Numbered from the stretch's first letter, positions 1 to 64,000 are shown. The stretch: DNA of 64,000 nucleotides from Kiritimatiellia bacterium (GCA_017454745.1 JAFTCL010000048.1:22534-86533); one strand, 5' to 3'. The notes: generated from the sequence alone by a model not told the origin. Made by a program: numbers and translations.

Positions 1-786
1 GGGGCATTGCTCGACCTCGACATACCGGAAAGGCATCACTACGCCGATTTCCGGCGGCATCCGGACCGCGGCCCCGGAGGTGTTGCGCTTGTCCGCCATC
101 AGCGGAACGCGGTAAATACCCTGGTCGGTCAGTGCGCCGCGGACTTTGGCGTAGCGGATGGTCAAACCGGGTTTGGTGTCCACGCTGTCCCCGATGGCCT
201 TCTCGCCAATATGCAGCACGTAGTCGCCGCCGCGCCGCATATCTCGGGGCGGGAGCAACTCCACCCAGCCGAAAGCCGCGCGACCGAAATCAACGAACAC
301 CCGCCCCGCCGCGTTGGTGACAATCCGCGCCGGCTCTACGTGGCGCTGGGCCAGCGGATAGCGCAACGGGGTGTCGTCGCCCAATTCCCCTGCGGTCTTA
401 AAGGCGTAATTCAGCGACCACGGGCCCTCTTTGCCCTTGCGGTCCCAAACCTTGACGCGCCAGCAGATCTGGCGGTCGCCCGGCAACGGACCGCCCGCGT
501 ACGGCACGAAGACCGAATTGGGGCTTTCCACCTTGCCGGAGTCCCACAGGTCGGGAGAATCGGTTTTAAACAGCGAAGTGTCGGTGGCCACCTGAATCCG
601 GTAGGCGGTCTGGCAGTCGCCGACGCGGCCGTTCTTGAAGCCCCAGGAAAATTCCGGGGTGCTGTCGGTTACCGCCACCAGTCCCGGTTTGGCCAGCAGT
701 TCGCACATCAGTTGGTCGGGCGTGAGCGCCTGCGCCGTCACGGCGCCAAAAACGCAAAGCGCGAATAATATTCTCCCGTTTTTCAT
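1..786 (-). CDS. Partial (C-terminus off the window) secreted glycoside hydrolase. The N-terminal region resembles the alpha-L-rhamnosidase (GH78) N-terminal domain.
   Basis: Translating the minus strand from the ATG at 786 gives MKNGRILFALCVFGAVTAQA, a signal peptide. It is followed by YRIQVATD...LWDSGKV...CWRVKVWDRKGKEGPWS, which matches the rhamnosidase N-terminal domain pattern. The reading frame stays open to the window edge. Confidence 0.45.
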   Translation of the reverse strand, partial: MKNGRILFALCVFGAVTAQALTPDQLMCELLAKPGLVAVTDSTPEFSWGFKNGRVGDCQTAYRIQVATDTSLFKTDSPDLWDSGKVESPNSVFVPYAGGPLPGDRQICWRVKVWDRKGKEGPWSLNYAFKTAGELGDDTPLRYPLAQRHVEPARIVTNAAGRVFVDFGRAAFGWVELLPPRDMRRGGDYVLHIGEKAIGDSVDTKPGLTIRYAKVRGALTDQGIYRVPLMADKRNTSGAAVRMPPEIGVVMPFRYVEVEQCP

Positions 787-800
787 TTTGACTCCTTGGT

Positions 801-2069
801 TTACTGGTGTTCGCAAATGTCCAAAAGTTTGGCGAGCGGTTCCCCGAGCCGGGTTTCCAGCCACGGCTTAACCTGCCAAAAATCCCTCAACTCAAGATAC
901 TCGCTTATCGCCGCGCCCAAACCCTTCTTTACGGTAGATTCAGCGCGGAGCAGAATGTTGCGGGCGGTGGCGTCGCGGGAAACGAATTCCATCACCTGTA
1001 CCCGGTACCCCATGATACGCAGCAGTTGGGCGCGGAAAGTGTCGGTGAGCAAATCCGCCAACCGTTCGCGCAGAATGCCGTGGCGCAGCACCCCCTGCAT
1101 TGGGCTCCCGGTTTTTATCGCGCGGTGCAGCTCGTGCTGGCAGCAGGGCACGCAAAGCAGATAATGGCTTTTCCACTCCACCGCGCGGGCGATCGCGGCG
1201 TCGGTCGCGGTGTCGCAGGCGTACAGGCTCACCACCAGATCCGGCTCGAACGGCAATTCGGCGGTGTCGATGTCGCCCTCGATGAACACCGCCCGCTCGC
1301 CGAGGTCCAGATCGGCGGCCATCCGGCGCGCGTCGCTGATGACATCGTGCCGGCGGTCGATTCCGCACACCCGCACCGTGAAATTGCGCACATCGGTCAA
1401 GTACATCAACGCCGCCAAAGTCAGGTACGCCCGGCCGCAGCCGCAGTCCACAATGTTAACCTCCGGCGGCGAGTCCGCCGTTTCGCCGGAATCGCCGTCG
1501 CGGCCGCGGCGGCGGGCGGCGCGCGTCACGGGGTCGTCCGGCAGCGTTTCGTCGATCACCCGCAGAAAAGCGTTGACCTGGTCGTACTTGCCGCGCATCG
1601 ACGCCTTGATCTTGCCGTCGGCATCGGATATCCCCAACACGCGCAGCAGCGTCGCGGAGTGGAAAGTGTTCAACGGGACGTTTTTGGTGCGGTCGTGCGC
1701 CGGGGTCTCGTCCAACTGCCGGGCCAGTTTCCCGCTGCGCGATTGCAATACCTTGCCTTTTTTGGTGACGCGCACGTGAAGGTCTCCGGAAGCGGTGATC
1801 AAGTGCAGTTCCCGCACCCCGTTTTGGGCGATCATCTCTTCCAGTCCGTTCTTGGCGGCGTCAAGGTCGAAGTTCTTGACCTTGGTGCGGCCTTCATCGA
1901 ACATTTCTCCCTGATACTTCATTTCGCCGCGGATCTCCACCGGGCGCAAACTCACCCGGAAAACCTCGCCGCCGCGCCGCACCACCTGGGTTATCCTCAT
2001 GAAACCCGGCTCGCCAAAAACCCGCCGCCGAATCTCGTCCGCCAATTCCACCGGAAGTTCCGCCTGCAT
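801..2069 (-). CDS. Class I SAM-dependent methyltransferase
   Basis: 422-aa ORF with the glycine-rich SAM-binding motif VDCGCGRAYLT. Its length and its non-overlapping arrangement with neighbours fit a real gene. Confidence 0.6.
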   Translation of the reverse strand: MQAELPVELADEIRRRVFGEPGFMRITQVVRRGGEVFRVSLRPVEIRGEMKYQGEMFDEGRTKVKNFDLDAAKNGLEEMIAQNGVRELHLITASGDLHVRVTKKGKVLQSRSGKLARQLDETPAHDRTKNVPLNTFHSATLLRVLGISDADGKIKASMRGKYDQVNAFLRVIDETLPDDPVTRAARRRGRDGDSGETADSPPEVNIVDCGCGRAYLTLAALMYLTDVRNFTVRVCGIDRRHDVISDARRMAADLDLGERAVFIEGDIDTAELPFEPDLVVSLYACDTATDAAIARAVEWKSHYLLCVPCCQHELHRAIKTGSPMQGVLRHGILRERLADLLTDTFRAQLLRIMGYRVQVMEFVSRDATARNILLRAESTVKKGLGAAISEYLELRDFWQVKPWLETRLGEPLAKLLDICEHQ

Positions 2070-2089
2070 AACGCTCTCCTAAATAATCC

Positions 2090-3259
2090 TTACATCTCCA
2101 AAGCGGCCCGCAACCGCCGCACCCCTTCCGCAACAAAACGCCGTGGACAGGCGATGTTGAACCGGATGAACGACGCGTAATGTCCGCCGAAAAACTTGCC
2201 GCCCGAAAAACAAACCCCCGCTTTGGCGAAGCGGTCCTCAAGCTCCGCCTCGGAAAAACCGTACGCCGCCAAGTCAATCCAGCACAGATATGTCGCCTCC
2301 AGCGGCGACATGACCGCCCGCGGCAACTGTTCCGCCAGCAACCGGGCCAACTCGTCGCGGTTGCCCTGCAAATACTCCAGCAAACCGTCCAGCCACGCAT
2401 CGCCGCAATTGTAAGCGGCGCGGGTGGCGACCAGCGCGAACAGGTTGCCGCAGCGGACTCCGGCGGCGTTGATCTCATCGCGAATCGCCGCCCGCAACTC
2501 CGGGTCGCGGCAGAAACATACCGCCTGATGAAGTCCGGCCAGATTGAAGGTTTTGCTGGCCGCGGCGAGCGACACCACCCGCGCTGAAGCCAGCGAAAGC
2601 ATGGGGTGGAATTCCGCGCCGTCGTAAACGAAATCGGCGTGAATCTCGTCGGAAATCAAGGTGGCGCCGTGCCGGGCGACGGTTTCGTAAAGGCGCGACA
2701 GCTCCTCCCGCGTCCAAAGTCGGCCCACCGGATTATGCGGGTTGCAGAGCATAACCGCCTTGGCACCGTCCGCCAGCGCCGCCTCGATCGCGGGATAATC
2801 CATCCGGTAGCGGCCGTCTTCCTGGCGAACCAGCGGGCAGTCGACGATCCTGCGCTTGGTGGCGGTCACCGATGACATGAACGGCCCGTAAACCGGAGTC
2901 ATCAAGACCACCCCGTCGCCCGGGGCGGTCGAAGCGCGGATCGCCACTTTAAGCCCGGTGATTACGCAAGGCAGCAGGGTGATTTCGTTTTGCGACAACT
3001 CCAGCCCGTGGCGGCGCCGCCAGAACCCGGAAACCGCCTCATAATCGTCCCGCCGCGGGTCGGTGTAGCCGTAGGTGGGGTGCGCGGCGCGAACCAGCAG
3101 CTCCCGCGTCACCTCCGGCGGCGACGGGAAATCCATGTCGGCCACCCAAAGCGGCAAAGTGTCGGGCCGAACCGCCGACTCGCGCATCGTGTCCCATTTC
3201 TCGCACCGGGTACCCACGCGGTTCAACCCCGCATCGAAGTATTCGTAATCGTAGCGCAT
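2090..3259 (-). CDS. PLP-dependent C-S lyase of the MalY/PatB family (aminotransferase class I/II fold; cystathionine beta-lyase-like)
   Basis: 389-aa protein with the MalY/PatB-like N-terminus (CEKWDTM, LPLWVADMDFP) and the PLP-lysine region SLAAASKTFNLAGL. Confidence 0.7.
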   Translation of the reverse strand: MRYDYEYFDAGLNRVGTRCEKWDTMRESAVRPDTLPLWVADMDFPSPPEVTRELLVRAAHPTYGYTDPRRDDYEAVSGFWRRRHGLELSQNEITLLPCVITGLKVAIRASTAPGDGVVLMTPVYGPFMSSVTATKRRIVDCPLVRQEDGRYRMDYPAIEAALADGAKAVMLCNPHNPVGRLWTREELSRLYETVARHGATLISDEIHADFVYDGAEFHPMLSLASARVVSLAAASKTFNLAGLHQAVCFCRDPELRAAIRDEINAAGVRCGNLFALVATRAAYNCGDAWLDGLLEYLQGNRDELARLLAEQLPRAVMSPLEATYLCWIDLAAYGFSEAELEDRFAKAGVCFSGGKFFGGHYASFIRFNIACPRRFVAEGVRRLRAALEM

Positions 3260-3371
3260 TGCTCAAACTCCAAAAACGGGTTGAATTATAATGTAAGCAA
3301 CGCGCCAAAGCAAACCCAAAGTGGCGATTCTTTTCTTCGCGGCAAAATCGGTTGATACGGGATGTAAAGCA

Positions 3372-3419
3372 AGGAGGACAGGGTGGGAGGTACGAGATAG
3401 GGAGGGACGCGCCCCGTCG
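3372..3419 (+). repeat. REP-like G-rich repeat GGACAGGGTGGGAG..AGATAGGGAGGGACGCGCCCCGTCGCGAC
   Basis: The same ~35-nt core recurs at 19141-19170. Its 3' part matches the RAYT-flanking arms GGGAGGGTCGCGCTCCGTCGCGAC at 5266 and 5858. Confidence 0.6.
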
Positions 3420-3572
3420 CGACTCCGGGTGGTCCGCCCGGTCCGGGACCTGTCCAGCGGTGACGGACGGAAACAAATCTCTTCCGCTTTTTCAAGGTCT
3501 GGGTCGGCGACGCCCCGATCCCGGCCGAGCCGAAAATGCCAGGTGAGTTTAGATCATGAGCGAAAGGCATAT

Positions 3573-3601
3573 TGACGTTGCAAGGAAAGTGTGGTACTAT
3601 A
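3573..3601 (+). promoter_or_regulatory. Putative sigma70 promoter: TTGACG, 17-nt spacer, TACTAT. It sits ~200 nt upstream of the FISUMP gene start.
   Basis: Near-consensus -35 and -10 hexamers at the optimal spacing. A long leader follows before the ATG at 3808. Confidence 0.4.
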
Positions 3602-3807
3602 TTGTTCAATGGATTGAGTAAATTTGCTCATTGCGATTGGCAAATGACGAATAGAGGAGTGATCCCAGATTCCTCACTTGGGGGTTTCACGCAAACCCTT
3701 GCCGCTCAGCGTCGCTGTGCCTCTGCGTGAGATAGAAATCCTTGTCTAGAAAGCGTAACCGAGGAATTAAGGTTAATGTCCGCAGAAAGACGACGGAAGG
3801 AGAAACC

Positions 3808-5151
3808 ATGAAAACACCAACGACAAAACGCATGCTCGCCGCAGTCGCGGCGGTAACCTGCATCGTAACAGCCGCCCGCGCCGGCAGCGTTCCGGACCAA
3901 TGCCTGGACGCCTGCACGGGCGGCGAGGGCGCCATCCACGTTCAGGGCTGGGCCTATGACCCCGACGCCTCGTCGCAGTCCATCAATGTCCACGTCTATT
4001 TCTATGCCGACTCGGGCTGCACGATCCAGTACGGGGACGTCCGCATACTCACGGCCAACGTGTCGAGGCCCGACGTGAACCAGGCGAAGGGAATCACGGG
4101 CGACCACGGCTTTGCCGCCGACATCCCCGTCTCCAACGCCGGAGACTACTGGGTCAAGCTCTTCGCCATCGACGCCACCGGCGACGGCAATCCGCAGATC
4201 GGCTAGACGAGAAGCGTGACCGTGACGGCGACCGGCTCGCCGTCCGGCGGCTCGTCGGCGGAATCCGGCTGCACCGTCAAGGTCACGAAGTTCCACCAGT
4301 CGTATCCCTACTCGGGCAGGGCGACGGTCGAATACATGGTCGGCGGGACGCTCCCCGCGAACGCCGTCGCGGAAATTATCCTCAATACCGACGACGCGAC
4401 CGCGACCTTCGTCCAGAGCAACGTCGTCGCGGGCGCGAATACGCACGTGATCGACTTCGCCTCGTCCTTCGGCGGCGCGATGCTGCTCACCAATGCCTCG
4501 TTTGTGGTGACGATCACTGGAGAACGGGCTCTCGGCGGCGTGCAACTTTGGGAGAACGGGCCCTACTGGGCGGAGTGCAACGTGGGTGCCACAAAGCCTG
4601 AAGAATACGGTTACTACTTCTGGTGGGGCGACACGGTGGGCTACAAGCGCGAGAACGACGCCTGGGTTGCAGCGGACGGCTCGACGTCCAGCTTCTCGTT
4701 CAACAGCGACAACACGCCCACCTACGGCAAGGACAACGCGACGCTTCTCTCGGAGGGCTGGATCGACTCGACGGGTAACCTCGTGGCGGCGCACGACGCG
4801 GCGACGGCGCACCTCGGCGCACCCTGGCGAATGCCGACGGACGCGGAGTTCTCCGCGCTCCTCGACAACTGCACCACCGAGTGGACGACGCGGAACGGCG
4901 TATCGGGGCAGCTCGTCACGGGCAAGGGCGCATACGCGGACAAGAGCATCTTCCTTCCTGCGGCCGGCTACGGCAACGACTCGCGCCTCTACGGCCTCGG
5001 CTCGTACGGCTTCTTCTGGTCCTCTACGCCGTATTCGGGCAATTCGAACTACGCGTGGAACCTCTACTTCCTTTCGGGCCACATCGACTGGAGCTACGGC
5101 AGCCGCTACGACGGGGTGTCCGTCCGGCCTGTGCGAGGATTTGCCCAATAG
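3808..5151 (+). pseudogene. Secreted FISUMP-domain (Fibrobacter succinogenes major paralogous domain) protein interrupted by an in-frame TAG at 4204-4206. This may be one gene carrying a nonsense codon or readthrough site, or two ORFs (3808-4206 and 4216-5151, the latter starting at GTG).
   Basis: The N-terminal part has a signal peptide (MKTPTTKRMLAAVAAVTCIVTAARA) and an RBS (GGAAGGAG). The C-terminal part (LWENGPYWAECNVGA...YGYYFWWGD...APWRMPTDAEF...YAWNLYF...GVSVRPV) is the FISUMP fold and lacks a signal peptide of its own. Both parts are in the same frame, separated only by TAG. Confidence 0.55.
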
Positions 5152-5199
5152 CGCGCGAATCTCGGGAACAACCTACGGAGAGCAAGAGAGGCGTTCATT

Positions 5200-5778
5200 A
5201 TGAACAACCGGAAACACGAAGGACATGCGGACGCGACGGAGCGCGTCCCACCCCGGGCGGATGTGGGAGGGTCGCGCTCCGTCGCGACCGCCACCACGCG
5301 CGTCCTGCCCGCACGCAAACACCCTTCGCGCAATTCAATCCTGACAACTTGCGACAACCGGGCTATCATTCTTTTCGTCACGGTGGTTACGTGCAATCGG
5401 CAGTGCGTGTTGGCCGATTGCAAGGTGCAATCGGTTATTCTGGACGTATGGAGAAGGACCAAGGGCTGGATCGTTGGGCGTTATGTGATCATGCCGGACC
5501 ATATCCACTTCTTCTGTGCGCCGACGTGCTATCCGCCGTCCGACTTCCATGCCTGGATGGCGTGCTGGAAACGCATGGTGTCGAACCGCTTTCCTTGCCG
5601 GCATTCGTTGCCGTTGTGGCAAAGGGATTGCTGGGATACGCAGTTGCGCCGCAGCGAGAGCTATGCCGACAAATGGGAGTATGTACGCAACAATCCCATA
5701 CGCAAGAGGTTGACAGAGGATGCGGATTCGTGGCCGTTTCAGGGAGAATTGAATGTTTTGCAGTGGCACGACAGATGA
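5200..5778 (+). mobile_element. REP-associated tyrosine transposase (RAYT), an IS200/IS605-family Y1 transposase. The true start is uncertain because the annotated N-terminus overlaps a REP hairpin.
   Basis: HuH motif VIMPDHIHFF, an N-terminal ILFVTVVTCNRQ (YFVT.CT.NR-like) block, and the catalytic-Tyr region SYADKWEYVRNNPIRKRL. Flanked by palindromic REP arms at 5226-5290 and 5797-5884. Confidence 0.75.
5226..5290. repeat. REP hairpin on the 5' side of the RAYT. Its two arms are GGACGCGACGGAGCGCGTCCC and GGGAGGGTCGCGCTCCGTCGCGACC.
   Basis: Imperfect inverted repeat read directly. The same arms recur on the 3' side. Confidence 0.7.
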
Positions 5779-5796
5779 TGTATGGGATGTGCGGAC

Positions 5797-5884
5797 GCGA
5801 CGGAGCGCGCGTTGGATGGGGGTGGACGCGACGGAGCGCGTCCCTCCCGAGACGTGTGTGGGAGGGTCGCGCTCCGTCGCGACC
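5797..5884. repeat. REP cluster on the 3' side of the RAYT: two GGACGCGACGGAGCGCG arms followed by one complementary arm, GGGAGGGTCGCGCTCCGTCGCGACC.
   Basis: Inverted and direct repeats matching the 5'-side element. This gives the REP-RAYT-REP arrangement of a REPtron. Confidence 0.7.
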
Positions 5885-5913
5885 TATGACAAATAGTAAA
5901 GGACATTAATGCG

Positions 5914-7053
5914 ATGAAGATGAACAATTTGATGAGTTGTAAATTGCTGGTGACGTTGTTGCTGCTGCTGGTGGGGCGAGCCGTTTCGGGCGCGCCGCTG
6001 GCGCGGCAGAGCGGCGCGGTGGGCGTCGTCACCTACGACCCGTCGGAAACGCAGACGACGCCGGTCCCGGTTCCGTATGCGTGGCTGGACGGCTATCCCG
6101 AACTGCTCGCGGGGCAGTCCGGCGACTACGAGGTCGCCGCCAACGCGACGGCGGCGAACGGGCGCAAGGTGTGGGCGTGCTATGTGGTGGGGCTGGATCC
6201 GTCCGATCCGCTTGACAACTTCCGCATCACGCGCTTCTGGATGGACGGCTACATGCCGATGTTCGTGGTGAGCCCCACGACGAACGGAAGCGGCCGTTCG
6301 ATCCTGCCCTACGTGAGGCCGCTCGGCAAGGCGGAACTGACGGGCGCGTGGCTGCACGTGCCCGACGGCGGCAGCCCCGCTTTCCGGTTCTTCGCGGCCG
6401 AGGTCGTGCCGCCGGGATGCGAATCCGCCGTTGACGACGGCGTCCAGCTCTGGGCGGACGGGCCCTACTGGGCGAAGTGCAACGTGGGCGCCGCGGCGCC
6501 AGAGGAATACGGCTGCTACTTCTGGTGGGGCGACACCGTGGGCTACAGGCGCGAGAACGGCGCCTGGGTCGCGGCGGACAGCTCGACGTCCGGTTTCCTG
6601 TTCAACAGCGACAACACACCCACCGACGGCAAGGACGACGCGGCGCTTCTGTCGGCTGGGTATATCGACGCGACCGGCAACCTCGTGGCGGCGTATGACG
6701 CGGCGACGGCGCACCTCGGCTCGCCGTGGCGCATGCCGACGGACGCGGAGCTTTCCGCGCTTATCAACAATTGCACAACCAAGTGGATCACCACCAATGG
6801 CGTGTCGGGGCGGCTTGTCACGGGCAAGGGCGCATACGCGGACAAAAGCATCTTCCTTCCCGCGACCGGCTACGGCGACGGTTCGTCCCTCCTCACCACC
6901 GTCAACGGCTGCTGGTCCTCCACGCCAGCCGGTTCGGACAGGGCGTGGCACCTCTTTTTATCTTCGGTCTCCATCGGTGCGTTCGGCTTCGGCCGGTCCG
7001 ACGGGAACCGTTACAAAGGGTTTCCCGTCCGTCCCGTCCGGGACGCCGACTAG
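5914..7053 (+). CDS. Secreted FISUMP-domain protein, a paralog of 3808-5151
   Basis: Signal peptide MKMNNLMSCKLLVTLLLLLVGRAVSGA. The C-terminal ~150 aa are ~85% identical at the nucleotide level to 4541-4985 (LWADGPYWAKCNVGA...YGCYFWWGD...SPWRMPTDAEL...GFPVRPV). Confidence 0.75.
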   Translation: MKMNNLMSCKLLVTLLLLLVGRAVSGAPLARQSGAVGVVTYDPSETQTTPVPVPYAWLDGYPELLAGQSGDYEVAANATAANGRKVWACYVVGLDPSDPLDNFRITRFWMDGYMPMFVVSPTTNGSGRSILPYVRPLGKAELTGAWLHVPDGGSPAFRFFAAEVVPPGCESAVDDGVQLWADGPYWAKCNVGAAAPEEYGCYFWWGDTVGYRRENGAWVAADSSTSGFLFNSDNTPTDGKDDAALLSAGYIDATGNLVAAYDAATAHLGSPWRMPTDAELSALINNCTTKWITTNGVSGRLVTGKGAYADKSIFLPATGYGDGSSLLTTVNGCWSSTPAGSDRAWHLFLSSVSIGAFGFGRSDGNRYKGFPVRPVRDAD

Positions 7054-7138
7054 CGCGCGAACCGCGCGGAATGCCCACGGCGAGGAACGATGAACGGGCT
7101 GATGAGTTGCTGATGGGGCGGCGGAGTCCGCAAATACC

Positions 7139-7184
7139 GCAACTGCCACAATGAAAACGCCACAACTGCCACAATGAAAACGCC
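7139..7184 (+). repeat. Tandem direct repeat, 2 x 23 nt (C[G/A]CAACTGCCACAATGAAAACGCC)
   Basis: Two adjacent, almost identical 23-mers in the 530-nt region upstream of fabH. Possibly an operator or regulator-binding site. Confidence 0.7.
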
Positions 7185-7586
7185 GCAAGTGACATAATGC
7201 TTGCAATGCCGATGGGGATATGCTATCATTTTTGCCATGAAACAGTAAGGAATCGGTCATCATGAAAAAAACAGCTTACACGATTATGGTTGCGGTTGCG
7301 ATGGCGGCGAGAAGCACCGCGAGCGCCGCAGTGTTTGTTTCGCGGAGATGACGTACAACCCCGACGGAACCATCCGGCAGCTGCTCTGGTGGGCCGACAT
7401 CCAATAGCGCGTCCTATACACGAGGTACCGCAATCATGCGGCCGGGCGGGTTCCCGCTGCCGGAATTTCACACCCGAAAAATTGATTGGGGAACCTCCAG
7501 TAATTTCGGTATTGAATTTTTGCCCCGGTTTTGATATGATATGGCTTTCTTTTGGGATAGGTGTGTTGATCGAACAGGGACACAGT

Positions 7587-8570
7587 ATGAGCGGACAGAA
7601 TCTTTCGGCAAAAATCGCCGGTACCGGGATGGCGGTGCCCGCGAAAGTTTGGGATAATTTTAAGTTGGCGACTTTGGTGGAAACCAGCGACGAGTGGATT
7701 ACCCAGCGAGTCGGCATCAAGGAACGCCGCATCGCCGAAGATAACGAGTACACCTCCGATTTTTCCACCAAGGCCGCGCTGCAGGCGCTGGAGCGGGCCA
7801 ACATGACCGCCGACCAGCTGGACCTCATTCTGGTGGCGACCTCCACCCCGGACATGATCTTGCCCAACACCGCCTGCCTCGTCCAGAAGAACATCGGCGC
7901 CGTCAACGCCGCCGCCCTGGACATCTGCAGCGCCTGCTCCGGATTCATTTACGGGTCGGCAATCGCCTGGGGAATGATAAAGTCCGGCATCATGAAGAAC
8001 ATCCTGTTGATCGGCGTCGAGCTGAACAGCCGCATCCTCAACTGGAAAGACCGCGGAACCTGCATCCTCTTCGGTGACGGCGCCGGTGCGGCGGTGTGGA
8101 CGGCCTGCGACGCCTCGGAGGGCGGAATGCTCGGCTTCGTGATGGGCGCGGACGGCAACTACGCCGACCTGCTGACGCTGCCGAACAGCGGTTGCCGGAA
8201 ATACCCGGAGTACGACGGCACCTACATCACCATGCACGGGAACGAGACCTTCAAACAGGCGGTGCGCACCATGAACGAATGCGCCCTCGAAGTGCTGGAG
8301 AAGGTCGGGCTGAAACCGGAAGACGTTGACCTGCTGATCCCGCACCAAGCGAACATCCGCATTATCGAGGCGGTCCAGAAACGGCTGAACCTGCCGCCGG
8401 AAAAAGTTTTCGTGAATATCCAGAAATACGGCAACACCACCGCCGGCACCATACCGATCGCGCTGCACGAGGCACTGGACCAGGGTCTCGTAAAGAAAGG
8501 CGACATCCTGCTGATGGATGCCTTCGGCGCCGGACTGACCTGGGGCGCGTTTGTGATGAAATGGGCATAA
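7587..8570 (+). CDS. fabH: 3-oxoacyl-[ACP] synthase III (FabH)
   Basis: Start MSGQNLSAKIAGTGMAVP. Carries the FabH signatures SDEWITQRVGIKERR, active-site Cys in ACSGF, HQANIRII and GNTTAGTIP. The ORF as tracked from 7290 has a spurious N-terminal extension. Confidence 0.85.
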   Translation: MSGQNLSAKIAGTGMAVPAKVWDNFKLATLVETSDEWITQRVGIKERRIAEDNEYTSDFSTKAALQALERANMTADQLDLILVATSTPDMILPNTACLVQKNIGAVNAAALDICSACSGFIYGSAIAWGMIKSGIMKNILLIGVELNSRILNWKDRGTCILFGDGAGAAVWTACDASEGGMLGFVMGADGNYADLLTLPNSGCRKYPEYDGTYITMHGNETFKQAVRTMNECALEVLEKVGLKPEDVDLLIPHQANIRIIEAVQKRLNLPPEKVFVNIQKYGNTTAGTIPIALHEALDQGLVKKGDILLMDAFGAGLTWGAFVMKWA

Positions 8571-8611
8571 CGGTTGCGGCGGTTCCGCAATCCGAATTGG
8601 GAGAAAATACC

Positions 8612-8830
8612 ATGGAAGAGAAAATTAAAGCCAAACTCGAAGAACTGCGCGGAATGCTCCAAGCCGACGGCGGCGATTTGGAACTGGTTTCCATCGAGGA
8701 CAAAGTGGTCACGCTCCAACTGCGCGGCGCCTGCGGCAACTGTCCCCACGCGACCATGACGCTGAAACAGGGCATCGAACGCATCCTCCGCGAAACGATC
8801 GACCCCGAAATCGTTGTTGAGCGCGCCTAA
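8612..8830 (+). CDS. NifU-like Fe-S cluster assembly domain protein (Nfu C-terminal domain type)
   Basis: Roughly 72 aa with the CxxC motif GACGNCPHATMTLK and the conserved LE.VRP.LQADGGD.ELV-type pattern. The start at MEEKIKAKL is preceded by an RBS (GGGAGAAAA). Confidence 0.65.
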   Translation: MEEKIKAKLEELRGMLQADGGDLELVSIEDKVVTLQLRGACGNCPHATMTLKQGIERILRETIDPEIVVERA

Positions 8831-8855
8831 TCGCGACACCTTTGGAGACCTGCGC

Positions 8856-10472
8856 ATGAAATTGCCGATTCTGCCGTTTCTGGTTTTTGCCGCCGGTATC
8901 GCGGCGGCGGCGCCGTCGTTTAAAGCAGAAAAACCCTATCCGGCGATAGGCCTGAAATTCAAGACCTTGAGCGGCGGCAATCCCGAACCGCTCAAACAGG
9001 CGCAAACGCACACTTACACCCGCACCGACAACCAAACCGGCGCCACCGACGAGCTGGAACTGTTCAGCGCCCGCGAACTGTGGTACGCCACGCAGCATCT
9101 CGGGCAGTGGCGCGACAAGGCGGGGAACCTGATGATTCTCGGGCGGGCCGACTACGCATTGCCAAAGGTACGCGTAACCGCCGGAACACACGTAAGCCGC
9201 GAAGATTTCGAACAGGCGGCGGCGGATAACAATCTGCGAATCGGACAAGTCGATATCACCGACAACCGGCTGCTTTCTTGGGTGGGGGATTTCGCCGACG
9301 CCAAACCCGGCGAACCGGAAAAGATCCGCTGTCCCTTCCGGATTCGCGATGCCGCATTCGTCCCCACCGACCATCCCCAGCAGGTTGCCTGCCTTTTCCG
9401 GATCAAATCGCAGCTTCCCGCCGCCGATGACTGGTATTGCCTGATTATCGAGATTGCCGACGGCACCCCGACCGCCAAGGTGCGCAAAGACATCGAAACC
9501 CAGTTCCTCGCCACCATCTCCGCCATTCCGCGCTCATCCACTACAACCCGCGCCGACAACAAGGAGCTGAAGACCTTTACTCCCGGAACGCGGACTCCGG
9601 AAAAGATCGCCGACCATCCCAGCCGCGACGCCGCTAAAAAAAGCATTGCCAACATGGCTGGCTGGTGGTACGCCGAAACCGCGGACTACATATTCCTCTC
9701 TGACGTTCGCAGTTCGCTCGGCAAAAATCTGGTTAAGACCTTCCAAACCATACTTCCCGACTACCGCAAGGCGCTCAAAAAGCTGGTACCCCCGTTTGTT
9801 GAGCAGACCGACGTGAACGTGGTGCGGATATTCGAGAACGAAGCCGACTACAAACGCCATGTCGGGCCTAAACACGAATTCAGCGACGGCATCTGGAATC
9901 CGGCGCTTCGCGAACTGGCAATCCTATCCTGCGGCAACAAAAAAGCCGAAGAGACCATGGACATCATGCGCCACGAAGGGTTCCACCAGTACCTCTTTTA
10001 CGCCGCCGATAAAATCATCGTCTCGACCTGGCTCAACGAGGGCTACGCCTGTTTCTGCGAAGGCGCGGTAATAAAGGGCGGACGGGTCTCGTTCCCGGAG
10101 ACCGGACGGGTTGACCAGCTGTTGCGCGAACTGCCCGCCGCCACCGCGTTGATCCCCAAACTGATAAAAACCAGCCACGAGGGTTTTTACGCCGGAAACG
10201 ACCAGCAGATCAGCTTGAAATACGCCACCGCGTGGGGAATTGTGTACTTTCTGTGCAAGGGGGTCCCCTCCAACCGCAAATACGAAGCATACGCCACGAT
10301 TTTGCCCGACTACTGGAAAACGCTAAAGGAAACCCGTGATTGCGAAAAGGCCAACGCGGCCGCGTTTGAGGGCGTGAGCATGGAGAAATTCCAAAAGGAT
10401 TTCTCCGAATTCTGGCAAAAAGGCCGCAACGCCGCCCGCAGGATCGACCCGCTGGCGGCGAACCCAAAATAA
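8856..10472 (+). CDS. Secreted putative zinc-metallopeptidase-like protein (HExxH motif; resembles DUF1570)
   Basis: Signal peptide MKLPILPFLVFAAGIAAAAP. HExxH appears as MRHEGFHQY, with NEGYACFCEG downstream. The RIFENEADY block is typical of DUF1570 proteins. Confidence 0.5.
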   Translation: MKLPILPFLVFAAGIAAAAPSFKAEKPYPAIGLKFKTLSGGNPEPLKQAQTHTYTRTDNQTGATDELELFSARELWYATQHLGQWRDKAGNLMILGRADYALPKVRVTAGTHVSREDFEQAAADNNLRIGQVDITDNRLLSWVGDFADAKPGEPEKIRCPFRIRDAAFVPTDHPQQVACLFRIKSQLPAADDWYCLIIEIADGTPTAKVRKDIETQFLATISAIPRSSTTTRADNKELKTFTPGTRTPEKIADHPSRDAAKKSIANMAGWWYAETADYIFLSDVRSSLGKNLVKTFQTILPDYRKALKKLVPPFVEQTDVNVVRIFENEADYKRHVGPKHEFSDGIWNPALRELAILSCGNKKAEETMDIMRHEGFHQYLFYAADKIIVSTWLNEGYACFCEGAVIKGGRVSFPETGRVDQLLRELPAATALIPKLIKTSHEGFYAGNDQQISLKYATAWGIVYFLCKGVPSNRKYEAYATILPDYWKTLKETRDCEKANAAAFEGVSMEKFQKDFSEFWQKGRNAARRIDPLAANPK

Positions 10473-10493
10473 ACCGTTCCCTAGGGAGGGAAT

Positions 10494-11645
10494 ATGAAAG
10501 AAATCTCCGCCGCGCCGGCAAAGCGGCAGATTGTCTGGCTGGACGCAGCCAGATTCTTGGCGATGTTGTTTGTGTGCGTGTCGCACGCCGGCGACACGTT
10601 TAACTGCAACCCGCCCGCCGGGGAAGAGGCGCTGTACAATTTCTGGGGGGCGATCTGGGGGTCGCTCTCCCGCTTTTGCGTGCCGGTGTTCGCCATGATC
10701 ACCGGGTATCTGCTGTTGCCGGTGCGGACCGGCCACGCCGAGTTTTACAAAAAACGCATCGGGCGGGTGTTGCCGCCGTTCCTTTTCTGGTCGGTCATCT
10801 ACTGCCTGCTGCCGGGGGTTATCGGACTGATCGGGGGCGACCTTAAGACCCTCAAAGTGCTCATCCCGTTCGCCGAAGAACAGCCGTTGACTTTCGCCGC
10901 CTGTCTGCCGAATATCGCCAAGATCCTGTTCAACTTCAACTGGATCACCACCCATATGTGGTACGTCTATATGCTGATCGGCCTCTATTTGATTCTGCCG
11001 GTGGTTTCCGCCTGGTATCATACCGCGTCGGAACGCGCCAAATGGGGGTTCGTCGGGCTGTGGGGAGTAACGCTCTTCATCCCCTACCTGCGCCACCTGC
11101 TCGGCGGGATGAACCTTTGGGGGGTGTGCGAATGGAACGACACCGGAATGTTCTACGGTTTCGCCGGTTTTACCGGCTACCTGCTGTTCGGTTCGCTGCT
11201 CGGACGCATGAAACCCTGGTCCTGGGGCAAGACCGCCGCCATCGCCGCGCCGCTTTTCATCGCCGGTTTTCTGACGGTGTTTTTCGGGTTCCGCCACTTC
11301 CAGCTCGCCAACCCCGAATACAACGCGGACTGGGAACTTTTCTGGTGGTACTGTTCGCCGCAGGTCGCGGCAATGTCCGCTGCCGTGTTCCTTTTCGCCA
11401 AGAAATTCGACCGCCTTCCACCCCGTTTGGCGGGATTTCTCGGGGAGGTCAACCGCTGCGGGTTTGGCGTGTACCTTTGCCACTACGCGCTAATCGGGCT
11501 TTGCAACCGGTTTTTGGTCCGGCCGCTGCGTCTGCCTGCGTGGCTGCAACTGCCGCTGATGGCCGCGCTGGCCTTTATCGCGGCGTTTTCCCTAATCCAT
11601 TTCGTCCGGCGCATACCAGGCGTCGGGCGTAAAATCACAGGCTGA
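10494..11645 (+). CDS. Membrane acyltransferase of family 3 (OafA/YrhL-like)
   Basis: N-terminus WLDAARFLAMLFVCVSHAGD and roughly 10 predicted transmembrane segments. This is the typical acyltransferase-3 architecture. Confidence 0.75.
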   Translation: MKEISAAPAKRQIVWLDAARFLAMLFVCVSHAGDTFNCNPPAGEEALYNFWGAIWGSLSRFCVPVFAMITGYLLLPVRTGHAEFYKKRIGRVLPPFLFWSVIYCLLPGVIGLIGGDLKTLKVLIPFAEEQPLTFAACLPNIAKILFNFNWITTHMWYVYMLIGLYLILPVVSAWYHTASERAKWGFVGLWGVTLFIPYLRHLLGGMNLWGVCEWNDTGMFYGFAGFTGYLLFGSLLGRMKPWSWGKTAAIAAPLFIAGFLTVFFGFRHFQLANPEYNADWELFWWYCSPQVAAMSAAVFLFAKKFDRLPPRLAGFLGEVNRCGFGVYLCHYALIGLCNRFLVRPLRLPAWLQLPLMAALAFIAAFSLIHFVRRIPGVGRKITG

Positions 11646-11654
11646 GGTACCGCA

Positions 11655-13988
11655 ATGTCCAACACCGCCTTCAACCGCGTTTTAATCCGAATCGCCGCGT
11701 TGGGTTTCGCCGCCGCCGCGTTGGCGGACCCGGAACCCGCCGCGCAGACATTCGGCCTTTCAGTAACCCCGTCCGGCTCTACCAACGCCGTCGCGCTGCC
11801 GTTCCAAATGCCGCTCGCCTTCCCCGGTGAAGCCAGCTGCACTCTGGCCGCGACCAACACCTCGTTTTGGCTGGACGCCGACTCGTTGCGGCTGGTTCTG
11901 GCGTGGCCGGAGGGTGCCCCGCGCTACTCCGGCGGGTTGGTGTGGCTAAAAGACCGCGACGACATCTGGCACCAGCAGGTTTTCGCAAAACATCTCTCCG
12001 CCGGCGCCACCAACGTCATCGAAATCCCATTCGGGGCAACGGCGGCGGGCTGGACCACGCCCGGCCATTCGCTGGCTTGGCACTACCGCGCCCGGCTGAA
12101 CCCGCAGTCGATTGGCTTCCGGGTATTCGCGGACAACACCTTCACCGGCCGTTGCGAAGTGGTGTCCGCGACCTTGACCGTCAAACCGCCGGCGGGGGTG
12201 CCGCAGATTATGCGCGTCAGAGCGCTGACCTCCGCACCGCGGGTTCTGGAGAAATTTGAACTGCGGTTTGACCTTCCGGACCGTTACGCCAACCCCTTCG
12301 ACCCCGAAACCATCGATGCCGGGGCAAAAATAATCACCCCGTCCGGCACCACCAACACCATCACCGCCTTCTACTATCAGCCTTACTACCGGCTGGAAGA
12401 CGAACTCGGCGAACCGGTCGAACCCGCCGGCCGACCGGAGTGGCGCATTCGCTACTGCCCGCGCGAGCCGGGAGAATACCGCGTGTCGCTCTTCGCCAAA
12501 GACCGCTGGGGCGAAGCGTCGGCGGAATCGGCCGCCACCTTCTCGGCCGCACCGGCGGGGACCGACCCGATGCGGTTTGTGCGGGTCTCGGCAAAAGACC
12601 GCCGGTTTTTCGAGTTCGACAACGGTGACCTTTACTACCCGATCGGCCACAACACTCGGTCCGCCAACGATGCCCGCATGAACGACAAATTCCCGTGGAT
12701 TTTCCGCAAGGAAGAGAGCACCGCAGTCTATCGCCGCTACTTCCAGCAAATGCAGGCGTCGGGCGAAAACTGGGCGGAGGTGTGGATGAGCGCGTGGTCG
12801 CTGGGTCTGGAATGGACAGAAGGCATTGGCGGCTACCACGGCGCAGGCGACTACCACTCCGGCAACGCCTGGGAGCTGGACCGGGTGCTGGAACTGGCCG
12901 AAAAACACCGCATCCACATCAACCTGGTGCTGAACTACCATGGGCGGATGAGCAGCTGGTGCGATCCGGAATGGCATCTCCACCCGTATAACAAGCGGAC
13001 TCCCGGCGGATGGCTGGAAATGCCGCTGCAATTCTTTGACGATCCCAAGGCCGTGGCGATGCAAAAGCGCTTTATCCGCTACACCCAGGCCCGTTGGGGA
13101 TGGTCTCCGGCCATCTTCGGCTACGAACTGTGCAGCGAGCTTAATCTGACCGGGCACGAATCGCACCACCGCACCAATTTCGACCCCCGCGTGGTTAACT
13201 GGTGCAAGGTGATGAGCGAATACTTTGAGGAGATCGACCCCTACCGGCACCTTGTATCGGCGCACGTCTCCAACGACTATAACTTCATCTGCCCGGAACA
13301 CGCCAAACTTCCGACGCTCGACTTCAACCCGCTCGACGCCTACCACCACACCCAGCCGGAACGCATCATCGCGCTGGCCGCCGAAACCGCCAACTTCGGT
13401 TTGCAGTTCGACAAGCCGATTCTGATCACCGAGTTTGGCGGCTCCCCGATGGCGGCGGGAAAGGAGCACTTGAAGATCGAGCTGCACGCCGCGCTTTGGA
13501 CCGGGGTGTGCGTACCGCTCGCCGGAACCCCGATGTTCTGGTGGTGGCGGGTGGTGGAGGAGAACAACCTTTACCCGTACTACGCCGCCGTCGCCAAATT
13601 CATGGAGGGGGAGGATCCCCGCGACCCAGCCGCGAAAATGGTCAGGCCCGCCATCGGCGCCGTGGAAGGGAAAACCGCCCCGCAGGCCGCCAACTACCTT
13701 TGCATCGGCACGGTGTCGCCGCGTTCCGCCCGCTGTTACGTCTATCCCAAATCCTTCCCGCGCCCGCCCGCAAAACCGATCGCCGCGGAATTCCTGACCG
13801 CCACCATCAAGGATTTGGAGCCGGGAACCTACCGGGCGGAGTTCTTCGACACCCGCACCGGGAAATCCATCGCCAAGCGCGATACCCGCGCGGAAAACGG
13901 AACGCTGGTGCTGTCGGTTCCCAAATTCAGCAATGACTGCGCCTTCAAATTGCACCAAGTCACCGCCATTGCCCCGAAAGCGAACTGA
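11655..13988 (+). CDS. Secreted putative glycoside hydrolase with a clan GH-A-like TIM barrel (DUF5060/DUF4038-like)
   Basis: Signal peptide. Candidate acid/base motif YELCSELN and nucleophile motif PILITEFGG. At 777 aa it carries extra N- and C-terminal beta-rich domains. Confidence 0.45.
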   Translation: MSNTAFNRVLIRIAALGFAAAALADPEPAAQTFGLSVTPSGSTNAVALPFQMPLAFPGEASCTLAATNTSFWLDADSLRLVLAWPEGAPRYSGGLVWLKDRDDIWHQQVFAKHLSAGATNVIEIPFGATAAGWTTPGHSLAWHYRARLNPQSIGFRVFADNTFTGRCEVVSATLTVKPPAGVPQIMRVRALTSAPRVLEKFELRFDLPDRYANPFDPETIDAGAKIITPSGTTNTITAFYYQPYYRLEDELGEPVEPAGRPEWRIRYCPREPGEYRVSLFAKDRWGEASAESAATFSAAPAGTDPMRFVRVSAKDRRFFEFDNGDLYYPIGHNTRSANDARMNDKFPWIFRKEESTAVYRRYFQQMQASGENWAEVWMSAWSLGLEWTEGIGGYHGAGDYHSGNAWELDRVLELAEKHRIHINLVLNYHGRMSSWCDPEWHLHPYNKRTPGGWLEMPLQFFDDPKAVAMQKRFIRYTQARWGWSPAIFGYELCSELNLTGHESHHRTNFDPRVVNWCKVMSEYFEEIDPYRHLVSAHVSNDYNFICPEHAKLPTLDFNPLDAYHHTQPERIIALAAETANFGLQFDKPILITEFGGSPMAAGKEHLKIELHAALWTGVCVPLAGTPMFWWWRVVEENNLYPYYAAVAKFMEGEDPRDPAAKMVRPAIGAVEGKTAPQAANYLCIGTVSPRSARCYVYPKSFPRPPAKPIAAEFLTATIKDLEPGTYRAEFFDTRTGKSIAKRDTRAENGTLVLSVPKFSNDCAFKLHQVTAIAPKAN

Positions 13989-13991
13989 ACC

Positions 13992-14966
13992 ATGTCCGCC
14001 CGCCCAACCACCTTCGTCGCTTTAGTGCTGCTGGCCGCCGGAGCGGTCGCGCAGTCGGTAGGCGGCATTGGGGGTATGAGCGTGTCCGACGACCGGGTCC
14101 GACGCCGCTCCGTGCCCGACCCGGTTGCCGCCAGCGGGGAACTGCGGATGCGGAGTCTGCAAATTACCGTATCGCCGCCGCAAATGTACCTCAACGTGGG
14201 CACCGACCGGCGGTTCGGCCCCTACGCGCTTTCGGACGGCACGGAGATCGGCGTCGCCCAGCCGCCGTACAAACTAACCGCCGTGCGGGACGGCAGTTTT
14301 TCCGTGCGGGGGCCGGATCAAACGGTTTACGGCCCGTTCAGCAGCGCCGACGGCACCGCGATAACGATCGGCCGCCAGAGCGCCGTTGTGCTGCGGCCGA
14401 CCGTCGACCTCGCGGTGCGGTTGGAATGGAACGGCATGAAACGGCAGAAACCGGTCATCGGCGTCGCCGTCGCCAACCAGCCGCTTTATCAGGCGCTTTA
14501 CGAACTTCGGGACCACTTCGCGACGGTGATAAACCGCGTAAATTACGAAACCGCCGACCGGGAGATACAAGGCGTGCCGCGCCGCATCCACTACCCCAAC
14601 GGACGCAGCAACGCCGGGAACGTCGTGTCGGTTTCCAAGCGCGACAAGGAAAACTCCGAATGGCAGGCCGAACGCAGTTGCGTCAACGCGGTGGAAAGGC
14701 TTTTTAACCAACGTTTCCATATCAAGTCCTACGCGTTAACCGACCGTTTCACCAGCCACTTCCGGATGCCGGCGGGACGGTATCTGCTTTGCGCCATGCA
14801 GCGTTACAGCGACCCAAGGCAATCATCCACCTTCGCCGGATCAAAAACCGCCATCTGGTGGACGGAATTCACTTTCGACGGACAAAGCGGACTAAGCCTG
14901 GAGTTGACGCCTGAAAACGCCGTCAGCTGGAGAGAAATTTTCCCGTTCCAAACAATCAGCGAATAA
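13992..14966 (+). CDS. Secreted hypothetical protein
   Basis: Signal peptide MSARPTTFVALVLLAAGAVAQS. 324 aa with no recognisable motifs. Lies directly downstream of 11655-13988 on the same strand. Confidence 0.5.
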   Translation: MSARPTTFVALVLLAAGAVAQSVGGIGGMSVSDDRVRRRSVPDPVAASGELRMRSLQITVSPPQMYLNVGTDRRFGPYALSDGTEIGVAQPPYKLTAVRDGSFSVRGPDQTVYGPFSSADGTAITIGRQSAVVLRPTVDLAVRLEWNGMKRQKPVIGVAVANQPLYQALYELRDHFATVINRVNYETADREIQGVPRRIHYPNGRSNAGNVVSVSKRDKENSEWQAERSCVNAVERLFNQRFHIKSYALTDRFTSHFRMPAGRYLLCAMQRYSDPRQSSTFAGSKTAIWWTEFTFDGQSGLSLELTPENAVSWREIFPFQTISE

Positions 14967-15169
14967 CCGCGCCCGGATTGACTATTGCCCCGGTTTTTGC
15001 TAAACTGTTTTTGATTTTCTTTGGCGGTGTATGCCCTTGAAAGAAAAGCGAGGACGGAATGACGGCGAGAGCAAGATATTTCGCATCAATTGCGGCGATG
15101 TAAAGGTGGCAAACGTGACCTTTGCGGGAGTCATTGTTTGTCGTTTCCATGCCTGAGGAAGGAGACTTT

Positions 15170-16285
15170 ATGAATGAGTTGAAGTATGTCGATCCCAAAG
15201 CCGATCTGACTTTCAAGAAGGTTTTTGGCGAACACCCGGACTTGATAACAAGTCTGTTGAATGCGTTGCTGCCCTTGCCGGAGGATGGCCGGATTGTCTC
15301 TATCGAATATCTTACCCCGGAGATTGTTCCCGATGATCCGCTTCACAAGGACAGCATTGTGGATGTCCGCTGCAAGGATCAGAAAGACCGCCAGTTCATT
15401 GTAGAAATGCAGATGATATGGTCTCCGGACTACAACCAGCGCGCTCTTTTCAACGCCGCAAAGGCGTACTCCCGCGAACTTCCGGCGGGCGGGGACTACT
15501 GCAACCTCAAAACAGTCTATTCGCTGAATCTTTTGAACGACAACCTTGATCTTGATGTTCCGCAGTGGTATCACCTTTATCGTCTGGAACACCACAAGGT
15601 CAAAGGCGAGACGATAGACGGAATCCAGCTTGTTTTCGTTGAACTCAAGAAGTTCGAGCCGCACACCTGGCCGGAGCGAAAGATGGCGGTGCTGTGGCTT
15701 CGTTTCCTTACGGAGATTGACGGCAACACGCGCAAGGCCCCGCCGGAACTGGAGGCGAATCCGGAAGTCAGGAAAGCCCTGGAAATGGTGGAGGTTGCCG
15801 CCCTCACCCCGGAAGAGCGGGCGAGGTACGACGGATTTCAGGACTGGCTCTGCCGCGAAACGCGGCGCGCCAACGCCGAGAAAAGACTAAAGGACGCCGA
15901 GAAAGATCTGGAAAGACTTCCCGAGCTTAAGGCGGAGCTTGACGCGGCAAAGTCCGAGCTTGACACGGCAAAGTCCGAGCTTGACACGGCAAAGTCCGAG
16001 CTTGACACGGCAAAGTCCGAACTTGACACGGCAAAGTCCGAGCTTGACACGGCGAAGTTCGAGCTTGACACGGCGAAGTTCGAGCTTGACACGGCAAAGT
16101 CCGAGCGCGACGCGGCAAAGTCCGAACTTGACGCGGCAAAGTCCGAGCGCGACGCGGCGGTAGAAAAGATGCGGCAAGACAAACTCCGGACCGCCCGGAA
16201 CCTAAAGGCCATGAATCTTGCCAACGAGCAAATCGCGGCGGCAACCGGTCTTACCGCCGCTGAAATCGACGCGCTCCAACCTTAA
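15170..16285 (+). CDS. Rpn-family recombination-promoting nuclease / putative transposase (PD-(D/E)XK; YhgA-like), with an internal heptad-repeat coiled-coil insertion
   Basis: Rpn-like N-terminus KYVDPKADLTFKKVFGEHPDLITSLLNALL. Rpn-type C-terminal tail LANEQIAAATGLTAAEIDALQP. Strong RBS (GAGGAAGGAGAC) before the ATG at 15170. Confidence 0.7.
   Translation: MNELKYVDPKADLTFKKVFGEHPDLITSLLNALLPLPEDGRIVSIEYLTPEIVPDDPLHKDSIVDVRCKDQKDRQFIVEMQMIWSPDYNQRALFNAAKAYSRELPAGGDYCNLKTVYSLNLLNDNLDLDVPQWYHLYRLEHHKVKGETIDGIQLVFVELKKFEPHTWPERKMAVLWLRFLTEIDGNTRKAPPELEANPEVRKALEMVEVAALTPEERARYDGFQDWLCRETRRANAEKRLKDAEKDLERLPELKAELDAAKSELDTAKSELDTAKSELDTAKSELDTAKSELDTAKFELDTAKFELDTAKSERDAAKSELDAAKSERDAAVEKMRQDKLRTARNLKAMNLANEQIAAATGLTAAEIDALQP
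15927..16166 (+). repeat. About 11 tandem copies of a 21-bp unit (GCAAAGTCCGAGCTTGACACG) encoding [SELDTAK]n inside the Rpn gene
   Basis: Near-perfect in-frame 21-bp tandem repeats. The last copies are degenerate (TTC/CGC variants). Confidence 0.9.
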
Positions 16286-16331
16286 TCCCCTTTCGCGGAT
16301 TTTATTGTTCCGGCCAGGATTAATGCCAGGA

Positions 16332-17669
16332 TCAGCCGTTCTCCTCAAGCTGCTCTGCGGGCGCCTTCCACATCATCAGCACCACCAGCCCTCCAGCTAT
16401 GGCCGCCGCGAGAATCGTGGCGTATGCGGCATCCCAGCCCCAGTTCTGCGCCATCCATCCAAATCCGATGCCGCTGATGATTGTGCTCAAGTAGCCGAGT
16501 ACCCCAAGGATGCCGCCTGCGGTAGCCGCTGCTCGCGGAGTGGCCTGCTGCGTTGACGATATCCCAAGCAACGCCTGCGGGCCGTACAGGAAAAAGCCGA
16601 TCATCGCGAACGGAACCAGTTTCGCCGCAAACGGCGCGGACACGGGCACAGCCCAGAACCCCGCGACCGATAGCGCAATGCCGAGGAAGCAGAACACGCA
16701 GGTACGGTGCGTGCGGCTGCCGAATATGTGATCGCTTGCCCAGCCCGCCGCGAGCATGCCCAGATTGCCGCCGACAATCTCAAACGTGAAACAAAGCGTC
16801 GTTGCCGCCGCGAGGGTCAGACCCTTCGACTCCATGAGCAGCGTCGGGCCCCAGTCGAGGGCGGCAAAGCGCACCGTGTTCACGAAGAAGTTGGAGATGG
16901 CAAGAATCCAGATGTACGGATTCCTCAGCACGTGGTCGCGCACAAACGCCTTGTGGGCCTCGCTCTCCTCCTTCGTCCTGACAACCGTCACCTTGCGTCC
17001 GGGAATAGGCGGCAACCCGACATCATCGGGCGAGTCCTTCATCGCGAAAAGCAGCCCCAACGAACCGGCCATCGCAATGCCGGCCGGCACGAGGAAACAT
17101 AGCCGCCAGGCGTTGAAGTGCGGGATGATCCACCATCCGAGGAGCGCGAACACGCCGCCCGCGCCGATTGAGTGCGAAAGATTCCAGATGGCCTGCTTCG
17201 TGGCGAGCTGGTTGGGCGGAAACCATAGCGGCAGCGTCTTCACGCACGGTCCCACGCCCATGCCCTGGAAATAGCTGTTTACGATGTAGAGGATGCCCAT
17301 CGTCCAGACGAGCGCCGACGCTGCGGAGACGCCCTTGGCAACCGCCGGCGCCGCGCCGCCCAGCGCGATGAAATCGCTCACGCCGAAAACGACGTTAACG
17401 ACGGAGCAGACGAAGAGGCCGAAGGACATCACCTTGCGCGCGCTGTTGCGGTCGGTGATGATGCCGTTCGTGAAGCGCGCCAGACCGTAGAGCATCCCGC
17501 CCGCCGTGAGGAACGCGCCAAGCTGCACCTTGCTGATGCCGATTCCGCCCAGAAGCGGCATCGCCAGCGAGAAGTTTTTGCGGATGATGTAGTAGAGGGC
17601 GTAACCGCCCATCGTCACCAGCAGCGTCTCCCACTGCCACCAGCCGAGCGATCTTTTAGTCTTAGCCAT
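16332..17669 (-). CDS. MFS transporter of the organophosphate:Pi antiporter family (GlpT/UhpT-like)
   Basis: 445 aa with 12 predicted transmembrane segments. N-terminal region (YYIIRKNFSLAMPLL...YGLARFTNGIITDR) matches the GlpT/UhpT family. Confidence 0.65.
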   Translation of the reverse strand: MAKTKRSLGWWQWETLLVTMGGYALYYIIRKNFSLAMPLLGGIGISKVQLGAFLTAGGMLYGLARFTNGIITDRNSARKVMSFGLFVCSVVNVVFGVSDFIALGGAAPAVAKGVSAASALVWTMGILYIVNSYFQGMGVGPCVKTLPLWFPPNQLATKQAIWNLSHSIGAGGVFALLGWWIIPHFNAWRLCFLVPAGIAMAGSLGLLFAMKDSPDDVGLPPIPGRKVTVVRTKEESEAHKAFVRDHVLRNPYIWILAISNFFVNTVRFAALDWGPTLLMESKGLTLAAATTLCFTFEIVGGNLGMLAAGWASDHIFGSRTHRTCVFCFLGIALSVAGFWAVPVSAPFAAKLVPFAMIGFFLYGPQALLGISSTQQATPRAAATAGGILGVLGYLSTIISGIGFGWMAQNWGWDAAYATILAAAIAGGLVVLMMWKAPAEQLEENG

Positions 17670-17681
17670 GTTTCCGGTTCC

Positions 17682-19034
17682 TTACTTCACTTCCCACACG
17701 CCGCCGGGGCCGAACAGGCGGTCGAGGAGTGCGGGCATGAGACCAAGGCGCTGCACCAAGTCCGCCCCGAAATACCTCGCGCGCATATAGGGAATACCGG
17801 CGTACGTCTCGCGGAAGCGCGCGCGGGAGACGCCGATCTCCTCCGGCTCCGCCGGCGCACCCACCTTGCGCAGATTCTCCTTAACTTCCGCGAAAGGCAT
17901 GAGCTGCGCGCGGATCTTCGCGGCGAGGTCGCCCCAGTTGTCGCGGATCGCCTTCAACTCCTTGCGGAGCGAGTCCTTGGACGGAAACTTCTTCGCGTAT
18001 TCGAGTTCCGCGCGCGTGACGTGCGCGGGACGGCCCGGAAAAACGGACGGGAAAGTTGCCTTCACGGCATCGAACGACGGCCACCACGCGGCGACCTTTT
18101 CCTCCACATCCATTTTCGAGAGGTCGTGCTCCAGTAGGAATTCGAGCGTGGCGGTGGAGACGAGAGTGCCGATGCCCACCTTGAAACCGTGCGACACGAA
18201 TCTACCGTTGAAGGAGAGGTCCTCCATGTCCCAATAGTGCGACACCTGATGCTCGGTGCCGCTCGCCGGGCGCGAGGAACCCATCGCCTGCATGGCAAAC
18301 GCGCTCATCACGAGGCCTTCGCAGAGTTTGCGCACTTCGCGCTCGTCTCCGGAAGCGCAGCCGGAGGGATTGGAGAGCGTGTCGCGCAGGGGATCTTGTA
18401 CGAGCCTCCACGCAAGGGGGTGTATGGCTTCGGCCCCGACGAGGTCGGCGATTATCCAGTCCGCCCCGGCGGGGATCTTCGCGATGAGGTCCGCGTATCC
18501 GCTCGCGGTCATCTCCTTCGGCGCGGCCGCCGCGACGGCGCTGTCCACGATGCAACCGAGCGGCGCCTTGCAGTCCATCGTCTGTTTCATGCCGTCTTTC
18601 GTAATGGCGGCGCCGTATGCGGTGTAGCCGTCCATCGAGGCGGCAGTGCCCACGACCATGTACCGAAGACCCAGTTCGCCGCAGGCGCGTTTGGTGAGAT
18701 CATTGATGACGCCGGAGCCGACGGCCACGGGAATCGCGCCGTCTGCGGCGGCTATAGCCCCGCGCACTTCCTCCACCTTCCCGTAGGTGGCGTGAAAGTC
18801 GGAACCGTCGGGGTTGATGACATACTCGGTCACCTCGCGTCCGGCCGCCTTCAGGATTTCGTTCACGCGGATTCCGGCCACAGCCCGCGTATTCGGGTCG
18901 TCTATCACGATAGCCTTGCCCGCCTCCGGGAACAGCTCGCCGAACATACGCGCGACGGCCTCGGTAGCCCCCGGACCGACCTCGCACGCCTTCGTATCGG
19001 TGGTCTTGGTCAACGCCTCTTCTATCATCGTCAT
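17682..19034 (-). CDS. Iron-containing alcohol dehydrogenase / dehydroquinate synthase-fold enzyme resembling sn-glycerol-1-phosphate dehydrogenase (AraM/EgsA family)
   Basis: Glycine-rich NAD-binding segment VAVGSGVINDLTK. G1PDH-like overall length and architecture. The ATG at 19034 has an AGAGGA RBS, whereas the track start at 19082 is a TTG. Confidence 0.5.
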   Translation of the reverse strand: MTMIEEALTKTTDTKACEVGPGATEAVARMFGELFPEAGKAIVIDDPNTRAVAGIRVNEILKAAGREVTEYVINPDGSDFHATYGKVEEVRGAIAAADGAIPVAVGSGVINDLTKRACGELGLRYMVVGTAASMDGYTAYGAAITKDGMKQTMDCKAPLGCIVDSAVAAAAPKEMTASGYADLIAKIPAGADWIIADLVGAEAIHPLAWRLVQDPLRDTLSNPSGCASGDEREVRKLCEGLVMSAFAMQAMGSSRPASGTEHQVSHYWDMEDLSFNGRFVSHGFKVGIGTLVSTATLEFLLEHDLSKMDVEEKVAAWWPSFDAVKATFPSVFPGRPAHVTRAELEYAKKFPSKDSLRKELKAIRDNWGDLAAKIRAQLMPFAEVKENLRKVGAPAEPEEIGVSRARFRETYAGIPYMRARYFGADLVQRLGLMPALLDRLFGPGGVWEVK

Positions 19035-19140
19035 TTTGCAGTCCTCTTGTGTTTGCCTAAAAATCTCCGAACTTGAAACCAATATATATTTTTAGCACAA
19101 CACGGCCGCTTGAGTCAACAATGACTTGCAAAACACGGCG

Positions 19141-19170
19141 GACAGGGTGGGAGATAGGGAGGGACGCCCC
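19141..19170 (+). repeat. Second copy of the REP-like G-rich repeat (GGACAGGGTGGGAGATAGGGAGGGACGCCC)
   Basis: Matches 3372-3416. Lies in an AT-rich leader upstream of the giant gene. Confidence 0.55.
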
Positions 19171-19296
19171 CACGCGAAAAATACGGGGCGAATCGGTTTC
19201 GGCTTGACGGGTAAGGCATACAAATGTTATCTTCATAATATTTTTCTTTTTTCTGTTGCACGTTAAGTTAACGATTGTCAGGAAAGGTTATTAATC

Positions 19297-22200
19297 ATGA
19301 TGAACGGTTTTTTGCGTTTTGTGCAAACGGGATGTCTAGTTTTCACATCTCTAATTCTCCTGATGGCGGACAACGCAAATGGGTTGACCGCCTACTCTTA
19401 TGTCCAGAAGGGGCTGGCCGCCTGTTGGGACGGTATCGACAACGCAGGGTCCGGGTCGCACGATTCTTCCGTCCGCACATGGAAAGATTTGACCGGAAAC
19501 GGCTACGACGGCATATTATCGGATATCGTTTCGTGGGAGGACAATTGCTGGTCCACCGCAGTGAGCGGCCGCCCCGTTAAGCTTCCGAATTCGTTCTCCT
19601 ATCTCACCGCCGCACGGACTTTCACCGTGGATTGCGCATTCAGCCCGTCCAGGGCCGAGAAGAGCGCTTCGGCTCGCGAAACGGTTTTCGGACAGTACGA
19701 CGGCAGCTACAACGGCACATTCAACATCGAACACAACCACAACAACCATCCCGCCGGATGCCTTCGTTTTTACATGAATAAAGGGCAGATCGACAAATAC
19801 AGCACGGGTGTGGTTCTGGCCAACCAGAACGCGACGGTCGCGCTGACGGTCACGCCGGCAAAGCAGGTTCTATACATCGACGGCGCGAGCGACACCGTCT
19901 CCACAACCAGTCTGTCCACATTGTACTCCAGCAAAGACACTTACATCGGTGGCGAAACGTCTCGAGAAAGCTTTGGGTTCCGGGGGCGCTACTACGGTTG
20001 CCGCTTCTACGACCGCGCGTTGACTGCGGAAGAGGTGGCGGTGAACCACGCCGTTGACGCCATCCGTTACTGGGGCGCCTCCCCAAACGATTTCACGCTC
20101 TCCGGCGGATACTGCTTTGACGCAGAAGGCGAGTTGCTGATCGACGTAACCGCCAATGTGACCGACGGAGGCGGCAAAGTCTGCGTCGGCACGGGTGGCG
20201 ACGCCTCCGATGCCATCTCCGCAACCATCAACCAGAACGGCACGGAATCCGTCACCTTCACGGCCGTGCCCGACGAGGGCTACGAATTCGCCACATGGGT
20301 GCTGGAGGACGGTGCGATGCTGGACGAAGGCAGCAGTCTCACCGACCCGACAATCAGCATATACGCAAAATGGCCGCTCGCCGTCACGGCGACGTTCCGC
20401 GAGAAAGGCAAGCTGACCGCCTACTCGTACGTGCAGAAGGGGCTGGTCGCCTGCTGGGACGGCATCGACAACGCAGGCACCGGCGAACATGACGAGGAAA
20501 CCCGCGTTTGGAAAGACCTGACCGGAAACGGCTATAACGGTACGCTCGGCAGCGACGTTACCTGGGCGGAGAATGGTTGGCAGAACGAAGCAAACGAAAA
20601 GCCCGTCTCGCTTGGCTACGGATTCTCCACCGTCACCGAACCGTGCAACTTTACAATCGATTTCACCGTCACGCCGTCACGCGCCCCCTGCCGCGAAATC
20701 TTTTTCGGCCAGTTCGGCTGGGACTACGGCTCAATCAACCTGGAACGGAAGGCAAACGGACGGCTGCGCTGCTATTACAACTATGATGAAGTCGATTTCG
20801 AAAGCACACAGGCGATTGCCGCCAACGAAACGGCGAGCTTCACCGTCACCACCACGCCCGGCAAACAGGCCGTGTGGAAGAACGGCGTGAAAGATGTAGA
20901 GCAGACCGACAAGGCGATCAGCGCCATGTCCGGCGGCAAGCCCACCTATATCGGCGCGGACGGGACAGGAAACAGCAACCGGAAGAGCTTCAACTTCCAC
21001 GGCACCTACCACGGCTGCCGCGTATATGACCGCGTACTGACCGACGCCGAAATCGCCGTAAACCACGCGGTCGACGCCATCCGCTACCGTGGGGCGTCCG
21101 CCGGCTCGTTCACACTCTCCGGCGGTTATTCCTTCAACAATTCGGGCAACTTGTTAATCGACCTGACCGCGACGGCCTCGGCCGGCGGCAAGGTCTGCTC
21201 CGGAACGGCGGACGTGGCGGCGGCTACCGCCGTCGCCACCATCAGCCAGGACGGAACCGTTTCCGCCGCCTTCACCGCCGTGCCGGACAATGGCTACGAA
21301 TTCGTAGCGTGGGACGTGGAAAATGGCGGCACGATCATCGGAGGTTCGACGTCCGACGCGACGATCAACATCTCCGCCCGGTGGCCGCTCGTTCTGACCG
21401 CAGTCTTTCGTCCGGCCCGAGCGGCATTCCCCGCGACAACGGTCGCAGACTACGTGAAAGACGGGCTGGTGATGTGGTTCGACGGCGTGGACAACGCGGG
21501 CGCAGGTCGGCACGACGGTGCGGCGGCGGCGTGGGCCGACCTCTCCGGCAACGGCAACGACGCCGTTGCGGTGGGGCCGGGCCTGGGATGGGCGGACAAC
21601 TCCTGCACCAACGCCATCGACGGCAAGCAGACGGGCGAAGCGGGCCTGTTCAGGCTGAACGGCGCCGTGGCGCCGGTTATCGCCAACCGGACCTTCACGC
21701 TGGAAATGGCCATTCGCCCCGGCTTCGTCAAAAACCGCAAAGTGCTCTTTGGCTCGTACGACGGCGCTAGCGGGTTCAACCTGGAAGAGAACGATTCGGG
21801 AATGTTCCGCGTCTTCTACAACAACACGCCGAACGTCGTGACCACCGTGCCGATGGTGAAGGACGAGGAAGCCGTATTCTCCGTTGTCAGCACGGCGGAC
21901 GGGGTTGCCGTCTATAAGAACGGCGTTCCGGTCTATCGCTACGAAGGGGCGATCGACGCCAAAGGCACGATTGCCGCGCTTGAAGATTCCGTCTATTATC
22001 TGGGCGGAGAGCGGCAGCGCGAAGGCTTCACGTACCGCGGCGCCATCTATTCTTTCCGGCTGTACAGCCGCGCCCTGACCTCGGCAGAGGTGTTGCGCAA
22101 CACGCGGCTCGACCAGCAGCGGCTTCTGGCGAATACGACGCTCTGGTCGGACGCGACGGGCGGATCGTGGATGGATAGCGCCTCATGGAGCGGAGGACTG

Positions 22201-24021
22201 CCCAACACGCTGGCACCGGCAATCGCCACGCTGGCCGGGGCGGACGTGCGGATGGGCTTGGCGCAGACGGCCCCGAACACCGCCAACGTCACGCTGGCCA
22301 ATCCGGACGGCACCTCCGTGCTGACGCTTGCAAGCGGCGCGACGCTTCCGGTGCCGGACAACTCCCTGGCCATCGGCGGCGGCGGCGAATTGCGCGTGGA
22401 AACGGGCGGCACACTCGCGCTGGACGTCACCGGTAACAACCCGACCCCGCGCCTGACCGTGGCAGACGGCGGCAAACTTACCGTTGACGGCGGCACCGTG
22501 AAGTTGACGAAATCTCCCGTCTCCATCAACGTTTTCGGCAGCGAAGGCCGTACCGGCACGCTGGAAATCGTTTCCGGTCGAATGGAAACCACAGTCAGCA
22601 ACACCGGACAGGACGGCGTGGCCGTGCTGAAGGGCGGACTCCTGCGAATGACCGGGGGAAATCTCACGCTTAACCGCACTGGGAGCTATAACAACGGCGG
22701 CAATCTTGTGGATGACGGCGGAGCGGTAGACCTTTCCGGAGACGCGGCTCTGATTGCGCACAAGACCGGAATCACCATCGGTTCCGGCACGTTCCGCATG
22801 GCCGATGCCTCCCACATCGACTTCCTTACGGACACGGGCAAGGATGACACTGTCTATAGAGTTCTATTGCAGCCGGGCGTTGGGCGGGAAACGGTCATGA
22901 CGGTCGACGATTCCGCAACGATCACCCCCGATCCGCTTTCCGGCCAGATGCAGTTCTTCGTCGGCTACCAGAACGCAGGATCGCGCACCATCCTGAACTG
23001 GAATTCGACCCAAACGCTGAAAGCTTTGCGTACGTTTGCCGTCGGTTTTGTCAAAGGATACGGCGAACTGAATATATCGCGGGGACAGATCATCGGCGGA
23101 TACAACGGATTCCGCGTCGCGCAGAACTACGCAAATCCGTCCGCCGACGCATGCGTTACGGGTGTGGTGAACGTAATCGGCGGCAGCGTGCGTAACATAG
23201 ACACCGAAAACGACTCCTCGACGTTCCAAGGGCTGATCATCGGTTCTGGCGGATGCGTAAAGATCGCCAACCCCGGCTATTTCTGGGGCACGCTGAACCT
23301 GTACGACGGCGGCGCGGTGACGAACTCCAGCGAATACTTCGGCATCGGCATCGGTTACGCGGAGGGCGTCCTGAACCAACACGGCGGCGAGGTAATCCAC
23401 AACAACAGCTCCAATAACGAATTCGTGATCGGGGCGTGGGGCGGCAAAGGCTCAATGGTCATGGATGGCGGCAGGGCGTGGTCGAAACGCGACGTCTATG
23501 TGGGCGGCGCCACAACCAACAACCTGTACTACAAGCGCTGGAAACTCTACACCCAATGCCCGGTGGACAACCACTGCGCCACCGGACTCCTGCGCGTGGC
23601 GGCGGGCAGATTCGACACGGCGGGCTCCATCTGGGTCAGCCAGGACGGACAGGGGACATTGGAAATCGGCCCCGCCGGACAGGTCTCCGCGAACAACGTC
23701 ATCCTGACCAACACGGTCGCGGAGCTGACCGGCACCGTTGACCTCGCCGCAAAACTCGCCTTCGTTCTGGACGAGGACGGCGCCGGGCTGCTTACCGTGA
23801 CCAACGCGCTGACCATCGGCCAGGGCGTGACCATGGAGGTGGATGCCACCGAAAGGAAAGGGCGGGGCGGAAACATCCCCCTCATCCGCTTTGGGGAGAG
23901 CGAGGGCGAGTTCAGCGCCATCACCGTCAAAGGCGGCGGCACGGTCAAAAAGTTGACCGTTGACGGGATGTCGGGTTACTGGTACCAATTCAGCCCCGGT
24001 ACCATCATCACCATCCTATAG
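19297..24021 (+). CDS. Giant secreted surface protein: three tandem LamG-like (concanavalin A-like, Laminin_G_3) modules, followed by a beta-helix / autotransporter-associated-like repeat region
   Basis: Signal-like N-terminus. The LamG signature DLTGNGYDG / DLTGNGYNG / DLSGNGNDA appears three times, each with a downstream RFYDRALTAEEVAVNHAVDAIRY-type block. The modules recur at DNA level with ~1026-bp periodicity (19381, 20407, 21433). The C-terminal third is rich in G/T/N beta-strand repeats. Confidence 0.7.
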   Translation: MMNGFLRFVQTGCLVFTSLILLMADNANGLTAYSYVQKGLAACWDGIDNAGSGSHDSSVRTWKDLTGNGYDGILSDIVSWEDNCWSTAVSGRPVKLPNSFSYLTAARTFTVDCAFSPSRAEKSASARETVFGQYDGSYNGTFNIEHNHNNHPAGCLRFYMNKGQIDKYSTGVVLANQNATVALTVTPAKQVLYIDGASDTVSTTSLSTLYSSKDTYIGGETSRESFGFRGRYYGCRFYDRALTAEEVAVNHAVDAIRYWGASPNDFTLSGGYCFDAEGELLIDVTANVTDGGGKVCVGTGGDASDAISATINQNGTESVTFTAVPDEGYEFATWVLEDGAMLDEGSSLTDPTISIYAKWPLAVTATFREKGKLTAYSYVQKGLVACWDGIDNAGTGEHDEETRVWKDLTGNGYNGTLGSDVTWAENGWQNEANEKPVSLGYGFSTVTEPCNFTIDFTVTPSRAPCREIFFGQFGWDYGSINLERKANGRLRCYYNYDEVDFESTQAIAANETASFTVTTTPGKQAVWKNGVKDVEQTDKAISAMSGGKPTYIGADGTGNSNRKSFNFHGTYHGCRVYDRVLTDAEIAVNHAVDAIRYRGASAGSFTLSGGYSFNNSGNLLIDLTATASAGGKVCSGTADVAAATAVATISQDGTVSAAFTAVPDNGYEFVAWDVENGGTIIGGSTSDATINISARWPLVLTAVFRPARAAFPATTVADYVKDGLVMWFDGVDNAGAGRHDGAAAAWADLSGNGNDAVAVGPGLGWADNSCTNAIDGKQTGEAGLFRLNGAVAPVIANRTFTLEMAIRPGFVKNRKVLFGSYDGASGFNLEENDSGMFRVFYNNTPNVVTTVPMVKDEEAVFSVVSTADGVAVYKNGVPVYRYEGAIDAKGTIAALEDSVYYLGGERQREGFTYRGAIYSFRLYSRALTSAEVLRNTRLDQQRLLANTTLWSDATGGSWMDSASWSGGLPNTLAPAIATLAGADVRMGLAQTAPNTANVTLANPDGTSVLTLASGATLPVPDNSLAIGGGGELRVETGGTLALDVTGNNPTPRLTVADGGKLTVDGGTVKLTKSPVSINVFGSEGRTGTLEIVSGRMETTVSNTGQDGVAVLKGGLLRMTGGNLTLNRTGSYNNGGNLVDDGGAVDLSGDAALIAHKTGITIGSGTFRMADASHIDFLTDTGKDDTVYRVLLQPGVGRETVMTVDDSATITPDPLSGQMQFFVGYQNAGSRTILNWNSTQTLKALRTFAVGFVKGYGELNISRGQIIGGYNGFRVAQNYANPSADACVTGVVNVIGGSVRNIDTENDSSTFQGLIIGSGGCVKIANPGYFWGTLNLYDGGAVTNSSEYFGIGIGYAEGVLNQHGGEVIHNNSSNNEFVIGAWGGKGSMVMDGGRAWSKRDVYVGGATTNNLYYKRWKLYTQCPVDNHCATGLLRVAAGRFDTAGSIWVSQDGQGTLEIGPAGQVSANNVILTNTVAELTGTVDLAAKLAFVLDEDGAGLLTVTNALTIGQGVTMEVDATERKGRGGNIPLIRFGESEGEFSAITVKGGGTVKKLTVDGMSGYWYQFSPGTIITIL

Positions 24022-24073
24022 CGACGGCTCGGCATACCGCTTCCGCCCGCAGTAAAAATGACTGTTTAGCGGT

Positions 24074-24102
24074 TTGACTTTTGTCCCTAAAAATGCTATA
24101 TT
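24074..24102 (+). promoter_or_regulatory. Putative sigma70 promoter: TTGACT, 17-nt spacer, TATATT
   Basis: Near-consensus hexamers ~75 nt upstream of the citrate synthase ATG. GGAGG RBS at 24166-24170. Confidence 0.5.
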
Positions 24103-24177
24103 ACCTTAATTCCATTCGTGGGGTTCAGACCTTATTTTTGCCGAGGCTGGATCCCGAATGGAGTTAGGAGGTTTCTA

Positions 24178-25554
24178 ATGTTGATGACGCAATCCGCGAG
24201 TCCGCAAATTGATGCGGAGTTGCTAAAAGGTTACGCGGATAAAATCCGGGTTACCGGCAAGATCGCCCCCGAACTCTACCAAAAGTACGATGTCCGGAGG
24301 GGGCTACGCAACCCGAACGGTTCTGGTGTGCTGGTCGGACTGACCAATATCGGTTCCGTCCACGGCTACGTGACATCCGAGAGCGAAAAGGTCTCGGTGC
24401 CGGGCCAGCTTTTCTACCGCGGCATCAACGTGGCGGATTTCGTTAAAGGCTTCCAGAGCGAACACCGGTTCGGCTTCGAAGAATGCGCGTACCTGCTGCT
24501 GATGGGCGAGTTGCCTAAGCGCGAGGAGCTGGTGGTGTGGAAATCCGAGCTGGGTGCGCTGCACCGGCTCCCGGACGGTTTCAAAGAGACCGCTATCATC
24601 CGTTCGCCGGGCGTGGACATCATGAACAGCATCGCCCGCGCGGTGTTGACGGCCTATATCTTCGACCCGGCGCCGGATCGGCTCGACCTGGAGACAACGC
24701 TGCGCCAGAGCATTGAGCTGATCGCGCAGTTCCCGACCATCGCCGCCTACGCCTATCAGGCCAAGGCACACTACCACCTGGGGCAGTCAATGGTCCTGCG
24801 CTATCCCGACCCGGAACTTTCCACCGCCGAGAATTTTTTGCGGCTGATCCGGGCCGACGGCTACTATTCCAGGTTCGAGGCGGAGGTGCTGGACCTGTGC
24901 CTGGTGCTCCACGCCGAACACGGCGGCGGCACCAACTCGACCTTCACCACCCACGTGATGTCGTCCGCGTTCACCGACACTTACGCCGCCATCGCGTCCG
25001 CCGTACTCTCGCTCAAAGGGCTGCGCCACGGCGGCGCCAACCTGCGGGTGATGAAACAGATGTCTGAGGCCAAGAAGAAGATCAAGCATTGGGACAACGA
25101 AAACGAGGTGGCGGACCATCTGTGGAACATTCTCAAGCGCGAGGCGGGCGACGGCACCGGGTTGATTTACGGTTTGGGCCACGCGGTTTACACCCTCTCC
25201 GATCCCCGTGCCGAGATGTTGCGCGACTGCGCCCGCGCGTTGGCCAAGTCAAAAGGCCGCGAGGAAGAGATGGGTCTGTACGAAACCGTCGAGCGGTTGG
25301 GCCCGGAAATCTTCAACCAGTTCCGGGGCGGCAAACACGACCTGTGCTGCAATGTCGATTTCTACTCCGGGTTTGTTTACGATATGCTGAACATCCCCAA
25401 CGACCTCTTCACCCCAATCTTCGCGGTGGCCCGTGTGGTGGGCTGGTGCGCCCACCGGTTGGAAGAGCTGATTAACGGCGGCCCTATCATCCGCCCCGCC
25501 TACAAGGCGTTGACCCAGCCCAGAAAGTATGTGCCGCAGGCCGAACGCGGTTAA
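24178..25554 (+). CDS. Citrate synthase
   Basis: Citrate synthase catalytic and oxaloacetate-binding regions LVLHAEHGGGTNSTF and GLGHAVY, plus LFYRGI, with a CoA-binding-like C-terminus. Starts at MLMTQSASP just after the RBS. Confidence 0.8.
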   Translation: MLMTQSASPQIDAELLKGYADKIRVTGKIAPELYQKYDVRRGLRNPNGSGVLVGLTNIGSVHGYVTSESEKVSVPGQLFYRGINVADFVKGFQSEHRFGFEECAYLLLMGELPKREELVVWKSELGALHRLPDGFKETAIIRSPGVDIMNSIARAVLTAYIFDPAPDRLDLETTLRQSIELIAQFPTIAAYAYQAKAHYHLGQSMVLRYPDPELSTAENFLRLIRADGYYSRFEAEVLDLCLVLHAEHGGGTNSTFTTHVMSSAFTDTYAAIASAVLSLKGLRHGGANLRVMKQMSEAKKKIKHWDNENEVADHLWNILKREAGDGTGLIYGLGHAVYTLSDPRAEMLRDCARALAKSKGREEEMGLYETVERLGPEIFNQFRGGKHDLCCNVDFYSGFVYDMLNIPNDLFTPIFAVARVVGWCAHRLEELINGGPIIRPAYKALTQPRKYVPQAERG

Positions 25555-25590
25555 TGAGTTTGGCATTTTTTACAAGAAAGGATCGCAACA

Positions 25591-26508
25591 ATGTTGGCAG
25601 AATTGATTAGTACGATGGCTCCGGAAGCGGCGGACACCGCCGCCAAAGTGGCGGAACAGACTACGGCGGCAGTCGAAAGCAATGTCGCGGAAACCAAGAC
25701 GATACTGGACACCGCCACGCAATGGCTGACCCAGAACGGGATGGCGTTCGCAATCAACGTCTTATGGGCGCTGATTATCCTGCTGGTCGGCTGGATTGTG
25801 ATCAAGGTGCTTTGCGCCACGTTGCGCAAAACTCTGGACAAAACCCCGAAAATCAACCCGCTGCTCAAGGAGTTCTTCATCAGCATCGCGAGAAAATCCT
25901 GCTGGGTGCTGCTGCTGATGCTGGCGCTGCGGAGGCTTGGAATCGACATCGCCCCGCTGATCGCCGGACTCGGCGTCACCGGATTCATTCTGGGTTTCGC
26001 GTTCCAGGAATCGTTGGGCAATCTAGCCTCGGGCGTGATGATCGCCATCAACCAGCCCTTCAACGTGGGGGACTACGTTAACATCGGCGGCAACGAAGGG
26101 TCGGTGCTGGAGCTTAACATGATGGCGGTGACCATCGCCACCGCAGACAACAAAAAGGTCGTGGTGCCGAACAAGGTTGCTTGGGGCGCCCCCATCACCA
26201 ACTTCGCCGCGCTCGGCACCCGCCGTGTCGAAGTGACCATCGGCATCGCCTACGGCGAAGACATCGGGAAAGCGCGCGAGGTGATTCTGTCCGCGGTCAA
26301 GGCCAACCCGCTGGTGCTGCAGGACCCCGCCCCGATTGCCGAAGTGGTGGCGTTCAAGGACAGCGCCGTGGTCTTCGCGGTGCGCCCGTGGTCGAAGTCG
26401 TCCGACTACTGGTCGGTGTATTTCCAGGTTGGCCAGCAGGTCAAAGAGGCACTGGACAAGGCCGGAATCAAGATCCCGCTGCCGCAGCTTGAAGTGCGCA
26501 ACGTTTAA
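25591..26508 (+). CDS. Small-conductance mechanosensitive channel (MscS family)
   Basis: Three transmembrane helices followed by the MscS beta-domain motifs GDYVNIGGNEGSVLELNMMAVTIATADNKKVVVPN. Confidence 0.8.
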   Translation: MLAELISTMAPEAADTAAKVAEQTTAAVESNVAETKTILDTATQWLTQNGMAFAINVLWALIILLVGWIVIKVLCATLRKTLDKTPKINPLLKEFFISIARKSCWVLLLMLALRRLGIDIAPLIAGLGVTGFILGFAFQESLGNLASGVMIAINQPFNVGDYVNIGGNEGSVLELNMMAVTIATADNKKVVVPNKVAWGAPITNFAALGTRRVEVTIGIAYGEDIGKAREVILSAVKANPLVLQDPAPIAEVVAFKDSAVVFAVRPWSKSSDYWSVYFQVGQQVKEALDKAGIKIPLPQLEVRNV

Positions 26509-26535
26509 CGGGCTTCCGCGTCGGCCCCGACCGGA

Positions 26536-27840
26536 TTGGAGAAAAGCATGAAAACCAGAGCAGAAGAGTTTCTTAAGCGGCACGGCCTGTCCGTTGACGG
26601 CATCGACCGCGAAGGCTTGCTGAAAAATTTCGCAGTGCAGATGGCCGACGGACTGGCGGGGCGGAAATCGTCGCTGATGATGATCCCGTCGTTTGTCTCG
26701 CCGGACAATCCGGTCAAGACCGGCACCCCGGTGGTGGTGCTGGACGCCGGCGGCACCAACCTGAGGGCCGCAGTGGTGCAAATCTCGGCGGAAGGCCGCC
26801 CGGAAATCGGCTCGTTCTTCAAGCGTCCGATGCCGGGATCGCAAGGTGCGTTGAGCGCCGACGCTTTTTACGACGCGTTCGCCGAGTTCCTGATGCCGGT
26901 GGTTGAGGCTTCCGACACCATCGGCTTCTGCTTCTCATACCCGGCGGAAATCACCCCGGACTGCGACGCCCGGTTGCTCCACTGGAGCAAGCAAATCGAG
27001 GTGCCGGCTGTAGTGGGCACGATGATCGGAGCGGGGCTGCTGGAACACCTGCGCAAGCGCGGTTACGAGCGGCGCACCGTGGTCCTCAACGATACCGTGG
27101 CCACGCTGCTGGCGGGCAAAAGCGCCGGCGTGGCGCGCGATTACTCCACCTATGTCGGCTTCATCCTCGGCACCGGCACCAACATCGCCTACACGGAGCG
27201 CAACGAGCGCATCACCAAGCGCAGCGACCTAAAGCCCGGCGGAACGATGGTAATCAACTGCGAGACCGGCGCGTTCAACGGCGCGGAACAATCCTTCTTC
27301 GACCGCCAGATGGACGCCGACACCAACGACTGCGGCCACTACACCTTTGAGAAGATGATTTCCGGCGCGTACCTCGGACGGATCGGCTTGACGGTACTCC
27401 GCCAGGCAGTCGCCGAGGGGTTCTTCTCCGAACCCGCCGCCGCCCTGATCAACAGTTGGCGTACGGTCTCCAACAAAGACCTCGACGATTTTTGCGGCGG
27501 CTCCCCAGCCGAGGACAACCCGTTCCTCGACCCGGCGTTCAACGAGCCGGACCAGGCGGCGGTGGTGGCGCTATGCACCCCGGTTTACCAGCGCGCCGCC
27601 GTGCTGGCGGCGGTCAACATCGCCGCCGCCGTGATCCAGACCGGCGAGGGACACAACCCCGCGCGCCCGGTTTGCGTAAACATCGACGGCTCCACCTACC
27701 ACCGCACCCGCACCGGGCAGTTCCGCAACCGGGTTCAGGAAGAGCTTGTGGACATGCTCGGTTCGCGCGGCATCGCGTACGAGCTGATTCGCGTTGACGA
27801 GTCGCCGGTAATCGGCGCGGCGGTGGCGGGTCTGATGTGA
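26536..27840 (+). CDS. Hexokinase (eukaryotic-type hexokinase family)
   Basis: Hexokinase signatures VVLDAGGTNLR (phosphate-1), GTGTNIAY and NCETGAFNG (sugar/adenosine). 434 aa. Confidence 0.7.
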   Translation: MEKSMKTRAEEFLKRHGLSVDGIDREGLLKNFAVQMADGLAGRKSSLMMIPSFVSPDNPVKTGTPVVVLDAGGTNLRAAVVQISAEGRPEIGSFFKRPMPGSQGALSADAFYDAFAEFLMPVVEASDTIGFCFSYPAEITPDCDARLLHWSKQIEVPAVVGTMIGAGLLEHLRKRGYERRTVVLNDTVATLLAGKSAGVARDYSTYVGFILGTGTNIAYTERNERITKRSDLKPGGTMVINCETGAFNGAEQSFFDRQMDADTNDCGHYTFEKMISGAYLGRIGLTVLRQAVAEGFFSEPAAALINSWRTVSNKDLDDFCGGSPAEDNPFLDPAFNEPDQAAVVALCTPVYQRAAVLAAVNIAAAVIQTGEGHNPARPVCVNIDGSTYHRTRTGQFRNRVQEELVDMLGSRGIAYELIRVDESPVIGAAVAGLM

Positions 27841-27887
27841 CATTACGGCGCCGGCCCGCCGGTCGGCGCCAAAAAGGATTTTAAGCA

Positions 27888-30506
27888 ATGAGCGACGAGA
27901 TTCAGGACCCAGGAGCGGTTGTGTTGGAGCAAGGTGTCGAGGACATCAACATCGAAAAGGAGATGAGTTCCTCGTACATCGATTATTCGATGAGCGTCAT
28001 CGTGGGCCGTGCACTGCCCGATGCCCGTGACGGGTTGAAGCCCGTACACCGCCGGGCGCTGTTCGCGATGAACGAGCTAAACAACGTTTCGACCCAGCCT
28101 CACAAAAAGTCGGCACGCGTGGTGGGCGAAGTTATCGGTAAATACCACCCGCACGGCGATGTCGCCGTTTACGAAACCATCGTCCGCCTGGCGCAGGATT
28201 TCTCGATGCGCTACAAACTGGTGGACGGGCACGGAAACTTTGGCTCTATCGACGGTGACAAACCAGCCGCCATGCGTTACACCGAAGTCCGCATGGACAA
28301 GCTCGGCGAAGAGATGCTGGTGGATCTCGAAAAAGACACGGTGGACATGACCCCCAACTACGACGGCTCCTGCCTGGAGCCGACCGTGTTGCCGTCGCGG
28401 CTGCCCAACCTGCTGTTAAACGGATCGATGGGCATCGCCGTCGGGATGGCGACCAACATACCCCCGCACAACCTCGGCGAGCTGGTGGACGGCATAACAC
28501 ACTACATCGACCATCCCGGCTGCACGATCGACGACCTTATGCAGTTCGTCAAAGGCCCGGACTTCCCGACTGGCGCGACCATCTGCGGAACCCGCCAGAT
28601 TGAGGCGATGTACAAACTGGGGCGCGGGCAGCTGGTGGTGCGCGGCAAGGCCGAGATTGTCGAGGACAACAAACGCCATTCGATCATCATCACCGAAATC
28701 CCATTTACCGTAAACAAGGCCGCGATGATCGAACGCATGGCCGATCTGGTGAACGAAAAGGTGATCGACGGCATCTCCGACATCCGCGACGAAAGTTCCA
28801 AGAAGGACGGTTTGCGCGTGGTGGTGGATCTCAAGCGCGGCGCGATCGGGGAAGTGGTGCTTAACAATCTGTACAAGCACACGCAGCTGCAAACCACCTT
28901 CGGGGCGATCATGCTGGCGCTGGATCAGGGCCGCCCGAAGATTATGAACCTTAAGGATCTCTTCCGCTGCTGGGTTGACCACCGCTTCGAGGTGCTGACC
29001 CGCCGCACCCAGTTCGAGCTGAAAAAGGCCGAGGCCCGCAAGCACATCGTCGAAGGTCTGCTCATAGCGTTGGATCACCTTGATGAGGTGGTTTCCATCA
29101 TCCGCAACTCCCCCAACCGCGACGAAGCCAAAGCCAGGCTGATCGAACGCTTCGGTTTCTCCGACCGTCAGGTCACCGCTATCCTCGAAATGCGGCTCTA
29201 CCAGTTGACCGGACTGGAGCGCGAAAAGGTCGAGGCCGAATTCAACGACCTGTGCGCCAAGATCGAATACTACAAGGGGCTGCTGGCCGACCCGGTCAAA
29301 ATCTACGGGCTGATCAAGGACGACCTTGCCGACCTCAGGGCCAAATACGTCGAAGGCAAGAAACTCTCAAACCGCAGGACGGAGATCGTACCGATGGAAG
29401 GCGAGGTCAACATCGAGGATCTCATCGCCGATGAGCCTTGCGTGATCACCCTGAGCCACCGCGGCTACATCAAGCGCGTCGCGCTCTCGGTCTATCGCGA
29501 ACAGCGTCGCGGCGGCCGCGGCATCACCGGCGCCGCCGTCAAAGAGGAAGATTTCATCACCACGGTGTTTGTGGCGGAAACCCACGACACGCTGCTGTTC
29601 TTCACCAACACCGGAAGGGTCTTCGCGGAACGCGCCTTCGAGATTCCGGAGGCCCCGCGCACCTCCTTCGGCAAACCGATCATCAACCTCATCCAGTTCC
29701 AAGAAGGCGAGAGCGTCGCCGCGCTGCTGCCGATCCGCGCCTTCTCCCCGGACGTGGACGTGTTCTTCGCCACCGAGCAGGGCACGGTCAAGAAAACCGC
29801 GCTGTCCGACTATCGCAACATCAACCGTAACGGCATCCGGGCCCTGAACATCGACGAGGGCGACCGGCTGGTACAGGTGTTGCTCACCCATTCCGGCGAT
29901 GACGTGCTACTGATCACCGCCAACGGGCGGGGCATGCGCTTCTGTGAAGACCAGGTACGCCGTATGGGCCGTACCGCGACCGGCGTACGGGGCATCCGCC
30001 TTCAGGACGGCGATATCGTGCGCGGTTTCGCTGTGGTTGAGAAGGGCGCGACCTTCCTGATCGCCACCGAAAACGGTTTTGGAAAGCGCTCCGAATTTTG
30101 CGACTTCACCCCGCACCACCGCGGCGGTCAGGGGATGATCGCCATCAAGGACGAATCCGGCCGCAACGGGAAGGTGGTTGCCGCCTTCGCCGTACACAAC
30201 GGCCAGTCGATGGTCTCCATCGCCTCCAACGGCATGATGGTGCGTTCGCCGGTGGCGGACATCCGCGTTTGCGGACGTTCCGCGCAGGGCGTGCGTCTGG
30301 TGCGGCTGTCCGATGGTGCCAAGCTAGTCTCCGTGAGTATAGCAGATGCCGAAGAAGTGCCGGAAAACCCGCTGAACGGCGTTGCTCCGACCGACGAACC
30401 GGTGGCCTCAGAAACCACCGCAGACGCCGAAACCCCAAACAGCGGCGACAATACCCCCGAACCGGACGCGTCGCCGGAAGGGGCAAACGGCGGGTCAGAC
30501 GAATAA
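27888..30506 (+). CDS. gyrA: DNA gyrase subunit A
   Basis: N-terminus [27 protein letters not shown] with active-site Tyr region, the YHPHGD motif, and a GyrA C-terminal beta-pinwheel with an acidic tail. Confidence 0.9.
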
Positions 30507-30590
30507 AGTGACTCCGGTTGACCGTCGGGCGGTTCCCGGCCCGGCGGCTGGCGGATACCGTAATCCCGGCCCAAATGAAAGGAACCACTT

Positions 30591-31976
30591 ATGGGCACCT
30601 TTTTGTTTCTGATTATGTACCTTGTTCTAATGGGTCTGGTGGTGCTGGTTCCGCATTCGTTACGCCGCTTCCACGTGCCGTCGGTGGTGGCGATCATGCT
30701 CACCGGCATCGTCATTGGCCCGAACGCCCTGGACTTGCTCGGGCACCTAGCCAAATGGATGAACGGCGCGTACTCCGCCGAACAGCTGCGGACCGTGATT
30801 GAGGCTTTCGGGCTGCTGGGGCTGGTGTTCCTTATGGCACTGGCCGGCATGGAGGTTGACCTCCGGCTCCTGACGGTGGAAAAAAAGGCGGTAACGCTGC
30901 TGAGCATCTTGACCTTTGCGTTGCCCGCTGCCGCCGGTTACGGGGTTTACCACCTCTTCCGGCCTGAAGACGAAATCGGGAAATGGGTTTACGCCTCGCT
31001 GTTCGCCTCGCACTCGGTCGGCATCGTCTTTCCGGTTATCCGGGAACTCGGCGTTTCCCGAACCCGTTTCGGAGTTTCGATTCTCGGTTCCACCGTGGTC
31101 ACCGACGTCTTAAGCTTGATTCTGCTCGCCGTCACTATCCAGTACAAGCGGATGCAAACCCATGCCGGGCCAATGACCTCATTCTCGCTGTTCGACCGCA
31201 TCGACGCATCATCGCTCGGCAACTGGTTCGGAGTGGTGTTTGTCGGCGTGGTAATCATTTACATGCTACTCTGCATCTGGCTGCTGCCGATCGTTTGGAA
31301 ACGGGTGCTTACCGCCTTCAACGCCAAAGACGACATACACGTGACCTACTTCCTCTTCGCCGTATTGATCGTGGTCGCGGTGGGCGAGTTTCTGGGCGTG
31401 AACCTGATCGTGGGCGCGTTCATCGCCGGTCTGGCCGTGATCCGGTCCGAAGGGTTCGAACACCTCGGGCGCCATCTGCACCGCAAGCTGGAAGGCGTGG
31501 GTTTCGGGCTGATGATTCCGTTCCTGTTTCTGATGATCGGCATGGACAGCCAGCCCAAAGTGCTGGTCGAAAACTCCGGCAACCTGGCCATCGCGCTGAT
31601 GACCGTGGTCGGGCTGGTCGCCAGCAAGGTCTTCTCCGGCTGGCTCGCGATGCGGTTGTCGGGCTTCTCCAACCTCAAGGGCATCTGCGCCGGACTGATG
31701 ACCGTGCCGCAGCTTTCCGCCACCCTGGCGGCCGCCGCCGTGGCGTTGGAACTGCAGATGCTCGACACCAGCTTCTTCAACGCCATCGTGGTGCTCTCGA
31801 TGGCCACCACCATTCCGGTTCCGACCCTGGTACGCTACATCATCTACAAGTTCAACGTCAAGTTTGACGACGCCTTCCAGCCGCTGCCCGGCACCAGCGG
31901 GTTCACCCCGGCCATCCCGCTGGACGACAACATCAACCGGTCCCAGCTGCTCCAGCAAGACCCACGGAGACGATAA
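30591..31976 (+). CDS. Cation:proton antiporter (CPA family Na+/H+ or K+/H+ exchanger)
   Basis: 461 aa with ~12 predicted transmembrane segments. N-terminal region (GIVIGPNALDLLGH...) is typical of Na_H_Exchanger proteins. Confidence 0.7.
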   Translation: MGTFLFLIMYLVLMGLVVLVPHSLRRFHVPSVVAIMLTGIVIGPNALDLLGHLAKWMNGAYSAEQLRTVIEAFGLLGLVFLMALAGMEVDLRLLTVEKKAVTLLSILTFALPAAAGYGVYHLFRPEDEIGKWVYASLFASHSVGIVFPVIRELGVSRTRFGVSILGSTVVTDVLSLILLAVTIQYKRMQTHAGPMTSFSLFDRIDASSLGNWFGVVFVGVVIIYMLLCIWLLPIVWKRVLTAFNAKDDIHVTYFLFAVLIVVAVGEFLGVNLIVGAFIAGLAVIRSEGFEHLGRHLHRKLEGVGFGLMIPFLFLMIGMDSQPKVLVENSGNLAIALMTVVGLVASKVFSGWLAMRLSGFSNLKGICAGLMTVPQLSATLAAAAVALELQMLDTSFFNAIVVLSMATTIPVPTLVRYIIYKFNVKFDDAFQPLPGTSGFTPAIPLDDNINRSQLLQQDPRRR

Positions 31977-33416
31977 ATGCGCAATTTTTCCATTTCCCTG
32001 TTGCTAATAATGGCACTAACCTCAGCCGCCGCGCCGCAGGCAGGCGCGGATAACGCCGCAGCCAACTCCAAAATGATGGTCGAACGGTTCATCAACACCC
32101 GCAGCGCGGGCAGCGCGGAAGACTTTGCCGCCGCCGCTAAATTGGTGCGGGCGCGGGCCGACGAGGGACAGCCCTTTTTCCGTTTTTTGCTCGCCCTCTA
32201 TTCCGGGCAGGACAAGCTCTGCGAATTGCCGGACGACAAACGGGAAGCCTATCTGGAGCAGGGCCGGCCTTGGGTGCGCGAACAGGCGAAATCGGGTAAC
32301 GCGCTGGCGCAGTATCTGATTGCGTTGGACGCGCTATTAAACCGCGAGGCTCTTGACGAGGCGCTGGATATGCTGGAGAGGGCGGCGGAGCAGGACCAGC
32401 CGCTGGCGATGAACACTTTGGGCATGATGTATTTCAACGGCAGCGGAGTGCGTCGCGACCCCGCCAAGGCGGCCGGTTATTTCCGCCGCAGCGCCGCGTC
32501 CGGCGACATGATCGCGGAATACAATCTGGCCGGGCTGTACCATCAGGGCATCGGGGTGCCGAAAGACCAGGAAATGGCGTTGGTGCTATACCGCCGCGCC
32601 GCCGGTCAGGGACATTCCAACGCCATGAACAACCTTGGGTGGGTTTTGCAGCACGGCGAGCATCCCGATCCCGCCAAAGCGCTGGAGTGGTACCGCAAAT
32701 CGGCCGAAGCGGGCAACAGGGACGGCCAGTACAATCTAGCCTACTCGCTGATGCACGGGATCGGATGTGCGCGCAATCCCGCCGAAGCCGCGCCCTGGCT
32801 GAAAAAATCCGCCGATCAGGGGCAGCTGGAAGCCCAAACCATGCTTGGCACTTTGTACCGCGACGGCGAGGGCGTAGCCAAAGATCCCGCGAAAGCGTTC
32901 GCGCTGTTTTCCGGCGCGGCGGAACGGGGTCACGCCGGCGCCAGGTACCAGCTGGGGCAATGCTACGAATTCGGGACCGGCACCGCGACCAATATGGTCA
33001 AGGCGATCGAAAGTTACCGGCAGGCGGTTGCCGCCGAAAACCCCGACGCCCAACACGCCCTGGGATTGTGCCACTACCGCGGCAAAGGGGTGGAAAAGGA
33101 TTACTCCAAAGCGTTTGAACTGTTCAGCCAAGCCGCCAAAAACAATTTCCCGCCGGCGCAGGACAGCCTCGGAATGCTCTATGTGCGCGGCGAAGGCTGC
33201 AGCCGTGACTACGCCAAGGCGGCCGAACTCTTCACCACGGCATGGGAAAGGGCGCACCTGCCCGATGCCGCCTACAATCTGGCCATGCTTCATGAATTCG
33301 GACAAGGCGTAAAACAAAGCCACACCAAAGCGGTGAACTATTGCCGCGAAGCCGCCAACCGCGGCCATATCGCCGCGACCGAATGGCTAATCGCCAACGG
33401 TTACACCCCCCGTTGA
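31977..33416 (+). CDS. Secreted Sel1-repeat (TPR-like) protein
   Basis: Signal peptide. Roughly 10 Sel1-like repeats (A.YNLG.MY..G.GV..D...A..WY.KAA). Confidence 0.75.
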   Translation: MRNFSISLLLIMALTSAAAPQAGADNAAANSKMMVERFINTRSAGSAEDFAAAAKLVRARADEGQPFFRFLLALYSGQDKLCELPDDKREAYLEQGRPWVREQAKSGNALAQYLIALDALLNREALDEALDMLERAAEQDQPLAMNTLGMMYFNGSGVRRDPAKAAGYFRRSAASGDMIAEYNLAGLYHQGIGVPKDQEMALVLYRRAAGQGHSNAMNNLGWVLQHGEHPDPAKALEWYRKSAEAGNRDGQYNLAYSLMHGIGCARNPAEAAPWLKKSADQGQLEAQTMLGTLYRDGEGVAKDPAKAFALFSGAAERGHAGARYQLGQCYEFGTGTATNMVKAIESYRQAVAAENPDAQHALGLCHYRGKGVEKDYSKAFELFSQAAKNNFPPAQDSLGMLYVRGEGCSRDYAKAAELFTTAWERAHLPDAAYNLAMLHEFGQGVKQSHTKAVNYCREAANRGHIAATEWLIANGYTPR

Positions 33417-33440
33417 GAACAAAACGCTTCTTTGTTTCTG

Positions 33441-33704
33441 TCAATACAAAAAGCCAAACAGCCAGAAAGGTATTTTGTTGCCTACGCCAGTCTCGATACC
33501 ATCGGCCGCGATGAAACTTTCAGGGATATTCTTGATCTGAGAAAACCCCTTGCCAGCTCCTCCGACTTCAATAATATAGCGTCCGTCCACTTTGAAATCG
33601 CCTTGCGCCGGATACAAAACTTCATGACCGGCAGAACGAAGCTGATTCAAAACAAAGGTCTCACGTAAGCATCCGGTATCTAAATCTCTGACCATCGCAT
33701 GCAT
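33441..33704 (-). pseudogene. Remnant: the C-terminal fragment of an AAA-ATPase with a DUF4143 domain
   Basis: The 87-aa ORF ...RETFVLNQLRSAGHEVLY....DFKVDGRYIIEVGGAGKGF...IPFWLF matches the DUF4143 C-terminus (E.FV.N.L...G...YY.....EVDF....IEVK). It lies in an AT-rich ~300-bp patch, with no N-terminal ATPase portion. Confidence 0.5.
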
Positions 33705-33726
33705 AAGGTTAACAATCAGTGGCGGT

Positions 33727-36700
33727 TTAGTTTGCCGTTTGGCCGCTTCTCACCATAACAGGGCCGATAAGCCCGGAGGGCAGTAGCGCGTCTTCTTTGG
33801 ACCAGTGTTTCCACGTGGTGAAGGTGTGACGCCCGGTTGGGGATTTCTTGCCCTGTTTCACCCATTCGGGGATTTCTTTAACCCCGTACTCTTTTACGCC
33901 CTTGCGCGGTACGCCCTGCCACACGCAGTCTTCCTTGTATAGCCGGTCGTCGCCGATCAGGCGGTTCGCCCAAAGGTTCGTAACCCTGATTTCAAGGTCG
34001 ATGGCGTCCTTGCCCTTAACGGCGTCGGTGATGTCAAGGCGGAAGGGCGGTTTCCACAGTACCGGGAACTTGTTGCCGTTTACCGTGACCTCCGCGAAGT
34101 TCTTGACAACGCCGAGATCAAGCATCACGCGGTCGCCGGACCCGATAAGCGAGCGCAAGGCGTCGCCTTCGATGCGTTTCGCGTAGGTGGCGGTTCCTGA
34201 GAAATAGCATATCCCGGGATCGGAATGCTCGTCCCACGGGATGAGCGAATCAAAGGTGGTTTTTCCCGGAGCTTCCCATCCCGCCGGGAAGGATACCTGC
34301 CAAGGACCGGGAACGACCAGCGCCGCCGCGGGTTGCGCGGAGAGTTTGCTGCTCGTTCCGTTGCTGTCCGTAAGTGTCGCCGTGAGCGGCTGCCAGGCGA
34401 CAATCTTTCCGTCGCGCCATTCCCAGCTCGGCGGCGGTTGCGGGGTTTCCCTGTTGTCGGGAAGTTTGAACCAACCGTGTTCGTTGAAGGTCGATGTTGT
34501 CTCGAATCCGTCGTACACGTAGGTCACGCGCAGCTGCTTGACCGTCTTGAAGAGCGGGTCGCGCCCGGCCAGACTGTTCTCCGCCTGCACCGCGATTTTG
34601 CCGTTTTTCACGGCGGCGGCGATTTTAGCGGTCACGTCGAAAACCGTCGGTTCGGCGGGGGGATTCCAGTCGGGGTCGATTATGCCGTACCACGCGCTTT
34701 GGAGTTTCGCGCCTTCCGGCAGCTTGTAGGACTTGCCCTCTTTGACGATATCGCGCGTAGCGCGGCCGTTCAAGGTGTATCGCACTTCTAGCGCTTTCAC
34801 CTTTTGGGAGGCGGGATCTTCGCCCATTACGGAGTTTTTCACTTCGACCGTCACGCCGGGCTTGATACGCCCGGAAACTTCGATGCATTCCGGACGGATG
34901 CCGTTAAACACGCCGTATTCCGCCTTCTTGATGGTAAGGGTGTGGGGTTTTTCTGGGAGCGCGGGATCGTGGCGCGCGTTCACCTTGGCGTCAACGGTAA
35001 CGAAGTGGTTGCCTGCCGCCGGGCGGCGGAACACCACGAACGAGGATCCGCTCACCGGATAGTCCAGCTTTACAATCGTGCGTCCTTTTTCTTCGCGCCA
35101 GACGTTGGCTGCGGCGATTTTGCCTGTTTCCGCGTCCCATATTTCCGGGGTGCGGCCGGTCTGGCGGAAGGAGGCCTCGAAGGTCGCGTTGGTGGCGTTG
35201 TCGAGCGCGACGAAATACCAGTCCGTACCATCCGCCTGCCGGTGGATCCAGGATGCCGTGGGCTCGCCGGTCGTGAAGTCGGGGGCCACTCCCAGTTTAA
35301 CGAGCGCATCGCCGGCGTTGCTTTCGATGACGCCCTTTGCCCATACTTTGGCGACGAGCGCCTTCATGTTGGTGTCCGACTGCGGCCAGCCGCGCAATCC
35401 GGGCGCGCGCGACGGACGCGACACGCTGCTAACCTTTGCGCCGGCATCGAGCAGTTCGCCGACCTTCCTGACGCATGCCTCGCTCATAGTGTCGGTTTTC
35501 GGGAGAACCAGCAATGCGTACGAAACGCCGCCCGGCGCCACCACGCGCCCGTTCTTTACGGTAAGCGCCATTAGCACCTTGGTGGCGCAGTAGTCGTAGT
35601 CGTAGCCGGCGGGGAGTTTTGTGTCAGTGCCGCCCAGCGGGACGGCTTCGCCGCACCAGAACAGGACATCCGCCGCGAAGGTGCCTTCCTGAAGCATCCA
35701 TTGGCAGCGCGTCTGGTAGCGGAACCAGTCGTTGGCGTATTTCCACCACGTTTGGGTGCGGTCGAGGTGCATTCCCCAGCGGCCCATCGTCATGCCGGGC
35801 AGGTACTTGTCGCCCGGCCAGGGCTGGTGCGTGAAGCGGTGGTAGATGATGCGGTTGATGCCGGCGGCGAACACCTTGTCGCCTTGGCTTTTGATCGTGT
35901 ACGGGGTGGTGCGCCAGCGTCCGCCGATCACCGGGTTGGCGGTGAAGGATTCGGTGGCGGCGTAGCGGCGGCCCCACACGTGCGCGATAGTGGCGGCGAG
36001 CCGCGAGTTGCCGATACCGGCCACGCCATGCTCTCCGCGCTCGGCGGCCGACCAAAACTCGGCCATGGGGATGTCGATGTCCTGACCGTACTGGAGGTTG
36101 TCCGCCGTACAGTTTCCGTACGGCTCGATGGAGCAGAGCAGACCGTGGCGGTGGCAAAGTTCCGTGAGCCGTCCGGCGTAGTTCTCCGCAAAGAGGTCGG
36201 CCACGACGCGGCGGAAATCTTCAAGGAAACGTTCGGTCTCTTCGACGCTGCCGACGATCCGCCCGGCAAACACCGGGAGATAACGGACGATGGAGTATCC
36301 CATGCGCTTCTCGAAGGTCTTGTCGAAGTTCTGGGTCCAGTTTTGGGTGTTGACCTCGTAGCTGTCCACCAGAATGTTGTTGAAGCCGGTCTCGCCGATT
36401 TTCCCCGGTTCGATGCCAAGGGTGTTGCAAAGCCTGGTGACATATTGGTCGAAGTGGTAATCCATCGCCTCGGCGGAGAGTTTGTCCACCTCAAGTCCGC
36501 GCCCCTTCTCCGACGCGGGGTGGTTGCAACGCCCGTTGCAGATGTAACCGATGCGCAATATCGTCCATTCGCCGACGGGGACGTCCCATTCGAGCGATCC
36601 GTCCGCTTTCATCCGCGCCGTCAGCTCCACCACGGAATCCTTTGCCACGACCGTTCCGGCAGCGGCGGGTTTTGTGTCGCGGTTCACCTTGCCGCGCTCG

Positions 36701-37299
36701 GCGAAGGTCTTTTCCGCGAGATTGCTGAGCGTGGCCCCGGGTTTAGGCGTGGGGTAGGCGAGCACCGCGATATCTTCGTAGAAGCCGTTGTCTTTTGCGG
36801 TGCGCGGCAGGATGCCGGAAAAACGGGTTGGCCCTTTGGCGGCGGTCTCGGTGAACACGACACGTTTCATGCCGTTCTTCGGCGGGTTCCACGGGCCGCC
36901 GGATGAGGACCACCCGGAGCAGTTGGGAATGCAGATTTCAAGGCCGAGCCTTTTAGCCTCGGAATGGGCGTGACGGAACATGTCGAACCATTCGGGCGAG
37001 TTGAATTTGAGCGGCCCGGGCGGGATGGCGCATCCGGCGTCAAACATTTGAACTCCGCCGATCCCGGCTTTGGCGAGCGCCTCGAAGTCGCAGGTGATGC
37101 CTTCCTTCGTTACGTTGCCGTTCATCATGTGGTACCAAGTGTGCGGCTTGGCGGAGTCTGGCGGAGCCTTGAATCCCTCCTCCAGCGTCAACGCGAAAAG
37201 CGGCAATGCCGCTACACAGGCAACGGCGCCGAGAACTGCTATTCTAACTTCTTTAGTCATAAGGCTGACCTTTCTTTTGGTTTTCGCCGATTCCGGCAT
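33727..37299 (-). CDS. Large secreted glycoside hydrolase, GH106-like (alpha-L-rhamnosidase family), with a GH2-type sugar-binding-like C-terminal domain
   Basis: Signal peptide. The N-terminal HTWYHMMNGNVTKEGITCDFEALAKAGIGGVQMFDAG block is GH106-like. C-terminus FAEVTVNGNKFPVLWKPPFRLDITD...LEIRVTNLWANRLIGD. The start may be the ATG at 37260 (MTKEV) instead. Confidence 0.45.
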   Translation of the reverse strand: MPESAKTKRKVSLMTKEVRIAVLGAVACVAALPLFALTLEEGFKAPPDSAKPHTWYHMMNGNVTKEGITCDFEALAKAGIGGVQMFDAGCAIPPGPLKFNSPEWFDMFRHAHSEAKRLGLEICIPNCSGWSSSGGPWNPPKNGMKRVVFTETAAKGPTRFSGILPRTAKDNGFYEDIAVLAYPTPKPGATLSNLAEKTFAERGKVNRDTKPAAAGTVVAKDSVVELTARMKADGSLEWDVPVGEWTILRIGYICNGRCNHPASEKGRGLEVDKLSAEAMDYHFDQYVTRLCNTLGIEPGKIGETGFNNILVDSYEVNTQNWTQNFDKTFEKRMGYSIVRYLPVFAGRIVGSVEETERFLEDFRRVVADLFAENYAGRLTELCHRHGLLCSIEPYGNCTADNLQYGQDIDIPMAEFWSAAERGEHGVAGIGNSRLAATIAHVWGRRYAATESFTANPVIGGRWRTTPYTIKSQGDKVFAAGINRIIYHRFTHQPWPGDKYLPGMTMGRWGMHLDRTQTWWKYANDWFRYQTRCQWMLQEGTFAADVLFWCGEAVPLGGTDTKLPAGYDYDYCATKVLMALTVKNGRVVAPGGVSYALLVLPKTDTMSEACVRKVGELLDAGAKVSSVSRPSRAPGLRGWPQSDTNMKALVAKVWAKGVIESNAGDALVKLGVAPDFTTGEPTASWIHRQADGTDWYFVALDNATNATFEASFRQTGRTPEIWDAETGKIAAANVWREEKGRTIVKLDYPVSGSSFVVFRRPAAGNHFVTVDAKVNARHDPALPEKPHTLTIKKAEYGVFNGIRPECIEVSGRIKPGVTVEVKNSVMGEDPASQKVKALEVRYTLNGRATRDIVKEGKSYKLPEGAKLQSAWYGIIDPDWNPPAEPTVFDVTAKIAAAVKNGKIAVQAENSLAGRDPLFKTVKQLRVTYVYDGFETTSTFNEHGWFKLPDNRETPQPPPSWEWRDGKIVAWQPLTATLTDSNGTSSKLSAQPAAALVVPGPWQVSFPAGWEAPGKTTFDSLIPWDEHSDPGICYFSGTATYAKRIEGDALRSLIGSGDRVMLDLGVVKNFAEVTVNGNKFPVLWKPPFRLDITDAVKGKDAIDLEIRVTNLWANRLIGDDRLYKEDCVWQGVPRKGVKEYGVKEIPEWVKQGKKSPTGRHTFTTWKHWSKEDALLPSGLIGPVMVRSGQTAN

Positions 37300-37419
37300 T
37301 CACAGACAAAAAATCCATCCCCCCGAAACACCACAATGATACCAAAACGCCTTGAGTTGCGCAAGGGGTTTTGGTATCATGACGGGGTTTTTAATGGTTT
37401 CTGGGGAGGTCGCGTTGCG

Positions 37420-38583
37420 ATGACGGAGTGGATGCTGATGGCCGCGTTTGCGCTGGCGGCGTTTTTTTCGGGGCGGGATGCCGAATCGCGGATGATTTGT
37501 TTTGTCGCTTGCACCACCGTGGTCGCGGGCCGTGCCGCCACCGTCGGCGGACGCGTGATCGTGGGCCACAACGAGGATGACAACGGCTGCCCGGATGTGC
37601 GCCACGGCTACGTGCCGCCGCGCTCATTCGCGCCCGGCGCGGCGATGCCGGCCGAGGCCGGCCATGCGTCCGTTCCGCAGGTGGAGCGCACCCTCGGCTT
37701 CTACTGGAGCGAATTCAAATACGTGACAAAGGGCGGGTCTTCGTTCTGCGACTCCTTTGTAAACGAAAAAGGGGTGCTGGTGTGTTCGAACAGCGCGCGG
37801 ACGGAAAACGCGTGTGACCCCGACGGGCTGGTGGACGGAGGGATAGGCTACAATCTGCGCCGGGCGGTTGCGGAGCGCGCCGTCAGCGCCAGAAACGCCG
37901 TGGAGGTATTAACCGGGCTAGTTTCCCATTGGGGGTATGCCTCGCCGGGGCGACTCTACACGGTGACCGATTCGCGGGAAGCTTGGATTGTGCAGGTGGT
38001 TTTTGGCCGCCGAAGCTGGGTGGCGAGACGGGTTCCGGATGATGAGGTGGCGCTGCTGCCGAACTGTTACACCGTGCGCAGGCTGGAGTCGGGCGATGTG
38101 TTTCCGCCTGAACTTGAGGGGCGGGGTACCGACTTTGATTTCGCCAGGACTTTTCAGAGGGAGTCGAAATGGAAAGCGCCGGTTAACCAAGGCCGTTGGC
38201 GCAATCTGGTACGGATATTCGCCGGCGTGGAGTGGCCGGACGATGATTACCCATTTAGCGTGAAGCCCAGGAATAAGGTGGACGAGGCGTTGGTGCGCAA
38301 GGCACTGGGCACGCACTTTGAAGGCACGGAGGATGAAGTACCGGTGGGGGAAGACGGCACGCGCCACGGAGAATCCCGTTTTGCTCCGGTGTGCCGCCGG
38401 ACCACAGCGGAATCAGCCGTTTACATCTTTGGGGAGAAACCTTGCGATTTGCGCGTGGCGCGTTGCAAAGGGCCGCCGTGCCTCGGACGGTACGAGACGG
38501 TATTCCCGCTGGCAAACCCGACGGTTGACCCTACAGTAGTGGAGCGTCTTGAACGTCATCATCTTCCCGACATATCGGGATGA
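37420..38583 (+). CDS. Peptidase C69-family dipeptidase (Ntn hydrolase with Cys nucleophile)
   Basis: Signal-like N-terminus, then ACTTVVAGRAATVGGRVIVGHNEDDNG, which is the C69 N-terminal nucleophile region. RBS GGGGAGG before the ATG at 37420. The tracked ORF from 36964 is over-extended. Confidence 0.6.
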   Translation: MTEWMLMAAFALAAFFSGRDAESRMICFVACTTVVAGRAATVGGRVIVGHNEDDNGCPDVRHGYVPPRSFAPGAAMPAEAGHASVPQVERTLGFYWSEFKYVTKGGSSFCDSFVNEKGVLVCSNSARTENACDPDGLVDGGIGYNLRRAVAERAVSARNAVEVLTGLVSHWGYASPGRLYTVTDSREAWIVQVVFGRRSWVARRVPDDEVALLPNCYTVRRLESGDVFPPELEGRGTDFDFARTFQRESKWKAPVNQGRWRNLVRIFAGVEWPDDDYPFSVKPRNKVDEALVRKALGTHFEGTEDEVPVGEDGTRHGESRFAPVCRRTTAESAVYIFGEKPCDLRVARCKGPPCLGRYETVFPLANPTVDPTVVERLERHHLPDISG

Positions 38584-38601
38584 TTCGGCGTTCTGCCGCC
38601 G

Positions 38602-39534
38602 TCACGTTCTTTTAGGAGCTTGCGCCACCCGGCGCAGTTTGGCTATGCCGGTGGCGAGCATTTCGTCAACCGGAAGCTTCCAGTATTCCGGGTTGAACAG
38701 TTCCAGCGAGAGCCAAGGGTAAACCGCGTTGGTTCGGAAGTGGCCAAAAATCTTCGCCATCGGGGCGATGCCGTCCCCCGGCCACACCCGGTCGCTGTCC
38801 TGGGCTTTTCCTCGCGGCGGATCCGCGGGGTAGTCGTTCATGTGGAACACTTGCGACATGGAAGAGGTGAGTGCCCGCAGATTGTCAAACCCGCTGTTCC
38901 CCATGTACATGTGGAAAACATCGGCCAAAACGCAGGCTTTGGGATGCGAGGCGGCAATTGCCACGTACAGGGCTTGCGCGAGGGTGCTGATATTGGCGGA
39001 CTTCCCCCAGAACTCGACCTGCGGTATTACCCCGGTTTTGTCTCCCAGTTCCAACACCAGGCGGTAACGTTCGGCGGCGGCGTCCAGCTCCAGTTTCACC
39101 TCTTTGTTGTAAACGCCGGCCGGCGGAGCGGCGATTCTCTGTCCGCCGATCTTGGCGACCAACTCCATGTCGCGTTTCATCTGCTCCAAACCCTTGGCGC
39201 GTTCCGCCGGATCGTTTACCGCCCATTGGGCGAATCCGATGGCGCTAACCACCTGCAAACCAGAGTCCGAGCACATCTTTCGCGCGTCTTCCAGCGCACC
39301 GGGGGTTTTTTCTGCAGCGGCAAGGTCGGACACCCACGGCTCAATTCCCTCAAACCCCGCCCGAACCGCGGCGGAAATCTGCTCTTTGAGCGGCAAACGG
39401 TAGCCACGGATGGTGGCGGTGTTGAGCGCGAAGGCAAAAGCCCGGCTGCCGTCGCGTCCGGAGGCTGCCGCGGCAACCGCCGGCATCGCCGCCGATGCGG
39501 CGGCGAGCTTGACAAATGAACGTCGGGAGATCAT
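38602..39534 (-). CDS. Tat-secreted sugar-phosphate isomerase/epimerase (xylose isomerase-like TIM barrel)
   Basis: Tat motif MISRRSFVKLAAASAA. The AP-endonuclease-2 / xylose-isomerase-like barrel pattern is present (GFEGIEPW...). Confidence 0.55.
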   Translation of the reverse strand: MISRRSFVKLAAASAAMPAVAAAASGRDGSRAFAFALNTATIRGYRLPLKEQISAAVRAGFEGIEPWVSDLAAAEKTPGALEDARKMCSDSGLQVVSAIGFAQWAVNDPAERAKGLEQMKRDMELVAKIGGQRIAAPPAGVYNKEVKLELDAAAERYRLVLELGDKTGVIPQVEFWGKSANISTLAQALYVAIAASHPKACVLADVFHMYMGNSGFDNLRALTSSMSQVFHMNDYPADPPRGKAQDSDRVWPGDGIAPMAKIFGHFRTNAVYPWLSLELFNPEYWKLPVDEMLATGIAKLRRVAQAPKRT

Positions 39535-39543
39535 GGCCGTTTT

Positions 39544-40770
39544 TTAAAGCGTTACTTTGGCGGCGTCGGCCCATGGAACCTGCGCCGCACCGGGGCCGTA
39601 GGCGATACAGAGCGCAGCGGTCGCGTCGGCGCGAATGTCGGCGAGCAGGTCTTGCTTAAACTGGCCGTTTTCGCATGCGGCGGCGACGTCAAACCATACC
39701 ACCCGTTTGCCTTGGGCGCGGAACGCCGAGTCCAGCGCCATGCGCCATTCGCGCCACGGGAATGTCTCGGGGCCGTCGCAAAGCGCGGTGGCGGCGTCGC
39801 CGATGGCGATCATCGCTTCGGTGGCTTTGGCGATGGTGGCATTGTCAGCGGTGCCGGGGATGATTTCGGCCGGATTAACCAGCGTTTGGGATAGCGCTGC
39901 GCCGCAAACCGACGCCTGTTCGCCCATTTCGCACTTTTTAATCGCGATGGTGCGGGTTACGCGCTTGGCGAGTTCGACCTCGAAGGTTGGGATGAAAAGA
40001 TCCCAACCCATCGCCAGATTGCCGCCGATCACAAATGCTTCGGTCTGGAACAGCTCCAGCCACGGGGCTACGCACTCGGCCAGGTTGGCGCCGTAACGGC
40101 GATAAATCTCCAGCGCCGCCGGGTTGCCCGCATCAGCGGCGTTCGCCACCTCTTTGCCGCCCGGCACGTCCTCGCCGGTGGCGAGTTTCCACTCTTTGAC
40201 CAGCCAGCGGGTTGAAAAGTAATCGTCGGCAATCCCGTCCTGATAGGGGATATGCCACAGTTCGCCGTCTTTGGGCACATCGTCGCCGGTGGTTTGGGGG
40301 CGGCCGTCACGGATGAAGGACGCGCCGAAACCGGTTCCGAGCGTCACCACCACGGCCCGTTTGTACCCCTTCGCCCCGCCGTTGAAATACTCGCCCAGCG
40401 CGAAACAGGCGGCGTCGTTGTTAAACACCACCGGCTTGTCGGCTCCGAGGGCATGGCAGAGGTACTGGCGGAAATTCACGCCGAAGAGCTGTTCGTACTT
40501 GTTCTGCTGCGGGGTGATTCGGCAGATGCCTTCGGGGTAGTTGAACGGTCCGGGGAAGGCCAGCCCAACCCCGAGGATATTGTCACGGCCCACGGTGTCG
40601 GCGATTTCGCGGATAGCCTGGTCGAACACCTCAAGCACTTTGGTCGGCTCGACATGGGTGTTGAGCGGTTTGCGCAGCGACATTCCTTCGAGGATTGCGA
40701 AAGTTTCCGAATCCACCAGGTTTAGCGTGATGTGGGAACCACCGACATCCACTCCAAGATAATAAGCCAT
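39544..40770 (-). CDS. ROK-family sugar kinase or regulator with a ~100-aa C-terminal extension
   Basis: MAYYLGVDVGGSHITLNLV ATP-binding N-terminus; ROK-like core. A start further upstream at 40995 is possible but less likely. Confidence 0.55.
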   Translation of the reverse strand: MAYYLGVDVGGSHITLNLVDSETFAILEGMSLRKPLNTHVEPTKVLEVFDQAIREIADTVGRDNILGVGLAFPGPFNYPEGICRITPQQNKYEQLFGVNFRQYLCHALGADKPVVFNNDAACFALGEYFNGGAKGYKRAVVVTLGTGFGASFIRDGRPQTTGDDVPKDGELWHIPYQDGIADDYFSTRWLVKEWKLATGEDVPGGKEVANAADAGNPAALEIYRRYGANLAECVAPWLELFQTEAFVIGGNLAMGWDLFIPTFEVELAKRVTRTIAIKKCEMGEQASVCGAALSQTLVNPAEIIPGTADNATIAKATEAMIAIGDAATALCDGPETFPWREWRMALDSAFRAQGKRVVWFDVAAACENGQFKQDLLADIRADATAALCIAYGPGAAQVPWADAAKVTL

Positions 40771-40862
40771 CCTAACTCTCCTTATTGTAGTTTTGCGCGT
40801 TGCGCCGGATCGTGTCCTAAACAAAAAAGGGGTCCCGCCGTTATTGGCGAGACCCTTCAAAC

Positions 40863-41042
40863 TCAATCGAACCGATTCAGATAACCGCTCGGAAGCGGCA
40901 TGGTTCCCTCCCATGCTGACGGGGCGGACCACGGCATATCCGTTTCCGCCGGGCGGCTGGCCATGCAACCTGCCGCCGCCAGCAACGCTGTACATGACAG
41001 CGCGGCGAGGGCGCGGGCGACGGTCTTAGAAGAAGACCACAT
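40863..41042 (-). CDS. Possible small lipoprotein (~59 aa)
   Basis: MWSSSKTVARALAALSCTALLAAAGC: a signal peptide plus a lipobox-like LAAAGC. Overlaps the 3' end of the neighbouring gene by ~17 nt. Weak evidence. Confidence 0.25.
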   Translation of the reverse strand: MWSSSKTVARALAALSCTALLAAAGCMASRPAETDMPWSAPSAWEGTMPLPSGYLNRFD

Positions 41043-42162
41043 CACCCTTCTCCACAGCGGTCTGCTGCCAATCATTCAAGATGTCCGCCACCACGATATT
41101 CTTGCCGCGAACCGCCTGGCGCAGTTTAATGCGGGTAACGAACTCGCCGGAAGCGCTCTGGCGGCCCGCACGGCGGATACTCATTTCCAGCTGCGGCAGC
41201 GGATTCTCGCGCTCCGGACCCATCATTTCGGCGATGGCGGCCGGGGAGAACTCGATGATGCAGAACTTCATCTCGTCGTTGGCGGAGATGATCTTGCCCT
41301 TGTCGCCGGCCGTCATCTGCGCGGCGGCAACCGCGCCGTCTACATACTGACCGGGACGGTCGTTGGTGCCGTTCAGGCGCTTTTTCATCTCCTCAATCGT
41401 CTTCTGGGCGTTTGCCAAGTCGTCGGTGAGGGTCAGCTTATCCTCATTCAGCTTCTCGACTTCGTTCTTGGTCTCCGCCAGCTCGGCGGTCAGCTCTTTC
41501 TTCTCGTTGTTCAGCTTGGCGATACGGCCTTCGAGGACTTCCTTTTCGTCGTTCAAACGGACAATGTCAGCTTTGCGCTCGGTCAAGTCCTTCTTGACCA
41601 GACGGCCGTCAATCTTCAGCTTGTTGATTTCTTCAACCGCGGTGGTGAAGCGGTCGCGCATCTTGTGAAGTTCGCCGCGGGTTTTGTTCAGGTTAGCCTG
41701 CTGAGCCTTCGCCCGGTCAAACACCTTGTCCAGCAGCTCGGCCATCGTGCCCTCGCCGGTCGTGGACGGCTTCTGGGTGAGCGAATCCAGCACGTACTTG
41801 CCATCGGTGCCGACCTTATAGAAGGTACGGAGCTGGCTGCGGGAGTCGTTGTCGCCGATTTCGAACGTGGGCTGATTCTCCGATTCCAGCTGAAGCGCGT
41901 AACCCTCCAGCGGGGAATCGGTTTCCGGGTTGTCCAGTACCCGGTCTTCCACCGCTGAGACGTCCTGTTTCAGCTCCGGAGCGGTCTGCTCCTCCGCGTT
42001 CTTCATCTCAATCGTCTTGGCCAGCTTTACGATGCTCTCTTCCAACGCATAGTTGCGCTGCATCAACAGCTCACGCTTGCCGAACAGCAAGTTCGCAAAA
42101 ACCAAAGCGGCAATACTCAGTGCCAAAATTACAAAAACCAAACCACGTAGTGCATTACCCAT
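41026..42162 (-). CDS. Membrane-anchored coiled-coil protein (hypothetical)
   Basis: N-terminal transmembrane helix LRGLVFVILALSIAALVFANLLF, followed by ~250 aa of K/E-rich heptad coiled coil. Confidence 0.5.
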   Translation of the reverse strand: MGNALRGLVFVILALSIAALVFANLLFGKRELLMQRNYALEESIVKLAKTIEMKNAEEQTAPELKQDVSAVEDRVLDNPETDSPLEGYALQLESENQPTFEIGDNDSRSQLRTFYKVGTDGKYVLDSLTQKPSTTGEGTMAELLDKVFDRAKAQQANLNKTRGELHKMRDRFTTAVEEINKLKIDGRLVKKDLTERKADIVRLNDEKEVLEGRIAKLNNEKKELTAELAETKNEVEKLNEDKLTLTDDLANAQKTIEEMKKRLNGTNDRPGQYVDGAVAAAQMTAGDKGKIISANDEMKFCIIEFSPAAIAEMMGPERENPLPQLEMSIRRAGRQSASGEFVTRIKLRQAVRGKNIVVADILNDWQQTAVEKGDVVFF

Positions 42163-42398
42163 CGCAATAACCTCAAATGCTGTTATTCAACACTCCTAGC
42201 TACACTCATGTGTACGGGAATAATTTACCCCATTAGCGGTGCAAACTGCAACCTTAAAATGATAAAAATGTGAAAAAAAATGTTCGATGAGTCTAAATTG
42301 CCATTTTTTACCCCAAATCGGTGAAATCGGGCGTGACTTTTGGGCGCAAATCTCACATAATATAAGAGTTCTTTCAGTTTATTAGGAGAAGTGTCCGA

Positions 42399-44258
42399 AT
42401 GAAACAGACGAAAACTTCCGGAACCGCTGCCGGGAAAACGCGGATCCGAATCACCGACACCACTTTGCGCGACGCGCACCAGTCGCTTTGGGCGACCCGG
42501 TTGCGCACAGACGATATCCTTGCCATTGCCGAGGCGGTTGACCGGGCCGGCTATTATTCGCTGGAGTGCTGGGGCGGGGCGACTTTCGACGTTTGCATGC
42601 GTTTCCTGCGCGAGAATCCTTGGGAGCGGCTCCGCCAAATCAAGGCCGTGTGCAAAAACACGCCGTTGCAAATGCTGCTACGCGGCCAGAACCTGCTGGG
42701 GTACAAGCACTATCCCGATGATGTGGTGGAGCGCTTCGTCGCTTTGGCCTGCGAAAACGGCATGGACATCTTCCGGGTCTTTGACGCGCTGAACGACCCA
42801 CGCAATCTGGAAAAGGCGATTTCGTCGGTCAAGAAATACGGCGGGCACGCCCAGGGCACCATCAGCTACACCACCAGCCCGGTCCATACCGTTGAGAGTT
42901 TTGTCCAGTTGGCGAAGCAGATGGAGTCGATGGGCATCGACTCGCTGTGCATCAAGGATATGGCGGGTATCATGACTCCCGCCGAGGCGTCCACGCTGGT
43001 CGGGGCGCTGGTCAAGTCGATCAAGGTCCCGGTTCAGGTTCATTCCCACATGACCAGCGGTATGGCGGCGGCGATGTATCTCTCGGCGGTCAAGGCCGGC
43101 GCCGGCGCGGTTGACACCGCGATTTCCACCATGTCCAGCTTTTCCTCCCAGCCGCCCACCGAGACTATGGCGGCGATTTTCGAGGCCGAAGGATACGACA
43201 CCAACCTTGACCACGCCAAGCTGGCGGAAATCAACGCCTATTTTAGAGGGCTTAAGAAGGACCGCGCTCCTCGCACCACTGCCACCGAGCCGGTTGACGC
43301 CGGGGTGCTGGAACACAAGATTCCCGGCGGCATGATTTCCAACCTCCGTTCCCAGCTTGACCAGCAGGGGGCGCTGGATCGGTTGCAAGAGGTGATGGAC
43401 GAGCTTCCCAAGACCCGCGCCGACATGGGATATCCGCCGTTGGTGACCCCCACCAGCCAGATTGTAGGCATCCAGTCGGTGCTGAATGTGCTGCAGGGCC
43501 GTTACAAGATGGTTACCCAGGAGACCAAGAATTACGTCAAGGGCCTCTACGGCCGCGCACCGGCTCCGATCAACCCCAAAGTGGCAAAGAAGATCCTTGG
43601 CGGCGAGAAGCCGATTACCTGCCGCCCGGCGGATCTGCTGAAACCGGGTTTGGCCGAGGCCGCAAACCAATTGGAACCCAAGCTGGTTCAAAAGGAAGAG
43701 GATATCCTTTCTTATTGCCTCTTCCCGGAGGTGGCTCTCGGCTACTTCAAGTGGCGCGCCCAGCCCGAAGGCCAGCGCGACCCGATCCCCGCCGATTTGG
43801 AGCGCCAGTCCGCTCCGGCGGCGGCCCCGGCTCCCGCGTCGGCTCCGGCGGCTGACGAGTCAACCGAGCGATTCGCCGAGATCGGCCAGTTGGTGGCGGA
43901 ATTGGCGAACCGCCTTGGCATGACCGCCGGATCCGTTCCCGCCGCGCCGTTGCCCAAGAAGTCGGCTCCGGCCCCCGAGGCGGTGCCCGCTCCGGCGGCA
44001 GAGAAGCCGGACGAAGTTTCCGGTCCGACCGTCAATGCCCCGTTCAACGGCACTTTCTTCCGTTCCGACGGCCCCGGCAAGCCGGAGTTGGCCCAAGAGG
44101 GCGGCGCGGTTAAGGCCGGCGATTCGGTATGCGTGATCGAGGCGATGAAGATGTTCAACCCGATTAAGGCTGACAAGCCGCTGACCGTGGTCAAATTCCT
44201 GGTCAAGCACGGCGACAACGTCGCCAAAGGCCAGCCTTTGGCGGTGGTTAAGTATTAA
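42399..44258 (+). CDS. Biotin-dependent carboxyltransferase: oxaloacetate decarboxylase alpha subunit or pyruvate carboxylase subunit B-like (5S carboxyltransferase + biotinyl domain)
   Basis: Pyruvate carboxyltransferase TIM-barrel N-terminus (RITDTTLRDAHQS, VHSHMTSGMA), an Ala/Pro-rich linker, and a C-terminal biotin attachment motif EAMKM. Confidence 0.75.
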   Translation: MKQTKTSGTAAGKTRIRITDTTLRDAHQSLWATRLRTDDILAIAEAVDRAGYYSLECWGGATFDVCMRFLRENPWERLRQIKAVCKNTPLQMLLRGQNLLGYKHYPDDVVERFVALACENGMDIFRVFDALNDPRNLEKAISSVKKYGGHAQGTISYTTSPVHTVESFVQLAKQMESMGIDSLCIKDMAGIMTPAEASTLVGALVKSIKVPVQVHSHMTSGMAAAMYLSAVKAGAGAVDTAISTMSSFSSQPPTETMAAIFEAEGYDTNLDHAKLAEINAYFRGLKKDRAPRTTATEPVDAGVLEHKIPGGMISNLRSQLDQQGALDRLQEVMDELPKTRADMGYPPLVTPTSQIVGIQSVLNVLQGRYKMVTQETKNYVKGLYGRAPAPINPKVAKKILGGEKPITCRPADLLKPGLAEAANQLEPKLVQKEEDILSYCLFPEVALGYFKWRAQPEGQRDPIPADLERQSAPAAAPAPASAPAADESTERFAEIGQLVAELANRLGMTAGSVPAAPLPKKSAPAPEAVPAPAAEKPDEVSGPTVNAPFNGTFFRSDGPGKPELAQEGGAVKAGDSVCVIEAMKMFNPIKADKPLTVVKFLVKHGDNVAKGQPLAVVKY

Positions 44259-46043
44259 TTGGGCTTCGGGGTTGAAGGAGGTGCGTTTTTGGCTCCGAGG
44301 TCTTGGATAACCCCGGATTTTGACATAGCCGCCGCAGACCGGCTGGCGGCGGAGCTTGATTTGCCGAAGCCGCTGGCCGGAATATTGGTTAAACGGGAAA
44401 TATCCGACCCGGCGGCTGCCAGAAAATTCCTTAACCCCAATTTTCGCGATCTGGTGCCGCCGGACGCCTTGCCCGGTGTCAGCGATGCCGTCCGGTTGAT
44501 TTGGAACGGTATCCGTTCCAACGCACATTTCGTGGTGTTCGGCGATTTTGACACCGACGGGGTCTGTTCCACCGCCATTATGGTGCGGATTTTGCGGCTG
44601 CTCGGGGCCCGGGCGGACCATTTCCTGCCACAGCGCCAGACCGAAGGGTATGGTCTCACCCCGGCGGCGATCGGCCGTTGCCGTGCCGAATGCGGCGATC
44701 CCGATTTTTGGATTACCGTCGATTGCGGCATCACCGCCGTGGACGAGGTCGCGGCGTTGAAGAAACTCGGTTGCCGCGTGGTGTTGACCGACCACCACCA
44801 ACGTATCGAGCGGTTGCCGGAGCCGGACGCGCTGATCGACCCGACGTTGCCCGGAACCCCGGAGCCGTTGCGATATCTTTGCGGGGCGGGGGTGGCGTTC
44901 AAACTGGCGCAAGCCTTGGTTGAATATGGCCGCACCAATGGTTGGTATTCTGACAACAGAAGTATCGCCAAACGGATAATAGCCGAAGTGGCGGTAGCCA
45001 CCGTGGCGGACATCGTTCCGCTGGTGGGGGAAAACCGCATTATCGTCTCCAATGTCACCAATCGCTGGGGTTCCTTCCATACCAACGGGCTGGACCGGCT
45101 GCTTGCCCACCGGAACAAGGGTGGCGACCCCGATACCGAGACCTTCGGGTTTTTCGTCGGCCCGATGATTAACGCCGCCGGACGGATGGAGTCGGCGGAG
45201 ATTGCCTATCAACTGCTTTCCACCGACAATCCCGACCTTGCCCAACAGTTGGCGAGGAAGATGGCGGAGCTTAACCGCTGTCGCAAAGAGACCGAGGGCG
45301 AGATTTTTGACGCCGCCATGTGCGGTTGCGGTTTGGACGGTTACACGGAATCCCCGTCGGCCGCCGTGGTTGTCGCCCGGCACGGCTGGCACAAGGGCGT
45401 GATCGGGATTGTGGCGGCGCGGTTGTGCGAAAAATTCTGCCGCCCCGCCGCGGTGGCGGTGTTTGATACGCCTGATGAATCTAACGCGGTCGCTCGCGGT
45501 TCGGTCCGGGCGGGGGCAGGGTATAACGTGGTGGCGGCGCTGTCAGAAACCGCCGACCTGTTGAGCATGTTCGGTGGCCACGAAAGGGCGGGCGGTTTTA
45601 CGGTAAAACCCGGAAAATTCCCCGAATTCCGCCAGCGTTTTGAGGCCGTTTGCCGGGCGCAGCGCGCCGTTGCCAAGGTGGAGACCGAGTCATTGGTCGT
45701 GGACGGTATCCTAGCGCCAGACCGCTTGACGCTGGAATTTTACCGCGAACAACAGCGGCTCGCGCCGTTCGGTTTCGGCAACCCCAAACCGTGCTGGGCG
45801 GTCGCAAACGCGAGAATCGACCGGATCAACAAAATCGGTGCAGACGAAAAACACCTTTCGCTCACGGTTGCCGCCGGCAAACATAAGTTTCGCGCCGTCT
45901 GGTTCAACCGCGGCGAAGATGCGGATAAGTATCGCTGCGGCGATTTGGCGGATATCGCGTTTGAACTCGCGATAGACGATTACATGGGTGACCAGTCAAT
46001 CGAACTGCTGGTAAAAGACATCATTAGCCATACCGACAAATAG
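44259..46043 (+). CDS. recJ: Single-stranded-DNA-specific exonuclease RecJ
   Basis: DHH motifs (FGDFDTDGVCS, LTDHH) and DHHA1 (GGHERAGGF). The true start may be the TTG at ~44289 after a GGAGG RBS. Confidence 0.8.
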   Translation: MGFGVEGGAFLAPRSWITPDFDIAAADRLAAELDLPKPLAGILVKREISDPAAARKFLNPNFRDLVPPDALPGVSDAVRLIWNGIRSNAHFVVFGDFDTDGVCSTAIMVRILRLLGARADHFLPQRQTEGYGLTPAAIGRCRAECGDPDFWITVDCGITAVDEVAALKKLGCRVVLTDHHQRIERLPEPDALIDPTLPGTPEPLRYLCGAGVAFKLAQALVEYGRTNGWYSDNRSIAKRIIAEVAVATVADIVPLVGENRIIVSNVTNRWGSFHTNGLDRLLAHRNKGGDPDTETFGFFVGPMINAAGRMESAEIAYQLLSTDNPDLAQQLARKMAELNRCRKETEGEIFDAAMCGCGLDGYTESPSAAVVVARHGWHKGVIGIVAARLCEKFCRPAAVAVFDTPDESNAVARGSVRAGAGYNVVAALSETADLLSMFGGHERAGGFTVKPGKFPEFRQRFEAVCRAQRAVAKVETESLVVDGILAPDRLTLEFYREQQRLAPFGFGNPKPCWAVANARIDRINKIGADEKHLSLTVAAGKHKFRAVWFNRGEDADKYRCGDLADIAFELAIDDYMGDQSIELLVKDIISHTDK

Positions 46044-46051
46044 AGACGACC

Positions 46052-47356
46052 CTATCCGCGGGTTACCTGACTAATCACCGACTCCACGGTCATCGATTCG
46101 TCCGCCGCCCGCACAAAGCTGAACTTGAACGCCTCACCGCCCGGCGGCACGTCCAGCACCACGTGTTTCGGCTCGTACAGCGTTTCCGGGATATCTTTGA
46201 TCCAAGCTTTCCCGGCGTCTTCCTTCCGGCGTTCCTTGGTGAACACGCCCGGACATAGCAAACGCGGCTCCGGGTAAAGGTTGCGGTCCGCTAACCGCTC
46301 CATCGTGTCGGCGGTCATGTGCAGCTGATCCCACATGCAGGCGACGTAAACCTGTCCTTTTAGCGCTTTTACCAGTCCGGGGAACATCGAGTGGTGGCCG
46401 TGGTGATTGACCTTGACCACATTCGCCGTGCCGCAGGCTTCGGCCATCAGGTCCTCAATCTGCACCGCCGTCCCGTCCGCCTTTTTAATGCGGTCGGAAA
46501 AGTCCCCGGCGGTGTAGAAACGGAATTTTCCGTAGTTGAAGACCATCCCCAGCGACATTCCGTTTTCATTAAGTGCTTTCGGGTGGTTGCGCTCGATCAG
46601 GTCTTTGTACAAGTCTTTTATCGTGCCGTCCGGCAGCATGATTCTGCCATTGGCGCAAAGCGGACGGATACTGAACCCGTCGGTTTTTTCATGCAGCGGA
46701 TTCAGCTGGGCGGAACCTTTCTCCAACCGGAATTTTTCGACCTTTGATCCGCGCCGGATCATCTCTTGGTAAACTTCCTTGAGGTTGGCGCACATGTGGC
46801 TGTCGTCATTGTCCAGCTTGACGATCGGGTCGTCGTAGGTCGGGTACGCGCGGTCTATCGCCTTGCCGATATCCAGAAAGTCGATTGCCTGCCCCAACCC
46901 GGATTTGTAATATTTCCCGTTTTCCGACAGTCCCGCATGGTAGGAACGCGACCCTCCGTGGTCGGAGTGGTAGTGCGAGAGCATGAAGTAATCGACCTTG
47001 CGCCCGTTGGGGTTTACCCGGGTTACGTACCGGGAAATCCATTCGCCCGCGTGGCGCGACATATCCGGCAGGATCGGTATTTGCTTTTCCCCGCGCATGT
47101 GCGCCGGATGGTCCCCGACATCCAGCAGCAGCGTGGTGCCGTCGGGATAGATCATAAACATCGATTCCGCCACCCCGGTGTAAATGAAATGCACTTGGAA
47201 GTGGCCTTTTTCCCATCGTCCCAGCGGTTTGCCGACGGCGGGATCCGCCTCGCCCTCGGCGAATGCCTTCATGAAATCCGCCAATACTGCGGTTACTGTC
47301 GCTGCTACCGAATGTTTGACAAAAGCCCTGCGCCGCATAAATGCCTCCCTTTTCAT
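46052..47356 (-). CDS. Tat-secreted MBL-fold metallo-hydrolase
   Basis: Tat-like MRRRAFVKHSVAATV and the HxHxDH motif LSHYHSDHGG. Overlaps the upstream cdd by 4 nt, suggesting an operon. Confidence 0.6.
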   Translation of the reverse strand: MKREAFMRRRAFVKHSVAATVTAVLADFMKAFAEGEADPAVGKPLGRWEKGHFQVHFIYTGVAESMFMIYPDGTTLLLDVGDHPAHMRGEKQIPILPDMSRHAGEWISRYVTRVNPNGRKVDYFMLSHYHSDHGGSRSYHAGLSENGKYYKSGLGQAIDFLDIGKAIDRAYPTYDDPIVKLDNDDSHMCANLKEVYQEMIRRGSKVEKFRLEKGSAQLNPLHEKTDGFSIRPLCANGRIMLPDGTIKDLYKDLIERNHPKALNENGMSLGMVFNYGKFRFYTAGDFSDRIKKADGTAVQIEDLMAEACGTANVVKVNHHGHHSMFPGLVKALKGQVYVACMWDQLHMTADTMERLADRNLYPEPRLLCPGVFTKERRKEDAGKAWIKDIPETLYEPKHVVLDVPPGGEAFKFSFVRAADESMTVESVISQVTRG

Positions 47357-47787
47357 TTGTTTTTCTTGCTGTCCAAGCGAAAAGCCTTTGGCAGCAATTC
47401 ACCCAACGTGACTGCCGTCACTCGTCGTCCGGTCAGTCCCGCCACAAAAATTTGCAGTCCGTCTCTCACGAATTCCGCCATCACCTGCCGGCACGCGCCG
47501 CAGGGCATCGCTGGATCGCGCGAGGTTCCTCCGGTCACCGCGATCGCCGCCAGTTCGCGGCAGCCGGAGCTGACGGCCTTAAACATTGCGGTGCGTTCGG
47601 CGCACACCGTGAGTCCTGATGACGCGTTTTCCACGTTGCAGCCGGTGAAGATCTGTCCGTCGGATGTAAGCGCCGCCGCCCCCACGGGATACCCGGAGTA
47701 TGGACAGTAAGCTTGTCCCGCCGCTTCGCGGGCGGCTTTTATCAGCAAATCAACCACCTGTTTAGGGATAACCGGTTCTTGTCGCAT
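47353..47787 (-). CDS. cdd: Cytidine deaminase
   Basis: Zinc-binding motifs CAERTA and PCGACRQ. 144 aa. Confidence 0.8.
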   Translation of the reverse strand: MRQEPVIPKQVVDLLIKAAREAAGQAYCPYSGYPVGAAALTSDGQIFTGCNVENASSGLTVCAERTAMFKAVSSGCRELAAIAVTGGTSRDPAMPCGACRQVMAEFVRDGLQIFVAGLTGRRVTAVTLGELLPKAFRLDSKKNK

Positions 47788-47800
47788 CGCATTCCCTTTC

Positions 47801-50038
47801 TTAATTGTCCGTTTCCGTGAACTTCAGTTCCACAGCAACCGTCCGTGTTTCCGGCGTTTCCACTGTCACCGCATAAATCTCGCCGTACGATTCCGGTTTT
47901 CCCCGCAGAACTGCGCCCGGCACCTGTGTCACTCCCGCGCATGAAAATCCTTTTGGCACCGCGAACCGCAGGGCCAGCGGGAAACCGCCTACCGCCTCTA
48001 CCTCTGTTGTGAGCTTCCCGTTATCCCAACGGCTGTCTTTCAATTCCACCGCGCCTTGGGTGAGGTGGCGGTCGCTGGTGAGAAACTGCGGCCGCCCGGC
48101 ATCCGGTTGCAACGCCACCAGCCGCACTGAACGCGGCGGCACTTCCAGCTCCAGCCGCGACTGAAGACGTCCCAGCCATTTGCCTTCCCAAAACTCCCAG
48201 CCCAAAAAGTTCTTTTCCGGATCCTCTCCGATTTCGCCCCAGTCCACGCCTATCCGCTGTGGATGGTCACTCCAATTGAACAGTGCCGTCACGTGCCACG
48301 AGCCGAATTTGCGCCGCACCGCCAAATCCCATACCGGCAAATGTCCGAACCTTGGGCACAGCGCAACCGGGTGGATGTCGCAGACCGGCAGCGACTGTTG
48401 CAGCAGCCGGATGCGGTCGGGCGCGAGTTCGCCCAGCTTGTCGCCGGCGAACATCTGTTGGCCTGGCAGTGCCACGATTGTGGTTTCGACCCGCGCTTGT
48501 TCGATATCCAGCGCTTGCTGGCTGATCATCATACAGTCGGGATCGGACCAGAAGACCACGTTGTGGGCGAAGATCTGGTTGATGGTGCATCGCGCTTGCA
48601 GCAGAATGTTCGCCCATTTCACCGGCTGGTTGGGGTGGACGATATCCGCGCCGGTGCGGGAAGCGTCGGCGTATGCCGCTTCCGCCCCGGTGAAATGCCC
48701 CTGGCACGCCAGCAGGATCCGATCGGTGCCGATACCGTCGCGGAAGGCTTTAACGCACAGCTCAAAGGGGTTTGGGCATGACGGGTCGCTGAAACATTTG
48801 CGGATTTCCGGGCGTTCGTACAGGTGGGCGCAGTAACCCGGCCCGCGACCGCTCATGCCGTCGATTTTAAAGAACTCGTATCCCCAGTCGTGCGATGCCT
48901 TGTCGAAGATGCCCCGCAGATGTTCGCGCGCCGCCTTGACCGTCGGGTCGAGCGTGTATTTGCCGTTCCAGCAACCAACCGGGGAACCGTCGCCCCGGTG
49001 CAGGAACCAATCCCGGTGCGCCCGGTAAAACTCTTCGTTGCCGGTACCGAACGGCGCCACCCAAAGACCGGGGCGAAATCCGAGTTTCCTGATTTCGCCC
49101 GCCAGCCATTTCATGCCCTCTGGGAACTGTTCCGGATGGTGTTCGAGATTCATGTTGTGGAACTTCGAGACCGGCAATTCGCTGGAATTGGCCTGCCAGG
49201 ACTCGATTGACCAGATTTCCAGCCCGAACGGTTTTAGGAACTTCGCGCCCAACCGCGCCTCGGCAAGGTTTTCCTTTGAGCCAGCTTTGTCGAAGTAGGT
49301 GTTCCAGCTCATCCAGCCGGTTGGCGGGCGCGGGGCGCGGGAACGGTCGATCGGCCTGTAGTACGGTACCCAGCGGTTTTTGTAGTAATCCCGTTCCAGC
49401 GCGATGGTAAACTCCGCCTTCGCCGCGTCGTCAATACGCCCCTCGAATCCGAAGTCCCAGCCGCCGCCGGGATGTGCGGACAACGTTAGCTTTGCGGCAT
49501 CCAACCGCAACGCGCAGTCGTTTTCCGGGGAAAACAGCGTGTCGTTCAACAGCGAGTCGGCATCGCCCGCCGCCAATTGCAACACCCGTCCGCCCGGCGA
49601 TCTGGTGCGGGCGGCAAAGGCGTCTGGGAAAAATTTCGCCGTTCCTTGAAACGACAGCGTTCCGGGGTAGGCAAGCGCGGTACGGTGATATACTAACAGC
49701 CGGAGCCGCCCGCCGTCGGGTTGAAATGTCACGTACCCCTGTGCGTCGCCGTTGGGGTCGATTAACGCCAGCCGTTGCCTCGCTCCGTCGCGTGGATCTT
49801 CAATCCGCCATTTGCGGTCGGCCGGAACCTCGTGCCCAATGGTTTCGGAAGCGTTGGCCTTGGCCGGGCCTAAAAACGACAGCGTCCCGGAAAGTTCGGT
49901 TCCGGTGGCGGGGTGGGAGAGTTTGAGGGATTCGGACGATGGCGAAAAATCCACCCGCCATTCGCCGGCGTCAAAAACGGTGTCACCGTTGACGGTCGCA
50001 GCGATCATCAATAGCGTAAAAAAAAACGTTCCGCGCAT
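47801..50038 (-). CDS. Secreted alpha-galactosidase-like glycoside hydrolase (clan GH-D; GH36-like)
   Basis: Signal peptide. Candidate nucleophile region GYEFFKIDG (KxD) and GFRPGLWVAPFGT, equivalent to GLW.EPE in GH36. Confidence 0.5.
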   Translation of the reverse strand: MRGTFFFTLLMIAATVNGDTVFDAGEWRVDFSPSSESLKLSHPATGTELSGTLSFLGPAKANASETIGHEVPADRKWRIEDPRDGARQRLALIDPNGDAQGYVTFQPDGGRLRLLVYHRTALAYPGTLSFQGTAKFFPDAFAARTRSPGGRVLQLAAGDADSLLNDTLFSPENDCALRLDAAKLTLSAHPGGGWDFGFEGRIDDAAKAEFTIALERDYYKNRWVPYYRPIDRSRAPRPPTGWMSWNTYFDKAGSKENLAEARLGAKFLKPFGLEIWSIESWQANSSELPVSKFHNMNLEHHPEQFPEGMKWLAGEIRKLGFRPGLWVAPFGTGNEEFYRAHRDWFLHRGDGSPVGCWNGKYTLDPTVKAAREHLRGIFDKASHDWGYEFFKIDGMSGRGPGYCAHLYERPEIRKCFSDPSCPNPFELCVKAFRDGIGTDRILLACQGHFTGAEAAYADASRTGADIVHPNQPVKWANILLQARCTINQIFAHNVVFWSDPDCMMISQQALDIEQARVETTIVALPGQQMFAGDKLGELAPDRIRLLQQSLPVCDIHPVALCPRFGHLPVWDLAVRRKFGSWHVTALFNWSDHPQRIGVDWGEIGEDPEKNFLGWEFWEGKWLGRLQSRLELEVPPRSVRLVALQPDAGRPQFLTSDRHLTQGAVELKDSRWDNGKLTTEVEAVGGFPLALRFAVPKGFSCAGVTQVPGAVLRGKPESYGEIYAVTVETPETRTVAVELKFTETDN

Positions 50039-50061
50039 TTCTGCCTCTCCATTATTATAGG

Positions 50062-50451
50062 TTAATCCATCGCGCCCGCCTTAGGATCGGGGCCGAAACG
50101 GTTAGCTCCGAGAGTGCCTTCGCGGATCAGTAGGAGGAGGCATAGCCAGATTGGTCCGATAATCGGAATCAGGAAAATAAAAAACCACCAACCACTTTTG
50201 TCGCAGTCATGCAACCGGCGTACTGTCACCGCGAGTCTAGGCAAAAGCACCGCCAACGAGTAGAATGTGGACAAAGATCCGATAGCGGTAGGAAGAATAG
50301 ATCCCCGCAAGCGGTGGGACACAAAACCGATAGCCACAATGATAATAAAATCAAACAGTGTGAAACCCCAATATTCTTTGCGGCGGGCCCGGCCGCTGAA
50401 ATCCAAATACTTTGTCGTGACTGCTTGTACAAAAAAATCAAACAGATTCAT
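50062..50451 (-). CDS. DUF805-family inner-membrane protein
   Basis: GRARRKEYWGFTLF...RRLHDCDKSGWW...G.NRFGPDP matches the DUF805 pattern. Confidence 0.6.
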   Translation of the reverse strand: MNLFDFFVQAVTTKYLDFSGRARRKEYWGFTLFDFIIIVAIGFVSHRLRGSILPTAIGSLSTFYSLAVLLPRLAVTVRRLHDCDKSGWWFFIFLIPIIGPIWLCLLLLIREGTLGANRFGPDPKAGAMD

Positions 50452-50597
50452 TTACGACCTCCTGGTTTCCCCCGTCATATCCCGGCGCGCCAAGCGCCAC
50501 AACCATCAAAACTGCGAATATGGTACAATTTACCGCGAAAACAAGCAAGGCGAAATTTTGAACAACGAATAAGGTCGAAATCGCCCCGAAGGCGGGG

Positions 50598-50626
50598 TTG
50601 ACAACATGTTACTCCTTTGCTAAAAT
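50598..50626 (+). promoter_or_regulatory. Putative sigma70 promoter: TTGACA, 17-nt spacer, TAAAAT
   Basis: Consensus -35 at the optimal spacing to a good -10. Lies in an AT-rich region ~120 nt upstream of the giant gene ATG. Confidence 0.5.
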
Positions 50627-50744
50627 TTTAACAGTTTTTTGTTAAGTGGTTTTGTGTCTTTTTGTGTTTATTCGTCGCAAATGAGAGTGCGCTGACGGTT
50701 AAACGATAAATGACAAAAAACATGGGAAGGGAAAAAGATGGGAG

Positions 50745-53700
50745 TTGTCTATGACTGACTTGAAATGTTTGAGCGGCGCGGTGGCGCTTTTCGCGCTTAC
50801 GCTTGGCGCGGTGGAACTTGAGACCGCCGGTGAGCTGCTGGTGGATCTCGACGCATCGACGCTGTCGGGATATTCGGAAGGTGACGGTGTTAGGGTGTGG
50901 CCCAATGCGGGCAGTCAGGCCGACTTCGTCTATGTTGACACCCACAGCAAGAATACTCCCCCGACCTACCGCCTCCGCAACGGTGCGCCGGCTCTGCGCT
51001 TCCTCGGCTCCGCATCGGGCAGCATGACGAACAACGTGCCCATGCCCGATTCGCTCACGGGCAACAGCGCCTGGACGGTTGAAGGATGGATCGCGCCCAC
51101 GCAAGAGAGAACGGATTTCCGCTACTTCCTGAGCATGCCGTATTATAAGGAAGGCACTTCCTCCACGCCCGAAGCCTACAAGCGCTGGGCGTTCCGCATG
51201 GACATGAAGACCGACCTCTATGCCGTGGAGCACAACTCATATCAGCTCTACTGGGGCCGTCGCAGTCCGGAGAATGCGATTTACCGCCCCGAGGTCGGGA
51301 AGTGGCACCACATCTGCGTTGTGCACGAGGCATCGGGCTACGAGCGCGTCTATGTGAACGGCCGTGTCGCCTCGGTGGGAAACACCGCGCTCAACCTCTC
51401 AAACGCGGATCCGAGCTTTTTCATCATCTCCGGCATCTACCGCCAGTCGACCGGCGCATGGGAGCGCCAGAACTATGCCGACTACGGACGCATCCGCATC
51501 CAGACCGGGGCGCTCATGACCGCGCAGGTGATCAGCAACTACAATGCCGAGAAGGAGCATTACGGCGTGACCGACGTGCCGGACACGCTCTGGACCGACG
51601 GCGCCACCTGGTACAACGGCAAGGCGCTCGCGCTTGACGACAATCTCATCATCGAGGGAGACCAGCCGCTTGTGATCGACAACGGCGCGAGCAACGCCGT
51701 GCACTTCATCACGGTGAACGCGGCGAAGAACACGGGGCTCACGATCGACAACGGCAGCATGCTCACGGTCGCCTACGGCAACGACCTTGTCCAGCTCGGC
51801 AACGTCGCCGGCGGCACGTTCTCGCTTCTGGTTCCGAACGGAACATTCGCCACCCCGAACAATTCGATCACGCTCGGCCTCTACAACAGCGGCGTGGGCG
51901 TGATTGGCGGCCGCGAGGACGCCTTGGGCATCGTCAACTGCGGCAGCTCCCTGCGCGTGGGGCACTATCCCGGCGGTTCGGGCGAATTCACCATCAAGAC
52001 GAACGGCATCGTGAACATTGCAAGCACCATCCGCATTGCCGACGGCAATGATGCCGAGGGTCATATAACGGTGGAGGAGGGCGGCGAGCTCACGGTTCTG
52101 GGCGACACGTACATCTGCTCCGGCACCGGGACGGGCGTTCTCGACGTGTACGGCACGTTCACCCACGGCACGGCCGACACCACGCCGACCTGCTACATTG
52201 CGGGCAGTGCGACCGGCGTCGGCACGCTTAACTTCCATCCCGGCTCCGTCGCCAACATCCAGATCTTCCGCAGCACCTCCGGCTCCACCACGAGCACGGT
52301 CAACATCGACGGCGCGACCTTGCGCACAATGCGCGGGCGCACATCGATCGTCGAGCCGCCCGTCATATTCAACATCAAGAACACGGTGACGTTCGACATC
52401 CCCGCGGGCATGAACGGCACGATCCGCACCACGGTCAACGACCTGACGGAGAACGGCGCGGCCACCATTGTCAAGACTGGCGGCGGCATTTTGTTCCTTA
52501 CGCCAAACGACGGTCAGACGCCAAGCGACATCTCCTCGACGTTCATCGTAAGGGAGGGCCAAGTCACGATCGGCAACGCAAACGCGCTCGCCGCCAGCTC
52601 CACGGCCACCTTCAAGCTCGAGGGCGGCACGGTGAGCGCCGACTACGTAGGCGGCGCGGCGGCGCTTCTCGCGCGCATCGACAAGTCGTCCGTGGGCAAC
52701 TTCATGCTCCACGGCAACAACGTGGCGGAGAATCTCGACTTCTCCGAGTATCCCGGTCTCACCATCATCCCCAATGGTACCTTCACGTACACGGGAACGA
52801 TAACGCCTTACCAGAACAAGTACATCTTCCGCCCCACTAATGGTCTCATGGTCTATGCCGGCAACATCTCCGACAAGGACGGGTTCCCCGCGTCAGTCGA
52901 AATCTACGGCGCGACAGATACGGACGGCGTGACGCTTTCCGGCCTTAACGACGGCATGAGCGGCAACATCAGCGTGTACAAGGGCATCCTCGGCATCTCC
53001 GGCTCGTCGTATGCGGCGGGTAACCCAGACTTGACGAAACTCTATTTCGCGGAAGGCACCTCCTTCAAGCTTGACGCGCTTGTGGGCTCGACCTTCTTCA
53101 CTTCGCGGATTGCCGAAGGCTCTAAGCCGGCGGCGATTCTGCTCACCGACAACTCCGCGAACTGCAGCGTCGATCTTTCCCGTTTCCCCGGCTGTCGCCT
53201 GGGTACCGACAAGACCGGTTCGGTCATGATTCAGACGGGCTCGATTTTCCCGAACGCCGACAATGTCTTCCTGCTTGGTGGCGGTGCCGTGCCGTATTAC
53301 CAGACGAGCCATCCGGGCTTCCAGCCCTCAGTTATGTCGGACAACTCCGCCGGCGCGGCTCGCGTTGAGGTGGGGACGGTCGGTATCGTCAACCTTTCGA
53401 ATGCGGCAAACACCTATTCCGGCGGCACGTCGATTCTCGACGGCGGCACCGTCTTCGTGACGGCGGACGGATTCGGCGCCATCCCGGCGGAATTCGATGA
53501 GGACAACATCTACATCAACGGCGGTATCCTCCGCAACGGCAACACCGTTTTCTCCCTTGCCCCGACGCGCGGCGTTAAAATCGGTCCGGACGGCGCGATA
53601 CTCCATCCTTGGGGTACCTACTCAATTGAAATCCCCGGCGGCTTGACCGGCGCCGGACCGGTCCAGATCACCGACGGCGGCTTTATCATTCTGTCGGGCG

Positions 53701-56000
53701 CCAACAACACCTTCCAGGGTCCGGTGACGGTAACCCAGGCCAATCAGGTGTTGACGATCGGCGGCGACGAGAACTTCTCGTGGGCTTCGACGGACGGCAT
53801 CTCCACTCCCGGCAAGGTGGTCCTCAAGAACTCGGATGACGATACGTTCAACGATGTCGTTTCCGGAACTGGCAGCCTAGAGAAGCAGGGTGAAGGGCGT
53901 ATGACGCTCACTAAATCCCAGTCCTATTCGGGCGCGACCTCCGTCGAAGCCGGAACGCTCGTTTTCGCTGACGGTGTTAATCTGGCTAATACTTCAACCT
54001 TCCGCAACAACGGGGAGGTCTTCCTCGATTCGTTCGACATACTGGGTACCGGAGCTATTTCCGGTTCCGGGCGTTTCGTTGTCTCCGGCACGACCGATCT
54101 CGACGCGGCCCGCCTTGTCGGAAATCCGGACTTTGAGATCTTGGACGGTGCCTCGCTGGGCATTGATATGCCGGCCTTCAGCGAGAAGACTGAAGTGCGT
54201 CTCGATGACGGATCGAGCGTGACGCTCGGTAGCGGCATTGTAAACCAGGTAAACGGATTCGACCAGTTCTTGTTCAACGGCAGCGCGGTGCTTTCCGAAG
54301 GCAATCTGAAGCTGACACCGTATGCGACAGCCAATGTTGGCTCGGCGTTCTATTCCCGGCGCGTGCGCGTGACAGATCCTTGGGAGGCGACCTTCTCCTA
54401 TCAGGCGGGAGAACATGACGCTTGGACGACGGATCTGCTCGGCGCCGCGCTCGTCCTACAGAACGAAGTGGCGGGACCAAACGCGATTGGCAACGCATCG
54501 TCGGGTTCGACTTTGGGGTGCGCCTTTACCAAGTCCATCGGTATCATCATGCGTGTCGGCGTCGAATCCGATACCCGTGACCGTTACGGCTTCAGCAATG
54601 CCGGCACGATCTCGGACACCACCTCTTCGCGCTCCAACGCTATCGCGGCCGATGGCGGCAACGTGATCAAGATTACCGTGAGCTATGACGGCGCGGTCCT
54701 TAGTGCGTCGTGGGATTGCAACGGTACCGTTCGCCCGACAAGTGGCCCGATGACATGGACGGTTGACCTAAAGTCGATTCTCGGCAGCGAATACGCGTGG
54801 ATCGGCTTCACGGGTACCACGGGCGCTTCGACCGGATGCGAGCAGACGATCAGCGGCTTCTCGTTCCGCAGCATCTCGGATGGCGCAAGCATTCCCGGCA
54901 TCGGCGAAACGGGCTGGACGCATACGAAATACGCGCCGACCTACACGACGGTCGACGACAAGCCGGCGTTCCAGTTAACGCCGTATGCGGAATCCACCCG
55001 GAGTGCGACTTGGAACTCGACGCGCGTATATGTGAACCGTCCTTTCCGTGCGACATTCAAGTATCGCGTGACCCAGCACACTGCCTCCCCGGCGGACGGC
55101 ATGGCGATTGTTCTCCAGAACTTCTCGTCCAACGCTGCGGACTGCTACGGTCAGACGGGTGGAAAACTCGGCATCGTCTATAACGATGGTTCCGATCGCA
55201 CGAAGACGGCGGGCTGGGGTATCAACCTCTACCCGAGCCAAAACGACCAGTGCTTCAAGTATGTGTTGGACGGCCTCTTCTCCGGCGATACCGTTCCCCT
55301 TACGGCATGGGATCTCGCTGACGGCGAAGATACCGAATTCACGCTGTCGTATGATTTGCGCGAGCTGACGCTGACGGCGACCCGTGGCAATTCCTACGTT
55401 TCCGCTTCGCGCGAAGTCAATTTGGCGTCGGTAATGGGTGACAACACGGCGTGGATCGGCTTCACGGGTGCTACGGGCGGATCGTATGCCTGCCAGATTG
55501 TGTACGATTTCTCGTTCGCCTACGAGGAGATGGATATCTCGCGTTATGCCAACCCGTTCGTGGTTGATGGTGCGGTACAGATGAATCTCGGCATGGGCAC
55601 GGTAGGTTTCTCCGATTTGATCCTGCAAGATGGCGCAAATCTCTCAATCGGTTCGGCGTCCGCCCCGGCGGTTGAACTGGCCGGTACGACGCTTTCGGGC
55701 GGAGCGACGGTCTCGTCGGTCGCCGCTGTGCCGATCATTCTCGGGGACACGATTTCGTTCGATTCTTCCACCGGCGTTCTCAAGCTGGTGGGCGATGTGC
55801 GCGCGAACGGCAAGGTGAAACTGGAACTCTCGTCCTTCAATGGTACGCGCAACCTCATCGATCTTACTGAGGCGACAACGTCGCTTACGGCAGACGATTT
55901 TGAGGTGACGGGTGAGGTTCCCCCGCTGTTGCATCTCGACATCAAGGACGGAATGGTCCGCATCTGGCGCGATGTTTCGACGATTATGATTCTCCGCTAA
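50745..56000 (+). CDS. Giant secreted lectin-like surface protein: N-terminal LamG-like domain, a long autotransporter-associated beta-strand (PATR) repeat region, and two L-type (legume-like) lectin domains
   Basis: Signal-like N-terminus. PATR units such as GTGSLEKQGEGRMTLTKSQSYSGATSVEAGTLVF. Two lectin domains marked by AWIGFTGTTG / AWIGFTGATG and ATFSYQ / ATFKYR. 1751 aa. Confidence 0.7.
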   Translation: MSMTDLKCLSGAVALFALTLGAVELETAGELLVDLDASTLSGYSEGDGVRVWPNAGSQADFVYVDTHSKNTPPTYRLRNGAPALRFLGSASGSMTNNVPMPDSLTGNSAWTVEGWIAPTQERTDFRYFLSMPYYKEGTSSTPEAYKRWAFRMDMKTDLYAVEHNSYQLYWGRRSPENAIYRPEVGKWHHICVVHEASGYERVYVNGRVASVGNTALNLSNADPSFFIISGIYRQSTGAWERQNYADYGRIRIQTGALMTAQVISNYNAEKEHYGVTDVPDTLWTDGATWYNGKALALDDNLIIEGDQPLVIDNGASNAVHFITVNAAKNTGLTIDNGSMLTVAYGNDLVQLGNVAGGTFSLLVPNGTFATPNNSITLGLYNSGVGVIGGREDALGIVNCGSSLRVGHYPGGSGEFTIKTNGIVNIASTIRIADGNDAEGHITVEEGGELTVLGDTYICSGTGTGVLDVYGTFTHGTADTTPTCYIAGSATGVGTLNFHPGSVANIQIFRSTSGSTTSTVNIDGATLRTMRGRTSIVEPPVIFNIKNTVTFDIPAGMNGTIRTTVNDLTENGAATIVKTGGGILFLTPNDGQTPSDISSTFIVREGQVTIGNANALAASSTATFKLEGGTVSADYVGGAAALLARIDKSSVGNFMLHGNNVAENLDFSEYPGLTIIPNGTFTYTGTITPYQNKYIFRPTNGLMVYAGNISDKDGFPASVEIYGATDTDGVTLSGLNDGMSGNISVYKGILGISGSSYAAGNPDLTKLYFAEGTSFKLDALVGSTFFTSRIAEGSKPAAILLTDNSANCSVDLSRFPGCRLGTDKTGSVMIQTGSIFPNADNVFLLGGGAVPYYQTSHPGFQPSVMSDNSAGAARVEVGTVGIVNLSNAANTYSGGTSILDGGTVFVTADGFGAIPAEFDEDNIYINGGILRNGNTVFSLAPTRGVKIGPDGAILHPWGTYSIEIPGGLTGAGPVQITDGGFIILSGANNTFQGPVTVTQANQVLTIGGDENFSWASTDGISTPGKVVLKNSDDDTFNDVVSGTGSLEKQGEGRMTLTKSQSYSGATSVEAGTLVFADGVNLANTSTFRNNGEVFLDSFDILGTGAISGSGRFVVSGTTDLDAARLVGNPDFEILDGASLGIDMPAFSEKTEVRLDDGSSVTLGSGIVNQVNGFDQFLFNGSAVLSEGNLKLTPYATANVGSAFYSRRVRVTDPWEATFSYQAGEHDAWTTDLLGAALVLQNEVAGPNAIGNASSGSTLGCAFTKSIGIIMRVGVESDTRDRYGFSNAGTISDTTSSRSNAIAADGGNVIKITVSYDGAVLSASWDCNGTVRPTSGPMTWTVDLKSILGSEYAWIGFTGTTGASTGCEQTISGFSFRSISDGASIPGIGETGWTHTKYAPTYTTVDDKPAFQLTPYAESTRSATWNSTRVYVNRPFRATFKYRVTQHTASPADGMAIVLQNFSSNAADCYGQTGGKLGIVYNDGSDRTKTAGWGINLYPSQNDQCFKYVLDGLFSGDTVPLTAWDLADGEDTEFTLSYDLRELTLTATRGNSYVSASREVNLASVMGDNTAWIGFTGATGGSYACQIVYDFSFAYEEMDISRYANPFVVDGAVQMNLGMGTVGFSDLILQDGANLSIGSASAPAVELAGTTLSGGATVSSVAAVPIILGDTISFDSSTGVLKLVGDVRANGKVKLELSSFNGTRNLIDLTEATTSLTADDFEVTGEVPPLLHLDIKDGMVRIWRDVSTIMILR

Positions 56001-56020
56001 AGAGTGGACGGCTTGCAAGT

Positions 56021-56047
56021 CGGGCGGGGCTTTTTTGGCCCCGCCCG
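56021..56047. terminator. Rho-independent terminator-like hairpin, GGGCGGGGC-TTTTTT-GGCCCCGCCC, just downstream of the giant gene
   Basis: Perfect 9-bp GC stem with a T-rich loop/tail, 21 nt after the stop codon. Confidence 0.55.
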
Positions 56048-56279
56048 TTTGTCTTAAGGATAACACTGACGCCGCGATCAGCATTTGTGATGGTACTGGA
56101 CCAGATGGAAAGTAGATACAATGGCGGAGATACATACGGCCGGCTTCGGCGATGTTTTGCTTCGCCCGCGCCTCCTATTATCGGGATTGGTGGGCTGTTG
56201 CCATTATCTGATCTGCTGGAACCGGTTTCCGTAGCAACCCGCCCCGTAAGGATTAAGCGTGGGAATGGGATCGCATAGG

Positions 56280-58715
56280 ATGAACAACGTTTATCTGGCC
56301 ATCTTGTTTTCAACCGTTGCGACGCTCCGGGTTACGTCGGCGGTGATGGTTGACGTATGGGGCGCCGAGGACGGGCTCCCCCATAACACGATCACCTGTC
56401 TGAAACAAACCCAAGACGGGTATCTATGGATCGGAACCAACCACGGCGCCGCCCGTTTTGACGGCATCCGCTTCACCCTCTTCGGCGCGCAGAACACGCC
56501 CGAATTGAGAAGCAACCGGATTGTCGCCTTTGAGGAGCTGGTTCAAGGCGGCAAGTCGGAGCTTTGGTTGGGTACGGACGGCGGCGGCGTCATGCGGCTC
56601 ATGGGCGGGCCGCACATGTCGATCACCAGTTGGGAGGGCCTTCCTGACGATACGATCGAATCGTTGGGGACGGACACCCAAGGACATCTGCTGATTGTCA
56701 CGGCAAAGGGATCCGTCATCTTGGATAACGGTCGGATCAGGCCCGTCACGGTGCCCCTCGGTCCGACAGACGCACAGACGGGAGACATCCCCCATGTGAC
56801 CGATCACCGGATACTCTGCACGCTGAAGGACACGGACGGGGTTTTATGGGTCGGGACCGAAGGCGGGGGATTGCTTCGGATTCGGCCTCGCCTGCTGGAT
56901 CCCGATTCCCGGCCGGACACAAAGGCGCTTCCGTCCTTTGATTTTCCCTCCGGTTTCCCTGAAAAGAGTGAAGTGACCGCATTCTGCCGCGATGCGGAAA
57001 ATAGGCTCTGGATCGGGACGCGCAACCGGGGCGTTTTCCTCCAAGAAGGGGGAACCATTCAAAACTTCGGGCCAAACGAGGGTTTCCCCGCGCGGATGGT
57101 TTCCGCGATCGTCCAGGATCGGGATGGCGATATTTGGGTAGGCTCCGACGGCATGGGACTCTATCAATTCGCGAACGGGCGGGTCTCCTATTATTGCCGC
57201 CGCGAGGGCTGGGGCAGCGAATGGATTCGTTCGCTCTTCATCGATTCCGACGGTGCGCTCTGGATCGGGAGCGGCGGGAATGGCCTGACGCGGATGCGGG
57301 ACGGCTGGTTCCACACCATCACCAAGCGGGAAGGGTTGAATGACGATATCGTCTCACAGATCCTGGAGGATGATTTCGGCAACATCTGGATCGGGACCAA
57401 TTCGGGATTGGCGGCCTTTTCGAAGCGGGATTTTGACCTGTTCGCGCAAGGAATGAAAAAGACGGTTCCGATAACCACGTATGGCCGCTGCGACGGCATG
57501 CCCGCCCTTGAATGCTGCGAAGACATAAAGATGCCGGCGGTCAAAGATCAAAACGGGCGGCTCTTCTTTGCGACCATTGCGGGGTATGTCTGTGTGGATC
57601 CCCATCAGCTGCGCGGGGCGATCAACAAAACCGCCTCGTTCAACACGATGATCGAAGAGGTCGAACTGGACGGGAAACGGATCCCCTCCCCGATTCGGGA
57701 CGTGGTCCTTGTGCCACCCGAAACGGGAGCGGTCTCCTTCCGATGGACGGGTTGCAATCCGGGGTATGCCGACAAGGTCCGTTTCCGGTACCGGCTGAAC
57801 GGATATGACCGCGAATGGATTGAGCAGAACACGCTGCGCTCCATACGGTATGTCAACCTCCCTCCCGGAAAATACACATTTGAAGTGGCGGCCTGTAATC
57901 CTGCGGGCATCTGGTGTCCGCGTCCCGCCATGATTCACCTGACGGTCAAGCCGCATCTTTGGCAGACGTTGGGATTCCGCATTGTTTTCCTCCTGTCGCT
58001 CGTTTCCGGCGGCGCGGCGTTGGCCTGGTGGTTTGTGCGGCGGCGGACGAAGGCCAAGATCGAACTCTTCAAACACCGCCATCTTCTGCTCGCCGAACGG
58101 GCCAGAATCGCCAGCGACATCCACGATGATATCGGGGCGCGTCTGACCCGGATCGCGCTTTTGGGTTCCCTTGCGGAGCGGGAACTGCCCGCCACCATTC
58201 CCGCTTCAACCAAGAATCGGCTCGCCGAGATGACCGTGGCCGTGCGGGAAGTGACCAACGCACTTGAAGAGGTGGTTTGGGCCGTTGAGCCGCGCAATGA
58301 CACCCTCGACAAGCTCGCGACCTATCTTTGCAGTTACTCGGAGCGTTTTTTAGAAGGAACCCACGTTCGTCTGCGGCTGCGGATCCCGACGCTCTTGCCC
58401 GCAGTCACGCTCTCCAGCTCATTGCGCCATGATGTGGTCCTGTCGGTCAATGAGGCGTTGAATAATGTGGTGCGGCACGCCAACGCCTCAACGATCATCC
58501 TCTATCTCACATGCGACGATCTCTTCTGCACCATCAAGGTGGAGGATGACGGATGCGGCATCACCGCAGTCCGTGAACATGGAAACGGGTTAAAGAACAT
58601 GGCTGAGAGGATGAGCCGGCAACATGGCTCAATTCGGTGTTCACAGCGGGAGGGACACGGTACCGTGATCGAGCTTTGTTTCCCCATCAAGCCGGGAGAT
58701 GGCAATGACAGATGA
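56280..58715 (+). CDS. Sensor histidine kinase with a periplasmic two-component-regulator beta-propeller, a Y_Y_Y domain, one transmembrane helix, and cytoplasmic HisKA_3 + HATPase_c domains
   Basis: Reg_prop repeats (DGYLWIGTNHG, GVLWVGTEGGGL, RLWIGTRNRGV, DIWVGSDGMGL, ALWIGSGGNGL, NIWIGTNSGL). Transmembrane segment IVFLLSLVSGGAALAWWFV. HisKA_3 box ERARIASDIHDDIGARLTRI. ATPase G-boxes. Confidence 0.8.
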   Translation: MNNVYLAILFSTVATLRVTSAVMVDVWGAEDGLPHNTITCLKQTQDGYLWIGTNHGAARFDGIRFTLFGAQNTPELRSNRIVAFEELVQGGKSELWLGTDGGGVMRLMGGPHMSITSWEGLPDDTIESLGTDTQGHLLIVTAKGSVILDNGRIRPVTVPLGPTDAQTGDIPHVTDHRILCTLKDTDGVLWVGTEGGGLLRIRPRLLDPDSRPDTKALPSFDFPSGFPEKSEVTAFCRDAENRLWIGTRNRGVFLQEGGTIQNFGPNEGFPARMVSAIVQDRDGDIWVGSDGMGLYQFANGRVSYYCRREGWGSEWIRSLFIDSDGALWIGSGGNGLTRMRDGWFHTITKREGLNDDIVSQILEDDFGNIWIGTNSGLAAFSKRDFDLFAQGMKKTVPITTYGRCDGMPALECCEDIKMPAVKDQNGRLFFATIAGYVCVDPHQLRGAINKTASFNTMIEEVELDGKRIPSPIRDVVLVPPETGAVSFRWTGCNPGYADKVRFRYRLNGYDREWIEQNTLRSIRYVNLPPGKYTFEVAACNPAGIWCPRPAMIHLTVKPHLWQTLGFRIVFLLSLVSGGAALAWWFVRRRTKAKIELFKHRHLLLAERARIASDIHDDIGARLTRIALLGSLAERELPATIPASTKNRLAEMTVAVREVTNALEEVVWAVEPRNDTLDKLATYLCSYSERFLEGTHVRLRLRIPTLLPAVTLSSSLRHDVVLSVNEALNNVVRHANASTIILYLTCDDLFCTIKVEDDGCGITAVREHGNGLKNMAERMSRQHGSIRCSQREGHGTVIELCFPIKPGDGNDR

Positions 58716-59349
58716 GGTGATTAAAGTCGCTTTGGTCGAGGACGATCTGGGTATCCGCGAGACCCTTGCGGAGCTGCTTGAGGTTTCGGAGGGATTTTCC
58801 TTTTGCGGTTCCTTCGCGGACGGCGAATCCGCTTTGGAGCAGATACCGAAACTGAACGCGGACATCGTGCTGGTGGATATCAACCTGCCGGGCATATCCG
58901 GCATCGATGTCATCATGACGCTTCATGCGGAGTGCCCGGGTCTCCAGTTCCTTGTCCTGACGGTCTATGAGGATAGCGACCGGATTTTCCGCGCCCTCGC
59001 CGCCGGGGCCGGCGGATACCTGCTCAAGCGCGAGGCGCCCAGTAAGTTGCTGGAATCGATCACGGACATCAAGCACGGCGGTGCGCCCATGTCGGCGTCG
59101 ATCGCGCGCCAGGTTGTCCAGTCGTTCCACAAGATGGGAACGGTCAAGGAGCCGTCGGAGAACCTCTCGTCGCGGGAAGAGGAGATTTTGAAGATGCTGG
59201 TGGAGGGGGACCTCTATAAGGAAATCGCGGACAAACTCGGCATCCATCTGGAAACGGTTAAAACGTACATCAAGCGGATCTATGCGAAACTGCATGTCCG
59301 TTCGCGGACCGAGGCGGTCGTGAAACGGTTGCGGCGGGAAAACGATTGA
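58699..59349 (+). CDS. Response regulator of the NarL/FixJ family (REC + LuxR-type HTH)
   Basis: Receiver residues VEDD and VLVDINLPG. C-terminal HTH: LSSREEEILKMLVEGDLYKEIADKLGIHLETVKTYIKRIY. Overlaps the kinase gene by ~17 nt. Confidence 0.8.
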   Translation: MAMTDEVIKVALVEDDLGIRETLAELLEVSEGFSFCGSFADGESALEQIPKLNADIVLVDINLPGISGIDVIMTLHAECPGLQFLVLTVYEDSDRIFRALAAGAGGYLLKREAPSKLLESITDIKHGGAPMSASIARQVVQSFHKMGTVKEPSENLSSREEEILKMLVEGDLYKEIADKLGIHLETVKTYIKRIYAKLHVRSRTEAVVKRLRREND

Positions 59350-59371
59350 TGGCGGAAAGGATTCTCAAAAG

Positions 59372-60322
59372 GTGAAGGCTGTTGTTTACGGATGTCTGAC
59401 GGTGCTCGCGATTCTCCTTTCGGGTTGTCGGGAGAACACGCCGGTCGAGCCGGTTAACGGGATTGTGGCGGTTTCGCTGGTGACGGACACGAATCCCCAT
59501 TTTTTGAAGATCGCCGAGGCGATCGAGCGCGATGCGCGGCGATACGGTTACCAGGTCGAAGTCGATTCCTGCGAGTTTAATGTGGACCGGCAGATCGAGC
59601 AAGTGAGACGGTTCATCACCTTGGGCGTGAAGGCGATGGTCCTGACGCCCTGCGACGCCAAGAAGATCGCGCCCGCCGTCCGGGCGGCCAATGAGGCGGG
59701 GATACCTGTCTTCACGGCCGACACGGCCTGTTCCGCGGAGGGTGTGCATATTACCGCGCATGTCGCGACGGACAATCGCGGCGGCGGGACACAGATCGCC
59801 CACGCGACGATCGAGACGTTGGGGGAGAAAGGCGGAACGGTCGGCTTGATCAACCATTCCCCGCTTGAGGCGTGCGAGCAACGGGTCAAGAGTTTCCTCG
59901 AAGTGCTGGCGCGCCACAACGAGTCCCACACCAACGCGCAGATCAAGGTGCTCTTCTGCGAACCCTGTGGCGCGAACCGGAAAGGGGGCGCGGCGGCCGC
60001 CGAAAAGATCATCCGAAAGCCCGTCCTTCCCGACGTCATCTTCGCCGTCAACGATCCCTCCGCCGCAGGGGCGTACTCGGTCCTGAAGAAACTCCCCCAA
60101 GAGAAGTGCCCCAAGATCATCGCCTTTGACGGTTCCAAAGAGGGTTGCCGGGCCGTGGACGAGGGCCATTTCCTGGCGACGGCCATCCAGTATCCGGAAC
60201 GCATCGGCGCTGAGGTCATGCGGGCGATCGTGATGAATGCCCGCAATGACCCGATTCCCGCCGAAATCCTCATTCCGACCTCGCTCTACCAGCCCTCCCG
60301 GAAGCGGATCGGCGAACCGTAA
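59372..60322 (+). CDS. Lipoprotein sugar-binding protein of the periplasmic-binding-protein (LacI/RbsB-like) fold. It has no adjacent ABC permease or ATPase genes.
   Basis: Lipobox LAILLSGC. PBP type-I pattern (VDSCEFNVDRQIEQVRRFITLGVKAMVL, IIAFDGSKEG). Confidence 0.65.
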   Translation: MKAVVYGCLTVLAILLSGCRENTPVEPVNGIVAVSLVTDTNPHFLKIAEAIERDARRYGYQVEVDSCEFNVDRQIEQVRRFITLGVKAMVLTPCDAKKIAPAVRAANEAGIPVFTADTACSAEGVHITAHVATDNRGGGTQIAHATIETLGEKGGTVGLINHSPLEACEQRVKSFLEVLARHNESHTNAQIKVLFCEPCGANRKGGAAAAEKIIRKPVLPDVIFAVNDPSAAGAYSVLKKLPQEKCPKIIAFDGSKEGCRAVDEGHFLATAIQYPERIGAEVMRAIVMNARNDPIPAEILIPTSLYQPSRKRIGEP

Positions 60323-60333
60323 CGCCCGGACGG

Positions 60334-62712
60334 CTAGAACGGATTGGTCGGGGCGATCTCCCACATGTCGAGCCGCGCGCAGACGGCGGACTCGCCCTTC
60401 GCCCCCAAGCGGATGTTCCGACCCTCTTTCCGCGGGTAACTGCGGCGGCAGATCGCCTGCCGGTCATTGGCGAACACCTCAATAACACTACGGTCCACAT
60501 AGACGCGCAGGGTCAGGGTCTCGCCCGGCCGCAGCCGGAACGGCGCCCGCTCGACAAGGGCGTGGGGCGTGATCATCCCGGATGACGCGGTCCCGCCCTG
60601 GCTTCCATCCAGAACAAGATGCCCCGTCTCCGCGTCGTAATGGATGACCGTCTTTTCGCTGCCGTCATCCGAGGCCAGAACCGACAGGACGAAACGGGGG
60701 GCGTTCTCCGGATCGAACGTCAGCTGGATCTCGCAATCATCCCCGGGAAGACCGGCAAACGGCTGACCCGTCTCTTCCGCAAGCCGGAGGCTCTCCACGG
60801 CCTTGTGGTTCCGGCGCAACCGTTTCAACTCCTCGACGGGGGCGATGCCGAGCGTCCCGTCATCCGCCAGCCAAAGCGATCGCGGCAGGCCGTAGACACC
60901 CGACCACCCGTATGTGATGTGGTCATTCTCAAGATTGTCGATCAGCCAGGCCCAAATGATCTGGCGGCCCTGTCCGTCCATCAGGCACTCCGGCGCGAAG
61001 TAGGTGTTGTCCTCCCACGTCATTCTGCCGTGACTTTCGGGATAGAAGCGGTCATCCGCATACCGCCCGATATAGTATTGGCAGCCCCGGTTGTGGCTGA
61101 TGCTGACCAGCAGGTGTTTGTCGCTTAAGGCGCCGCCGTCGGCACTGCGCGGCAACGGCAGGAAACTCGGACACATGTTGTCCTCATCGGGATCGGTCCA
61201 GCCGGACGCGCGCGTCTCATCGGTTCTGCGCTGGTAGAAGGGATGCTTGTAAACCCAGCTCTTCAGGTCCGCCGACTCGAAGAGGTAGACGCAGTCGCCC
61301 TTCATCGCCTCGGGCGAATCCGCCGCCCGTCCGTTGTCATTCAGCAAGGGTAGGTTTCCGGCGACCATGTAATACTTGCCGTTCTTTTTCCAGATGTTCG
61401 ACGGGTCCGCGCTGGCGTACTTCACCTCGTTCCCATCCGCGTCCTTCGCCAGGGTCCATCCCCACCGTGTGCTTTTGATGACGGGGTTTTCCGCGAATTT
61501 CTCCCAGCGGTCAAAGCGGGAATCAAGACTCTTGGCGATGCCGAGCCCCTTCGCGCCCCAGAGCATCCAGTAGGTGAGATAGGCGGTGCCGTCATCATCA
61601 ACAAAACCGCCGCCGCTGAAGACCCCGCTGTCATTCGGCCCGACACGAAGCGCGTCGGGATGGTGCCGCCAATGGAGCAGGTCCGCGCTGGAGACATGTC
61701 CCCAGCAGAAGCCGGAATGGGCGCGCGCGTAAAGATACATCAGATGATACCGCCCGTTGTGCCAGAAGCAGCCGTTGGGGTCACCCGGCTTCCCGTTCCC
61801 CTCTGGAACGCAGAAGTGGTAGAGCGGCCGGTAGGGATCCGCCAACAGCTTTTCACGCAGCCGGCGGGTGGTCGCCAGCACGGTATCGGGCACATCCCCC
61901 CGTCCGTTCCACGGTGACGCCGGAACCGTCGTCGCCCCGCCCTCTTCCTCGATGGACAGCGTCGAATCGGCAAGGGAGACCAGAAAGGTGTCGCCCTCGT
62001 CCATCAGGGTCAAAGCGCCGTCGGCCACCTTGGCGTTGCCGATCAGACGGCTCGCGCGGAAACGGCCCATCCGCTCAAATGTGCCCGTCGTACAGAACGG
62101 CCACCAGGCCCAAAGCGGCAACTCCCCCGCGACACCGGGCTTGAGTTTGCGCAGGGCGGCGCCGTCGAGCGCCGAGTCGTAAATCCGCGCGTCGCTAATC
62201 CGCCCTTTAAAGCTGACGCCGTCTTTCGCCCCGCGATGCCGTTTACCGAAGAGCACAAGGGTCTCGTTTCCGAAACGGACGGGATCAACCGTTGCGGTGT
62301 ACCGAGTCAGCTGTTCGCCATTGCGGTAGATGGTAATCTCACGGCCTTTATAACTGATCGCTAATTGGATGAACCGGTCAGCGGCGACGCTCTCTTCTGG
62401 GGCCCCATCCTGTTCGCGGCGGGTCCGTTTGTAATAATCGCTTCCCGCCATCCAAACCTTTTCTTTGAGTTCGCCCAAAACGATCGCGTCAAAGACCCCC
62501 TTGGCCGATTCCATGGTCAGGCAGGAGCCGCCCTGTTGCGTCAAATCCGCGGGGGAGACCCACGCCACAAGCGTCTTATCCACGATACTCTCGTTTTCGC
62601 TTGGAATCGGCTTTTGCCCGCCGTTTAACGTCACCGTGGTTTGGGCGACCGCTTGTCCCGCGCAACAGGCGCACCCGATAAGAACCATGTATCCCGCTCG
62701 AAACGTCATCAT
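60334..62712 (-). CDS. Secreted GH32 beta-fructofuranosidase / levanase-like hydrolase with an N-terminal LamG-like domain
   Basis: Signal peptide. A LamG-like ~200-aa N-terminal domain. The GH32 motifs are GDPNGCFWHNGRYHLMYLY (the NDPNG equivalent), WGHVSSADLLHW, FSGG, and YFAPEC (the EC catalytic motif). Confidence 0.75.
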   Translation of the reverse strand: MMTFRAGYMVLIGCACCAGQAVAQTTVTLNGGQKPIPSENESIVDKTLVAWVSPADLTQQGGSCLTMESAKGVFDAIVLGELKEKVWMAGSDYYKRTRREQDGAPEESVAADRFIQLAISYKGREITIYRNGEQLTRYTATVDPVRFGNETLVLFGKRHRGAKDGVSFKGRISDARIYDSALDGAALRKLKPGVAGELPLWAWWPFCTTGTFERMGRFRASRLIGNAKVADGALTLMDEGDTFLVSLADSTLSIEEEGGATTVPASPWNGRGDVPDTVLATTRRLREKLLADPYRPLYHFCVPEGNGKPGDPNGCFWHNGRYHLMYLYARAHSGFCWGHVSSADLLHWRHHPDALRVGPNDSGVFSGGGFVDDDGTAYLTYWMLWGAKGLGIAKSLDSRFDRWEKFAENPVIKSTRWGWTLAKDADGNEVKYASADPSNIWKKNGKYYMVAGNLPLLNDNGRAADSPEAMKGDCVYLFESADLKSWVYKHPFYQRRTDETRASGWTDPDEDNMCPSFLPLPRSADGGALSDKHLLVSISHNRGCQYYIGRYADDRFYPESHGRMTWEDNTYFAPECLMDGQGRQIIWAWLIDNLENDHITYGWSGVYGLPRSLWLADDGTLGIAPVEELKRLRRNHKAVESLRLAEETGQPFAGLPGDDCEIQLTFDPENAPRFVLSVLASDDGSEKTVIHYDAETGHLVLDGSQGGTASSGMITPHALVERAPFRLRPGETLTLRVYVDRSVIEVFANDRQAICRRSYPRKEGRNIRLGAKGESAVCARLDMWEIAPTNPF

Positions 62713-62725
62713 CTTTCCCCCACGA

Positions 62726-64000
62726 TCAGAATTTGATATCCTCCAGCACCTTCCCCTTTGTTTCGGGAACCAGCGTGAGGATCCAGACGAGATGGATCAC
62801 CATCATCACCAGAAAGAACGCGAAAATGGCACTCTGCGAAAAACTTTCCGCCAGTTTCGGGAAGGTGAACGCGATCAGCGCGGCGAAGATCCAGTGGGTG
62901 GAACTGCCGAGCGATTGGCCCGCCCCCCGGAAACGGTTGGGAAAGATCTCGGAGATCAGGACCCAGATGACCGTTCCCTGCCCCAGTCCGTGCGCCGCGA
63001 CGAACGCGAAGAGGAACCAGGGGATCAGGCTGCCGTGGCCCGTCGAGAAGCCCCACACGCAGAGGGCGAGCGAGACCACATAGCCGATCCCGCCGATCAG
63101 CAGCAGGGTTTTCCGTCCCAGCACGTCGATCAGCGCCACGCCGATCCACGTCCCGATGAACATCACGATGCCGATGCCGGCGGATTGGAAGAGCGCGTCA
63201 TGCGTGGCGAATCCCGCCTCCCCGAAGATTCGGGGGGCGAAGTAAAGGACCGCGTTGATCCCCGACATCTGGTTAAAGAACGCGACAAAGAACGCCAGAA
63301 GGATCGGTTTGACGAGCGCCTTGGAGAAGAACCGCTCGCGCTGACCGGCGGAAGCCGTCTCCTTTGCCGCGCACTCGGCGCGCACGCCATCCACCATCGC
63401 GTCAATATCCCGGGCGTCGAGCGCGGGATTGATCTCGGCAAAGACCTTGCGGCCCCCTTCGCTGTCCCTGCGCTTGACGATCAGCCAGCGGGGGCTTTCG
63501 ACCAGGAAGGGACAGAGTACGGTAAAGAGAAACGCCGGAATCGCCTCGCTGCCCAGCATGAAGCGCCAGGAGTTGTCGCCGATACGCGCCATGAAGTAGT
63601 TCGAAATGTAGGCTACGCACATACCGAAGATGACATTGAACTGGAAAAGTCCCGTCAGGGTTCCCCGGTATTTCGGAGGCGCGATCTCCGAGTTGTACAG
63701 CGGGACCACCACGGACGAGATGCCCACCCCGAATCCGCCGATCAGCCGGGCGACGGTCATAGTGTACGGTCCGGCCGGAAAGGCGGACCAAACTGCGGAG
63801 ACGAAAAACATCACCCCTGACCAGAAGAGGATTTTACGTCTGCCGAAAAAGTCGCTCAACCATCCTCCGATCAACGCGCCGATGACCGTCCCCCAAAGCG
63901 CGGAACTCATCACCAGCCCGTGCGTCCAACTGTCGGTTTGCCAAAGCGCCTGCATGGGCTTGTCCGCCCCGCTGATGACTGCCGTGTCATACCCGAAAAG
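62726..64000 (-). CDS. MFS sugar porter (sugar:H+ symporter), N-terminus beyond the window
   Basis: The ORF stays open upstream of the M at 63955 (LFGYDTAVISGADKP...). Sugar-porter motifs PESPRW and GRRKILFWSG are present. Confidence 0.75.
   Translation of the reverse strand, partial: LFGYDTAVISGADKPMQALWQTDSWTHGLVMSSALWGTVIGALIGGWLSDFFGRRKILFWSGVMFFVSAVWSAFPAGPYTMTVARLIGGFGVGISSVVVPLYNSEIAPPKYRGTLTGLFQFNVIFGMCVAYISNYFMARIGDNSWRFMLGSEAIPAFLFTVLCPFLVESPRWLIVKRRDSEGGRKVFAEINPALDARDIDAMVDGVRAECAAKETASAGQRERFFSKALVKPILLAFFVAFFNQMSGINAVLYFAPRIFGEAGFATHDALFQSAGIGIVMFIGTWIGVALIDVLGRKTLLLIGGIGYVVSLALCVWGFSTGHGSLIPWFLFAFVAAHGLGQGTVIWVLISEIFPNRFRGAGQSLGSSTHWIFAALIAFTFPKLAESFSQSAIFAFFLVMMVIHLVWILTLVPETKGKVLEDIKF

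Follow-up and report, generated by a model that had tools for sequence, protein, structure and literature searches.

A putative fructan utilisation locus of a Kiritimatiellia bacterium with a sugar-binding lipoprotein beside a propeller-type two-component system

Gene content of the locus

An initial annotation had placed five co-located genes at the end of the window, i.e. the whole 64,000-nt stretch of Kiritimatiellia bacterium DNA analysed here (JAFTCL010000048.1:22534-86533), and all five ORFs were recovered there with the domains it had named. Three were located on the plus strand and encoded a sensor histidine kinase (56280..58715), a NarL/FixJ-type response regulator with REC and GerE HTH domains (58699..59349) and, 22 nt downstream of the regulator gene, an RbsB-type (CUT2, Peripla_BP_4) solute-binding lipoprotein (SBP; 59372..60322). 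On the minus strand, a gene encoding a secreted LamG (Laminin_G_3)-GH32 enzyme (60334..62712) was convergent with the SBP gene, the two stop codons being 11 nt apart, and was preceded, 13 nt upstream, by a gene for an MFS sugar-porter-family H+ symporter (XylE/GlcP-like; 62726..64000 and on past the window end). The combination of a GH32 enzyme and a sugar porter under a two-component system supports the reading of the locus as a fructan/fructose-type utilisation island.

The LamG-GH32 enzyme and MFS porter annotated on this strand were thus both found, in a transcription unit longer than had been described. Over 13,667 nt, near-identical contigs differed from the window by a single mismatch, and they supplied a further 8.7 kb, in which a gene for a 967-aa LamG protein, just past the window end, headed the unit (LamG-MFS-GH32). 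The MFS reading frame was open to base 64000, with the first 21 of its 445 codons (63 nt) past the window end, and a complete copy of the gene was present on L133 (8647-9984). Even with its N-terminus missing, the windowed part scored 317.8 bits against TIGR00879 (cut-off 237.8), which places it in the sugar-porter family.

Upstream of the kinase, a plus-strand gene (50745..56000) encoded a giant secreted protein of 1751 aa with LamG, legume-lectin and PATR-repeat domains (Pfam). It ended at a strong intrinsic terminator (56021..56047, plus strand; 11-bp stem with 10 G-C pairs, followed by a T-run), and the kinase gene therefore starts a transcription unit of its own. As LamG or LamG-PATR giants recur beside the same gene set in relatives, with LamG/PATR genes sitting between the regulator and MFS genes in L094, L002 and L003, the 1751-aa protein may serve the fructan locus as an accessory surface protein that binds glycans.

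The GH32 protein possessed a signal peptide, and its family assignment held on alignment: Pfam detected Laminin_G_3 (1.4e-13), Glyco_hydro_32N (PF00251; 1.1e-35) and Glyco_hydro_32C (PF08244; 2.1e-25), corresponding to the five-bladed propeller and C-terminal beta-sandwich of the family, and full-length alignments to the structures 6num, 7vco and 3pig gave E-values of 1e-35 to 1e-32. The nucleophile Asp was kept, PGDPNG aligning with NDPNG, and PGD(P/S)NG was present in 115 of 120 GH32 homologues. In the RDP block, the site of the transition-state-stabilising Asp in GH32 enzymes, the Asp was kept and the Arg replaced (S-A-D-P), as in 85/120 homologues (87/120 with T-A-D-P included), W-D-P being found in a sister group. 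The acid/base region read E-D-N-M-C-P, with Met before the Cys at the place that the general acid/base Glu takes in the canonical E-C motif; a conserved E-D 3-4 residues upstream of the Cys occurred in all 120 homologues and E-C in none (0/120). The enzyme is thus one member of a large subfamily with E-D-x-x-C in place of E-C. Its sequence points to a probable beta-fructofuranosidase or fructanase in which the catalytic motifs (PGDPNG, SADP, EDNMC) depart from the canonical ones.

A two-component system with a reduced propeller sensor

The kinase (811 aa from ATG 56280, the start also called on a near-identical contig; 818 aa from an alternative GTG at 56259) contained the propeller, Y_Y_Y and HisKA_3 domains previously assigned to it (Pfam: Reg_prop, 1.3e-36; Y_Y_Y, 4.4e-16; HisKA_3, 1.1e-08; HATPase_c, 2.3e-09). 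Two hydrophobic segments were present (residues 11-31 and 570-593), and its architecture ran from an N-terminal TM/signal anchor through the Reg_prop propeller region and a Y_Y_Y Ig-like domain to the second TM segment, HisKA_3 and HATPase_c. The H, N, G1 and G2 boxes were complete, with the H-box ERARIASDIHD at 613.

The periplasmic domain was homologous to those of hybrid two-component systems (HTCSs), with phmmer E-values of 1e-48 and 2e-43 to 3v9f and 4a2l, and the AF2 model (pLDDT 87) had the HTCS periplasmic domains of BT4663, BT3049 and BT4673 as its best Foldseek matches. The propeller region was, however, reduced to about 9 blades in the AF2 model compared to the 14 of the two seven-bladed propellers in HTCSs, with an internal deletion of ~125 aa relative to the nearest homologues, which themselves head loci rich in GH32 genes; the deletion was larger still in the sister kinase of L095. 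Such a loss fits a shift of ligand recognition from the kinase to the SBP.

The regulator (Pfam: Response_reg, 1.2e-23; GerE, 3.6e-17; NarL as best NCBIfam match) possessed the acidic pair (EDD14), the phospho-acceptor Asp in IVLVDINLP, T88 and K110. It is 216 aa long from its first ATG (58699) or 214 aa from the ATG at 58705, so that the 17-nt overlap with the kinase gene noted initially holds from the first ATG and shrinks to 11 nt from the start chosen by the gene caller. Complete HisKA_3 boxes, the receiver Asp/Thr/Lys residues and the GerE HTH, encoded by adjacent genes, define a NarL/FixJ-class two-component system.

A true HTCS was considered for the kinase and rejected: the protein ends after HATPase_c, its transmitter is of the HisKA_3 type and its REC+GerE regulator is separate, and it is therefore a classical two-component kinase with an HTCS-like sensor. 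The likeness to HTCSs put forward initially was borne out for the periplasmic domain, in a reduced form. The 'split' design is not unusual, as the database contains at least 7,888 kinases with the Reg_prop/Y_Y_Y/HisKA_3/HATPase_c architecture, for which annotation is routine; a detached NarL-type regulator beside a propeller kinase is an ordinary arrangement.

A sugar-binding protein clade without ABC partners

The SBP (Peripla_BP_4, 4.1e-36; lipobox LLSG|C19) had ribose-binding proteins as its best PDB matches (5e-27), followed at a distance by signalling-type proteins, i.e. the sensor domain of BT1754 (2e-12), XylFII (1e-8) and ChvE (2e-6). The RbsB-type pocket residues N41, F44, D117, R171, N227, D228, D253 and Q273 were invariant across its clade, and clade-specific changes were located in or near the pocket (F to H43, Q to S255). 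It follows that selection for sugar binding persists in this protein.

Fold, export signal and sugar pocket were thus those of a CUT2 binding protein, whereas the adjacent BPD_transp_2 permease and ABC ATPase genes of such systems were absent within ~68 kb. No ORF with a Walker A or LSGGQ motif was detected in the whole 64-kb window, including 59 kb upstream, and no ABC genes were found in the 91%-identical locus of Verrucomicrobia bacterium UBA1211 (L008). The initial annotation had called the lipoprotein an orphan, with the proviso that permease and ATPase genes might lie just beyond the window; none were present in the 8.7 kb past its end, and the description stands.

Phylogenetically, the SBP belonged to a clade of 14 sequences (45-93% identical; lipobox in 13/14; bootstrap 172/200, 86%) nested in a mostly ABC-linked family. 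ABC genes were found near none of the 14 clade members compared to 73/109 sequences outside the clade (p = 1e-6), while an MFS porter was near 13/14 inside and 0/109 outside (p = 1e-16), standing in for the ABC genes in every informative lineage of the clade. On these counts, the ABC-less state is clade-wide and old. A propeller kinase was near the SBP in 6/14 clade members (2/109 outside), and a kinase or regulator in 7/14 (4/109 outside; p = 1e-5).

Several gene orders occurred: HK-RR-SBP in the window, L008 and L001, SBP-HK-RR in L009, MFS-HK-..-SBP in L095 and RR-LamG-MFS-SBP in L094, with a degraded kinase gene upstream in L002. In at least one lineage (L090/L011), no kinase was found from 10 kb upstream of the SBP to 6 kb downstream. 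The MFS gene lay immediately upstream of the SBP gene on the same strand, with a 4-nt spacing, in L003, L004, L092 and L094, whereas in the subclade of the window the SBP gene has moved into the operon of kinase and regulator and lies on the other strand from the porter. The arrangement of a three-component system, an SBP beside a kinase and regulator without a transporter of its own, was present in the window and kept in the same order in L001 and L008. The SBP-kinase pairing is thus conserved in part of the clade, recurring in several orders without being universal, since the tightest partner of the SBP is the MFS porter.

Outside the clade, sister lineages possessed canonical SBP-ABC-GH32 operons (L010, L012, L014 and L027). 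One of these (L014), an independent SBP lineage, had the order HK-SBP-ABC-GH32 and is a possible dual-role intermediate. In another independent lineage (L032), a hybrid propeller kinase gene overlapped the SBP gene, with only housekeeping genes in the flanks.

Possible role of the binding protein and comparison with known systems

The best reading of these data, to which we assign a probability of about 0.5, is that the SBP acts as a co-sensor for the kinase. The secreted LamG-GH32 enzyme, probably aided by the giant LamG/lectin surface proteins, would free fructose or short fructo-oligosaccharides, which the MFS porter would import, while the classical two-component system, with its shortened HTCS-like propeller/Y_Y_Y sensor, HisKA_3 kinase and NarL-type regulator, would control expression. 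Descended from ribose/fructose-type ABC binding proteins, the SBP would most likely provide the sensor with its ligand-binding subunit: in the periplasm it would bind the freed, presumably fructose-like sugar, dock on the periplasmic domain of the kinase and switch the kinase on. The resulting three-component system would feed back positively on the operon of hydrolase and porter, taken here as its likely regulon.

The co-sensor idea, already raised in the initial annotation, thus gained comparative support from the ABC-less clade, the intact pocket, the recurrent kinase adjacency and the precedents described below, although the SBP is found with the MFS porter more often than with the kinase, and the SBP-kinase contact is one that we infer. 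The closer sequence match to transport RbsB than to signalling SBPs argues against co-sensing, as does the lack of a nearby kinase in the L090/L011 lineage, and by analogy with HTCSs the propeller/Y_Y_Y domain could sense oligosaccharides unaided.

Both the RbsB likeness and the propeller domain would suit a plain transport role, in which the SBP serves a CUT2 permease and ATPase encoded elsewhere in the genome and is merely a member of the regulon, the kinase sensing fructo-oligosaccharides directly. Ribose-binding transport proteins are its best matches, the sister lineages have SBP-ABC-GH32 operons, and HTCS-type propellers, among which BT4663 structures are the top fold matches, bind oligosaccharides directly. 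We consider this unlikely in view of the old, clade-wide replacement of ABC genes by an MFS porter, their absence from the ~68 kb around the SBP and the internal deletion of the kinase propeller in the lineage of the window.

More doubtful still is a service to the MFS porter itself, in which the SBP would capture fructose with high affinity in the periplasm and pass it on or retain it, the two-component system controlling expression only. The porter is the most constant neighbour of the SBP, the 4-nt same-strand spacing suggests co-translation, and clade-specific substitutions in the pocket and on the surface accompany the exchange of ABC genes for an MFS porter. Yet a sensor subunit co-transcribed with its own regulon explains this adjacency equally well, the SBP gene of the window's subclade has left the porter's strand for the kinase-regulator operon, and the porter, at 445 aa, has the usual length and no extra domain. 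To our knowledge, SBPs are used among secondary transporters by the TRAP and TTT families only, and by none in the sugar-porter family. Finally, the loss of its transporter genes and the double use of enterobacterial RbsB-type proteins as chemotaxis ligand carriers (PMC8050422) might suggest a decaying remnant or an unrelated role such as chemotaxis, which is very improbable given the intact frame, the conserved lipobox and pocket at 45-93% identity, the stable synteny with fructan genes and the lack of chemotaxis genes in the SBP neighbourhood.

For the co-sensor reading, one precedent is BT1754 of Bacteroides thetaiotaomicron (PDB 2x7x), which senses monomeric fructose via a binding-protein-type periplasmic domain and induces a fructan PUL (PMC3404733). 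It likewise controls a GH32 fructan locus, with a fold of the superfamily of the SBP. In BT1754, however, this fold is joined to the kinase in place of a propeller, and a single chain carries kinase, receiver and AraC HTH, with uptake by SusC/D. The window has a separate binding lipoprotein, a kinase that still possesses a shortened propeller/Y_Y_Y domain and has a HisKA_3 transmitter, a detached NarL-type regulator and, for uptake, an MFS porter. In the Gram-positive Streptococcus mutans, the four-component LevQRST system combines SBP-like proteins with a kinase and regulator, and thereby induces a fructanase together with a permease that is not of the ABC type (PMC3043104). The likeness drawn here is one of components: LevQRST has two SBP-like proteins and a PTS permease where the window has an MFS porter, and both the sensor domain of its kinase and the family of its regulator differ.

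Kinase-stimulating SBPs are typically encoded beside signalling genes (PMC8050422), and CuaD, an SBP devoted to signalling, binds its own kinase (PMC10384115). XylFII-LytS, CuaD-CuaS, LuxP-LuxQ, TorT-TorS and ChvE-VirA all place a dedicated or dual-use SBP beside a kinase and regulator as the ligand-binding subunit (PMC8050422; PMC10384115); XylFII and LuxP share the Peripla_BP_4 family with the SBP, which the XylFII structures 5xsj/5xss match at ~1e-8. The kinases of such systems carry 4-helix-bundle, dCache or sCache sensors, unlike the propeller/Y_Y_Y kinase here, and the transporter under control in the window would be an MFS porter; no propeller-type receptor is described among them ('propeller' is absent from the review PMC8050422), so that the docking step would be without structural precedent. 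From the HTCSs BT4663, BT3049 and BT4673, which share the Reg_prop/Y_Y_Y fold and the control of glycan-degradation loci, the kinase differs in its blade number (~9 not 14), in HisKA_3 in place of HisKA, in having no fused receiver/AraC and in its separate SBP. RbsB and other CUT2 proteins (PDB 2ioy, 2gx6) are closest to this SBP by sequence and share its fold and pocket residues, whereas it has no neighbouring cognate permease/ATPase genes, carries His43 at the F15-equivalent position among other clade-specific changes and lies in an MFS/GH32/kinase locus. As the probable sugar detector of the sensor, the SBP would follow an established principle through parts that are newly combined.

Gene content and boundaries of the fructan locus

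The ORF listing and the Pfam/NCBIfam scans bore out the initial annotation, which had described a five-gene fructan/sucrose locus: all five genes were present with the stated domains, the locus is real and its description was accurate. On the forward strand, a sensor kinase gene (56259/56280-58715; Reg_prop, Y_Y_Y, HisKA_3 and HATPase_c) was followed by that of a NarL-type regulator (58699/58705-59349; REC and GerE), the two overlapping by 17 nt if the first ATG is taken as the start or by 11 nt with the ATG of the gene callers, and by the gene of an RbsB-type sugar-binding protein (SBP; 59372-60322; Peripla_BP_4) with an LLSG/C lipobox. The reverse strand encoded a GH32 enzyme (60334-62712; Laminin_G_3, GH32N and GH32C) and an MFS sugar porter (from 62726), whose frame was still open at base 64000. 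In the kinase, two hydrophobic segments flanked a periplasmic domain of ~540 aa, and the H, N, G1 and G2 boxes were all complete; the regulator possessed the acidic pair, the phospho-Asp, the Thr and the Lys. The convergent SBP and GH32 genes had stop codons only 11 nt apart (60322-60334), with no terminator-like hairpin between them in the scan. The two opposing transcripts may overlap.

Three contigs reached via the GH32 gene (L133-L135) matched positions 50334-64000 with a single mismatch in 13,667 nt. Base 64000 corresponded to position 8710 of L133, so that the DNA past the window end was represented by L133 1-8709. It contained the porter's initial 21 codons and, on the same strand, the gene of a secreted 967-aa Laminin_G_3 protein (L133 5726-8629), giving the operon order LamG-MFS-GH32. 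Divergent genes beyond encoded a 612-aa protein without Pfam match, two DUF6905 proteins, an FGGY sugar kinase and a Zn-dependent dehydrogenase. Upstream, a strong terminator (56021-56047) divided the kinase unit from a giant gene. A block beginning shortly before the kinase gene and reaching through the porter gene was common to the window, a UBA1211 contig (L008; 87-91% nucleotide identity) and a further related locus (L001; 75%). In L008, the kinase gene was separated from the end of the LamG giant by ~5 kb of extra genes, one of them for a SIS-domain protein (1400-6526, vs 56000-56205 in the window), indicating that the conserved block begins only just upstream of the kinase.

The giant upstream gene (50745-56000, +) encoded a secreted Laminin_G_3 protein (1751 aa) that also carried legume-lectin and PATR repeats, and a second giant of 1574 aa with an InlB B-repeat was encoded at 19297-24021 (+). 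LamG or LamG-PATR giants recurred within related fructan loci (L002, L003, L094 and L008), where they may bind glycans at the surface. Candidates for phosphorylating imported fructose were a hexokinase (26536-27840, +; Pfam Hexokinase_1/2), a 483-aa ROK-family protein (39544-40995, -) and the FGGY carbohydrate kinase just beyond the window (L134 955-2481), all of them outside the conserved block. A PD-(D/E)XK family transposase gene (15122-16285, +; PDDEXK_2, 1.9e-43) was located among housekeeping and glycan genes.

No shared operator motif could be called in the three promoter regions (kinase, LamG-MFS-GH32 operon and 1751-aa gene) and their orthologous regions in L008 and L001, which were too few and too diverged. 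A near-palindrome, GGAACCGGTTTCC, was located at 56218-56230 (+), ~30-60 nt upstream of the candidate kinase starts (GTG 56259 and ATG 56280), and the matching position in L008 held a perfect palindrome, GAAACCGGTTTC. Three one-mismatch copies were found elsewhere in the window (8680, 40326 and 41914; 0.18 expected by chance). The palindrome may be an operator, or a coincidence.

A clade of sugar-binding proteins without ABC partners

The SBP was of RbsB/CUT2 type by sequence, with ribose-binding proteins as best PDB matches (5e-27) and further matches to the BT1754 sensor domain (2e-12), XylFII (~1e-8) and ChvE (2e-6). The possibility that it was closest to the fructose-sensing domain of BT1754 was rejected, transport RbsB proteins being much closer. 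Homologues at 42-50% identity were plentiful in Verrucomicrobiota, Planctomycetota, Acidobacteriota and Armatimonadota.

The claim that the SBP has no ABC partners held in the 64-kb window and the adjoining 8.7 kb. A six-frame motif scan of the whole window yielded no ORF with Walker A or LSGGQ, and ABC ATPase or permease genes were not detectable in L133 1-8709 by motifs or by phmmer with reference proteins. The 91%-identical locus L008 ("Verrucomicrobia bacterium UBA1211") gave the same picture, with ABC genes likewise not detected. The SBP might be used by a distant ABC transporter elsewhere in the genome. Its lipoprotein anchor is no argument against an inner-membrane partner, because such anchoring is common to the whole SBP family.

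To place the SBP, 130 related loci were annotated uniformly by phmmer, with the window proteins and reference ABC ATPase and permease proteins from L005 as queries, and an NJ tree was built from 123 SBPs. The window SBP fell within a clade of 14 (window, L001, L008, L095, L089, L003, L004, L092, L094, L088, L002, L009, L011 and L090) with a bootstrap of 172/200, the window subclade and its sister subclade reaching 200/200 and 195/200, respectively. ABC genes were present within 3 kb of none of the 14 clade SBPs, compared to 73 of 109 outside the clade (p = 1e-6), MFS sugar porter genes within 5 kb of 13/14 compared to 0/109 (p = 1e-16), propeller kinase genes within 6 kb of 6/14 compared to 2/109, and a kinase or regulator gene near 7/14 compared to 4/109 (p = 1e-5), the clade counts including near-duplicate members and representing about nine independent lineages. 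By lineage, a kinase or regulator was present in five of the ~6 whose contigs extended far enough and the MFS in all eight that were informative for it, and ABC genes were present in none.

The near-perfect co-occurrence of SBP and MFS genes, as well as their 4-nt spacing, would be compatible with the SBP acting in the periplasm as the capture subunit of its neighbouring porter, that is, with an SBP-dependent secondary transporter that arose when an MFS protein replaced the ABC permease and ATPase and the binding protein was kept; such an SBP could serve both porter and kinase. To our knowledge, however, SBP-assisted transport is without precedent in the sugar-porter family, and this explanation is considered improbable. 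Decay of the SBP, or a role in chemotaxis, is unlikely given the sequence conservation and the gene context. The lipobox was present in 13 of the 14 clade members and the RbsB-type pocket residues N41, F44, D117, R171, N227, D228, D253 and Q273 were invariant, a pattern pointing to a clade that is not decaying; clade-specific substitutions comprised F to H43, Q to S255, D to T270, H144 and V237.

Gene orders around the clade SBPs varied. The commonest in the sister subclade was [HK-RR]-LamG/PATR-MFS-SBP-(LamG)GH32, where HK and RR denote kinase and regulator; the L094 contig began at the regulator and that of L003 within the LamG genes. Other orders were SBP-HK-RR (L009), MFS-HK-..-SBP (L095) and MFS-GH32-GH31-SBP, with no kinase within reach (L090 and L011). 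In L002 (2358-5800), which belongs with the sister subclade, what persisted was a 599-aa sensor part of the kinase and, of the regulator, no more than 35 aa of GerE; between them lay a 204-aa ORF and the gene for an AbiEii toxin, and the two-component system looks to have been destroyed by a mobile toxin-antitoxin insertion. Outside the clade, L010, L012 and L027 were SBP-ABC-GH32 operons, and a Verrucomicrobiota MAG (L014 3-7405) possessed the order HK(HisKA_3)-SBP-ABC ATPase-ABC permease-LamG-GH32, possibly an evolutionary intermediate with an SBP that could function in transport as well as in signalling. The evolutionary series SBP-ABC-GH32, HK-SBP-ABC-GH32, HK-RR-...-MFS-SBP-GH32 could be used to study the recruitment of transport proteins into signalling. 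In a Candidatus Methylomirabilota MAG (L032 5646-10987), an RbsB-type SBP gene was overlapped at its start by the gene of a 1452-aa hybrid kinase (Reg_prop, Y_Y_Y, two to three PAS, HisKA, HATPase_c and REC). Only housekeeping genes (queuosine synthesis, MraW and PBP2) flanked the two, with no transporter nearby, and together they represent an independent propeller-kinase/SBP module.

Kinase sensor and GH32 catalytic blocks

The "split HTCS" emphasized in the initial annotation proved not to be new in itself, because at least 7,888 proteins shared the Reg_prop/Y_Y_Y/HisKA_3/HATPase_c architecture at E<=1e-20; databases routinely name such kinases [quoted passage not shown]. Relative to the nearest homologues (P0123-P0134 and the kinase of L009), ~125 residues were missing in mid-propeller from the window kinase and from its relatives at the 90% and 73% level, the deletion site lying at ~56740-56800 (kinase residues ~165-175), and the L095 kinase (671 aa) had a larger deletion overlapping this one. 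Residues 28-575 were modelled with AlphaFold2 (pLDDT 87, pTM 0.78) as about nine blades of four strands each, with the Y_Y_Y domain after them, and the sole low-confidence stretch of the model (model residues 141-146) fell at the deletion junction. The best structural matches of the model were the sensor domains of BT4663, BT3049 and BT4673. The nearest non-trivial kinase homologues (37-44% identity) also headed GH32-rich loci.

The GH32 assignment was upheld at the family level by Pfam and PDB alignments, so its failure was rejected at that level, although the catalytic motifs were non-canonical. The window enzyme possessed E-D-N-M-C in place of the canonical acid/base E-C and S-A-D-P in place of R-D-P, and kept the nucleophile Asp. 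E-D-x-x-C was present, and E-C absent, in every one of the 120 homologues retrieved at 56-100% identity from Planctomycetota, Verrucomicrobiota and other groups; NCBI calls these proteins only "GH32 C-terminal domain-containing protein". The blocks of this large subfamily, PGD(P/S)NG, (S/T)ADP or WDP for RDP, and E-D-x-x-C for E-C, were found in the window, L001, L003, L008, L010, L012, L014 and L089, and canonical GH32s occurred in other related loci (L052, L027 and L101). The acid/base residue may be displaced by 3-4 positions, and the subfamily is a separate enzymology target.

Proposed functioning and comparison with known systems

Most likely, the secreted GH32, perhaps with the help of the LamG/lectin surface giants, would free fructose or short oligosaccharides, the MFS porter would import the sugar, the kinase and regulator would control the operons, and the SBP would act as the ligand-binding subunit of the sensor. 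The first three steps correspond to established family functions, and the fourth is based on comparative genomics, with ligand and contacts inferred. A role as sensor subunit is suggested because the SBP outlived the ABC transporter, kept its pocket and remained in the fructan locus, and because it is found repeatedly beside a propeller kinase whose own ligand-binding module shrank. The sensor architecture is ordinary, and what is new is a variant of the known SBP-as-co-sensor theme, namely a clade of transporter-less SBPs that keep an intact pocket and are linked to the genes of MFS porters, GH32 enzymes and propeller kinases. This variant is well suited to experiment and offers a testable model for the regulation of glycan use without SusC/D-type PULs in the abundant, little-studied Verrucomicrobiota and Planctomycetota of soil and freshwater.

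Literature searches yielded no specific account of GH32 loci equipped with sensors of this kind in Verrucomicrobia or Planctomycetes, nor of Reg_prop/HisKA_3 kinases. As a general rule, the genes of SBPs that stimulate kinases lie beside signalling genes, and the receptor domains covered in the review of SBP-stimulated kinases are only of the 4-helix-bundle and Cache types, the word "propeller" being absent (PMC8050422); signalling of the SBP via the propeller kinase would add a new receptor class (Reg_prop/Y_Y_Y) to this short list. The SBP-to-kinase logic proposed here is that of the published CuaDSR system (PMC10384115). It is also shared by LevQRST, in which a fructanase and a PTS permease are induced by SBP-like proteins together with a histidine kinase and response regulator (PMC3043104), and by BT1754, which senses fructose through a fused binding-protein domain (PMC3404733). 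If the proposed role is true, three unrelated lineages (Bacteroides with BT1754, streptococci with LevQRST and the PVC group with the present system) would have independently come to turn on fructan degradation when a binding-protein fold detects free fructose.
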